Assembly: GCA_001949185.1 (NCBI GenBank)
Contig: BDGG01000002.1
Span: forward strand, 7,740,448-7,804,447
DNA length: 64,000 nucleotides
Direction of reading: 5' to 3'
Source: Ramazzottius varieornatus
Taxonomy: Eukaryota > Animalia > Tardigrada
The notes beneath the pieces were generated by a model, which was not told the DNA's origin, did no database searches, and saw only the letters and a list, made by a program, of their open reading frames with translations. Shown here piece by piece: positions 1 to 64,000 of this stretch. The translations under genes and the position numbers were made by a program. Position 1 is the stretch's first letter. The number at the start of each line of letters is the position of its first letter.

Positions 1-40
1 GTACGTTTATTTCGGAAAATTCTTCTTTTCCGACTGACAG

Positions 41-1006
41 TATGGTCATCGAAGCGAGACCGTGTGGTAAGCTGAGCAGAAGCACAGATCTGGATGGTGG
101 TAGGAGCAAAGTGAGATTAGAGCAGTGGAAGGAAGCGCGGAGGGAAGACAGATAAATACTAGGTAAAGTGGCGGAAGGAAAGGTGTGAGAGGCGGCCACC
201 AATATCCGATCGCTGCTTCTGTTCGCAGTTTGCTTCGATTTGGCATAGCGCAGACAAGCCTTACCTGTGCTACTGTGCTCCTTGTTTTCAAGTAGAGAGA
301 CAATTGAACATGGCTTAACAAGCATTTTCTCCTTTCTTTGCAGAGGAAACAGCCTTGCCCGATGAATGTAATCCTATTAACGGTTTGCACCCATCAGTGG
401 ACAGCAATCTCAATTCACCGATGACCGAATACACTGAATACACTCCCGTGGCGAGTGAATATTCTGTCGGGGATGGCAGATTTCTGATAGCCAATAACGG
501 TAAGCGCCCAACGACTCTTCCGGCTTGTTTGTTTTGATCTTTTCGCCACACATCTCATTTGATAATAGGTTTTTGATACCACTTAAAAATTTCACGAATG
601 CTCTGCTGACGGTTTTTGATAACTGAATATTCTCGAATTGAGTGCATGTTTTCAAATATTGTTTAAGGTCGGCATACGAAACGAGTAAGAGTCTTTTTTC
701 AAGCGGCGCACGTTTTGATTGCCGTTGACTGCAAGCGTGCGCCACTTGGGATGACGATTGTGTGTTCCGTTCCATGTCAGACTTTTCTCTTCTGTATGCT
801 TTTATCATGGATTTTCTTGTTTTGCAGGTGGGACTTTTGGCGCTCTCGGATCTCAAGCTCGTTGCAAGAGCTATGGTGAATCTTTAGCTGAATCTCAGTC
901 TTTCGGAAATTACTTGACGCTCAAGCCGGCGCCAAATATTCAAAGCTCCTATTCACCCGTGCCGCAGCGCTCCTACTTGACCATGCCGCGAGTGACCAGA
1001 ATTTAA
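41..1006 (+). CDS. 3' end of a spliced gene entering from the left; low-complexity C-terminal tail with Tyr motifs (YTPV, YLTL, YLTM)
   Basis: Phase-compatible exons ~41-67, 344-499 and 828-1006 with GT-AG ends; translation ...CEETALPDECNP...YLTMPRVTRI*. Product not identifiable. Confidence 0.45.
696..758. repeat. Hairpin repeat family copy (intronic)
   Basis: CAAGCGGCGCAC...GTGCGCCACTTG. Confidence 0.7.
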
Positions 1007-2932
1007 GTGTCTTCTTTTCTGCTGCATTACCTGCCTACTTCTGTTTCTGAGTTATACTCTTTTACCTCTTAGTTGTATTACTTACTTGCATTTTTTGTGC
1101 AGAACGAATCTAATGCCAAAGCGTTGCCGAGTTTACGATTTCTTTTTTGTTGTGTTATAGCCATAGTTGGAATTTCTTGTTTTCCTGGACAGTATTTAGA
1201 AAATTGTAGGATGTACGCACAGGATAAACGTTGATTTCTTACACATACAGCTCGTTGTTGATCGAAGGCTCAAAGTTCCTACTGCAAACATACTAAAGAT
1301 TCGATACAGAATTTACTTTGTGGACAAGCTTGTTGAGAAAGTCCTTCGAGCGACAACTATTTGCGGCTTTACTGACGATCCTAAGTCACGGGCTTGGACG
1401 ATCTTAGGGGTGCACAGTTCGCCAGACTCAGCCGAGGATTTGTCCGGGCTTCTTATGTTACCTCATTTACCTTCTCTACACTTCCTGCCACGGCAAAATT
1501 TTCCGACACGGGGGCAGTATCCACCTGGCCGACAATGTCCAGACCGGCACTGCCAAAGTAAAGGACGCAATGCCGACAGTTACGTTTTACATGACATGCC
1601 ACCATATACAGCGAGAAGCGCCACAGCCTGGTCTCCAGAAGTAGATCCCCGACACGCATAGAATCCTACACAGTCGGGTGCGATACCCCGCGTGGTTCGA
1701 GATCTCTCGATTTCAGTTCGTGCTGCCGCTTAATCTGTCGGCCTTCGAAGAATGTGACCTTACGGAAATCAAGTTCTCCCACACGTTTGATTTTGATGAT
1801 CCAGAATCCCTACGTCGCTCAGCGGGTGGCCTCAAAGGGCGGCAAACCGACATCGTAATCGACACTGTATGACTTCGACCTAGTGTCTGAGATTCTACCC
1901 AACGACAATGGCGAGGACCATGATCGAAAGAGAAGCCTTTTTACTTGAAGAGAGAGTGGTACAGTATCTGCTGGCTAAATGCTTATGTAGTCTCGAGAGA
2001 GTTGATCATCAACCATTGCGACTTTTCTGTGACCAGCTCAACGGTCCGGTCTTCCGTGGTACTTTCAATCTGCCGGGCAGGGAGACGCATTGTGGTTCCC
2101 CCTGCTGCAGTTCAGATATTCCCGGCTTACAACGCTGGACCTCGACAGCCGATCAAGCGCAGTGCTGTTCCGTGCCGAATAAAAACTTCTAGAGATGATC
2201 AAGCAGCTTGTGGCACGCATGAGGTACTCGGATAGGTATCTCCTGGGGGAACGATTTACTTGCCACGTCTCACCTTCGATACCTGTAGGTACTGGGCGGT
2301 GGAACGATGGCCCAGAACGTCCGAGACAAGATTGTACTTCAGGTCGCGCCACTGTTAAAATTTGCGCACACGGCTCATTTCGCAGTGTTTTGTCGCGCTG
2401 GTTGGTCGCTAAAAATTCCGCATCCCAGCGTTTCGCCATTCTTCAGTCCTGGGTGAGTGGATTTCCCGAACTTGTCGTTCCAAGTACAGGACAGGTTTTT
2501 AGTCACCCAACGATCGGGTCAACTGGATGCAGCACAGCGCTTGCCCTAGAAAACTGGCGGGGAGTTGACTACTTTGCAAACTTGAAGGAAGGACCTGCGT
2601 TTTGAGGTTGGCTCTGTTGTTTCGGCTGACGTCAGCTCTGCATAATAAGACGTTAGAAATTTCATAGCTCGCCGGACAATATTCATGTACAGAGCTGCCA
2701 TACAACAGAGATCTTTCTGCATGCTCACCAGTAACCTAAATGTCCACATCATTGACAATAAAATCTTTAAATATAACAACTCTTCGCAGAAGCTAGTCAG
2801 TTTCACTGCAGAGAAACACTGAGCGTTAAAAAAGGTCAATCTGTCCGTTAACAAAGTCCGTACAAAGCCAAAACAAGCTACACAAAGCTGCTAACTCGGG
2901 ATCAAAGTCTATACTATACACGTTCTACAGTT

Positions 2933-5900
2933 TCACGTCAGAAAAGGGTTCGTCGAAGCTCCATCATTCCTTTGTACTTGCACCCAATCGGCATTGAAAG
3001 GATCGCTCCAGTCAATACCATTCACTGGCTGCTTCTGTACACCGCCATTCTGCGTTGCGGTAGAATGGCCATTCTGTACTGTGGAAGCTGAGTGATTGGT
3101 GTAGCCGTTGGTCATCACCCCGTTCACTGGAGGATGGACCGTTCTGGTGAACGGAGACCTCTCGGCGAAGCGCATGCGGGCTTCTTGGGCTGTTTCGTGT
3201 TGTCTGACAACAGGAAAGTGCACCGTGGTACTCTTTGGCAAGGGACAAGCTGCTGCATTGACAGTCTGGTCGCCAGCGCCATTGACCCCACTGCTGCCTC
3301 CGTTTGGAAGCTTTGCGTATTCATGACGAGTCGAGGAATTCAAATGACTAGCTGACATGGAACTCAGATCAAAAGACATTTGTTGACACAGGCGCGATAC
3401 CTCCTCCGTCATTTCTTCGGGCTCTTCCGCTAAAATGCTATCTGGCTCGTCGAGAATCGGCGTTCCGTCTTCCCACGTTGGCACTATGAACAACAAACAA
3501 GTTCAAACGCCTGTACTTCGAACCTAAGAACTCAAATCTCATCCAAAGCGAAGCTCGGCAAACAAACAGCAACCGTTTCTAGCACCTGCACACACCAGCC
3601 TCTATTTATAGCACGTATGTCACGTCCGCAGGTGCATGCACTCAACTGCGCATCACTACTCGCCTAGAAACTCTATCATTGACAAACTCATGCACCTGCA
3701 TACAATAATGCTCACTTTCCTATTTAATTATGTATATACATGCGTGACAGAACACCTACCGTTGTTATTAATCTCTCGTATTTTTGGTGCGACACTGGGC
3801 ACATCGAAAGACATCTGTTTTCGTTGACTGGCAAGCGTTGTAGGGACATCCCTGCTTTGCAGCGAGGTGTTCCTTTTGAAAGGAGTGGCCGAGTTGAGAG
3901 TGGAGAAGACCCTCAACGACTGTTGGCGTTCGAGCATTTGCGGCGTAACATGGGGCCGATCACGCATGTGAGGGTTGACGACGTTGCCAGTTGGAAGTGG
4001 CGGTGGCGAGGCCTGGCGACCTTCTTGTGGGTCCTTCATCCGTTCGATGATGGTGGAAGTCCGTGTGCAGGATCGGCGCACAAAGGTGGAAGCCGGAGTG
4101 GTCGACGCTGAGCGGGTTAGAGGCAGGCTGGAAGCGCTGCGCGGCGGCGTCTGGGTCACGAAGGGGCTTGGCGTGTGTACGCTGGCAATTTCCGTCTGTG
4201 ACATGGACTGCGGAAGAGGTTGGGAGGAGGAAGCAATTTCGCGGTCGCGTTTCTGCTTCTTCTCCAAGCAGATTTGGAAGGAACAACCAACCGCATGAGA
4301 CAGCCTTTCGCCCTATGAAGCAAATTAATTCATGAATATCCTATATTCGGTACTCAGATGAGCTCGCGTAGTTCCTTCGTACTGATCGAAACGCGAAACT
4401 GAAAAAACAACACTAGCAATCTTCTACTGAATGTCGCTGAACGACAAGCAGAATGAAGAAGACCAACGAATTTACAGAACGAAAATACGGTGAATTATTT
4501 ACGAAAAGTCACGGATGAGTTCGACCTAGAATTGAAGCCATTCTGAAATGTTTCGAAAAATTACATTTTACTTGAAAATGCGCAACTTGGGCTGAGAACT
4601 ACATTGAAAGGATATGATGCAACGTTGCATGCGCTCAGTAGGTTTTTTGTTCTTTGGGATTATTCTTTCAGGATACTGTTGTGCGTAAACAAGGAAAAGC
4701 CGCAAGAACTACAAAGCCGGCATTACCTCTATCATACACTCCCTACACTTACGGATTCGCGGACGGCGATAAAGCCATGACAAAGCCATCTTCTTGTCGC
4801 TCCATCGCGGCAAATGTAGGAAAAGCCTCGGTCGTGGTTCCGGTCTGGTGCGCAAAACGACACTTTTTCAATGGTCTGATCGACAATCAGTTGCTACAAT
4901 AAGAGGAAGAGAATTTCCGAAAGTCAGTCAAGTGCAAGGTGAAATATACATAAAGTTTGTATCGCCACTCGACACGCTTTTTCAGTGGCGTACTCTTTCA
5001 ATATCATTTCCCACTTACAGAGCTCGTCGCATCGACCACACGCAAGCCGTCTCCACTGATGTGCAACACTGCGCGCTGTGACTTCCGCGTAGAATGCTAC
5101 CAAGCACAGAAAAAGATAGTAATCACACACCATAAGCATCCAGAAGAAAAAGCGGATAAATGTCAACAATTGAGACAAAAGTCGGGCGTCGGCAAATGCA
5201 TCCTCCCAAATCCTTTCCCCACCGACGCGCGTTCTCAGCTAACAACGCTGTCGACGTGCGCCACTTGGAAAGAATAATCAAACTCGGCCCGATCGTTTTC
5301 CCAAGTGGCGCACGCTTTCAGCCAGAAAAACGGGAAGCGTGCGTCACTTGGAGAGCGATTTCCCGACGGATTGAATACTTACGCGAAGTTGTTTTAGCGC
5401 TTCTTCGCAAATTTGCATGCCTCTTGACTCGAACACTTCCACACATCCCAAGTACTGCAAAAATAAACAAAAAGGCACTTGCATAAGTTTATCGTACAGT
5501 TCAAGGTCGCTGCCAACAAAAATACTGCGTTCAGCGGGTTTTCATAGTCTTGTAACAGAACACGGAGTGGAAAAAACGCCCTTTCCAAATTAGCGTAATT
5601 TACTGTACGATAATGCTTTCCTTCCCTGTCATCCCTAAACTACACCCATGACCGCAATGCTTGAGCTTGTCTTAAAAATATCCAGATTGATTAACCATGT
5701 AATCCGATCGTAAACGGTAAACCCATTACGAAAGAAGATCCACAATCTAGTATTGAAAAGACCATTTAAATCAATTGCAATAACAATCAATCGAAGCGCT
5801 TTCATATCGTTTTCAATCTTTTCATTTTCCTTTTCCATATCCTGTGAAAATTTCCTGGAAACTCTTTTCGTGCCTATAGATAACAGAACTACCGACCGGA

Positions 5901-6352
5901 TGATTAGTCTAACTTGGTCCCTCTGCTGACGTAAGTAATATTATCAGAAAAAGGAGCGGCGCAAGGGAATGAAAGGAAGCGCGCAGCGTCTCAGATCGAT
6001 GAAGCTGTGCTTGGGGAAAGTAATGCAAGCACATCAATCGTACTGTTGCCGTTCGGTGGGTATATGCTCAACGCAAAGTGTTTTATGGCTTGGCTAGTGG
6101 GTGACAAGGTCACCGGAGAGCATCAGACAGGCTGAATCCCATTAGGGAACACAGCCGGAGATGAGGGCAGAAAACAAAGCTACAAGGATGGACGCATACC
6201 TTGACTTGGAAGGAGCAGTTTCCAGCGCGCACAGCTGTTTCGTCGTTCTGCCATTGCGGTGGTTGTGTTGTGTCGGGCAAGGATGTCGAGGTAGACGGAC
6301 TCTTCTTCGAACGACGAAAACTTTGGCGAAGGCTTCGTCGAAGACGATCCAT
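2933..6352 (-). CDS. numb: Numb (PTB-domain endocytic adaptor)
   Basis: Spliced exons give [33 protein letters not shown] / [21 protein letters not shown] / [15 protein letters not shown] / [30 protein letters not shown] / [12 protein letters not shown], with C-terminal DPF and NPF motifs: canonical Numb. Confidence 0.95.
5213..5370. repeat. Two tandem hairpin repeat copies in a numb intron
   Basis: TTTTCCCAAGTGGCGCAC...GTGCGTCACTTGG. Confidence 0.8.
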
Positions 6353-6739
6353 GCTTTTACCTGAAAGCAAACATAGAATAACGACAGAGTACGAGATCCT
6401 TTGGTCGATCTGGCAAAGTGCGAGGCTACCGAGAGCAGACGGTGGCTGCTATATGGTTCACAATAGTGTGCGAACAAACATCCGACGTACTGATACGGGA
6501 TGATGCATAGCGTACTCTTAGGAGATCGGAATGAACGGGAGGAAGATCATGAGAGGAGACTCAGGAGAGAAAAAGAAATCAGTGCGAATGCGCAAGCTGA
6601 TGAGAGTACGTAGGATTCCAGATGCGAGCAATTCCACCATGATGAAGCTGGAAACTAGGGGAGGCTCCTACCATGTCCGCAAACGGAAGAATGAGTAGGA
6701 CAAATGTTCCTATGGGACAAATCGCCCTGATGGGATTTG

Positions 6740-7350
6740 AAGCCATTCCCACTCTCCAGCGGCTCCAACGCTGGTAGATCCCAATTCCAGGACACCTTTG
6801 TTTGTGTTTTTAGTCTAGAAGTTCAGATTGATCCAGATTCGAGAATACTATTTTTGGCAAGATCGTGATCCGAAACTCTTCAATCTTTTTTATCCAATCT
6901 TTACTGGCTTCAGTCTTCTGTAGTATAAAGGGCTCTGCAACACTATGGACTGTTTGACGCTACGGTGGAGTGCATGGAGCAAGGCACCAAAGGGAACAAA
7001 CGGCCAATAGACTGATTACCGCGACGTAAGCCGACGTTTTGACTTCTTCATCCAGAAGTTCCATTGGTCAGCAACAGGTAAGCTGTCGTAGTTCTCGTCT
7101 TGTTCTTGTTTGCATCGCTGATGCGATGGACGTGTTATCTATTCTTCCAGGCTCAACCCTGCCTTCCGTTGTTGTTGATATTTACATGAGAACCTGAGTC
7201 ATAAGCTAGCAAATAGGTAAGTTTACTTACGCATGCCATCCATGGTCGATGCTGTCCTTTGATCACAGGATGACTGGATGGGCTGACGAGGCAATCGGTC
7301 GGTAATCCAACTTTCTCTTGCAGGAAGTTCCGGGTATTCAGTTGAGCTCG
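6740..7350 (+). pseudogene. Possible decayed KCTD/BTB(T1)-domain gene fragment
   Basis: Broken frames contain DRDPKLFNLF and ALQHYGL, resembling KCTD DRDPxxF and EAxFYGL; followed by several GT-AG-bounded short segments; stops in all frames. Confidence 0.25.
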
Positions 7351-9712
7351 TGGAATGCAGTAGCAAAGATTACGGGAAGATGGATGTAGATTGAGGCACA
7401 GAAAAGCAAAGAGATTTCAATCGTGGTCGGCAGACAATCCCTCGCTGAGGTGGGTTCGAGTAAAGTTTCCTTATACATCGCCGCGTCGGAACGATGGGGT
7501 ACTGGTTTATCGGAAAAGAAGCACGTGGGGTCTGCTAAAGACACACAGGTAAACGCATAACACCTTGATCGAACAGTAAAACGTTACGCGGTGGAGATGG
7601 TTGGCACAGTTTCAGCTGTAACACGGTGGAGAAAACTCGAGACTGTAAAAGACTATAAGCTGAAGGAAACCAAGCGTCTACAAACTCGCATTCCGCAATC
7701 TTCAAAGTTTGTACGCTTTCTTTCGGTCGCTATTTCACTGTGAGCCTCGACACGTACTTTAGAATGTTGGTCATACTCATACATAGGTCAGACATGGCAC
7801 ACTTTTCTGACTAATGATGGACTGTATAACAGACGACGGCGCTAGATGAGTTCGGTTTTTGAGAATTCAGTGCTTTGGTCGAAGGTACCTCTACCCTTGG
7901 TTGACCACTTGAGTGCAAAAACAAAAAAGTCCTCTCCTGAACAATTGAGGAACACGCGGAGAAGCCGATATCTAAAGAAGCGAACTCACATAGTTTCATC
8001 GGTACGTATTTCTGTACCTGAGGAAATGAAATGCATACTCGTATGTGGCATGCAGTACCACATGCTGAGCATTCCGTACGTGGCTTTACGCCGTCTTCGA
8101 GCAATCAGGCTTGCTTTATCTGTCGAATTAAAACTGCCAATCGAGCTGCGATATGACTTACGGCAGCATAACCAATGTTTGCCAATGCTACAGTGTGGGT
8201 TTCTAAACTTGTTTCCGTACGAGTAAACGCAGGAGCTATCCGGCATCTGACGCAAATAGAAGCAGGATCGATCGTCAAACGCAAGCCATTTACATGCTCC
8301 GGGTCGCAAAAAGTACTTTATCTAGATAGTTTGCAAGTTCGAGATCGAGGAACCGCTTTCGGCTCTTCGGTTCCAGAAGAGAGGAAGTCGTGAGGCAGAT
8401 AATTTTGATCAGGTAGCCCGATGAATGTTGGGAACCGGTCTTGAATACTATGTCAGCTGATTGAGCGGCATCGATAACGCCAGAATTTGCCACTTGAATC
8501 CATACTCTGCCGACAGCGGTTAGGCAGTTCTTGTTACGATACTTTGTATCGTTCGCTTGAAATCGGCGACTGAACGTACGAGTATCTTGTTAATCTTAGA
8601 CCAGATAAGCAACTATAGTTGGCTGTGTGTATTTATGGCCATTTCTTTACCACAACGCAGCATTATCGCAACATTAGCGCATCATTTTGACACAAAATTG
8701 AAAAGTGGTGGGTTATTTATGGGCAGAAGAGCACCAATTTGGTTTGGTTTTTGTTCTGACCGATATTTTTTCTTGGGTGTTTCTATAGATTATTCTGATG
8801 AGCTCGATTGAGCATCAGCGAAAGCCTCCCGAACCGTTCATAAGCTTCATTTCCCGAAGTCCGTACTTTTTGTCCGTTGCGGCGCAGAAGTTTGCGACTT
8901 CACTTCCGCCCTGGAAACCCGTTCTGTGTTAATATTTGTCCATCATGGCCGTTATGTGGTGGTAAAAAGATCGGGTACTGTCAGTCTGCAGGTCAGTGGA
9001 AGATACTTTTCGGGAAAACTTCCTCGCCTCGGTCACGGATCTGCGACAGGATTATGCCTGTCCTGACATGCCGATGGTCAAACCGCCCCGACAGAACGAT
9101 AGAAGAGAGTTTTTCTAGAATCTGAGCTAGGTAACTACATACCGGAACGATCCTGGAACCAACTGCCGGACCCAGAAACGACGTCACAATGAGTTTGCCA
9201 CACATTATACCTGATGGTTGGTAAATGGTAATTGTACTGAAACTGCTGATTGTGTCATATTGTACATTTCTTACTTCACTTCCCAGTCCCGTAGTTTAAC
9301 TCTAGCATTGTTCCGGTCTGTAGCTACCTGGCGCAGATCCTGGAAGAAACTCTCGTCTACTGTTCTGTCGGGATAGTTTGACCATCGAGATCCCCTTGTT
9401 AAAAGCGACTGACTTCACATTTGAATAGAAGGGGGCGGGCCCAGGCGGAGCCATCAGGTGCGAAACGTCACACGCTCCGCCTTCTGTCCTATCGCAATGC
9501 CTGATGACTCCCGAGTCATTTCTTGACTGCCGGCACACTTCGGCAGGAAACGGCTGACATCAATCGATCCCATGATGGGCAAATATGGTTGTGACTTTAG
9601 CGTGATCGGATTCTTCCTGAGTTTCGGTCAGCAAAATTCAAAAAGTACGGGATTCGTGCAACGGAGCTTAGGGACGATCTCCGAGACGAGGGTTTCTCTT
9701 ACAGCGATCTGA

Positions 9713-12700
9713 ATGGCTTCAAGTTCCGCTCTTGTGACCATCAACAACGTGAAATATTCAGGTGTGTAAAAACGCGGATTCAAAGAGTGGTGTAGTCAAG
9801 ACTCAGAAAAACAACGGCTTCTCTTCTTTTATTTCGGACATTTTCTGTGACTAACTGCCACTGATTATTCCAGTTGGGGAAGCCTACTCGGATACGACAC
9901 TCAATCAGTTTCTTCGGAAGACTCTCGGTCTAACCGGAACCAAAGTGCTGTGTCGGGAAGGTGGATGCGGAGTCTGTGTGGTGTATGTCGAAGAGCCTGA
10001 TCCCAACCAACCAGGAAGTACCATCAAGCGCTCCATCAACTCGGTAAGTGTCTCGGCTCCATCGTCAAAGCAATTAGACGCTGCGGTCCTTATGATATTT
10101 TGTTTCAGTGTTTGTGTCCGATTCTTTCCTGCGACGGCTGGAACATCACCACGGTCGAAGGCACCGGAAATCAGAAGAAGCCGAGTCAGCTTCAGCAGCA
10201 GCTGACCAGCCACAATGGAACGCAGTGTGGCTATTGCACACCCGGAATGGTCATGAACATGCATGCGTAGGTTAAATTCACTTCAGTAATAAAGCGGGAA
10301 ATACGGTAACTTGGCGCGGTATTCTTGTTCACAGACTGACGAAAATGAGCGAAGGCCAAAAGCTGACAGAACAGACGGTCGAGAACTCGTTCGATGGAAA
10401 TATCTGTCGCTGTACAGGTACTGTCTCATCTGAAGCATTGCCGTTATCGACATTTTTAACACGGAAACAGTCTTCTTTTCGGTAAATTGTCACCGCGTAA
10501 TTTTTGTTCTAGGCTATCGGCCAATCTTGGATGCGTTCAAGACCTTCGCTCACGATTCCAAAAGCAAACTTCTGGATCTCGAAGTGAGTTTTCGAACTTC
10601 TTCGACTTTATGGTAGCTTCTCTTAATTTCGTTTCTGATAGGATGTGGGACTCAGTTTGCAGATCTGTCCCAAGAACGGTTCGCCATGTAGCGGTCGCTG
10701 TCATCACGAGCACGACTCCATAACCGAAGTCTTACCCACTCACGACCTCGGGGCGTCTTCCTCTTGGTACCGGCCAAAGAGCCTGGCCGAGCTCTACACA
10801 CTTCTCGAGGGTCCTTTGAAAGGCAAGAAGGTCTTCCTGGTCGCTGGTCACACGAGCGTGGGGGTGTACGACGATGGACCGTGTGACGCACTGGTCGACA
10901 CGAAGAAAATCGTGGAGCTGACACAGATCACGACCGATGCGACTGAAGGGGTGACTGTAGGAGCTAACGTTAGCTTGACTCACCTGATTCAAGTATTGAG
11001 AGAACCGGCCGCCAAGAACCCAGCACAATATCATTACATGGACGTTCTGGCGGACCATATCAGTAAAGTAGCCAGCGTACCTATCCGTAACGTAAGATAT
11101 CACCGTCTACTCTTCAGAACCGAGCTACAGCATCCGTTATTTTCATGTCATTCCTTTTACCATAGGCGGCATCGTGGACTGGCAACCTTATGTAAGACCA
11201 CACCTGCAACAAAAATTGAACTGCGAACTTCGGCGAACCAACTGGAAAAGGTCGTTTTCCCAGGCGGCGCACTGCGTCAGTGTTATTGACTGAAAGTGGG
11301 CGCCACGTGAAGAAATGCTCGTTCTGAGTTTGTTCACCGAGCTCCCAGTTAATTATTAACATTTAATTATCCTTTCCAATTTGGCAAATGAGTTCCTGAC
11401 GGTTTGTCTCCAGTTTTAGGTATCTTTCAGGTTGAAGCGGGCGCACAATGAGTTTCCGTCTGATGTCTTCCTGTGCTTTGAGCTGGCGGAAGCTGTCATC
11501 ACGATTGGTATGTCGTCCTCGCTTCTTTATAATGCTGGAGTTCGACAGGTCGTTTTTAAACCGGTGGTTTTCTGTAGGAAATAAGGACGGGACAAGTTCG
11601 GTTTCACCTAGTCAGCTTCTCACTACCAACTTCGACGACCCTAAGCAAGTCATCCTCAAGGCTACCTTTCACCCGAAACCTTCCAACGTGCTGTACCGCA
11701 CGTATAAGATTATGCCGCGTTCACAAGTAAGTTTTGATACCAGCTTGAGGTTAATTTAGTTGAAGCGAATGCTTAATCCTTGCGGAGCTAAAATATGATC
11801 TTTTAATGACAGAACTCGCACGCTTTGGTAAATGCTGGTTTCCGAGCAGAAGTGGACAGCTACCAGACGGGCAAGCGCATCATTCGCAGCATTGCCCTCA
11901 TCTTCGGCAACATTAATCCCAGCTTCATCTACGCCATACATACGCAAAAATTCCTCATCGAAGCCGACATGGCCGATCCAGCCGTCCTTCAAGGTAGCAC
12001 AATCTTCCATGCTGTTGATATTCAGAGCAGAATTGAAGGTACTAATCAGAAAGTGCTCACTCTGTAGGTGCCTTGGGCAGGCTACGGAATGAGTTACAGC
12101 CAAAAGCCTATCCTGCAGAACCAAGCTTGGAATACCGGACCAACCTAGCTTGCGCCCTTTTCTACAAGGTGCAAAAAAGCACAAAGTGGCAGCGCACCAG
12201 ACAAACTTGACAAGATCGTTTGATCGTTTCGTCGAACGGCGCACACTGTCAGATGATAACACTCTAAGTGTGCGCCACTCGTGAAATCGATCTTGTTGAG
12301 TTTGCTGTGGAGCTGCCATGTTTCCCTATTGTTAAAATCAAAGCTGCGTCGTCGTGTACGAGGGTACGATGTGATCCTAGTTCGCTTTGGAAATTCTGGG
12401 TGATGTGGCAGACCAACGGTATCGCTCAGCTGTGGGTCAGCTGGTCCGACCACTATCTTCCGGTCAGCAAGATTACCCCACCGAACCGAAGAATTACCCA
12501 CTAACTCTGCCCATACCGAAGCTGGAGTCTGTTGTTCAGTGTACAGGACAAGCAAAGGTAAGTGAAAGTAATAAGTGATACATCAGAAGGTGTTCACCTC
12601 CGAAGAACTACCGGCTGATATTGCAGTATATTTCCGATATGGATTCTTCGACCATGCTGCATGCCGCGTTCGTCTTGTCGGAACAAGGAAGCGCCGACAT

Positions 12701-15700
12701 CACGCAGATTGACAGCACGAACGCCCTGAAGGTGAATGGTGTGGTGCGAGTCATCACTTCCATCGACATTCCCGGATCTAACAATTTCGTGGCGCCTCCT
12801 GGTGTGGCAGAGGAACTGCTGGCAAGCCGTCAGGTGGTCTTTGCCGGACAACCTGTAGCCATCGTTGTTGCCAGTAAGCTGTCTGAGCTGCACCCATACA
12901 GAAATTTGATACGGGAAGATTAAGGAATTGTCTGCTTTTAGCTTCTCAGGTGGCGGCAGAAAACGGCGCGAAACAGGTCAAGGCAGTCTACGCTAACGTG
13001 AAGACTCCCATTCTGACCTGTCAGGATGCCATTCAAGCAAAGTCCTTCTACCCCGCAATTGACGACCTGAAAGTTGGCGATGCGGAAGCGGCTATCGCAT
13101 CTGCGCCACATCAGGTGAAAGGCTCGATGGAACTTGGTGGGCAGATGCACTTCTACATGGAGACTCAGGTAAATTAAATGCACCAAGTCAATAATGTTAT
13201 GATAAGAAAGGCTTCGTACGGGTCAGCCAGCTCAGCGATTTCCGTTTCTTTATAATTGTAGGTCGCCGTTTGTACCCCAACCGAGGATGGCATGGACGTC
13301 GAAGCCGGAACTCAATGGGTGGATGCTGTTCAAGATGGTGTCGCGCAAGTACTAGCCATGAACAAAAGCTCGTAGGTTCCCGATGAGGCTTCTGCCGTTG
13401 CTGTACTGCGCAGTATCACATTGATAAACACCAATGGTTGTTTTTCTATCGCATAGTATCAACGTCTCCTGTAAACGTGTCGGAGGAGCTTATGGAGGTA
13501 CGTACAGGATGAATTCGGTCACGTAGTCTTTCCTTTGTTCTTTCGGATTAACCACACCTTATCACATGCTGTAGGTAAAATTACCCGGAATACGTGGATC
13601 GCTGCATCGGCAGCACTAGCTGCTCAGCTAACCGGTCGACAAGTCAAGATGCATCTCAGCTTCTGGGATAACGCCAAGGTGAGTTCGTCTCTCATATTCG
13701 TCTACCTACGGCTCCTTTGTTTAGCAAAACGCCCGTTACAGCTTGTAGGGAAACGTAACCCATACCACACCGAGTACCACGCCGGCTTTGACGCTGACGG
13801 CAAACTTCAAGGCGTCTACATCAACGCTTACGTCGACTGCGGCGCCGCACCGAACGACAACCCCATCAGCGGCTTGGGTACCTGGGGTGACAACGGTACT
13901 TACCTTCCTTTCAGAGAAGCAAGTCGCTCTCCAGCTTACGGAGTACCAGTCGCACCGAATCTTCTTCCTTTACAGCCTACTTCTGTCCAAACTGGAAGTT
14001 CAGCATGACAGCGTGCAAGACGAATACACCACCCAACACTTGGACTCGCGCACCGGGTAGCGTTATTTTGAAAGCTCCGCAGACAAACTTGACGAGTCTG
14101 TTGTCCCAAGCGACGCAAGTTTCCAGCCAACAATGCCGGGAACATGCGCCACTTGGTAACAGAGTCAGACTTTACAAGATTGTTTTTCTCAAGTGACGCA
14201 CTGTTTAGGTCGAAAACACTTATGGTATGCGCCACTTACGTCTCGTCTCGTCACAACGATCTAGTCAAGTTTTCCTGACGAGACCTAGTTCCATCCATTG
14301 CTGTGCCGAGTGTCCTAATGTGACTGGTGAATATTTCTAGGCTCAACGGAAGCAATCTACTTTATCGAACACGTCATGGAGCACATCGCAAAGTTCCTGA
14401 ACAAGCCCTCCATCGACGTCAAGTACCTCAACCTGTTCAAGAACGGCGACAAGTGTATCACTGGCCAGACCATCGACAACTGCAACCTGACGGATCTAAC
14501 CCAACAGTTCCTGAAGAACGTGGAGTATCAGAAGCGATTCAACGCAGTTCAAATCTTCAACAAGGAGAGCCGATGGAGGAAGAAGGGCATTAGCGTGACA
14601 CCCATGAAGTATGGAGTGGTCTGGAACAGCAACCTTTACAATTGCTTCGTCACGATTTTCCACAACGGCGGCGCGGTCGCCGTCGCTCATGGCGGAAGTG
14701 AAATTGGCCAAGGTAATAATATCGTGGTAATTTCGTCTGTGTTCTATTGAGTTGAATTCAGAGTATGCGGGAGCTCGGCAAAGAAGCTGGATCTGATGAT
14801 TTTTCCAAGTGGCGCACGCTTACAGTTAATAACACTGAAACTATGTGCCACTGGAGAGATCAATCTTGCAGTCTCTTTCGCTAAGTTCCCTTTACATTTC
14901 TCCTTATTTTGCCTTCAGGAATCAACACAAAGGTGGCACAAGCTGTGGCATACGAGCTTGGCATCAGCATGGAACTCATCTCCATCAAGCCTAACATGTC
15001 GCTGACCAACGCTAATGCAACGTCTACTGGCGGAAGTGTGACAAGCGAACTGGTTACTCTTGTAAGTGAACATAATCTACGCAGATAATACTGCCTCAAG
15101 AATTGAGGAGGACTGAGTGAACTAATACTTGTTGGGTATTGTAGGCTGCATTGGACTGTTGTAAGCAGTTACTGTCGAGAATCAACCCGACACGGCAGGC
15201 CATGCAAGGCAAGTCCTGGCCGGAAGTGATCGAGAAGTGCTTCACGGACGGAATGGACCTGACTGCTCGGTCTTGGTATGTCTAACCACCTTCGGATAGA
15301 CGTTTGCTAGGGTGGAGGAAGAACGTTTGAGTGATGGTTACATTCTTTGGTTTCAGGGTGGCGCCGAAGACTGACGTGGCACCGATCTACTACAACACCT
15401 GGGGTGTAACCTGTACGGAAGTGGAAATTGATGTGCTGACCGGCGAACATCAGATCCTGCGACTGGATGTACTTCATGACTGTGGCGAAAGCATGTCACC
15501 CCTGATCGGTAAGATAAAATATCCAGCAGCCAACTTACCTCTCATGCCTAACGTGCATTGCCTGATTATGGGCAGGGACATAATTTTGGGCACCGAAAAG
15601 GGCACTGATTAGCCAATCACTCGAAGTGCTGCCGCTTTCGGCTGGTGCAAAATTTTGTCCATGCCCATAATTAGTCAAATTACGTGTACTTCCGCTCATC

Positions 15701-16639
15701 ATTTATCTTGCATTCCATCAAGGAAATGCTCTGTATGGAAACGCGCAAACCGTGATTAGGTTTTTTGTGAGGACTTCGGGAAGATTTAGCAGCAGCATTT
15801 TTAGCCTATTTGCTGCTGACGGAATTTCGCAGTGGTCCCTGTAGCAGGAATGGTGCTGGAATCTGTTACCCATTGTATTGTTTTGCTGTTGCAGATATCG
15901 GCCAGATAGAAGGAGCTGTGGTGATGGGATTAGGGTACTACACTTCCGAGCAGCTAAAGTACGACGAGAAGAGCGGACAGCTCCTGACATACAACACATG
16001 GTACTACAAGCCACCGACTACCAAGGACATTCCGGCCGACTTCCGGGTCCAGATACTGAAGAACGCTCCGAATCCAGTCGGAGTACTACGCAGTAAAGGT
16101 ACAAATTCCTTCTTGTCCAAACTCAGTCCCAGATTTTCCCGTGAATTTGATCATGGTTTTGTTTCAGTCGTGGCCGAACCTCCACTCTGCATGACATGCT
16201 CGGTCGTATTCGCTTTGCGAAATGCCTGTGACGCGGCTCGACAAGAAATCGGCAAAGGCCGAGAATGGTTCCAACTCGGTGAGACTATAGACTGCCTTTC
16301 AACAAATGTTTTACGTATATACGAGACGTCGACAAATGGACTGAACGCGACTTTGATTTCAAATGGCGCACATACGCACGCTAATTGGCTCAAAGTGTGC
16401 GCCACTGGGGAAATTCGTCATGTTCAAGTCATTTCCCGACATCCCGTATGGCTGGTTTCCCCACCTTCATTGACTGAGTTGGGACTCGACTGTATATTCA
16501 TTCCATCGCTGTTTTCTCTCCAGATGCTCCGATGACTGTTGAACGCACCCAGGGTTACTGTCTACCCGACATCTCGCAGTACACTTACGGACCAACGAAA
16601 CCTACCAAGATTTCCCTTCGGCTCAGGCTCACCCGGTGA
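9713..16639 (+). CDS. Aldehyde oxidase / xanthine dehydrogenase family molybdo-flavoenzyme (invertebrate AOX-like), >20 exons
   Basis: 2Fe-2S motifs GTKVLCREGGCGVC, TQCGYCTPGMVM, GNICRCTGYRPIL; FAD domain LVAGHTSVG, VASVPIRN; Moco domain HFYMETQ, KRVGGAYGGKITR, DVLTGE..DCGESMSP.IDIGQIEGAVVMGLG, SKVVAEPP. Confidence 0.95.
15562..15674. mobile_element. Small MITE-like inverted-repeat element in an AOX intron
   Basis: ATTATGGGCAGGGACATAATTTTG at ~15565 pairs with CAAAATTTTGTCCATGCCCATAAT ending ~15671. Confidence 0.6.
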
Positions 16640-16809
16640 AAAATACAGTCACCTCAAAGGACATTCTGTCAGCAATACAGCGAACACTCTCAGCTACCGA
16701 TGAATATTTTTTAATGCTCTATAGAGTTTTAGCTTTTTAGGAATCTTCCCCTTGAAGTTTTACTTACGTTGTATTTTACGTTTTATTCCTTTGAATTTCC
16801 TTACATGAT

Positions 16810-18099
16810 TTATTCATTCTTTTCCGGTATTAAAGCTTCATCCGATTTCGCATCCACTTGACTACTAGCTGCAGGCCCAGCGGGTTGCCGATTCAAAGAC
16901 GAAGCTTTCTGTACAACATGAGAAGCTTTCTCGGTCGAAGGCGCAGCTGAAGGAGATTTCTGAACGGAGGAAGGGTTTTCAGTCGGACTTCTTTCGGCTG
17001 GTTGACTGGACCCTTCTTTCTTCGGTTTAGCATCTGCCGGTGTCGTGGCGTTCCTCGTGCCAGCTCGGCTCTTGTCCGGAGCCGGTGTGGCGTTCGTCGG
17101 TTTCGGGTCGCCCCGACCATACAGTGAAATTCCTTTGGCTGCGGCAGGAACTGGCCTTGGCCAGAAAGGTTTCGAGAGGGCCTGTATGAGGTCGGCTAGG
17201 CAGTTTCTGACGATATTCGCGTGCTCCATCTGTTCTTTGGTGGGAGGTGGCGGACCTTTGTGCTTGCCTTCTTCGTCTTCGTAGCTCTGTTCCTCTGGAA
17301 GAGTGCTGGGTTTCTCGACGACGCGCTGATGGGCGTTCTTGTGCTCGTCCCAGTCAGCGAGGGCGTTGGCCATGTTGTCTCGGATGATAACGACACCTTT
17401 GGAGAAAACAACACATGAAAGTGGGCCTCACGCTGATTTTATTTTCCGAGAAAACTAAAAATCAAAATGGGGCGTCGGCGAAGAGGTCCACCCGGATCGT
17501 TTTCCCGAGTGGCGCATACAATCAGCAAAAAACAATGAAAAGGTGCGCCACTTGGGAAAACAATCTTGGCGAGTTGTCGAAGTGGCGCACTTCTCTTGCC
17601 AATTCCAAGAAAAACGTGCGCCACTTGAAACAAAGATTTTGGTGAAATCATCTGCCACATCCCAAACATACATAAATATATTCATTACGAACTCCAGACA
17701 AAGGCAAGTCCAGCAACGGCAAAATGGGGTGTCAAAGTTTTGAACTACAGTATATGTTGGTTCCACGGCATTTAGATTTGGCGAACCTTCTACGCGTTCG
17801 CGTGTGACGCCGGGTTGCAGCTCGGCCGACAGCGCCTTCAGTTCATCCAAAGCTCGATTGATCCAGAGGAACTTGCCGGCATTGCCATGAACCGTCATCT
17901 CGTGGCACATGGCTGGTAGAGCAGGGTCGCTGGGATCGAGAGCTCGTAAACGACTGGTCATACTGATGGCGCGTTCATTCATGATGTTACGCAGCTCGCG
18001 CATACGCCGTTCATAGTAGGATTTGGTGTTTTTGTAGGGCGGATGCTGATATGGGCGAAGAGATCGACGTCCTCCGGATCCGCCGGATACTATGGACAT
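16810..18099 (-). CDS. Hypothetical two-exon protein with disordered Pro/Ala/Ser/Lys-rich C-terminus
   Basis: ORF 18099-~17788 splices in frame to ORF ~17397-16810; the intron holds hairpin repeats. No family recognised. Confidence 0.6.
17475..17645. repeat. Two tandem hairpin repeat copies (intronic)
   Basis: TTTCCCGAGTGGCGCA..GTGCGCCACTTGGGAAA and AAGTGGCGCAC..GTGCGCCACTT. Confidence 0.8.
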
Positions 18100-18891
18100 T
18101 GTGGTGGCAATGTATTACAGCGTGTATGGTACAAAAATATTACAGATATAGTTTATGTCAATTTTATAACAATGATGATGAGTGTTCTCATCTTCCTCGT
18201 TTGTTTATTTTGGCTGTAATTAAAGTTTCCTTCGCAGATTCTTGGCAACTGGGTCGAGCTTGAGGCTCCTCGTTCTTTTGAGGAATTCTCCGATGGACGA
18301 GTGAGGGCTCGAAGAAGGAAGAGACAATGGAGTCTTGCGTGGAACTGAAAGATGGCACAATGGTTTGATGCTTTCCTCTTGGAAACAAGCTAACCAAGAA
18401 CAAGACCAGCTGCCCAGATTCACTGCAATGTATCGTTTCGGCACTGTGCTTTCGGGTAAAATTCCCTTCTTTGTTCGGAGCTTTGCAGTCGTTCCAGGCG
18501 CGGACAGAACGATTAGTTCGATGGCCATTACCTGAAAGTGACGCCATAATTTGGGTGAACAAAGGAGCATGCTCAGGCTGGCTGACTCTCTTTGTTCGCG
18601 CTGGGCACTGGGCAGCTGTCACTGTCAGAAGTTCGTCGAGATAAGGCTTTTTCGTTTCCCTGTCCTACTCTCTTCGGTCAAAAGCCGTGTCTGCCTTTGG
18701 TCTAACTTCCCACAAAAGCGTGACTTCTATGAGCAAAGTTTGGTAACTTGGTTCAGCATCGGGCTGATAATTTCGGTCTTTTCCACATTTGGTTGACTTG
18801 CTGGTCACTGCATTCTTTGTGTGTGGTTAAATTCTAGATCGACATTTTTCACCAGGACCATTTCCCCCCAAAAACCTTCAGGAACCTCACG

Positions 18892-19991
18892 ATGTTGCCC
18901 ATCTTCGCCTTCCTGTTAATAGGTAAGTCTGACGTTGACTGTTGCGCGATCGGTACGCAGCCCTTTCGATCCATAGCCGCTTATGTTAAATTTTCTCTTC
19001 TTATTTTCTAGGTAGTGCCTGTGGGGCGACCTTGAACATCGTCTCTCCGAGAGCTGCTCCAGTCCCGGTTGTGCTGATTGCCCGAGCCGACAACATTACC
19101 GAAGAGAAAACCACTCTTAAGCCAGTCGGCCTCAGCGTGGTTCCACTGGTGGAAGTGACGACCCAAGCAACGACCGAGCACGTCGAGACGACCATGGCCC
19201 CAGCCACAACCAAGGCACAAGTGACCGCTCTTCTTCAGATCGCCACCGTCACCCCTCGACCCGCCAAGAACAACGGCAACAAGAAGAACCCAGCCAGGGT
19301 TGCTGCACACAGAACTGTCATGACCACCGAAGTACCTCAGTCTCGTTTCAACACCGTTAACGCTACACGTCTGCCAGCTACCACGCCATCTCACGGTAAG
19401 AAGAGCGGTGGAAGGTTGACTCGTATCGAGAAGACGCAGGTGGAAAAGACGGTGGTCATTGGAGAAGGACTGGGCGGCGACGATCTGCAGACAGCTTTGC
19501 GCGGCCGACGAGAAGAGGCCACCACAGCCGTCGTCCAGATCATCCAAGGCAGCACGACCGAGACTCCAGTGGTCAATGGGACTATTCCCGTCGTAGTAGT
19601 CAGTGCTACTGTCATCCCCGTGGAGGTGGTTAACGTGACGGTGGGCAGTGGCGAAGTGGTCAAGAAGGAACTGGACAGACCGGCTCGTCAATTGGTGACT
19701 GGTGGTGGTGTGGGAGGTGTGCCAATGGGACCCGTTGGAGGTGTGGGAGCCGGCATGGGACCTGTGGGAGGTATGGGTGGACTGGGTGTTGGTGGTTTCA
19801 ATGGTGGCATGGGTATGGGTGGTCTTGGTGGCGGTATGGGACTAGGTGGCTTCAATGGCGGTTTGGGAGGCTTTAATGGTGGTATGGCTTCTTTTGGTGC
19901 AGGTGTGGGAGGCATTGGAGGAGGAATGGGCACTGGACTTGGTGGAGCTGTCGTCGAAGATACCGTCACCGAAGAGATAGTTACCCCTTAG
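18892..19991 (+). CDS. Secreted Thr/Val-rich protein with Gly-Met/Gly-Phe repeat tail (structural/cuticle-like)
   Basis: Exon 1 MLPIFAFLLI + exon 2 GSACGATLNIV.. forms a signal peptide; ~320-aa ORF ending in GGFNGG/GGMG repeats. Confidence 0.75.
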
Positions 19992-20529
19992 ATGGTCTGG
20001 TCTCGCGCTGCTAATGGAAAGTAGTGTCAAAGTGTCAAAACGCCAAAGAACATTGTGGCAACAAACTGTAAATTAGCTCAGTTTTTTTGTCTTTTGACGG
20101 ATATAAAATGTTTTCCAATAAACGGCACAACGATGAAGAAGGAAATGTGTTGGCTCGATCATCACAATTTGAGTGTAGCCATTCTTCCCACATATATACA
20201 TCGTGTGATGTGAAGACAGGGTGACCACTGTCCAGACAAGAGTCCAACCTCTTGGAGGGAGGCAAGGCAGTCTGCTTCTCAGATGATAATATGTCTCCGT
20301 TGAAACAACTTTCGACTTTGATATTGCGGTACAATATACACTTTCGGCTTGTATCGACCACATGATAGTGAGGTAATTTTACAAGTCGACCGCATGGGAA
20401 AAATCATTCGGTGGTGTGCATCGCCTGCCCCTTTGATTGTGCACTGGAAAGGTGTTTTTGTGACTTCGATCGTCTCGGCGCTCATGTTTAATTTATAATA
20501 TCAACATTTCATCACCTCATCGCGTTAAG

Positions 20530-20721
20530 ATGAAGAGGTCGTTCATTCTGTGTTTGTTGGTATTGGTGTTTTGCTTGTACATCGAGGTGGTAATGGCGAC
20601 AGCGGAAGCGGATATTAATGTGGCCACCTCACCTGCGACATTCGAAGAAAGAGCGAACGAACGACCTTCCAACATCCTCGACGCCCTGAAAAAGGTCCAC
20701 GATGATCGCGTGATAGGTTAA
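20530..20721 (+). CDS. Small secreted peptide precursor
   Basis: MKRSFILCLLVLVFCLYIEVVMA signal peptide; 63-aa ORF, possibly extended by a short exon to ~20825; AATAAA signals at ~20825-20845. Confidence 0.55.
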   Translation: MKRSFILCLLVLVFCLYIEVVMATAEADINVATSPATFEERANERPSNILDALKKVHDDRVIG

Positions 20722-21393
20722 GCGACCCTGTCAGAAGTTTCCGCATATCCTATCATGCGGTAGCTTTATCTTCGGGAGCTGCGGATAGCATCAAACGAGA
20801 AGACGGGCCTAAACTTGCGAATTAAATAAATTGTTAATTAAATAAATCAATAAATTGTTTCTCAATCTGCTCACTTGTTTCTTATAATATTGCACCCTAT
20901 ATCACTCAATATGTTCTGATTTCGAAATATTCTAACTATCCCAACAACGATATCTGTCATCTGGTGAGAGTTGTGAGAACTGAAAAGCAGCGATACAAAC
21001 TTTTTCTTCGTGTATGAGGACTTCGTAGAGGTCGCCACTAGTGATAAATTGCCGTGTAGTAGCGATAGTTGGGTGCGACTCTGGCGCTGTTTTGAATAAA
21101 GGGACCGCTGATGGTTCTTGTATTCACCTGTGTCTAGTTCGTTTTGTGGAGCAAGATAGCTATTAAGCCTATTATTGATTCCTCGAAGGCACCTACAGCA
21201 AGACGGGAAAGTTCCCCAACTAGTTTAACCAAGTTTCACATCCGGTACAGTCAAACAACAACGTTAACTACGTCGACGATTGTAATCTGCTCTTATCGTA
21301 TTCTGCTTAGTTGACAGATTTGTTTGTACCTTTCTTTACTAGGAATTCCCTTTGTAATAATTTCAGGCCAATATATGGAAACTATTATTTGAG

Positions 21394-21869
21394 AATGGGA
21401 TATTCATCAAGCTTGGGATACTACTTTGTGATAGGTCTTGTGTTGGGCTGCTGTGTCTGCAGCCACGAAGGCAGAACTTGTAAGTTTATCCCTGGCCTCT
21501 GGAAAGTTCGATTGACATCGGTATGTACATTATCATGCTAGGGTTTGCGAGGTTGTCCTTCTTTCCAGATAAGCTTCCTGAAAAGCGATCTGGATTGTGC
21601 CCTCAACCAAACTGCGCCATGAACGTCAACTGTGCTCCGTCTTATGACTGCTGTGACTTTGGCGGCTCCATGTTCTGTGTTCCAGGTAAGTGCATTTACC
21701 AAACCTTGATTTTCGGAGAGCGAAATGGTGATGACATTTGATCCTTGCAGCTCCCTGCCCGCCCACCGCTTTCTGCCGCAAAGATTCCGACTGCGGACCA
21801 GAAGAAGACAAATGCTGTCCGACTACTTCCGGTCGCAAGGTTTGTGCCCACGCAGTGTTCGTGGTGTAA
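21394..21869 (+). CDS. Small secreted Cys-rich protein with WAP-like repeats
   Basis: Hydrophobic leader, then spliced repeats CPQPNCAMNVNCAPSYDCCDFGGSMFC and CPPTAFCRKDSDCGPEEDKCCPTTSGRKVC. Confidence 0.55.
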
Positions 21870-23241
21870 GTTAGACTGTGCACCAGATATGTGCGCTGCA
21901 CAAATACCAAGTTCTCTTTTATGGAAAAATACCGAAGATAGCTGCTGCACTTTTCATGGTAAGAAGTACTGTACGGGAATCAGAGCCTTACGTTTCTAAC
22001 GGGAATACTTTGCTAACTCAAATGCTGCAGGCGGCGCGGCCATGTGTCTGATTCTGCTGAACATGTTCTACCGCCGTATGGCGACCGACCAAGAGTTAGC
22101 AAAGTTTTCGCCGTTCCGATTTTCGATAGAAATGACGGCAGGTATAAACGTGCACCTACCACACAAGCAATTTATTTCTACTGTTGATATCACATGCGGT
22201 GCTCCCATTGTGGAAGTTGCTAGTAAAGTCAGGACAATATGTTTTCGCTTGAAAGTTAGCAAAGTTTTCGCCGTTCTGACTTTGAATAGAAACCAGCCGT
22301 AGAGTCTTAAGCACGCTGTGTAACCCCCGCGTGATTTCTGCTTGTTGCGTCATATATGTGGCTAACTGGATCAGCTGATTCTGAGCTACATTACGCCTTC
22401 TGCAGAAAGCGTGCTCCTTAATATCGCCAGCCATCTTCAAACGTTCTTGCTTCATGAATTATATCCGCCTCGATCTGTCACCTATTTCCGGTTCAAGTTA
22501 CTTCAGACTGAAGCAAAGCGTTGGAACAAATTTGCGAATTAATTTGACAATTTTTGGTTGGAAGACTACCGAGAAAAATGTCAGTTAGACAAGTACTCGC
22601 CAGTTCGGCGAGTTAGAAAAGTTAGGCTCTGATCCTCGTACATTATGGCGTAAGCGGTCGACGACCAAAGTATCTCCTCGAAACCTAGTTAGGCAGTCCG
22701 TTTGTCTGTTTGTTGGTGGCCATATAGTCTAGCGGTAAGCTGCCAGCCTTTTGACAACTCAATTATCGTCAAGAACCATGCAGCGACCGCCATGGACACT
22801 CCGCGAGCCGCTGTCAAAGCCATCTATGAGTTGGAATATATACACTTTGGCTCGAGGAATGTACACCGCAACAGTCAAAAATACCAGAGACTACACACCG
22901 CTTTTTTACAATGTGCGGAGAAAGTTAACCAAGCTGGTGATGAAAAAGATCTTTGGAGATCCGCAAAAAGGAGCTAAAAAGAAAACGCAACGACTTCGAT
23001 ACCAACACTAAGCGCGACGCCTCGAAGCTAGGACAATAAAAGAATCCTCTTTGTACAGGTTCTACTCTTAAGTCACTCCCGCATCTCTTACTAGTAAGCT
23101 TTAGCACCATGAAAGGCTATAGAGAAATTAGTCTGTACAACATTTGTACAAGTCTGTACGGGTATGAACAAGGAACTGCAAAGCGTAGAGTTTGACCGAA
23201 CTGCTGAAACTTTCTTGACGCGAGAGCCTACAGGCGGTTCT

Positions 23242-24181
23242 TCAGTCATGTGGCGGATTGTTCATAAAGGTCCAAGCATCGTTCTCCAGTTGATCCCAGT
23301 CGGTTCCCGCATCGACCAGCTCGTACTGTGGAGGAAAAGAACAGAACGTTACACACCTACCCAGATCAACTCGCGCACACTTTCCGCCCAGATCGCGTTT
23401 GCAAGTGGCTCATGCTTCCAGTCAATAGCACAGTCAGCGTGCGCCATCTGGGTGAACAATCTGGTCGAGCTTGTTTCTTTAACTTCCCTTTATTAATATC
23501 GAAGTTCACTTTTAGCTACCGGTTTGAACATTGAAATATATCGTTTCACCACAATAGAAGAACGTAGAAGTATAATTTGAAATTTCGAAAACTTGAAATC
23601 GAGCCTACCGTTTCTTCGCTGGCGATCTCCGATGGTGTGCGACTTCCGCGTCCGTAAACGTTGAAGTTGCAAGCAGCTGCCAGTTCTCTGGCGATCAAGT
23701 CATCGTTGGAAGAATTAAACGACAACCTCGAGTTCTGCCTTGACAATCCTGGTCCACGTGAAGGCGAGTCCGGTGTCATAGGTCCATTAAAGCGTTGGTC
23801 AAAGGTACGCTGGACTTCACCCTCCATTATGCCATTCAACCCCATATTCTGCCTGCTTAGCCGATTAGCCGCCGCCTGTAGCAGTGATTCTGGATTGTCA
23901 CCCATAGATGCCAACGAAGCACTGGAGCTGTCCCGCGAACGTGGAGCATTGCGCGGTGTCTGGCCTCCCTGGTTTATCTGGCCGAAGTTGTTGTTGTTGG
24001 GGAAGGGACAGAGACGCTGTGGGACATTATTACGGTTGAAGACGGGAGCCCAACGTTGCGCAGCTGGGTTGGGAAAGCCTCGCGCTACATCCGGGAAGGT
24101 TGTAGACTCGAGGTTTCGACGGATATTGTCGACGAGCTCGGCTAGCGACGGCTCGTAGGGACGACGAGGTCCACAATTCAT
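23242..24181 (-). CDS. Hypothetical disordered Asn/Ser/Arg-rich protein, two exons
   Basis: ORF 24181-~23609 splices to a last exon YELVDAGTDWDQLENDAWTFMNNPPHD*; hairpin repeat in the intron. Confidence 0.6.
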
Positions 24182-25467
24182 TCTTGTACAATATTATGAA
24201 TCAATTCAGGCAGAAGAGAAATTTGCTAACGCGTTCGAAGTCAGCATTCGGCGGTAACACACTGAAAGCGGCAACCTAATAGCTTGGAAGCTCCACGTGA
24301 GCGCAGCTAGTTCGAGCCATACAAGAAACTTGAATGTGTCTCTCGGAAGCCTTCAATGGAAGTAAACACAGCTGTGAGCAAACAAATGGGTCACACGCTT
24401 GATGGAAACGATGTTCAGTGTGCAACGTCGACGCGTAATGCTGCGAAAAACCATAAAAATAACTGGCAGAGACTCGGAGACCGAGACTGCAAGCTCGAAC
24501 CGTTCGCACTCTCAAGTTCTCAGCCAATCCGGGTTCGTACGAGGTTCGCTTGATGACGTTCAACGTGCGCTGTACGCGGTGAAAGATTGGCGAGAAGGCA
24601 AAAAGAGATGCGCATGCATATGACTTTGTTATCGATTTTAGCATAGACTGCCATGGAGAAAGTAAGGTACCGATGGCGCTGCGCATAACGTCTCCGTTAC
24701 GTCTTCGGCTCTTCAGCTTGAAGCACATGACAGCACGTGCCTCCTCTTACCAGTTACCGAGACTCAGAGCAGTACAGCTTTACTGGAAATTCCATGGCTG
24801 TGTAAATATGGCACCATCCAATATTCGCTTTAGGGGAACCCGTACCTCTTCAGCGGTATTACTCGCTAAAGATGGCGCATCTGGTCTGCGAAGCTGTCAC
24901 CTGTCCACTTGAGCCTTCAGGTATGTTTGACTATCAGTTTAGTGCGCTATTGGACCTTTCAACAGTTGCAAGCTGAACACTTCACCAGTGAAGCGATCAA
25001 GACGAGAAAGTCAGGCGACCTAACACATCGGATTTCTACATAGGGAAGGGCTCTCCGTCTCTCCTCTCTGGAACTCGGAGTATGGAAGACCTGCCCTGAG
25101 TCAAATTCTACAGCACCTTCTAGAGCCGGCTCGTCCAGAGAACCTTTCTACCTTCTCGAAGGAGACGTGGAACGAAGCGAAAACAAACTGAGCCAGTTTT
25201 GGCCGCGCCAACCAGAGAATACCTTGGAACTGTTAGGTCCTTCGCACAGGGAAGACTCTCGAGTTCTTGACAGGGTTTACTGTATATTGGGAAGTCCGGT
25301 CTCGAAGCAGTACCAAACATCCGAAACCTGCATCAATAATAAAAACACAAGGGACGTTACAGGGGAAAAATTACACGCCACACTAAGTTGATAAAATCCG
25401 AAAGCGTCTTAAATATTCCGGCAGTACCATAAAAGAAAGCATACCATATCAAAGGCTTACGGACCAT

Positions 25468-26391
25468 TTACTTGTGGGTATCACGAACATCGACCGTACG
25501 GACTTGCTCTTGGCGTTTCTGCATGGCCGGAAGCGTTGGATCCGCAGGTTCAGCTTTCACATTGCTAACCTTGCTCCCTCCCATATAGTTCGTGTAATAA
25601 TAATACCCACCAGCAGCCACTGCAGCCGCGATAGCCAGCGGTACCATCATGCCACCCCCACTAGCTTTCGGTAGAGCGGCACGGCCCGCGTTGATCCCAG
25701 AACTTCCGCCTCCGCTAGCACCTGGAGAACCTCCGATTCCCGCAGCTGAACGGGCATGGCTAGACGACTTGTCGACCCTACCAGACTCAGTAGCTGTATT
25801 GCGCGGAGTCCAGTCTTGGCTCTGTTGGGTGGTGCCTGGGGTTCCTGTCGTACCGGTGTGCGACGCAGCCTTGCCACCAGTTGAACCGGAAGTACTTGAG
25901 CCAGACATTCCAGTCGATCCAGAAGAACCACTTGAGCCTGAAGACCCACTCCCACCGGAGCCAGAAGAGCCCGATGAACCACTGCTACCACCTTGCATGC
26001 CGCGGCTGCCACCACCAACACCCGACTGCTGACCGAAACCGGAAGCCGCTCCTGCGCCGGTAACTGGGTTAGCGCCGCCACCGGTGGACGCAGTATGGCC
26101 AGAAGAACTTCCAGCCATGCTAGTTGACCCTGCTCCTGTACGTGGACCACTTCCAGAACTTCTACTGCTGCCTTGGTTCATTTCCGCTTGTCCACCGGAC
26201 TGTCCAGCCGAGCCATGGCTGCTGCCACCGCCCATGTTACCACTAGCGCTACCAGCGGGGCCGGACTTGGCATTCATTCCACCGGTGGTCTGACCTGTTT
26301 TTCCCATGGCTTCTCCCGATGCTCCAACGCGATTGCCGATGTCAGAGTTGGCGTTGCTGCCACCGGAAGATCCCTTGTTGGAGGACGACAT
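25468..26391 (-). CDS. Gly/Ser-rich disordered protein with C-terminal TM (cluster member A)
   Basis: 307-aa intronless ORF; TM LPKASGGGMMVPLAIAAAVAAGGYYYY; tail contains RTVD. Confidence 0.8.
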   Translation of the reverse strand: MSSSNKGSSGGSNANSDIGNRVGASGEAMGKTGQTTGGMNAKSGPAGSASGNMGGGSSHGSAGQSGGQAEMNQGSSRSSGSGPRTGAGSTSMAGSSSGHTASTGGGANPVTGAGAASGFGQQSGVGGGSRGMQGGSSGSSGSSGSGGSGSSGSSGSSGSTGMSGSSTSGSTGGKAASHTGTTGTPGTTQQSQDWTPRNTATESGRVDKSSSHARSAAGIGGSPGASGGGSSGINAGRAALPKASGGGMMVPLAIAAAVAAGGYYYYTNYMGGSKVSNVKAEPADPTLPAMQKRQEQVRTVDVRDTHK

Positions 26392-26397
26392 GGTGAT

Positions 26398-26607
26398 TTA
26401 GGGGTTTAGGGGAGCAGAAACGGCACTGGCTTGAGCTGCTACACGAGTTTGCTCTTCGGCACGATCCCTGGCCTTCTTCTCCAACTCGACTTCTCTCGCC
26501 TTTTCCAAGATAGTCGGTTTGAAGATGTAGGTACCTGAAATGATACCCAGACACACAAAGAACGTCGTCAAGAATCTAGGATCACGGAAAAAACCTGGGC
26601 CAAGCAT
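26398..26607 (-). CDS. PIGBOS1-like mitochondrial outer-membrane microprotein
   Basis: 69 aa; TM LGIISGTYIFKPTILE resembles human PIGBOS1 LGIAGGVYIFQPVFEQ (recalled from memory), followed by a charged E/K helix; splice acceptor TTTTGCAG 7 nt upstream of the ATG. Confidence 0.65.
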   Translation of the reverse strand: MLGPGFFRDPRFLTTFFVCLGIISGTYIFKPTILEKAREVELEKKARDRAEEQTRVAAQASAVSAPLNP

Positions 26608-26713
26608 GCCTCACCTGCAAAATCGTCGTAAAATCGAGAAAACTATTGAAACTTGATCACGCCGGCCTACCCAGCTCACGGTGGTGCTTGCGATAATGAA
26701 ATGAGCCCAACAA

Positions 26714-26791
26714 TGACGTCAAGAGCAAGGTGAATGGCTTGATTGCTAACTTGTTCGAACGGGATATCAGGGCATTATCGCCTTGACGTCA
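26714..26791. promoter_or_regulatory. Two perfect CRE palindromes (TGACGTCA) in a putative bidirectional promoter
   Basis: TGACGTCA at 26714-26721 and 26784-26791, between divergent genes. Confidence 0.45.
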
Positions 26792-26987
26792 ATGAGGTAA
26801 AACGATTGGCGAGAGCCATGGCGTTTCACAGAAGGAGCTCGTTTTTCGGGGTGAAAAAATTTTGCCATTCGGGAATATATATCGTTTTATTGGCAGGATC
26901 AGCTGTTCATCCGCACGTATTTCTCCTCCGTTGCTTCTCTTCCTGCCTTCTAGGAACATCTTCCTCGTTTGCCGACAGCTGTGGAAG

Positions 26988-27422
26988 ATGTCTACCACCG
27001 GATCGCAGATCGCAATCGGAGCGGCGGCCGCCGTGGCGCTTGGACTGGGGTACATGGCCTATAACAACTCTAGAAAGACTACCCCCTTCGCTGCAACTCA
27101 CGGACAAACGCTTCCACACCAACCTGCCCCTGCTGGAGTAAAAGGAGTCGACGTATTTAATGCAAATTACATTGAGGTAAGTTGCGTTAATGAGTAAGAG
27201 CGACGACCACAGTGCGAACTCTTGCTCAACTCGGTTTGTTAGTAAGTGATGTTATGTCGAAATTAGTCTCCGATCCGACCTTCGAATCTTCAGTTGACGT
27301 GAATGGTTATATTGTTGCAGGCTCGACACAATCCCGGAGTGAGAGATATCCCACAAGGTGGGCACTATGGTACCGATACTCGCTCGACAGTCGATCAAGG
27401 TTCGTCGCGCCCGCAGAAATGA
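26988..27422 (+). CDS. Small single-pass membrane protein (cluster member C), two exons
   Basis: MSTTGSQIAIGAAAAVALGLGYMAY..PAPAGVK..NYIE (donor at 27177) / ARHNPG..GTDTRSTVDQGSSRPQK* (from 27321). Confidence 0.75.
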
Positions 27423-27999
27423 AAAGCTGGAAGACCTTGGTAAAGAGTGCTAACCAAATAAGATGCGACCTTGGAATCCTGTGAAGAGTGTCGAGTTGTC
27501 AGCTTATGAATGTCTTCTTCGTGTTCGTTTGGTGTGATATCAAGACCCCTACAGTACTTCCCAAACTCCGATATTCTAGCTGTACACTACCAAAGCTGCA
27601 CTGGAGGTTTTGGCGTCTGGCTGTGATGGCTGGCAGGTGACTAGCCTCCTTCTTATTAATTAAACGGTGTTGCGGTGTTGCTTTTAACTTTTACCCACTG
27701 GGGCGTTAGTTTGTTTCGGTTTTGGATGACGGAAACCAGTTATCCGTAGTCCTTACTCGGGACCGAAACTTTGAAAAAAACCTGGAAGTCTCTCCTCTGT
27801 AAACATCGTAAATTACTTGGAAAAAGGACGAACAATACGTCATGCCAAGGACCGAGATTCGAGAACCTTCAGCTGTAAAACGTAAAATGAAAATAAACCA
27901 TCGCCAATTCTGTAAACGTTCCATGGATCAGAATGTACATTCGCCAGAGAAATAAATTAACAGTCAGTCAATGGGGAAATTATTGATAAAATTTAATCA

Positions 28000-29343
28000 G
28001 CATGTTCGTTCAACTCTTTCTGCTCGCACCACAGTTCGTTCAGCTCGATACGTGGAAGATCTTCGACTCCTCGAGTCAGCGGATGCGGAGGAGCTGGGAG
28101 ATTCAAATGCTGGCGGTAAGTTGTCAGATAGCGAGCACAAAACGCAAGCACGCTTCTTGGGTACTTTTGTCCACGTAGGATGAGGGTAGATGGCTCGAAG
28201 TAATCCGTTTCCGCGTCATGCGTGCTACAAAAAGATCAAAGGGACTATTATCAAGACTCCAGTCGGAATTGTTGTTCTTATTTATTGGAAAACGAGCGAA
28301 CAGATTCTTTTGTTTCTTACTGATTCTTCAGATACTTGAACACGGGATCCTTCGCCGGTAAACTCCTGAGGCAGTCTTCGAGCCTATGCAGCTGATCCGG
28401 AAGATATGGCCAGAACGCTATACATTGTTCCCATGAAGGAACCCAGAAGTCTTCTCCTTCTTCTGGAAGATTTAAGATAGCCTTGTGAAACACTGTTTCC
28501 CACGACCTTATACCGTCTGACTCTATGCGGTTTGTCCACCTGGGTTCTCCCACAGTCTCTGCTAGGAATGCGGACATGTACAGCATTGCAGATACACGTG
28601 CCTAGCCTAAATTTGGGGATGGACAAAAATGTGGGGAACGGAGCGAAAGCGACACGGGCCAGCTGTGGTGACCAATCAANNNTCCGTCCCCACATTTTTG
28701 TCCACCCCACATTTAGGCTAGGCGCGTGTACGGAAGAACGACCAACAGACGGAGGAATCAGTCCAACGTCGGTGAGGTACTGTGAACCTGGCATGGGGAA
28801 GTCACAAAGAGGAACCTGAACTCTGTACAAGATGATCTGCTGTATTTGAGGACCGCTCCGACGCTCTCAGCGTGTCTTCACAGTGAGTCAGCTTGACGTT
28901 GGCAAAGTCAATAATCACACAACGTGTTTTTTCGGTAACCATCCTTGTTCGTCCCTCCCGGGCCGCTTTCCGAGTTCCGCAAGGTGTCTGTAGCAGATCG
29001 AATGTTAACTTCCATTTTGCCAGATCGCGACTGCCTAAGCCGATGACGAATGATTTTGACAGGTAATCCCGAAGGATGCTGTTCCACGCCGAAGACACTC
29101 TGGAAATGAAAAAATGTGCGACGACATTGCGGACCTTCATTTGTTCCCAGGCATCTAACAGCGCACCTTTGACAAGCTTCTTGTTGTAGTGTTGGGAGGT
29201 GTTTGAAGATATCCCAAATGATGTCGTAGTTCAGATCGTCCCACCTCAGCATCGGCAACACAGGCATCCGGTCCACTCTTTAGCTTCTTCTTGGGAAGAT
29301 TCGCAATCCTCAGCTCCCGCGTAGCTTCCTTTCGCTTAGGCAT
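28000..29343 (-). pseudogene. F-box protein gene, disrupted by a MITE insertion and apparent frameshifts
   Basis: F-box-like WDDLNYDIIWDIFKHLPTLQQEACQR/VSSAWNSIL across a GT-AG intron; downstream frame broken at 28595-28728. Confidence 0.6.
28595..28728. mobile_element. MITE with long TIRs and TA target-site duplication (Tc1/mariner-type)
   Basis: TA-CACGTGCCTAGCCTAAAT...ATTTAGGCTAGGCGCGTG-TA; NNN gap inside. Confidence 0.8.
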
Positions 29344-29691
29344 TCCTTCATTTTTTCCCGCTCACCAACACCATCCCGAGCCTTTGAGCACGCTCAGCAC
29401 AGCCGATCAGAATAACCGGACAAACATCGAACAATTCCGGTGCACCATAAGAAAATTTTGAAGAAAATAGAAATTAGCGCTAATTTTTGACGTTACAGAG
29501 TTTGCGATTCGAGGACGGTAACGACACGGTCAATCAACTCGACTTCCAATCAACCCTTCGCATCCTGAGGCCAGAATTTTATGCACCTGACATCGCTAAC
29601 AATTCTGATTCTTCTTTGCAGGGATCTCCCTTCAAGATCCGTACCAAAACATATCTTCTTATTACCCTGAAGTCCGAAGCCAACTTTAACC

Positions 29692-30258
29692 ATGAATGAA
29701 TTTGACAGGTACCATCGACAAGCCGTGGAGCGGGCGGAGAAGGAAGGACGGATGCCACCATTGCCTCCACTGCGCCCCTTGCGTGGTAGAGAGCTCCGTC
29801 CAGAGGAGGATCTCTTCGAGCCCCGTTACTTTGCTCCCAGTCGCAACAACATCACTCGATCCAGCCTCAAGCCCAACAGGACACCTGGACTGCTAGCAGC
29901 CACCGCTACCATCAGCGTCGCCGTTTCATACCTCACTTATCGTCAAATGTACAAGCCATCCCGAGTGCCTGCTAACTACGACCAGTCCAATCTCGCCATG
30001 TGCCAGAAAAAGTATGGACCCATACCTGACCATGTGGTCCCCATCAACACGCTGGTGTCGTCTGGTAAGCAACAGAATCCTGATGCTCGGTATGGACCTG
30101 ATGCCGGAAACTCACTCTATTATACCCGGAACAAAGTCAACGCAGCAGAGCCTGCTTACACCTTTCAGAATTGGCATGCATGGGAGACACCCCTCGTTAA
30201 ACGGGAACAAGCTATGGAGAAAGGCGAAGAGATCATCAGATCTATTCGGGATCAGTAA
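29692..30258 (+). CDS. Hypothetical single-pass membrane protein (cluster member D, divergent)
   Basis: 188-aa intronless ORF; TM GLLAATATISVAVSYLTY followed by SRVPANY. Confidence 0.7.
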   Translation: MNEFDRYHRQAVERAEKEGRMPPLPPLRPLRGRELRPEEDLFEPRYFAPSRNNITRSSLKPNRTPGLLAATATISVAVSYLTYRQMYKPSRVPANYDQSNLAMCQKKYGPIPDHVVPINTLVSSGKQQNPDARYGPDAGNSLYYTRNKVNAAEPAYTFQNWHAWETPLVKREQAMEKGEEIIRSIRDQ

Positions 30259-30980
30259 ATGCGTGTATAGTTTTGCGATTGAAGTTTTATTCAGCGTGTG
30301 TTTTTACTTTGTGGTAGATGTGCAGAATTCGAATGTTTTTCCTGTGTCGTTATAATTAATAGAGAATTCCCCTGGTGCCAAGTGATTTCAGTACGAGGGT
30401 ACTTGTTTACGGACGTCAAAATATCACTCTAAAAACCTTCACCAACTACGTCCTGTGGTTAGGTTCTTGATACCTTCACAAGCACGGCTGTCTTCGGAAA
30501 ATCGAGTCTACCGGAAGTGAGCTACTGTACACTATTGACTGCGACACTTCCGGCCACGGGAGACAACTCAGTTTGCGTTGGCGCCGAAAGATGAGGGGAC
30601 CCCAGATTAGATAAGGTACAATATAATTAAATTATGTGCAGGCGGAAGAAAGGCACTAAGGAACCTTAGAACAGAATCGACAGTTTCGTAGGACCGCATT
30701 TCTGGGTCCTCCGCGCGAAATCTTCATCCATTGCAAACGCAGCACTGGACGGCTCTGTGGAGAAAGAGACTTTGTCTTCGGGACTCGTCAGTCGTCACTA
30801 CAGGAGAAATCCAGTATACTATAATCAACTTGAAATAAAAGTTACCTAGCAGCATTTGTGGTGCTAACGATAAGGCAAAAGGGTCGCGGGAAGAACAAGA
30901 CTCTGCCGACTACCATCCTCGTTTTGGATTAGTTTGTCTTCGACTCCTGTACTATCCTGACTTTTATTATATTCCCCACA

Positions 30981-31781
30981 ATGTCGGTTACAAGGCTGCT
31001 GATGCGGGCAGCAGCACGGTTTGCATTGCCCAGAAGTTATCTTACGTATCCCGGAAGCGCCGGATACAATGGTCCTTCCACTCTCTCCTCATTATTTCCC
31101 ATCAGGAGCAACGGATTATTTACCCAACAAACCGCCAACCTTCACAGTACACGTTTGCTTCGAGCGGGTGACAAAAAAGGGAAGAAACCAGAGAAAGGTG
31201 GTAAGGGAGGCAAAGGTAGCAAAGGTGGTAAAGGCGGCGGAGATAAGCCATCGAAAGGCGGCTCGAAAGGTGGTTCGAAGGGCGGGGGTGGAAAGCCAGG
31301 AAAGGGAGGTTCTAAGGGTGGCTCGAAGGGACCTGTTAGTAAAGCCGTGAAAGAAGGGGCGAAGGAGCTGAAGCACAAGGCTGAGAAAGCCACCAAAGGT
31401 GGACATGGAAGCAAAGGGCCGCAAGGCAAGTCGGAGAAGAGTGGTGGTGGAGGCAGTTCAGCCCTGGCCTTTGGTGGAGGCCTGATTGTCGGCGGACTGG
31501 GTGCTTACCTGGCTACGCAGATGGTCAACTCTAAGGGCAGCGGAGGTGGTGGTGGAGGCGGCCATGGTGGATCCGGAGGTGGCCATAAGAGCAGTGGTGG
31601 ACATCATCCCAGCACGTCGTCCCATCTAGTACCGCAGGATACTAAGTATGTCAGGAACAAGTACGACAACACCATCGGACCTAATAATACCCTCAGCTCG
31701 CGACCCGTATACGATAGAGATGGCAGACCGTTGGATGATCGAAGGACTGTCGATGGCGGAGAACTCCATCCTAGACAATAA
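30981..31781 (+). CDS. Putative mitochondrial Gly/Lys-repeat single-pass protein (cluster member G)
   Basis: Arg-rich, acid-free presequence MSVTRLLMRAAARFALPRS; GGKGGSKG repeats; TM ALAFGGGLIVGGLGAYLA; DTKYVRNKYDNTIGPNNTL; DDRRTVDGG. Confidence 0.8.
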   Translation: MSVTRLLMRAAARFALPRSYLTYPGSAGYNGPSTLSSLFPIRSNGLFTQQTANLHSTRLLRAGDKKGKKPEKGGKGGKGSKGGKGGGDKPSKGGSKGGSKGGGGKPGKGGSKGGSKGPVSKAVKEGAKELKHKAEKATKGGHGSKGPQGKSEKSGGGGSSALAFGGGLIVGGLGAYLATQMVNSKGSGGGGGGGHGGSGGGHKSSGGHHPSTSSHLVPQDTKYVRNKYDNTIGPNNTLSSRPVYDRDGRPLDDRRTVDGGELHPRQ

Positions 31782-32331
31782 GAAAGTTGGATTTAACATT
31801 TCTCCCTGTAATGCAGCTTTTCAAACGTATGATGCCCTTCGCCATGTGAAGTATCTTTCGCAGTTCCTTTTTCTGTGTATACCTTACAATACTCGTTTTT
31901 CTCCTACCGCGTCCGGTATGCTCGATGTCGAAGTTCTCAAGCCAAACCTGCTAATCCGAACGAATCTTTCATTATCAACGAAAAAAGGTTCGCTTTCCAA
32001 AAATGCATGCTTTGACAGACCGCCGTCTTCTACTAACGAAACGTATAGTGATATTGAAGATATCGCAAACGCTGGCATAACTAACGCGTACTTGATAGCA
32101 TTCGACCGCACGAGGCGATAAAAATAGGGAAACCCGTTAAACTACACGAGCACTGATTCCAGCTTGGTGCAAGTCCCGGAACCTTTCCAGATACTTAACG
32201 TATCAGCGTACTAGTTTATGATCTCGGACGCCTGCGAAAAAACACAAAACAAACCATGTTTGCGCACAAGTTTACTTCAATTCCGGTTGACATAATTATC
32301 ATCAAGGTCTGTGTCGACCATGCAGCGAAAC

Positions 32332-32754
32332 TTACGATGTGCCTTGATCGACAGTATATCGGGTGTCAACGCCATCCGTCTTGCCCAATGTATTGTTCGA
32401 CGCGATGTAGTTAGGTCCAGTATCAGCTATGGTGTTATCGTGCTCGTTTTTCACGTATTTCGTATCCATCGGTCCTCCCTGGGTCTTCATGCCAGCGGGA
32501 ACATGTGTCGGTCCAGCGCTGTATTTGTCCGCGTAGAAGTTCTGGTAGGCGTAGAACAAAGCAGCCGCCCCAGCCGCACCCATTAGTATAGCCGGAATGT
32601 TAGCTCCTCCACCTGAGCTGGAAGAAGAGGTAGATCCCGTGGTCCCAGTATATCCCGTCGTCCCAGTTGATCCCGCTGTCCCAGTTGATCCCGTCTGCGC
32701 GGCCATTAGCTGACGTCCGCCCGTCGAAAACCTCCTGCACGCCTGTCGCAACAT
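32332..32754 (-). CDS. Putative mitochondrial single-pass protein (cluster member E)
   Basis: MLRQACRRFSTGGRQL presequence; GST repeats; TM IPAILMGAAGAAALFYAY; THVPAGMK; DTKYVKNEHDNTI; DTRYTVDQGTS. The stop overlaps a possible GTAAGT donor. Confidence 0.8.
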   Translation of the reverse strand: MLRQACRRFSTGGRQLMAAQTGSTGTAGSTGTTGYTGTTGSTSSSSSGGGANIPAILMGAAGAAALFYAYQNFYADKYSAGPTHVPAGMKTQGGPMDTKYVKNEHDNTIADTGPNYIASNNTLGKTDGVDTRYTVDQGTS

Positions 32755-33185
32755 CTTGCCCGCCGATTCACACACCTGCAAAGCAAAAAGAGCAGTCAAT
32801 CGTACAGGATACTCCGAACACTGTACAGGTAGTAAGAATTACGAAAACAGTTCGAGAGGAAATTTACAGACATCTCTGACATCACTTCCAACCGGAAGTC
32901 GCGATTTTGTCCGTCAATCAACATTACGTCAATCAACCGTTCAAGTTGTGTCCATTGGGAATTTACCGCTTGCTGATAAGTACAAGTACGTACCCGTCAG
33001 TACCGTACTTTGGGCCAAAAGTACACAGTAACGCATTGGCAATCCCCATCAGCTGTTTACGTTCTCCTGTTTCCGCTCTCCTGTTCTCCCAACCTCAAAG
33101 AATCGTCTCAGCATTGCTCCCACTCTTTCTTCTCCAACGAGACAGCTTCTTTTCTCTTGTGTTGCAGGCTACTTCCGCAGCGAAG

Positions 33186-33740
33186 ATGTCACATAGAAGC
33201 GAAGGCCAGGGATCGGACAGTCGATCAGGACCAGCCATCGGGAGCGCCCACAAAGCCCCAACATCCTCGGCTGGCATGGGATCGACACACGGACAAAACC
33301 CTCAGACGTCCGTCAATACTGATAACCCAAGAGGCTTCCAGGTTGGAGGAAAGTCTCAGGTTGCAGCTGGACTGCCAAAGGGAGGTGGAATGCCGATTGT
33401 AGCTATGGCTGGAGGCGCTCTCGCTGTTGGAGCTGCATACTATTTCTGGTACGAGTAATAAAATTCTCGTACAGTAGTTAATTTCTCCAAGCTCCGGTGC
33501 AGGTTGTTTAAATTGATCGTGGTCTTTTTTTGCAGGAACTACGGAACAAAGAGCCATACCGCGGTCCCGACAGGAATGCAACCGACGGACCGGGATGGAA
33601 GCAAGAGCAGTTCGAGCCGTGACACTGGCTCTATTCCCGAGAGAAATCCCATCAACACCAACATCAGTAGCGGACCTGGTAATTACACCAAGGATAACGC
33701 TAGTTCAGGTGGCATCGGCTGGCAAAACGCTAGCAAGTAG
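33186..33740 (+). CDS. Gly/Ser-rich single-pass protein (cluster member F), two exons
   Basis: Exon 33186-33448 ..LPKGGGMPIVAMAGGALAVGAAYYFW / exon 33536-33740 NYGTKSHTAVPTGMQ..SGPGNY. Confidence 0.75.
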
Positions 33741-34697
33741 TTCGGTAGAACTGCCACTGCCTTATTTTACTTAAGTCTGTACACGCTACTTCAGCTTATC
33801 GTTTTGTGTGGGATTTCCGGAAGTGTATCCAGAGTTTGTTGGCGGAGGATTTAGACCTTTGCGTGCAGGAAGCTTCGCTGTTGGTTTTCAAGCCGAACGA
33901 AATTCTACTGGTTGAGCAGCTACTCTTGCAGACCCGTTCTGCCATTGTGAGTTACTGATGTACGAGATAATTTCTTGTTCCCGAATATATCGCGCCGAAG
34001 TGTAATTTTTTCAACTTCTAAGGTCCACACGGGGGGTGGGGGTGGCTCTGTCGAAGTTCATAGCCCGCGACCCTTTTAAGCGCAGAAGCCGCAAATCATG
34101 AAAAACGGCAAAGCTATCGATTGATAAGGCTGGACAGTGGATGAGTAAGTTTATGGACTGTAGTGCGCAACATTTTCTCTCACAGGTTTAGTAATTTAAT
34201 GATAATTTACATGACAATTTACAGTGACACCAAAAGATGCAGAGAATATGATGATTATACATACGAAAAGATCAATGTCACCGTAATATGTTTCATCGCT
34301 GATGTGAATCAGAAAGCACTGTGGAAAGTGCCAAGGTGCACCAGAAAAAAAGGACCCTACTAAAAAAATCGACCGACGTAGAAAACGGAGCAAAGGAAGC
34401 TGTACAGAGTCCGAAGCAGACTATACAGGGAACAACGTGTGAAACCACATTTATTTGGTAAAACTATACAGTGATCCAAAGATTCAATTTTCTTTCAATG
34501 ATCAAATGATAAAATTAATATAATATAGCATTTATGCAAAGGACGAGAAAAGAAAGATGATCCGCTAAAAACCGAAAACTAACGAAACATTCTTTTTCGG
34601 GCATTGTTTCTTCTTTCCACTGAGCAACGAGTCTTTCTGGCTTCTTCCACATGGCGACTAGTAACTTGAGCGTTAGTAGGTGGAGCGGAAGCCAGTC

Positions 34698-36710
34698 TTA
34701 GAACTGGCGCTGAAGACTTTCATAGTCGTCAAAGTCGATGACTATCCGGAAGGGATACACGGTATCCCGGTCGAGTGCCTCACCTTCGACGGCTTGGCGA
34801 AACAGCTGCGAGTGATTCGACGAACCTACCGCCTCGTTGAAGATCTCGGCTGACAGGACGAACTCGCGCCAGCCCACTGCCTCGGGAATCTCCAGGTAAT
34901 CGCCGGCTTCGCTGATATCCTGAAAAGACAAAGAAGCTTAAGCTAAGCGTAGACAGTCAGAAAAGTTCCATTACTACAATATGCAACACCCCCACTGTAA
35001 CACACCACATGATCCATCTCGCCATCTCCCTGCTGGCCATAGAATGAAATGTTCACGTAGCCTTCGTTGAAAGACTGCGTGGGGAAGCGGACTTGAAGAC
35101 TGCGAACCTGCAAGCCTGAAACCAAAAAAGGCTACACATAAATTTCCCAGCGAGAAGACTGAAAATCTTTCCTCTTGACATTCGTTCCATATTGTTTACA
35201 ATCATTTCGTTTTCGAATTTATTCTCAAAACTCGTTTCCGAATTCATCGGGCGGTGCTTTGTCAAAGCTTCATTCGGAAAGTTTCATTGATGGCTTTGTG
35301 GGGTTTCTCGTTCGCGTAATGCACCGAGCGCGTGATGAGGAAGTCATGCATACATTTCCGGGGACTCTGAGTCGTCTTTCAGGTTCGTAACGTCGTTACG
35401 ACCCTCGAAATCACCCATCACGTTCCGCATTTCTACGTCGCTTGATTAATATCACTACCAAGCCATGTCCCTAGCACGCTGGCAGCTGTTTTCTCATAAA
35501 CAGATCGCCGGAGTCGATAGACAACTAGTTTTGTCTATCTACTCCAACAGTCGTTTACGCAAGTGCCGGTCGTTATCGATCCCGAGCCGGCGCTTGCTAT
35601 TTTCAGAGTGCCGGTGCAACGAATACTTGGCGAGCCACGAGTTTTTCATTCCAAGACTCCAATGATGCTCAGTTTTCGAAACCAGACACCAGAACTGCAA
35701 CAAACGCTGAGCACCGTTAAAGCCACGAATGTCAAGTCTGCATGCCGCTCTTGCTTGCTTTACATAACAGAAATGCAGTATGCAAAATGGCTTCCTTACC
35801 GACGCGAGTCAGGTCGAACTTCCAGTCCACACGGGCATGGGAAGTGTCTGAAAACGGGTCACGGCCCAGGTACGCTATGTTCAGGTCCTCGTCGACAACA
35901 TGTTGCACGTTGTACTCGGCGTAAACCATCTTGCCGAACCCTGGAAAAGAAAAACAAACATTTGAGCAGATGTACAAGGTTCGAAAGTATCTTCGTGTCT
36001 GACTGCAGCGATTTCCGCGTTAAAACCAGAGCAGGCGAGTAAACAGGAAGTGCAACCCCAGAAACCCTGAAATACAGACAAAACAGCGCGGCCTTCAAGG
36101 TTTGAACCTTGGTTCTCCTGTCAACGAGGGGGACGGTCTGTGCACTGTGACGCCTCACTCCCAGGCACGTCTATAGCTTTTGTCACAAAGTCATACTTAA
36201 TTCCCTCGCACGCCACAAGACTACACAATAGTTAACAACGCCGCTGACCATAAACTAATCAAGACAAATGGGCCACAATCTCGCGGAATAGAAGTGTGGC
36301 CATATGGAGATTTTGCACATGATCATGGCACGGCCTCGATCACGTTCTTCGCGGAAACTGACTGTAACCGTGCCAACGTCTCCTGTATCGGCGCGACGGC
36401 GCCTCACCGGAATGACGCTTACCTTTAACTATTTTGTCCTCGTATTCATCCACGCGGACATACTGGTCCTTGACGGGACTGTAGAGAATCTCCATGCGTT
36501 TGTTCTGGTATTCGGACTTGGTAGGTTGGAAAACGAAGCCATTCAGGTTGGGGTAGCCCTTGCCTTTGCGCTGGGGAAATGGGGGCCCATAGGCTGCACA
36601 AACATAAACATTCACCATAATGCAAGGAACAAGAGGTGTATTGGACAGTCGTACAACTCAGAAAATAACAATAGGGACTTACGGAAATGCATTGCGTCCA
36701 GCGAGCTCAT
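34698..36710 (-). CDS. Stand-alone PAW-domain (PNGase C-terminal mannose-binding module) protein
   Basis: Five exons give GFVFQPTKSEYQNKRMEILYSPVKDQYVR / AYLGRD..VDWKFDL / LQVRSLQVRFPTQSF / FVLSAEI..HSQLFRQ..FRIVIDF, matching PAW motifs (Y..VKDRYVR, YLAR, WKF, HTQLFRQ). Confidence 0.8.
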
Positions 36711-38459
36711 TCTCTGGTAGTTGGGGGATCGGCTGCGGCTACGAGAACGGGCGGCTTCTTCGGCGGTGGCAGGTTGCAATAAACTACGGTCGAAAAGTGG
36801 TTGTAAGATTCCGGATGACTTGATACGGCATTAAATGATCGTTCGCAAAGCAAACATCTGGAGAAAACTCACACACTCTGCGGAAAATAACGCGGAATGA
36901 GAAGGTTTCGAGCACAATTTACCACGAGCTTATCGAAATGTGCTTGTTGAACCACTTTGATGCGTCACAAAGGCTGACACGAGCTAAAAGCGTGATCAGC
37001 TGATCGACCAACGATGTTTCTACCACACTTCCAGATCGGGCCGAAAGTGTTATTCACTCTTTCACTCCTTGCGCATTCAGTCAATCAAGCTACACGAACA
37101 ATATGTACGAGTGCCAGTTCCAGGTAGCAACTTCGACCTACACTTGTGGAGTAACCATCTCTAAAAGTTGCACTGAATGCACGCTTGGTACACGTGCTGG
37201 TGTGCAGCCTGTCAACTGCTTCAATCAATCAAGCTGTCTCTCGGTACAGAAATTCGTGGAAAATGCTGATTACATCACTTATGACGCATGACGTCAGCGC
37301 GTGCAAGTACAGTACTTCTTGACCATGACACCATTTGCAGACGGGACGTCTAAGGTTTGCTCTCAGTCATTTTGCTACTCGAGTTCTGTCGTTCGTACCT
37401 GTTCATGGTTGCCAGAGACAAAGGCCTTCGCAGGTGACCGATCGTGTGGCCAAATTGTGGAGGAGCCCGTAGCGATCCAGTGATATCCAACTTCTTCTGG
37501 AATAATTATGAGGCTTACTTGCGATTGACGTGGGCGGCACGCGGTGGAGGTCCCCGAAGGCAAACTGACGACGTTAGAATTAATCTGGATCCACCCTGTT
37601 GGAATCAAAATAGAATCTGCGGAATACTGTCAGGTGACCCGAGTACCAATGAAAATCTGCTCTGGTTTAAAAAAAGGGCACAGCAAGCCGGAAGAAGGAA
37701 GCTTCGGAAACTTTGCCTGACTTCTCCCCACTGTTCGTAGCACGCGAAAACCGTGATACCATACACAAGCTCTTGGTTTCATAATGTGAAGACTGAAGCT
37801 CGAGACATGCGTTAGGGTGTTTTTTCGTTGGCGAGCTTCCGCCCACGCTGCCGATCGAACTGCCAAGTCAAATTTATATTGATTTTATTCTGCGTATTCC
37901 ACGAAGGGACGCTTAGAGCCATAGCGATTTTCTTCGATCCGGCAGTCATACGTGAAGAGCCAGGTTGAGCCAAGCCAAGTAGACATATCGCCGAGTTCTC
38001 CATTAACATGCGTTGCTGCGGTCCGCGACCAGATCGAGCACGCAAGGGTGCTCAGAATCGACGAATCCGCGCCTCGGCGCACCGGCGGAGTTTTGTTTAG
38101 AAACTCGCTAAGGGTTGCTGAGTTATTTAAGGTTTAAAGTATTGTATTTTGTATTTTAAGGTTGATGTTTTAAAGCACAAACCTCGAGAATACAGTAAAA
38201 AAATTCAATACCAAAGTCGTAGACCCAGTGGAAACTCAGTGTATTCCGGTGGCGTCACCCCACGAGCCCATCATGAAGAATCCGTCGTATTGCGTGTCGT
38301 GTATGTCTGAAATGTTATATTAATGCTCTCAGTCTCACGTTTTTTGAAGCAGTGTCCCTCCCGCAGCTGTGCAGTGTCCACAATATCCGGATTCCTCCGT
38401 CGCTTCCACTTCAACTTGGGACGGACCCTTGGTTCCCGATCGTCAGATTCCCTAAACCC

Positions 38460-39830
38460 ATGGACGGCGTTGCAGCAGGTTTACCGGTAGATGACGCGTT
38501 AGCGAACATCCCACCGCCAGCCGGAAGTCCGTTTACTCTAGCCGAAATTACCGTACCATGTCCTCTTGGAGATGCTTCGCCACGTGGATATCATCAGCAA
38601 GACTCATCTATCCAGGTACTCGTACAAGCTCCAAAAGCTGCATGGGGGCTTCGAATGTTTTACAAGGTTGTTGAGTTAGTCCGTTTCCGGTCTGTCCGGA
38701 ATGATGGTCCAGCCAAAGTAAGCACTTGTTTTTCGATGACAGTGCCATAAAATAATCTGTTATAACACAAATATGTTAGGGTCGATGGTGGTGCGCGGGA
38801 AAACTTACGGCGTGAGCGCCGCTCTATCCATTACTCATCTAGATCTGGGTCCAGAGAATTTCGTTGATCGACGGGCTGGAAGACCGGCATGGACCTCAAA
38901 ATCGACTAGACGTGTGGTCGGTGTTCAAATCGTACAAGACGTAAGACTTTAACTCGGCCTTTCCGCGCCTTCAGTTTTCTGTCATGACAGAGTTTGGTCA
39001 TTAACCAGCCGAAATTTTCTATCTTTCTATGTAGGCCAGCTCAGTGTACTCCTTATGAAGAATTTCAGCCGCGCTTTGCAATAGAAGGAGCCATTTGAAA
39101 TTCGAACTTGGAGCAAGTGGGTTTGAAAGGGTATTGTTTCGTCATCACCACGCCATTATGGTTTTTTTGCCGACAGCCTGCGACGAACGCAAGAAAACAG
39201 AAGGACAGGGTGGTCGGGACTGGTATTATCCGTTACCGTTCGAGCAACGAACCTCGTGCTCTTCCGCATGGACGAAGAAGTGTTGCAGCTGGACATGGGG
39301 ATGAAGTCAAAAAGGAATAACGTCGTAGCGACCATGGTGAAACGCAATTTGGTGGTTGGGTGTTTTTCAGAAGAAAACGCAGGCGACCTCATGGCAGGAA
39401 TTCTTACTCTCCGCGATCGTATTGGGCGAAACAGTAGGAGGCAGTTATCAACTTATCAAAGGTAACTGAGACTCGGCAAATCATTTTCCCAAGTGGCGCA
39501 CACTGTCAGGAAATAACATCGAAAGCATACGCCGCTTGAGACGGTAATATGGTGTAATCATTTGCCGACTTTCCTGATTGAACACACGAGAGCACTGCTT
39601 TGGCCAGTTGATTTCTTGTTCATTTGACTAATTACATTGGTGACCCCCGTTCGTCTTTAGCATAAAACCAGAAATGCTCGATAGTGCCCTGGAGATCGAC
39701 CCCGGAAGTGGTGGATTGGGAAAAGCTGAAGACCACTACTATAAGAGCAATGTTTTCTCAATTGCAAGGCTCTGAGGATCAGTTCGTACCGTTCGAAGAT
39801 GCTGAATCCGATGCTGGTGATTTTAATTAT
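38460..39830 (+). CDS. Possible multi-exon hypothetical gene or relic
   Basis: ORF segments MDGVAAGLP..DGPAK and ..LFRMDEEVLQLD..STYQR bounded by GT-AG sites; frame continuity not resolved. Confidence 0.3.
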
Positions 39831-42258
39831 TGAAAACTTCTAAGACTTGTATTCTGATCACCTCTCTAGTTTTCCGCGGAAACATACAGTGAGTGTACAG
39901 ACGGGTTTTAGGTTGTTAATTTTTTCAGCAATGTGTAATTGTGAATTAGTTCTCTGCAGTATTTATTTTCCCATAAAGTGCATTCTGTTTTGTTGATGTC
40001 AAAATATTTCGCAGAGAATTTTTCGCTGTGCACTCTCCGTTTCATAACATGGTTCGCGATCGTTTAACAAATTACTAAAGGATAATTTGACAAGTTCTGT
40101 TTGTAATGGACGACTCAATAAATAATACTCCATTTAGGTCGAAATTATCGTCGGGAAAATTTGTGCCCTAGGGAAAATTACTTTGCCACATTTAGCGCAC
40201 AACTGGACGTCGGTCTCCACTAACTAGGCTAGCGTATAAGCTGGGAGACGACGGTCGGCCATTTACGCGGATAAGCCGGCACTGGACAAAGCACATATAA
40301 CAGTCGGCATATTGTGTTCCAACAGACTTTAATCCAGTCCTTAAGCTATTACAAGTAATTTACTGCTTTGTTTACCGAGCGTACGTATGTCCAGAGATGT
40401 GATCTTGCGAGAAAGTATAAAGCGTTATTACTGGAACTGAATTATCGTAGGATTCATAGGAATGCCGCGAGGGAGGTTACAAGGAGGAGCGATCAAGTGA
40501 AATATTTCAATAGGCAGTGCGGTTTCACTCTGTATCCGCTCATACGTTTTACTCCGTGGGGATTTGGTGTCGCAATCTCAATGCCATGCTGAGACCGACT
40601 AAGTTTGCTGACATTATTTTAATTATAGACTCAGATCGCGATCAAGCTCTGTCGTGTATGTATGTCCGCCTTTCGGTGCGTCCTTGAGGATGGGCATCTG
40701 TAACAATTGTGGCGGTCATCTGTTTGAATAAACGCGTCATGCTTACTCTGCTTTGGTGATAAGTTTTCACGTGGGCATAAGGACATGAGAGACTCTCATG
40801 TTTTGTTTGAAGTTCAGTCACTCCATCAACCCCCGAATATTTCGCGTTTGATCTCAAAACCCATCTGCTAACGTCCAAGGACTTCGGTAGGGTCCTCGGG
40901 CCCCGTGGTCCGAACTTCGACGCGGAATTGTTCCCTGACTAGTTGTCTCGACCGGCTGAGACCCTTTCTATTCAGGAATGGGAAAACTCCGTCATCGAAC
41001 TCTACGGTAAGAAATGGAACGGTAGCGAACGAATTTACCCAGCTGGTTTTCCAAAGTGGCGCACAGTCTCGGCCAACACAATAACAACGTGCGCCACTTG
41101 TGACAACGGAAGTGTTGTCACTTGCGGACGTCCCGAATTGTACGCTAGAAAATTTGTGTGAAAATATTTCAGCCTTCCCAATGGTAATATTGTTGTAACG
41201 CGTAAGTCCATTCGTATTTATTAAAATGGGGTTTTTCAACGGGAGGTTATTAGTCAAAGAGCTGGATGGCGTAGGCATTATTACATGCTTTTGATATTAG
41301 ATGGGATGGGCCTTTAGGGAATTCCTACTTGTAAATGTATGCTTGACGTTGATGAAGAGGATGAAAGGTGTTTTCGGCGTTGTCGCTATCAGATTGTGAC
41401 TGACATGTCTTACTTCAAAGTCAGTTGCATATGGCGCATGATGACTTGATAATTGCGGTGGGTCAAGTGGACATAATTGTCTGGATTCCAAAAGGGCTAA
41501 CGATGCTGGCCCAACGAGATGGTATTGTCAAACTGCCGAGCTTTACACTTGACTGCAAGCGGCTTGGACATGCGCTTGGAAATCCATCAGAAGCACTTTA
41601 AGATGGAGCGTTGATATCTGAATGGAAATTTCATCAGGAAGCGGGCGAGTACATAAGGACCGCCGACTGTCCATTCCCAAAACTCGAGTAGATTGAACTC
41701 TGAGTCCACTAGGTCCATCTTAACACGCTTGATTTAATGCTCGCTGGGGGGTTATCATACTTGTATTAAACCCAACTGCAAATAGCTCGTCCATATTTGC
41801 GGAAGACCTAGAAAGGAAACCCAGTTCGGCAACAGTCACAGTATACAGTATTATCGATAGCTCAACAATATTTCCATCAGAAATACAAGCCCATAATAAA
41901 TATGACGGACTTTCCATTATGGGAAACAAATTTTCGGAACTAATGCCCGCTTTTCGTCTAACCATACGTACGGAATGGGCCAGGTGGAACCAGTAAGGGG
42001 AAAGAGGCCAAGGAGATTTCTTTGGCGGTCTCGTTGTTGTGCGCAGTGACGTCTTGGTTGTAACGTTATATGATAACACGAACACATGATATGTTACACG
42101 CAGGTTGATTGGCGTGATGCTCTTGATTGAATGCTGTGATACCGCAGATAGATAGTCTGAACTTCTGAAGTTCCAAACTGCTGGTGCTGGATTCTTTATC
42201 CTCAAGTATTGCTTGTTCTTGCAGGACGTATGACGAGCTCGGAAGACCAGTGCGAACG

Positions 42259-45200
42259 ATGGAATCCTCCGAGAGCGAGGAGTCTGCGGATGGACAACCG
42301 GAGAAAGTTATTACCTCTAAACGCGCCAGCGGATCATCTGCAGCAATCTGGTGGCAGGCGTTATTTGTATTTGTTCTTTCGGTCGTTTGTTACATGAATG
42401 CAGCGGAATGCGATCTCGTCTTTGACGATATTTCGGCCGTGAGAGATAACAAAGATCTACGGCCGGCCAGTCCGCTGAAGAACCTGCTGTTCAACGATTT
42501 CTGGGGAACACCAATGTCCAAGGTAATCGGGCATCTTGGCCCCAAACGGTGAAAATTCTTCCATGTCTTTCTTTGCAGGAAAACAGTCACAAATCTTACC
42601 GGCCGTTTACTGTCTTAACGTTCCGCTGGAACTATGCTTTCGAAGAAGCAAATCCTTATGGATATCATGTGGTCAACATTGTTCTTCACGCTGTAAACAG
42701 CGTCGTGATTCTCAAGTAAGTTAAGAATTTTTGACCAGAATTTCAGTAGAGTCAAGTGGGCGGAGTTGTATCTGCGCATGTGCGCATCGTATCATTTGTA
42801 CTGTTGGTTACGTCATCGTAGACGCGCATTATAATGGCTAATCAGAAACGAGGGGCCTGGTTTTCTGTGTCTGACCACAGGTCGTCATGTTTTTCAGGCT
42901 TTACAGACTGTTTTTGACGTCGAGGGGCGCATTTGTTAGCGCCTTACTGTTTGCACTTCATCCCATTCACACCGAAGCGGTATGCACGATCACTATTGTA
43001 TTTGCTTGAGAAACCTTGAAGTTGTGTTGATCAACAAGCACTCGAGTAATCAATGGGCGATTGTTTGGATATAGGTTACGGGTGTTGTTGGACGCGCCGA
43101 GCTTTTGTCGACATTCTTCTCGGTGCTACTGTTCCTTCTGTATGCCGGCACTTCATTAACGAGTATGTTACTATTTACACCATGATGAAGTTGATGAGCT
43201 ATTCATCAATTATGTCCCATTTGTCCCACATTGAGTGATGCTTTCGGAAATGCTTGCGTTCATTATTGATTTTCTTCCGTTTCCTTCCGCAGGATGGAGA
43301 AGGACTGCTACGCTTCCTGCTCTACTCGGCTTGGCCCTCTTCAGCAAAGAACAAGGCATTACCGTCGTGGCTATCTGCCTTGCCTACGAAATTTTCTGTG
43401 AACAGCAAGTAAGCAGAAGACGAATGAATTCACTCAGATGGTTATCCTAAGTGGCGCACGTGGTCATTGTTATTAGCTGGGAGCGTGGGCCACTGGGAAG
43501 GACGATCTGCATGTATTCATCTGCCAACGTTCCAAATATCGATTAAAAAGAACTTCGGGAAAAAATATTGACAGAAATACGGTTGATCACAACGTCGATA
43601 ATTGTACAATTAAATTTCTGTTGACAGATGGACGTCAAAGAGTGCTTACTGACGCTAAAAGACATCTTCCGCGAGAAGCCGAAAACAAGTCCGGCAGTGG
43701 CGAAAACAGTGAAGCGAATGTCGGTTTTGTTCGTAGCATCGATACTTTTGATGTTATGGCGCATGAAGATAATGTCCGGTCAGCTTCCCGTCTTTACTCC
43801 CTTCGACAATCCGGCGTCGACTTCGACGTTTCCGGCCAGACAGCTGACTTATCTGTATCTTCTTCCGTTGAATGTTTACCTTCTTCTGTTTCCCAATGCT
43901 CTCCTCTGTGACTACACCATGGGGACCATTCCTTTGGTCGAGTCGATGTCGGATGTCAGGAACGTGGCGACATTGGCCTTTGTTGTCCTAACAGGCTGCC
44001 TGCTGTGGAAGGTGGTTACCTGTCGGAACGTGGCCGATCGATGCGTGCTAGTCATGTCCGGCGCGTGGACAGTCTTCCCTTTCCTCCCAGCCTCCAATTT
44101 ATTCTTTCCGGTGGGCTTTGTCGTGGCCGAGAGGGTCCTGTACATGCCCAGTATCGGCTTCTGTTTACTGATGGGATATGGATATCAGTCGGTAATGCGA
44201 TGTGTAACCACGCAGAAGCACGAACGGGTAGCGAGATACTTCTTCAATTTCACTGTCCTCATTTGCCTAATCGCCTTTGGAACCAGGACGTATGTCCGGA
44301 ATAAGGACTGGATATCCGAAGACACTCTCTTCCGTGCTGGTAAATCAATTCCAATTTTCCTCACAGATTTTCCTTGTCTTCAAATGTTTTTACCCTATTT
44401 TTTTCCCAATTAAGTATTCGTTAATTTGAGTCTATTGTTTCTAGTACGGCAAACGCACTCGACAAAATTAATATCCCAGGTGGCGCACGCTCGCATTGTT
44501 GTTGGCAGAAGCATGCGCCACTCGCAACCGCGATCTTGTCGAGTTTTCCCAAGTGGCGCAGGTGTTCATCTAACTGGCTGGAACCGTACGCCACTTGTGA
44601 GAGGGATTTTGTCGAGTTGGTTTTTCATCGTCATTTTATCGAGAATTTTTCGAAACTCAATTTTGGAGTTCAACTTCTGATTGAATTTTTTACCGTGACT
44701 AATTTCTCGGGGGTTTGCAGGTTTAAAAGTCACGCAGAAGAACGCCAAGGTTTTCAACAACATAGGCCATGTTCTGGAGAAAACCAAGAGCTTCGACGAA
44801 GCCTTGAAGTTTTTCACCAGTGCCACCAAAGTCCAGCCGGACGACATTGGTGCATGGAACAACGTAGGTCGCACCCTCAGCACGCTCAACCGGACCATCG
44901 AAGCTGAACTGGCATGGCGAAGGGCCAAAGACCTTCTGCCGCAACCGAAGCCCGGTCAGCCTTACCGCGCACGCATCGCTCCCGCCCACCTGAACGTCTT
45001 TCTCAACCTGGCCAACATCATGGCCAAGAACGCCACTAGGTTGGAAGAAGCTGATCAGATTTATAGACAGGCCATCAGTATGCGAGGGGACTATGTCGAA
45101 GCGTGGATTAACAGGGGAGATGTCTTGCTGAAGATGAACCGGACGGAAGAGGCGTTGAGGGTGTATCAGAGAGCGGCGGAAATCGACCCGACGAACCCGG

Positions 45201-46909
45201 ACATCTTCTACAACATGGCCATCGTGTATACTGAGCTTGGACAGTCGGGGAAAGCTCTGGAGTTCTTTAACAAAGCTCTCAAAATCAAACCGGACCATCA
45301 GGTATGAGTACAAATGGAATGGTTTTCTGATTTGGGAGCTCGACAAACGAACTCGACAAGATTTGTTTGTCAAGTGGCGCACATTTACAGCCAATAACAC
45401 CGAAAGCGCGCGCCACTTGGGTGAACAATCTTATTCTGATTGCCGAATTCTGATTTGTCTTTTTCATTTTCTCAAGGTGAATTTAATATATATTATATTT
45501 TTTGGGTGATGCTATAGGCACCCCTTGGAACCCCGTTTGGCTGTAGGCACCCTGGCTCAATGCATCAATTCAAACACCCCTTTAATGCGATATCACTATG
45601 GACACCCGTTTTTGAAATCCTTCGAAATTTTTTGGCCAGATGTACGCTTCGTTACAACCGAATGTACAGTAGTATCTTGACCACCTCACTGAGCCTGAAC
45701 AGCTGAACAGCGCGAATGATAGCCGGTGCAATTGAAACCGGAACATACTCGACGTGCGACCAGCGCCGTGGTCGAAGACCGAAAAACGAGTGGACGATAG
45801 TGGAACCTCAGCTGATTATTACAGTAGATGAAGCTGCCGCAATTCGAGTTAGGCTTAATAGCATGCTCGCCAATAGACCCATTGTGGGATGGAGCGCTTG
45901 ATAAAAACATGGTTTCTGCCTCTCAGTAAAGTTCGGGGTGTCAATAGCTATTTTCCGGATTAGGGGTTTCCTGATTAATAAATTAAGTAGGGGTGCCTTC
46001 AGCAAAACCGGAATTAAATAGGGGTTTTTAGGGGTGCCCATAGCCAAACAGGGTTTTTCAGGGGTGCCTATAGCCATTTCCTAATTTTTTTCACAGTTGG
46101 CATTATTGAATTCGGCGGTCTTGATGACAGAAGCCAAGCAGCCTAGCTTCCATAACGAAGCTGAACAGAGGTATGTTCTAAGAAACGAAATCTGCGGTAT
46201 CCTCTCTGAAGTTCTTCTTTGATTAAAATTCTTGTTGTAGGTTGCAGTCGGTATTGAAGTCAGATGGCGACGCTAACGCTAACGCGTACTTTCAAATGGG
46301 TTTACTCATGATGGACCGGAATGATCCTGAAAGAGCCGAAGAGTACTTTGTTCGGACCATCGAGCTACGTAAGGACCACAAGAGCGCCCTGTTCAACGTG
46401 GCGCTGTTGAGGAACCAGAAAGACCTACCGGAAGAAGCTCTGCACTTCCTACGATCCCTACTACGGGTATGTCAGCATCGCACCTAGAGTACGGAAAACG
46501 AGTCTAACCTTCCACTCTGCTCACAGTATTACCCTGATCATGTCAAGGGATGGATTCTGGTGGGCGACATATGCATCAACCGCTTGAAAGATTACCCGGA
46601 AGCTGAGAAGGTTTGCAACCGGAAGTCTAAGTACTTTATCAAGTGTGGGCTGAGAGGTTATCTTGCTACTTTTAGGCCTATCGGGAGGTTTTAGCGGTTG
46701 AGCCAGAAAACTTCCAAGCCTTTCACAACCTGTGTGTGACGCTGATAGAACAGGACAAACTGGGAGAAGCGGATCAGTGTATGCTGGACCTCGCCGACTT
46801 GATGCAGAATGATCCAAACTACCTAGCGACTCACTGGAGGACCATCTACGACCGCTTGCATAAGCGGAAGTTGGCAGCAGAGAACGGCGCTGTACCTCTC
46901 TTTAAGTAG
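42259..46909 (+). CDS. TMTC3: Protein O-mannosyltransferase TMTC3
   Basis: [84 protein letters not shown], and TMTC3-type TPR region [31 protein letters not shown]. Confidence 0.93.
44455..44620. repeat. Two tandem hairpin repeat copies in a TMTC3 intron
   Basis: CCCAGGTGGCGCAC..TGCGCCACT and TTTTCCCAAGTGGCGCA..CGCCACTTG. Confidence 0.8.
45504..46081. mobile_element. Non-autonomous TIR element in a TMTC3 intron
   Basis: GCTATAGGCACCCC..GTTTGGCT at left pairs with AGCCAAAC..GGGGTGCCTATAGC at right; similar 9-nt T-rich flanks. Confidence 0.6.
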
Positions 46910-48387
46910 CGCTAGTTCGATGTTTAATCGTCATGAACCAGAATGAATCTTTTGATACGTTTTGCCTTTCTACTTCTGTGATACCTTTTTGTTGCTTGTA
47001 CTGATGGGAGTTATTAGCCATATCTCCGCGACGTTTCCCGGTGTTAATCTGTTATTCTTACCTTCACTTCTTGGTTGCGCAAACTATCGGTTTTACTTTT
47101 TCTTTGGCCGTGTTTCGTTTGTACGGAAAAAACTGTTATTGCAGGCCAGTAAGGCAGAAGAACGGTAGACGATCACGGAGGCGCTAAGAGCAGTATCATT
47201 CGTTCAAGTCTTCGTCATCAGCCGGTTCGGACGGATGCATGCAATCGAGACACCTCTGACATTTGGGCGCTCTCATTTCGGCGAACCTCGCGAAGAGACG
47301 CCCCAAAAAGTCAGCCTCCGTCGTGTCCAGGTATCTGTCGCCACACCTCACGGACGACGGGGAAGTAACGGTAGTATACCAGTGCATCTTGCTGAAACGA
47401 ATCGAAAGGTCAGTACTGCTGTACCATATATAGAAAACCAGCAAGCTCGGTCGCGTTGGAGCCAAAGGCGCATGCGAAGAATATTATGAGATGGGACATC
47501 GGTAGATGGTTTCACCCAGATCGCTTTTCCAAGTGGCGCACGCTGGCATTGCTATTGGCGGAGAGCGCCACTTAAGTGAACGATCTGGATGAAATCATTT
47601 GCCGATGTCCCAACCATGCTTACAGTTCTCGGAGCCTTGGACAAAATAGGTTCGACCTCTTCGCGTTACCGTTGGCCTCTTGAATGTTTCGGATTCATCC
47701 ACCTGGTCATCAACCACTGATCCTGATGCACCTTGAAAGGCCACAGTACCAGATCTCGCACCTCCCTAAAGACTCGAAAAACCAACGTTGTGCGTTGATT
47801 CTCATTCTCCCATCCGGTGTGACAATCTTTGCCATCTCGGCGTCAACTGCCAGTCGGGGAACCTTGTGCCGGACCTTGCAGAGTCCACTCACATCCCAGG
47901 GTGGATCAAACAAATACAGTAACTCATGCCGAACTGTATGGACTGGACAGACTGCTTGCCGGCTGGCAAGCCGATATAGACGCCCAAGTGTCCATGTAGA
48001 GCTTCAAACGCTGATTTCTGTTGCAATCCAAAGTCAATGCGTTCACTCTTCACTGAAATGGTCTTCGCAATGCCAACACAGAAAATCCCGACCATATCAG
48101 TGTCGAACGAGAAAAGAGTCCGACGGAAAGGCGAAGAGCAATGTTTGGTGCTGCAACAGTGCGGAACAACGGTGTATGCTGTACAGTATAAGGTGCATAC
48201 TACAAGCGGTCGTGGTCACGTCGACTGAACTGATTTGACGACAAGGGAATTATGGATCATAAGCCATTGCTACCTGTTCGAATTCAGCGGAAATTTAAGT
48301 GACAGATTAACTACTTATGTTTATGTTGGCTAATTTCCTTGTCGCTTTTACCCGCACAACCAGGGCCGACGCGCTCTATATCGAATG

Positions 48388-48658
48388 TAGTGATGTTGGC
48401 ATAAGCAAATCCGAACCTAATATAATTTTAATATAATATCGACCCTCCCGGTCGAATCTAATTTAATATAATTTAATAATATTTATTATATTAAGTCGTT
48501 TTTGCACCTATATTAGCCAAAGTAGGCCATTTTGCACCTAATTTAATGTTGACTTGATAATTTTTTCCATCTAATAAAAATTAATATAATATATTGGATG
48601 ACAGAAGTATCTAATATTGCCTATTTTAATATAATATAGACATATGCCAACATCACTT
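48388..48658. mobile_element. hAT-type MITE
   Basis: TIRs TAGTGATGTTGGCATA / TATGCCAACATCACT, AT-rich interior, 8-bp TSD ATCGAATG/ATCGAGTG (1 mismatch). Confidence 0.75.
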
Positions 48659-50138
48659 ATCGAGTGGAACAAACTTCTGCTTATGGGACGGTCATGGTGT
48701 CGAAACACATAAACACTCTGATTTGATTGTTGGAAAGCGTTCTCACCACGACACTACACAAACTACATTAGTCACAGCAGTCATTCGAGATCTATACAAC
48801 GGTTGAACGTTGCAAACTAGTTTATACAAGGTCTGAGGGCTGCTTGTGTTACACCGATATTAGTTTAACAAACAAAGGCATTGGCCAACAAAGGCAAGCC
48901 ACACAACACTGCGCATTGTGCAAAATTCGATGTGTTTCTAACGCTCACGTTCAGCCAGCGCATAAATTCAAGCCATGCAAGAATACCAAAGGAGAGGTGA
49001 GTAATAACGATGCCGAGGCCATTTGTATGTAGTTGGTAAACGGAAATGGGCAACCCTCCAACGAACTGATATGCAGGACGCATTGCACTTACTCGAAAAT
49101 AAATGTGTTTCCTGCAGCCTGTCCCTGACTCAGTTTTCGATCAAGGTTTTGCTGCGCATAGATGCCTGTTCAAGCGAAAGAATACCAAACTGTTTAACGG
49201 AGCAAGCAGCCTTGAAGTGCCATCATTAAAATAATGTTTGTTCCTTATCGCCTGCTGAGAGAAGCTTTTCCGTGCTGAATCGAGAAAAAGCATGGCTCAG
49301 GACGTCCATGAAAAACGGACGGTTGTCCGACCCAACTGTCATGACGTTCACAAAGACATCGTCATCGCAAACAGTGAGATAGCGGAAAGATACGTTTCCG
49401 ACACGGATTTCGGTGATGCAGTCCCTCCCCTTCCATTCACCACGATCGTTAATCCGGCTGATATGGAGATCTTCGAGAACGATGACGAACCGGAAGAAAG
49501 CGACACTTGCGAGGAGTTCGACGACGGTGACGGTATGGATTTCTTTGCCGGTCATGACTAGCTCTTCCTCACCTAACTTTGTCAGTATTTGTGCACTTCC
49601 GCTTATGCTTACTAATATTGTGTGAATTGTCGACGCAGATTTTCTTAACATGGGCTGAGTACGGTAGGCCAAAAAAGTTTGCTGTCGGTCTGGGTAATCT
49701 CGTACTCTTAGTTCTGATCATACAATTCTCACTCACTTATTAACCGAAGCTTTTGCCCTTCTTTTGTTATTGTGAGTTCCGACTGCGAACAATACCGGTG
49801 TATCTTGATAACCATCGAACGAAAATGTTTGACGTGATGATACGGACTTAAGCTTCTTCTAGCATACGTCGACTGGTCAGCATCCGGAACCAGCTTTCGG
49901 ATTCTGAAGATCACTTTCTGACGAAAGGTTTGTGGCATCAGTGCAGTTCTGTGGCTCCATTGTGATTCATCGATCAAATCAAAATATTTTTATGTTTCGA
50001 CATCATGACCGTCCCATTAGCAAACGTTGGATCCATTCGATGTAGGGAGCGTCGGCCCTGCGCAGTGCGCACAACCATACGATGGCTCGAGGGAAGGAGA
50101 ATTACAGTGGGGAACCTGGACACGCCCTTGACTGAGTA

Positions 50139-50612
50139 ATGAGTTCGTGTTGCGCCTTGTTGCTGGTGTATCCGGCCCTATTGCTGGCGCAGATGCCGGA
50201 TATTCCGGCAGGTGTTACCCTTGTCTCGCCTAATGTGAGCACAGCAGCGGTGTCCGTACCAGGAAACCCTGTTAAAATGGAAGTATGCTCCACCGACGCA
50301 TGTGTCTCACTTGGTAACTCCAGTTCCCATCTACTTGAACCAGATAGCTTTCCCAAGTGGCGCACAAGCACACCCTTCAGCAATGGAAATGTGCGCCATC
50401 CCTAGCTAACGATCATGTTCAGTTCATCTGACGAGGTCCCACTTACTTACAATATTACGCTGGTTCTTTAGCAAATCAGTACTTGGCCGCTATGAACTTT
50501 TCCGTGGATCCATGCGACGACTTTTACGCTTTCGCATGTGACAATTACATTGCCCAATGAGAACTCGGACGAAGCCTCGGTGTTATCGGAAATCGAAGCC
50601 CTGGTTCGAACA
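50139..50612 (+). pseudogene. Truncated neprilysin (M13 peptidase)-like fragment
   Basis: Signal peptide, VCSTDACV / MNFSVDPCDDFYAFAC, then a stop/frameshift; no catalytic domain before GrpE. Confidence 0.65.
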
Positions 50613-51325
50613 GTAAGAGATGTTGTATTTTTACTGGCCGGTAAACCAGTGTGGTATATCCGGTATACCGCACTGGGTATACGGCCTTCGGGTCTGCAAC
50701 ATTAACTCCCTTTCTTTCCGAAGCCATGTTACAGCTGACGTATTACGACAACAATATGGACGACGCGGAAGTCCCTCCGGGGTTTGTCTACTTGCTGAAT
50801 AAATCAAATCTAATCAAAGCAAATCCTCATGGCGAACACGCGGTCGTCCGTTCTTCGTCAAATAGAGCCCTAGAGGGTCGCACTCCATCTTATCCAGGTA
50901 TGAGATATCTTTCGGCATAATATATGCCCGAAACTGGGATAGCGGTGCACATGGCCCAGCTAACCAATTGAAAGATTTCCTGCGTCCTCTAGGACTCCTG
51001 GTTGCGTTCGCTCGAGTAGCCAAGCTTCTTCGCTCAGTGGACGTTGGCTCAACGGAAGTTTGGAGTAGTTGTGCAAATTTTACGAGTTGATCTGTTGAAG
51101 TGCTCGATTGGCAAGCCAACATTATACCGAAACCAGTCAATCAATGCCTACTGCTGTGTCCTGTTGACAGATTTCAAATGACTCTAATCTACGTCGCAAA
51201 CTCTCCACTGTACAATCAGATCAGTAAAAACGTTTTTTCTTCCAGTTTCAAAGTTTCCATTTGGTTTTGACTTCACTTCCCGTCCTGATATTTCTGACCT
51301 GTTCGTATCGTCAGATACCTTCATC

Positions 51326-52606
51326 ATGTTTATAAGACGAATCTTGAATCCTATGTGTCGGATGTCGGCGGCACCCGCTCGACCTCTCAGTTCATCCCAT
51401 TCCACAATGGAAGCTTGCGTCAGCCATCCGCTCAGACGGCACTCCCAACTAGCCGATCTTCCAGCCTTCTCGGATCATCCAGCTCGCTTGTAAGTGTCGC
51501 TTGTACAGTCACTTGTTAGCGGGTGAACTCTATCGATGTGAAGTACCTACTGCGGCGGTGAACCAACGAAGATTATGTTTGCAGTGGAATATTTTCGAGA
51601 TGTTACGCAAGCGGTACACAGAGTGAACGGCGGACGGATCCAGACTCGGTGGAAGGGTACGGAGGCTTTGGTGCATCTTCAAAAGAGACAACAGGGACGA
51701 GAATGTCCTCTGAACAAACACAGCGACCCATAGAAGATAAAGCTCCATCGCCGAAGGCTGAAGCGTCTTCGCCGGAAGCTGAGACGAAACTACAGGAGAA
51801 CATAACCAAGCTGGAAGCGGAGAAGAAAGAAACAATGGTGAGTGGAACCTCACGAAGGCTTTTGAACGACGCTATGTCCAATATTTCTCGCAAGAACCAG
51901 TCTGTCAAGACTTGGATCAGCAAGAAGCTGAGGTTGTCCGGCGATGAAGTTTTGAACAGAGTAGGTTGGTGTTGGGTGAAATTTATAGTTTTGTTGCGCG
52001 AAATTTCGAGCGATGATTCTCAGTGGATTGCTGGATGACGTCATGCGCGCGTGAGATGTTGAAGTACGCGTGCGCTGCGCATGTTTTGTCCAGTATGCAC
52101 TCAGTAGACCCCGCCCACGTTTCAGAATGTCTATTTTTCCTGTGCGGCAACAAATATGAGTCTTTCTTCTGTAGGATAAGTATCTGAGGGCATTAGCGGA
52201 AACGGAAAATGTCCGAAATCGATTGACGCGTCAGATTGCCGATGCTAAACAGTTTGGAATACAGTCTTTCGTCAAAGATCTGCTTGAAGTGTCTGACATT
52301 CTAACCAAAGCCATGGAAAGCACGCCGCAAGAAGCTTTCGATCAGAAGAACCCTCACTTCGACAACCTGTTCGAAGGCCTGAGATTAACTGAAGCTCAGA
52401 TGACCAAAGTCTTTAAGAAACACGGGCTAGAAAAGATGGATCCTATGGGGGAGAAGTTCGATCCTAATCAACACGAAGCCCTCTTCGAAGCACCTGCAGA
52501 AGGCAAAGAAACTGGTACCGTTATGTCCGTCACACAAACGGGCTACAAGCTGAATAATCGAGTAATAAGGCCGGCAAGAGTCGGCGTTGTTAGAAACGCT
52601 TCATAA
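51326..52606 (+). CDS. GRPEL1: Mitochondrial GrpE nucleotide exchange factor (GRPEL/Mge1)
   Basis: Presequence MFIRRILNPMCRMS; YLRALAETENVR, FGIQSFVKDLLEVSDIL, GEKFDPNQHEALF, GYKLNNRVIRPARVGV. Confidence 0.92.
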
Positions 52607-52736
52607 GGTCTGTTAAAACCCACCGGAGACACCGGACTTCCTTTAGAATATAATAGTTTTGTTATCCTGTGACATCTCTTTGACTGTTTCTCCAGTCGTA
52701 TTTATTCAAAGGGAAAAATAGCTGTTGGCCACAATA

Positions 52737-55700
52737 TCACGCTACTTCTTTGACCATGGGTAGGTTGGATATATCGGGAAAAGTGATATTTATCGTAGCG
52801 ACGTTAGTGTCTTTACTTCTCCTTCGTTCTTCGGACTTGGGCCATTCCCTGGTCTTGGGTGAAGGATAGATGGCAACAGTCATCCCATCTTTATGATGTT
52901 CTTCCTTGGTCTTGAAACCTCCGCCGTAGTAGAGAGCTTTGATCGGAGGAAGAATACCAGAGAACTTGTATTCTTCTGAGAGGTTTTGCAAGGCGGACTC
53001 TGCTGGGTTCCTGTCCATCATCTTCCTCATCCGGAAGTACTGGCTCTTGTAGTCGTCTATCTCGCGAATGAGCCGCTCGTTTAACACCTTCTCTTCACTG
53101 TACATAGAATTGTACATATCCACATCGGCCGTCAAACCCTGGAAAGAAATTCAAATGAAGACAACTGGGAGCGCGGTTGAGAAACTCGACCAGATTGTCT
53201 TTCCCAAGTGGCGCATGCTTAGAGTGTTCTTTACTGAGAGCGTGCGCCACTTGGGAAAACCATCTCATCGAGTCTGTTTGCCGATCTCTCTACTAATATC
53301 GCAAGTACGTTTACCGATATAAATTTTACCCTTAATTGTCTGCTCTTGTCTTGTAGTGCTTTCTGCATCTTGATCACCTTCTCATGGACTTCCTGGTTAG
53401 GTAATTTGGCCATAATGGATTTGAGCTCGACGTACAAATTCTCTTTTTCCTGAAGCATACGGTCGATCTGGATAACTTCGTCGGTTTTCTTGATGAGTCG
53501 CCGTTGATACGTCTGTATTTTCAGGATGAGTTCATATGTTGAAGGATCGTTGCCCTGTAGAGCGCGCCACCTGTGAGCATTGGCAGGAACTTTTAGTTCT
53601 TCTTCCAGGGTCCGACAATGGTTCTTCTCGTTGAGCAAGTCTTTGTTCAGTCTGTAGATCTCCGCGCGCATCTCGTCCATCAGCGAAGCATTCCGCGCCA
53701 TGATGCCCTTTTCTCGATTGAGTCGTTGTAACTCCAGCTTAAGAACACGAATGTCGTCAAGCCGAGCTTTGTAGGCACCTTCGCCCTTCTCCATGATAGA
53801 CTCAAGGATACGGAGTTTCTCGGAGAGGAGGGTTAGCTCGTCGTTGCGCCGGATGACTTGGGTGCCGAGGATGTCGCGTTCACGGGTAATACGTTGAACT
53901 TCCTTGAGCATCTGCTCTTTCTCGTGGTCCGCATGCTTGATGATACGGACTAGCTTGATTTGTTCGGTCTCGACATCCATAAGTTTCTTCTCAATGTCCA
54001 TCGTCTTCTCTTTCAGCAGGGTTAGTTCGGACCGGAGGGTGTTGCGCTCGGTTTCGATTCGCTGACGTTCGAGATGTTCTTTGGCGATGGCGCCTTCTAC
54101 CTTCGTTATCTGGTCACGTAGTTGCTCCATCTGATCACTCATTATTTTAAGCCTTCTTTTATACGTTTCGATGTCGTCGTTCGCATCCCTGTAAACATCA
54201 CTTGTTTTAGATGGGTAAAGTTTTACCACTGCTGATGAAAGCGATGAAGTAAAAAAGCCAGCGTTCCTCATTTCCCAGTTATGATCGCGCAATATTTCCG
54301 ACAGCCGCTGCGACGAGTGCGCGGCTGACAGTGGAAGTGGGGCTAACTGTCGGTTTGCACTTACGAGACACTCTTGCTGAGAATGTTGCGTTCGGTCCGC
54401 ATAGTTTCCAGCTGGTTTCTTACGGTCTGGGTTTTTGATTCGGCCTCGTCATTTTGTCGTTTCAGATCGGATATCTTATTTTCCTTGTCGTTGAGGGCGG
54501 TGGTCATGTCCACGACCTCGTGCTTCAACGCATTCAGGGTGGCCGCATTCTTGTCCCGCTCTTTCTCGAGGTTGGCCAGGATCCTCTTGGACTTGACAGC
54601 TTCCTGTGCGTACCTTTGTATTTCCAGCTCTAAAGCTTGCTTTTCTAACCTAGCTGACGTTATCTGCCCTTCCAGTTTCTCCGTGTCGGTATTTTGTTTG
54701 TCCAAGTTCCGCTTGATACTATCGCGGTCTCGTAAGAGCTCTTCGATGATCTTCCGGTCGGACATGGTCTGGGTTTGTTGAGCTTCTAGACGCTTCTCGA
54801 GGTCGAAAGCTTGTCGGCGGAGAGCCTCCCGCTCGCCGTCAAGATCGGTCTTTGTGGACTCGAGATGGGTGATTTTACGTAAAATTTGCTCGTTGGCTTT
54901 CTGGAGTTTCTTGTTTTCACCCTGCATGTGCTTTACTTCCGACTCCCTCGTGTCGGTTTCCTGCTTGATTTTGATGTTTTCTTTGCGGATTTCTTCGGTG
55001 ATCGCTTGTTGGTGCTCGTAATCAGCTTGGAGCTTTTTTTGCTTCGTGTCGAGCGCGGCAAGATCGGCTTTTGTTCTGTCAAGATCTGTCTGCAAAACAA
55101 TTTAACCGAAAATTTTAGCAGGTTAGCAGCTTCGTTATACCATAAGCACCACATGACTTCCCCCCCGCAAACTAGTGTCGTCAGGAACCTATTTTCGACT
55201 CGTTTTTTTACTCTTACTTTGTATTCTCGAAGCTGCTGACGTAACTGGCTTTGGGTGGCCTCGTTCTTCGCAATCTCGGAATGCAGGTGAGCTTCCTCCA
55301 TCTTTGAAGTTTCCAGTTCTGACTTTGTTGTTTTCAGGTCCTTCTCCAATTTGGCCCGTCGACGTTCCTCCTTCATGGATTCTTCCCTGCTTTCAGCCAG
55401 CTTCTCCAAAAGCTACGCCGAAGAACCCATCAAGGCTGTCCACTTGCGGTTGAGACTCAACATGAATGTGAAAGAGGTTTTTATACTTACTCACCGTGAT
55501 CCGTTCCTTGCTAACCTGATCCAGGCTCTTCTCCACTTCCTGTATGCGGTTCCTCGACTCGATTAGCTGCTGCTGGGCGATCTCCAGCTGCGCCACCACC
55601 TGGTCCCGTTCCGAGGCCATTTTCTCCTTGGCTCGTAAGAGTTCCTGCGCACTGAAAGCGTCATGTTCACAGGACACTTAGCTGTCGCAAAGCACCACAA

Positions 55701-56356
55701 TATACCTATGTTCCTGTCCGGCCGCAAAATTGGCGTTCTTTTCCACTAATCGAGTCAAATTGGCGATCTCCATCTTGAGGGTTGTCACAGTCTCGCCGGC
55801 CTTGTCTTCCCTTTCATGAGCTTCGTCCAACATTTTCCAGGCTTTCTCAATCTCTTTCTTCAGAGCTTGAATCGTCGCTTGGTCTTCTTGAGCGAGTCGT
55901 GTGGCAGTGGTTATTCGTTGGGAATTAGCGACGATCTCGGCGTGGAGATCGCGACATTTACTCATGAGCTTCATCTCGTTCTCGTGGGCCATTTTGATGG
56001 AGTTGTGGAGCTTCTCGTACTCGGTACGGAATTTACCGAGGCTTTCGTTACCCATGAGATCTTTGATGACGGCTTGGAAATCTTTCTCCATATCTTCCAT
56101 GAGAGCTTCGTCGTGGGATAAGCGGACGTTGAGATCACTGAGCATTTTCTCGTCGATCTGGTAAGGGACAGCACCGGTATTGCCTTCGCGGTTGCCGCCA
56201 TGCGATAAGCTGTCGCGGTTCTTTCTGGATGCGCTGCCACGGCTAACATGATGACCGCTTTCTCTTCTGTTGCTCGCCTGCAAAACGACGAAGATGACAG
56301 TACTAAAGCTGAAGAAACATTAAAAGAGGGACGTAATCAGGGAACTGTCCTACCAT
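52737..56356 (-). CDS. CFAP58: Cilia- and flagella-associated protein 58 (CCDC147)
   Basis: Long coiled coil with FRTEYEKLH, LKKEIEKAWKM, ERDILGTQVIRRNDELTLL, HRWRALQGNDPSTYELILKIQ. Confidence 0.88.
53180..53285. repeat. Hairpin repeat copy in a CFAP58 intron
   Basis: TTCCCAAGTGGCGCA..GTGCGCCACTTGGGAA. Confidence 0.85.
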
Positions 56357-56967
56357 CTCCAGTGCGAAAAATTATACTCCGTTTGCAAATACCAGAAATT
56401 GAGACGCCGGGATAACTTTCGCCCTACATACTATATATGTATGGGCCGTATTTCCGGCCGCACGAATGTGTGGTTTTTCGTACTTACAGGCTGTGGGTAA
56501 ATGTTGCTTAGCGAAAGCTACATCCTCATGATTTTGTCATGAATCTTCGCGGACTTCTTCAGAGTGGGTCTGGTGGGTTGTGGCGTTTGACCAGAGCCTC
56601 ACCGGTGAGCGAACGAACTAAGGATGCCCATTCCCTTTTCCGTTCCATTCCTAATTCCGCCTGGAAAATATGAATTCGGTTCCGACTGAGTTCGTTTTGG
56701 CACGCTGGAATTCTGAAACGGATTACAGTATAAGTGTCAGAGTGGAATTCCGCTTGTGGAAAATCTATTTTTAAAGCAAAAGTTTCGCTTTTTGCGAAAA
56801 ATTGACGCAGTTCCACTGACCGTATGGGAACTCGACAATTAAGTAAACTCGACAGGATTGTCCAAGGTCTTCACTATGACTGGCTGGGAGGGTGCGCCAC
56901 TCGATAGACCATCTTGCTGAGCTCGTCAGCCGGGGCCAAGTTGAGCTTCCGACTGGTTTACCTTCTA

Positions 56968-57012
56968 TATTCCAATATTTCCAATATTTTCTACCAATAT
57001 ATTCCAATATGG
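56968..57012. repeat. Short tandem repeat (TTCCAATAT-like, about 4 copies)
   Basis: tattccaatatttccaatattttctaccaatatattccaatat. Confidence 0.6.
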
Positions 57013-57928
57013 GAATTCCGATTTTTGATCTGGCAGTTTTGGAAAACGCAAAATAGAAACGAATTTCGGAATTCCGCTCCGAATTCCCTGCAGGGAGCAG
57101 GTCAGGCGGAATGCATGGGGATCCTTAGAAGCAACGCGTGATAGCTTCGTAATTACTCGTAAGTTACAGTTACAGGTTGGAAAACGCTGGCTCACCCTCC
57201 CGCAGTCGACTTGTAGCATCAGAGCTCGCCCTGAGTCCTTGACAGGGCGAAGCTGCTTCCGAACTGAGGATGCGCCGTTTCTCAGCAGGAAAGTGGATTT
57301 TGGCTGGTACCTTAAATTTTGGCGCAAGCACAGAGCTTTGTGAAATGCTACTTCCGCGTTGATACGCAGTCAATCGCAGTGGAGACACGTTCGTCCAGAG
57401 AGCCGCTAGCGGAACACGGCGCAGCCTGAAAGAAGGGGCTTCCCCACCGGCGTGTTTTACCCATCTTTGAAGAAACTCACCTGGTGCAGTGTACCACAAT
57501 TTTTAATTTTATGACGTCTGAGATTGGGAGGGTGATATACATATACATATTTAATACCATTCAAAGTGAAGCGGTTCGGCTCACGGTAAGCTGATCGGCT
57601 AGGCAATACCGCTTCCACCATGGCAGCAGGTTTACCGCGGCTAGTCATTAGCCTGGAGCTCTACAGACTGACGTTCGACAGCTTTTCCTTGATTCACTTG
57701 TGGCAATTCTTAGCTCGCGGCCTACAGTCTTTATATCTGTCGTGAAGAGTTCGGCAGGCTGACATATATCAGATGAGACGATGCAAAATCTCCTCCTGAA
57801 GTATTTCGCTGTCTCGAAAGGAATTTAACAGTATACTCTTCGAGCAAAACAGCCACTACGAGAAATTATTCTTTGATGCGCAGTGGCGTATTTAAATACT
57901 TGTCCCGTCAGAAACAAGTTTTGCTCCA

Positions 57929-59872
57929 ATGGCTCAGAATGGCGAGAGATGTCATGGTCGGAAGAGGGTGGCGGTGGTTGGTGCTGGGATGACAGGCCTC
58001 TGCGCTATCCGGCATTTCGCAGCGGACCCCAATTACGAAGTGGTGGCCTTTGAGCGGGCCAATACCATTGCCGGCATCTGGAACTACCCGGAAGGATGTG
58101 AGGAACACGTCAACCAGCCGGAAACCTCGCCTTATTATTGTCGAACGTACCGAGATTTGAAGTAGGTTGTGCCAGTTTTGTTTATAGCTTTCTTACCACT
58201 CTACAGAGTTAAAATACTAACAAATTCCTGTATGGTTATAGGACAAATTCGCCTAGAGAACTGTCATGTTATCCAGACTTTCCCTTCGCCGACACGGTCA
58301 AAGATACGTACTGCACTCGTGAGACGGTTCTTCATTACTTCCACGCTTATGCCAAACACTTCGACCTGCTTCCTCACATAAAGGTAGTTTTACTGCTTGG
58401 TCTTTGATTATGGAGCAAAGTAGATGGCATGGGCCGTCGACAAATGAATCGACTCAGATCGTGTCCCAAGTGGCGCATGCTCTCGGCCAGTTACAATGAA
58501 AACGTGCGCCGCCTGAGGTGATTGAGCGAACTCATTGCCGGCGTCCCGTAATACATTATTATGTTAGTGAATTATGTTTGTGCTTCTGTAGTTTCGGCAT
58601 CAAGTGAAACTTGTAACGCCTGTTGGCGGAGTCCATGCTGAAGGACCCGTTCGATGGACAGTTGAAGTCCTCGATCTGGAATCGGATAAAGTTTCCAAGG
58701 ACGAGTTCGACAGCGTCCTGGTTTGCTCCGGGTAAGAAGATATCGTTGTTTCTTTCACGTTCTAGCGATACTGATAACTGAAGTACCGTTGCCGATGTAC
58801 ACTTTACTTCCAGGCATTACCACAAACCGTACCTGCCGGAAATTAACGGGTTGGATAAGTTCACCGGCCACATTATGCATAGTTGTGATTACCGCGTTCC
58901 GGAGAAATTCAAAGGCCAAAATGTACTTTTGATTGGCGCGAAAGTCTCCGGCAATGACATCGCGTGTGAAATTGCGCCCTTCGCAAACCAGGTACAACTA
59001 TCGTTCTTGGCTGATTTCCTTCCGCTTTCAAAATCAATTTGATCCATTGTTGCAGGTAATCGTTCAGCGTCGAATGAAGATGAACGTCCTGGAGAAACAC
59101 TACCCGAATGTGAAGGAGACTACGGAACTAAGCGATTTCGGTGCTGACCACCTCATAATGCGGGACGGTACGACGATGCCGGTTGACATTGTCATACTAG
59201 CCACTGGCTACGTCTACGACTACCCCTTCTTCCCGCCTGGTTTCAACTTGAAAGTATCGCGAGGTCGTGTGGCTCCACTATACCGACATTTAGTCCACTG
59301 CCAATACACCACGCTGGCCTTCGTCGGCTTGGCCAACATGGCTGTCTTCATCTTTATTGCCGACTACCAAATCAGGTACGAGTGCTTATGGGTGCGAAAG
59401 CGTCAACCCAAGTGGCGCACTTGCTCCTTGTTGTTGGTCGGTAGCATGCGTCACTTGAGATAGCGATGGCGCATTTTGTTTGCCGCTCTGTGGTATCATT
59501 GATCGAGATACTGGATAAACTGATGATGTATTTGTCAGGTACTTCAAAGCATTATTAGATGGTAAATCAGTGCTTCCATCCAGCAAGGAAGACATGATGA
59601 AAGAGGACGAGCTGGACTATGCCGAGCGTTTGGCCAAAGGCATGCCTGAACACTTCGCCCATGAGATGTTGGCCCACCAGTGGGACTACCTGAACAAGCT
59701 GTCTCAAGATGCCGGTCTGGAACCTGTCCGACCGGTCATCCGTAAGATGTTTGAAGCCAACGTCCATGGCATCAGAACCGACGGACCCGCTGGCTTCCGC
59801 AAATACCGTCTGGAAGCGCTGGATGACGAGAACATCATCCGCGAACCTTTACCACAACTCAACGGGCACTGA
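57929..59872 (+). CDS. Flavin-containing monooxygenase
   Basis: VAVVGAGMTGL (FAD), GIWNY, FMO motif FTGHIMHSCDYR, IGAKVSGNDI (NADPH), LATGY, PLYRH. Confidence 0.92.
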
Positions 59873-60407
59873 CTATTTCATCAGGTCGAGCGAAGCCAGG
59901 CCCTTTTAAGTCTGTCGAGATATCAATGGACGATCAGATTGTTCGAGCTCTCACATATCGCAGACTCTGTACTGAAAACAAATGCGTAAATTGATCCGGG
60001 CAACAGAAACTCTTTACTCGCAAGTGCAACGTAACGCAGTAGAAATGTGTGGCCTATAATCTTTTGCCTCCTTTGCTCGGCCTTCACCAGTGGTCAGAAC
60101 CACTAGCTAGTTTGGTATATCTCACTCAAAATAACGTTAGAGAGCTTATGTCCTAACTTCTATAGGTGGCCGACTTTGAAGAAAATGCGGTGATCGGAAC
60201 GTGATAAGTGTTTTATTAGCGCAAACCTATAAAAGTTGGTTTGACAGCGTCGTTACTATCTCTGCTTCTCGAAAAGTTATCACTAACGTGTCGGTCGCCG
60301 TGTTTACCTCTCGGAACCTCAACGGTTGTAATGTTTGCGTGTCTACAGTACAGTTTCGTCAACTCGAAGAAACCTTCTTCGTTGCGGAGAAATTGTTTCG
60401 GTGCAGG

Positions 60408-63400
60408 ATGATCACGGTATCGCCGAGGAACCCTGTAGATCAAGATGCGGCGGTCTTGGTCGGTTCTTCAAGTGGCGCCCAATACGTGGCCTCGAGGCCG
60501 GGCTCGTCTGGAATGCATTTCCGCATCGGCTTTTGGAGGAGTGTTTCAGGCATCTTCACTGTCTGTTTGTGTGCTTTCATTCTCAATATTGGTAAGTTGT
60601 GCCGTCTTCTTAACAGTCAACTTCTATCGCCACAAGATTTACCAGGTTCCAAGTTGAAAATTGTAGCGTTGTAACCCGAACGTAGAAAAATGGCGTGGTA
60701 GTTTATTGTCTCCGCTTGTGTCATTGTATTTCCGTAAAGCCCGAAACAGATTACTTACTAATCACGTTTCAATCATATGCATTGCGTAGCGCGAGTCTTT
60801 TTCTTCTTCAGAAAGCTTCTATGATCACTTACAACAACCTTTTGTCTTCATCACCGATCGACTCATTTGATATCGTGCTTTTGCTGTTTCAGGCTACGTC
60901 CTCGGATACACCACCGGACTTCTCGCCATCCTGGAGAGAAACCTCCATTGCAGCAGTACCGTCATCGGAATCATCTTTTCCTGCTTGTTCATCGGTCTCA
61001 TCGGAGGCTACCTCGTCGTAATCTTCTTCACCCCACAAAACAAGCCTCGATGGCTTTGCGGCAGTCTGATCCTGACCGGCACCTTCATCATCTTTAGCGG
61101 TGTGGCCGCGTCAGTTCAGCGCATTCCTCAGCCGGTTTCCGGCCTCAAAGCCCCAGTCATCCTTTGTGACGAAAGCTTCCTCAGCATCAACAGGTCCCTC
61201 GACCCACAGAGGACCCAACTGGGAAGTCTGGCCTTGACGGACAACGATGTCCTTTACCTTCTGGCAGCTTTTTTGTCCATCACCGGATTCATGGCGGCAT
61301 TACCTTTTACCATTGTTCTGACAAAACTCCACACCGACTTTCAAGGTAATGCAAGTTTGGGACGTCGATAACGACTCGAACGTATTTGTTTTCTCAAGGT
61401 TGCGCACACTTCCAGCTAATAATAATGGAATGGTGCGCCACTTGGGAAAACAAACTCGATAAGATCGTTTTCCCAACTGCCAAGTAGCGCAAGGCGCACA
61501 TTTATGACCAGCAGTAACGAACAGGTGCACCGAAATTATGAGGTTTTGAAGATATTCAGTTCATTTACCAACGCTCATTCATACTGCGCACAGCGCGGGT
61601 ATCACCTGCTCTTATGGTATATTACGCTGCAGGACGGAAGCACCTCATCACATGCACAGTCCTTGGACCCTTCTTCGGCTTGCTGTTTGCGGCATTGGGC
61701 AGTATCGCCTCGCACATCGGTCGCTTTGTCTTGGGCTTCCTCTTCCCTGGCATTATCGTTTTCATTATAGGACTGACGATCGGTGTAAGGGTGTTTTTCC
61801 CCCTTTGTCTGTATGTGAGCAGTGAGTACTGAGCTGAAACATTCCATGCATTTGTTCTTACAGGTTTTGACAAAATCGTCCCTTGTCGGTGTGATGTCAC
61901 CGCTGGATGACAGGATACCCGGGATCAACATAAGCATAAAAAGTAACAGTTGGTCTTTTTCCATGAAGCTTACAGTACGAATGTGTCACTACGACTTTCT
62001 TGTTTACGTTACAGATACTGCTCGAACGCTTGCCGTCATCATCAAAAAATGGACCTTCTCTGGGCTCGTCGCCATCTTTTTGCTGGATACCTTCCTGACA
62101 GTTGGTATCGCATGATTATTTCTTTGCCGATGTGCTGACTATTACTGATATTTCTGTCCTTTTCAGGTTATCTGTTTATCCTTCCGCGTTACCTGCAAAT
62201 CCAGTTTGATGTTCCCCCGTTCGTTTCCAGCCTGGCTGCAGGTATCCAACCAACTTGCTGAGGCATAATGTCAGAGAGCCGCTGCGCTGAAGTCAGTCTG
62301 TCGCTTTCAGCTTCGTTCTTTGTACTTCCGGTTACATGTGGAGCTTTGGGGATATCTTACGGAGCGCGCTACCTACAGTCTTCCGTTACCCACAGTCGGA
62401 TGATCTCAGTGGCCTGTGTGGGCGTTTCCTGCCTGGGATTCCTGATCTTTGTCTTTCTGGGCTGCGGCACCAAAGAGTTTGACCACAAACTACAACGAGT
62501 CATCGAACAAGAAAGGTATTGAAGCTGCCCAATTTGTTTTCCGGCTTAAAAACATTGAATGCTCGGCAAGTAACCAGATTATCCTCAAGCGGCGCACTCT
62601 TCCGGCCACTATTACCGATATCGTGCGCCACTTGGGGTTAACAATTTGGACGAGCTTCTTTGCCGAGCTCCCAATTGTTATCTTGATTCCAGACCGCTAA
62701 TAATAACCAACATCTGTAACAAAAAGTGCGACTGCTTCCGAAGTGAAACCTTCTTTCGGCCTGTATGTCACGAGGGAACGGATGTAACCTACGCTTCGCC
62801 ATGCCTTGCTGGATGCATGCGAATGGGTCCTCGGTCTAATTTGGTAAGACAACCTCGGCTATTCGTTCAATACAGCTGTAACGGCTCTCGTGTCGCAGTA
62901 CGAGCATTGCCACTGCGTGGAGAACAAAGGAAGGACCGATCAATTGCCCGCTAATTCGACCATGGTAAAGGAAGGTTTCTGCTCAAGGAACTGCAGAGTG
63001 GCGTACTCGTCTTTCACTTTCCTCATGTTCCTTTTCCATTTGCTCGTTGGGTTTCCGCCGTATAACATACTCACCCAGTTTCGTAGGTAAGAAAGGTGTT
63101 ATGAGGTAACAAAGAACTCGGCAAACACACTCGTCCGGATCGTGTTCCAAGTGACGCATGCTTCCAGCTTGGAACACTATAAACGTGCGCACTTTGGAAA
63201 ACGATCAAACTCGACAAGACAGCTTTCCCAAGTGGCGCACGGTTTCAGCGTTGTTGGCTGGAAGCGTGCGCCACATGAAAAACGATCGGTCGAGCTCGCT
63301 TGCCCAGCATCCAAATTTTGTGAGTTCTGCTTGTCGAATCTCGTTCTGCAGCTTTTCATGACAGGTTGTTCTTCGAGCCGGAAACTTATTTAACGGCCAG

Positions 63401-63787
63401 TCGTTTAGTGACATTTCTCTTCCTGTTACTCATTCTCATACCAGCGCCGTTGATGGCTGGCGTTCTGCTTGACTCCACTTGTGATTTATGGGATCCGCTC
63501 GACACGTTGAAAAACGGTATCACTCAGTGTGTCCATTACAATGCCGAGCGACTTCGCACGCGTATTCACATTCCGCTGTTGTTTTGGAAATTCATCCTGA
63601 CAGCACTCTATTACCTCGTAAGACAGACTTCGTTATGGATTTTGTAATTTCGAATTTGATCACTCAATTCACTCTATAGCTTTACCGGTATGGAGAAAAG
63701 AGTAACGAACCGGAAGCTTCAGTGTTGTACGAGCCCGTCGTCAACACGACCAGCACCCTCAACTTGGTCCAAGACCAAGATTTGTGA
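60408..63787 (+). CDS. Organic anion transporting polypeptide (SLCO/OATP family), divergent
   Basis: Multi-TM; LERNLHCSS..IG, KPRWL, Kazal-like CNKKCDC..FRPVC..TYASPCLAGC, PAPLMAGVLLDSTCDLW..CVHYN..LR. Confidence 0.85.
63115..63345. repeat. Tandem hairpin repeat copies in an OATP intron
   Basis: TTCCAAGTGACGCA..GTGCGCACTTTGGAA and TTTCCCAAGTGGCGCAC..GTGCGCCAC. Confidence 0.8.
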
Positions 63788-64000
63788 ATCAGTTAGACCG
63801 TTGAATGTTTTCCAAAGTCATTAGAGATTGTTCCTCGAACCGGAGCGGAGAGACAAAAAAAGAGAAAGCGAAGAGTGAAGAGTGAAGAAGAATTTGCATG
63901 TAAAATTACACCAAACGAATGGCGGCTGATTACACAATCGATTATATTTTGTTTCAGCCAAAATATGGGCACGTCATCAATGTATCATCTTTTGCTTTGG

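What the first reader, a model, noticed from the sequence alone, without database searches (positions are those of the whole stretch)
25468..33740. Clustered family of disordered, single-pass, probably mitochondrial membrane proteins (candidate undescribed system)
Seen: five ORFs (A 25468-26391, C 26988-27422, G 30981-31781, E 32332-32754, F 33186-33740) combine low-complexity Gly/Ser/Thr/Lys arms with one Ala/Gly-rich TM ending in aromatics (AAAVAAGGYYYY, AAAVALGLGYMAY, GGLGAYLA, AAGAAALFYAY, ALAVGAAYYFW). Shared post-TM motifs: VPAGMK/VPTGMQ/APAGVK (E,F,C); DTKYV[KR]N..DNTI..GPN (E,G); DTRYTVDQG/DTRSTVDQG/DDRRTVDGG/VRTVD (E,C,G,A). G and E start with Arg-rich, acid-free presequences. Established: presequence plus small-residue TM ending in Tyr is typical of mitochondrial inner-membrane/IMS sorting signals. 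Inference: a lineage-specific paralog family of membrane-tethered IDPs, possibly protecting or shaping mitochondrial membranes under stress. They match none of the tardigrade CAHS/SAHS/MAHS/Dsup sequences as I recall them.
Basis: partly seen in the sequence, partly recalled or inferred. Interest (0 to 1): 0.88.

Follow-up and report, generated by a model that had tools for sequence, protein, structure and literature searches.

The report
Tardigrade cluster of membrane-anchored disordered proteins
A tardigrade has five neighbouring small genes for floppy proteins, each held in a membrane by one helix; two carry a mitochondrial address tag, none resembles a known protein family, and their function is untested.

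Summary
In this Ramazzottius varieornatus window, five ORFs at the stated coordinates each encode a low-complexity arm, one Ala/Gly-rich uncharged helix capped by Tyr/Phe/Trp, and a hydrophilic tail. C and F are spliced, and E has a small 3' intron.

Support for a family is uneven:
- E and G share a conserved tail module of about 45 residues (masked BLASTP 2.6e-8).
- C shares the last 13-21 residues, which is significant only locally.
- F and A share the helix cap and short motifs that are rare in shuffles.
- This helix type occurs four times in 64 kb, all four in the cluster, against 2 in 200 kb of control genome.

A profile search of 1.84 billion proteins found only one outside relative, an E orthologue. 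In it the N-terminal signal and the tail are conserved, while the low-complexity arm varies by indels. There is no Pfam or PDB match and no paralogue elsewhere in the genome.

E and G have acid-free, Arg-rich amphipathic N-termini typical of mitochondrial presequences. A, C and F do not.

Verdict: a real, uncharacterised, lineage-restricted paralogue cluster. The mitochondrial reading is plausible for two members, and the protective role is speculation.

The parts
25468..26391 (-). Member A: 247-aa Gly/Ser arm, helix with YYYY cap, 41-aa tail ending in an RTVD motif; no presequence
   Evidence: ORF. Helix plus juxtamembrane region scores 14.3 bits against the family HMM, reached by 0/2000 and 14/2000 shuffles. 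Ser is spread over all six codons and there is no DNA tandem repeat. Not in public protein sets.
26398..26607 (-). Neighbour P: 69-aa PIGBOS1-like micro-ORF, in frame with A and separated from it by one TAA plus 6 nt; not a family member
   Evidence: Pfam PF23670, E 8.3e-7, 29.5 bits against a cutoff of 27. No ATG in any frame between the two start codons.
26988..27176 (+). Member C exon 1: N-terminal helix with GYMAY cap, and APAGVK motif
27321..27422 (+). Member C exon 2: tail ending DTRSTVDQGSSRPQK
   Evidence: Canonical splice sites. C-E masked BLASTP 4e-4. The genome profile that includes C finds it at E 0.002.
30981..31781 (+). Member G: presequence-like N-terminus, Lys/Gly arm (net +27), glycine-zipper helix, tail with the conserved module
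32336..32754 (-). Member E exon 1 (RvY_06034): presequence-like N-terminus, Thr/Gly/Ser arm, helix, conserved tail module
32216..32231 (-). Member E exon 2: last four codons (RPRS) plus stop of the 144-aa isoform
   Evidence: P0008 compared with the genomic sequence
33186..33448 (+). Member F exon 1: 68-aa Gly/Ser/Pro arm and helix with YYFW cap
33536..33740 (+). Member F exon 2: tail with VPTGMQ and GPGNY motifs
29692..30258 (+). Neighbour D: conserved 188-aa single-helix protein inside the cluster. It has a similar Tyr-rich helix cap, but kinship is not shown.
   Evidence: Orthologues at 95% and 70% identity. hhalign against the E/G profile gives E 0.12 over 13 columns.

Best explanation
This is a tardigrade-restricted tandem cluster of paralogous genes for bitopic membrane proteins. 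Each protein has three parts: a fast-evolving disordered N-terminal arm, whose composition differs between members; one moderately hydrophobic helix rich in small residues, ending in an interfacial Tyr/Phe/Trp cap; and a hydrophilic tail. In E, G and C the tail carries a conserved C-terminal module, DTKYVxN..DNT..GPN....DG.DxRxTVDxG..RP. Inferred: E and G are imported into mitochondria through their presequences and arrested in the inner membrane by the helix (stop-transfer), which puts the arm in the matrix and the conserved tail in the intermembrane space. The tail is the constrained working end that docks a common partner or the membrane surface. The arms act as variable hydrophilic or polycationic brushes on the membrane. 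The small-xxx-small helices may let members associate with each other.
For: Shown:
- Gene models and motifs.
- E-G homology: masked BLASTP 2.6e-8, 21 of 40 tail residues identical.
- Local similarity of C, and motif-level similarity of F and A.
- The helix type is clustered: 4 hits in 8.3 kb against 2 in about 256 kb elsewhere.
- No paralogue elsewhere in the genome.
- Only one outside relative among 1.84e9 proteins. In that orthologue the N-terminal 20 residues (14/20 identical) and the tail module (35/43) are conserved, while the arm has 17 gap columns.
- AlphaFold2 predicts a single helix, residues 53-78, and nothing else.
- The low complexity of A and G is encoded by all synonymous codons and not by DNA repeats.
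- E and G have acid-free, Arg-rich N-termini with Arg spaced on one helix face and RRF/S and PRS/Y sites. Every N-arm is at least as positive as its tail.

Leads only:
- Language-model neighbours of E are single-pass respiratory-chain subunits, with scores below 0.9.
- A PIGBOS1-like ORF lies on the same exon as A. Human PIGBOS is a mitochondrial outer-membrane microprotein (PMC6814811).
Against: No expression data could be obtained. No targeting predictor was available, and localisation is untested. A, C and F lack a presequence. C's N-terminal anchor would put a homologous tail on the other side of the membrane unless an upstream exon is missing. With a profile that excludes it, C scores only 11.2 bits (reached by 165/5000 shuffles) and is not recovered genome-wide. 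The tails of F and A alone score no better than shuffles. G and A are absent from the public protein sets searched. The AlphaFold2 alignment was shallow.
Confidence: 0.55

Rival explanations
1. The proteins are real single-pass membrane proteins of the ER, secretory pathway or plasma membrane, not of mitochondria (type II or III). Their Ser/Thr/Gly arms would be glycosylated, mucin-like stalks or cytosolic linkers.
For: A, C and F have no presequence. The Thr/Ser-rich arm next to the helix in E looks like an O-glycosylated stalk. No localisation predictor or experiment was available.
Against: E and G lack a hydrophobic signal-peptide core and have classical acid-free Arg-rich amphipathic N-termini, and E's is conserved in its orthologue. 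Helix hydropathy is low, about 1.5, which by general knowledge is more typical of mitochondrial than of SRP-targeted anchors.
Confidence: 0.25
2. Only E, G and perhaps C are homologous. A and F are unrelated low-complexity orphan genes that happen to lie beside them and resemble them by convergence or composition.
For: After SEG masking, A and F have no significant BLASTP hit to the others. Their tails score like shuffles against the tail HMM. F scores only 7.8 bits over helix plus tail, reached by 57-195 of 2000 shuffles.
Against: The helix type is very rare elsewhere and all four window hits are adjacent genes. F has both VPxGM (5e-4) and GPxNY (4e-3), in the same order as E. A's helix cap scores 14.3 bits, beyond all segment-preserving shuffles.
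Confidence: 0.25
3. Some or all members are non-functional: young de novo ORFs or chance ORFs in low-complexity DNA that are not translated.
For: No expression evidence was obtained. G, A and P are not in public protein sets. Low-complexity DNA keeps several frames open in A.
Against: E is annotated with two isoforms. Its orthologue conserves 81% of the tail module. G shares that module at the protein level. In A and G, Ser and Gly use all synonymous codons, including both Ser codon boxes, without DNA repeats, which points to selection on the protein.
Confidence: 0.08

Closest known systems
MAHS and RvLEAM (tardigrade mitochondrial heat-soluble proteins; Tanaka 2015, PMC4326354)
   Same: Found in the same species. 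They are tardigrade-restricted or lineage-specific, carry an N-terminal presequence, and are largely disordered.
   Different: No sequence similarity. MAHS and LEAM are soluble amphipathic-helix proteins of the matrix, whereas these have an integral helix and low-complexity Gly/Ser/Thr/Lys arms. That paper also tested other unnamed tardigrade-unique candidates predicted to be mitochondrial, and ATPM1 (LC002823). Whether E or G is among them could not be checked.
PvLIL transmembrane proteins of the anhydrobiotic midge (PMC7363813)
   Same: A lineage-specific, tandemly clustered membrane-protein family in a desiccation-tolerant animal.
   Different: According to that paper, PvLIL proteins have four to five transmembrane helices and are not disordered. 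Here there is one helix and long disordered arms. There is no homology.
Single-pass supernumerary respiratory-chain subunits (NDUFB11/ESSS PF10183, Nuo17.8 PF27975)
   Same: Presequence plus one helix plus a hydrophilic tail. They are the nearest named neighbours of E by language-model features.
   Different: Atlas scores of 0.76-0.80 are leads only. There is no Pfam hit even at E 1 and no PDB sequence match.
PIGBOS1 (PF23670), a mitochondrial outer-membrane microprotein (PMC6814811)
   Same: A genuine PIGBOS1-like ORF lies 6 nt upstream of member A on the same exon.
   Different: It is a neighbour, not a relative. It scores below zero against the family profile.
Dsup-type polycationic disordered regions
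   Same: G's arm is a Lys/Gly-rich polycation with net charge +27.
   Different: There is no sequence similarity, G's arm is membrane-tethered, and no nucleic-acid binding has been shown.

Membership tests
CAHS / SAHS / MAHS / LEA / Dsup (known tardigrade protectants) | Detectable sequence homology to the family | tested here: not met
   The profile of E, G and C against 1.84e9 proteins returns only an E orthologue and one spurious bacterial repeat protein. Pfam shows no LEA or other family.
CAHS / SAHS / MAHS / LEA / Dsup (known tardigrade protectants) | Heat solubility and abundance | not testable with these tools
   This needs proteomics. No family member was found in the held supplementary tables of PMC9592077, one of which was cut when stored.
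Presequence-targeted, stop-transfer-sorted mitochondrial inner-membrane proteins (a class, not a homology family) | N-terminal acid-free, positively charged amphipathic presequence | tested here: met
   Met for E and G only: 4 Arg/Lys and 0 Asp/Glu in the first 30 residues, with a high helical moment. E's N-terminus is 14/20 identical in its orthologue. Not met for A, C and F.
Presequence-targeted, stop-transfer-sorted mitochondrial inner-membrane proteins (a class, not a homology family) | Single moderately hydrophobic, uncharged helix downstream | tested here: met
   One window per protein with hydropathy about 1.5. AlphaFold2 predicts a single helix at residues 53-78 of E.
Presequence-targeted, stop-transfer-sorted mitochondrial inner-membrane proteins (a class, not a homology family) | Demonstrated mitochondrial localisation and processing | not testable with these tools
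   There was no predictor such as TargetP or MitoFates, and no experiment. The RRF/S and PRS/Y sites are read by eye.
NDUFB11/ESSS (PF10183) and Nuo17.8 (PF27975) | Match to the Pfam model | tested here: not met
   hmmscan at E up to 1 lists neither family.
PvLIL (Polypedilum) | Four to five transmembrane helices and low disorder | tested here: not met
   One helix per protein.
PIGBOS1-like (PF23670) | Pfam match above the gathering score | tested here: met
   Met only by the neighbouring ORF P, at 29.5 bits against 27. None of the five members matches.

The most novel reading that the evidence does not exclude
These are a membrane-integral class of tardigrade-unique disordered proteins in the mitochondrial inner membrane. 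The conserved tail docks a common intermembrane-space partner. The arms coat the matrix face, and G's +27 Lys/Gly arm shields cardiolipin or mitochondrial DNA much as Dsup shields chromatin. Together they would help mitochondria survive drying.
Probability: 0.1. Interest if true: 0.8.

Novelty: new variant of a known kind. Interest (0 to 1): 0.45.

Why it matters
The known tardigrade-unique disordered proteins are soluble: cytosolic, secreted or in the mitochondrial matrix. A clustered family that is anchored in a membrane and may sit in mitochondria would add a missing compartment to that picture. It would also offer small, tractable genes, E and G first, for localisation and knockout tests. 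For now it is an uncharacterised orphan family with no evidence of function.

Tried and rejected
- **Orthologue context:** The source species and gene neighbours of the orthologues P0003 and P0004 are unknown.
- **Word-index searches:** E found only itself. The helix plus tail of A found nothing.
- **JGI metagenome scans:** the E/G profile and the D profile were both blank.
- **D as a sixth member:** rejected for now (hhalign E 0.12; HMM score within the shuffle range).
- **C under a profile that excludes it:** not recovered genome-wide.
- **PDB sequence search:** nothing for the E/G or D profiles.
- **Rfam:** no match in the window.
- **Literature:** no paper text holds the locus tags RvY_06030-06035, and nothing was found in the supplements of three tardigrade papers.
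- **Joined spliced models:** those of C and F, and E's 144-aa form except as the database's own P0008, were not sent to any remote search. C and F were searched exon by exon by reference, and joined only inside local scripts that read the window file.
Full report
**What is there.** The genome is that of the tardigrade Ramazzottius varieornatus. It has 55.8 Mb in 200 contigs, and member E is GAU94216.1, 'hypothetical protein RvY_06034-1'.
- C and F each have one canonical GT..AG intron.
- E has a 104-nt 3' intron whose donor GTAAGT contains the stop codon of the unspliced reading. The database therefore holds both a 140-aa form and a 144-aa form ending RPRS.
- Between C and G lies D, a 188-aa protein with one helix.
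- Directly upstream of A lies P, a 69-aa PIGBOS1-like ORF (Pfam PF23670, 29.5 bits).
- The flanking genes are ordinary animal genes: xanthine-dehydrogenase-like, TMTC and CFAP58.

**Is it a family?** With SEG masking and composition correction, E-G is clearly significant (2.6e-8, 50% identity over 46 residues). C-E is significant only in the local context (4e-4). A and F match nothing.

The E-G similarity is a tail module of about 45 residues. C shares its last block, with 11 of 13 residues identical around DTRxTVDQGxSRP. Against a profile that excludes it, however, C scores only 11.2 bits and is not recovered genome-wide.

For A and F, the tail alone scores like shuffles. When the helix and the tail are each shuffled separately:
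- A's helix cap scores 14.3 bits, reached by 0/2000 shuffles, or by 14/2000 when only the tail is shuffled.
- F scores 7.8 bits, reached by 57/2000 and 195/2000.

VPxGM-type has frequency 5e-4 in F and 3e-3 in C. GPxNY has 4e-3 in F, and RxTVD 5e-3 in A. These patterns were chosen after seeing the data, so the numbers are generous.

An independent argument comes from the helix type: an uncharged 17-mer with at least 8 Ala/Gly, followed by at least 2 aromatic residues. In all six frames of the 64-kb window it occurs four times, and the four are exactly C, F, A and E. In 200 kb sampled elsewhere in the genome it occurs twice. That gives an expectation of about 0.07 for the 8.3-kb cluster.

My reading is that E and G are certain paralogues, C is probable, and F and A are likely but unproven. 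D shares only a similar Tyr-rich cap (hhalign E 0.12) and is not counted.

**Range.** No paralogue lies elsewhere in the genome. A profile search that read all 1.84 billion representative proteins found one true hit, P0004 (123 aa, E 5e-23), and one spurious bacterial repeat protein.

P0004 is an E orthologue from an unnamed ENA contig. Compared with E:

| Region | Result |
|---|---|
| N-terminal 20 residues | 14/20 identical |
| Tail module | 35/43 identical |
| Helix | 7/20 identical, same composition |
| Low-complexity arm | 17 gap columns |

A near-identical Logan variant, P0009, differs by an extra arm repeat. Constraint therefore sits on the N-terminal signal and the tail, not on the arm.

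My models of G, A and P are not in the 15-billion-protein collection, and A's helix plus tail finds nothing there. There is no Pfam, PDB or Rfam match.

**Architecture.** Each protein has one window of hydropathy about 1.5. AlphaFold2 on the E alignment gives a single helix, residues 53-78, and no other structure, with mean pLDDT 43 on a shallow alignment.

The low complexity is a property of the protein, not of the DNA. Tandem Repeats Finder reports nothing inside A and only weak arrays in G and E. A's 63 Ser use all six codons almost evenly and its 75 Gly use all four. This argues that A and G are translated in these frames.

**Targeting (inference).** E and G start with acid-free, Arg-rich segments. 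In G the Arg residues sit at positions 5, 9, 13 and 18, on one helix face. Both have RRF/S or PRS/Y sites that fit the known R-2/R-3 processing motifs. In every member the N-arm is at least as positive as the tail, and G's arm is +27.

These are textbook features of TIM23 stop-transfer substrates. They would place the arm in the matrix and the conserved tail in the intermembrane space. A, C and F lack such a signal. C's N-terminal anchor raises a problem of consistent topology unless a 5' exon is missing.

Two weak leads point the same way:
- The language-model neighbours of E are single-pass respiratory-chain subunits, with scores below 0.9.
- A follows a PIGBOS1-like ORF on the same exon. 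Human PIGBOS is a mitochondrial outer-membrane microprotein (PMC6814811).

**Mechanism.** I commit, at about 0.55, to the following: membrane-anchored disordered proteins whose conserved tail is the binding end and whose arms are variable brushes, with E and G in the mitochondrial inner membrane. A stress-protective role is untested, and I put it near 0.2.

**Comparison with known families.** The family is not related to CAHS, SAHS, MAHS, LEA or Dsup. It differs from MAHS and RvLEAM in being integral to the membrane, and from PvLIL in having one helix and long disorder (PMC7363813). A 2026 review of tardigrade tolerance genes lists no such family (PMC13389832). Tanaka et al. tested six tardigrade-unique candidates predicted to be mitochondrial (PMC4326354). 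Whether E or G was among them cannot be told from the held text.

**Limits.** The joined spliced models of C and F were not sent to remote searches. They were searched exon by exon by reference.

Noticed in passing
window 26389-26607 (-): The PIGBOS1-like ORF P and member A are in the same frame, separated by one TAA and 6 nt. There is no ATG in any frame in the 216 nt between their start codons, and A's start has an ACC ATG context. This fits leaky scanning, reinitiation or readthrough on one mRNA. An AG acceptor sits just upstream of P's ATG.
   Followed up: partly
window 29692-30258 (+): D is a conserved 188-aa single-helix protein with no Pfam or PDB match. Its first 62 residues are almost invariant in an orthologue that is only 70% identical overall. 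Its helix ends in a Tyr-rich cap like the family's.
   Followed up: partly
window 32216-32336 (-): E's 3' intron donor GTAAGT contains the stop codon used when the intron is retained. Splicing swaps the C-terminus between ..QGTS and ..QGTSRPRS, and both forms are in public records.
   Followed up: yes
window 19032-19991 (+): A 319-aa ORF with a long Gly/Met/Leu-rich low-complexity C-terminal region (GGMG/GGFNGG-type repeats). It is unrelated to the cluster.
   Followed up: no
window 28680-28682: A three-base N run (assembly gap) lies between C and D.
   Followed up: no
window 10645-16535, 43628-44413, 53231-56283: Exons of a xanthine-dehydrogenase/aldehyde-oxidase-like gene (FAD_binding_5, MoCoBD_2), a TMTC O-mannosyltransferase and CFAP58.
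   Followed up: no
not located in the window (gene RvY_06036, named by its locus tag only): RvY_06036.1 (223 aa, pI 4.87) is listed among the stress-dependent condensing proteins in a supplement of PMC9592077. By its locus tag it should lie near E (RvY_06034), but I did not map it. None of the five family members appears in that supplement.
   Followed up: no
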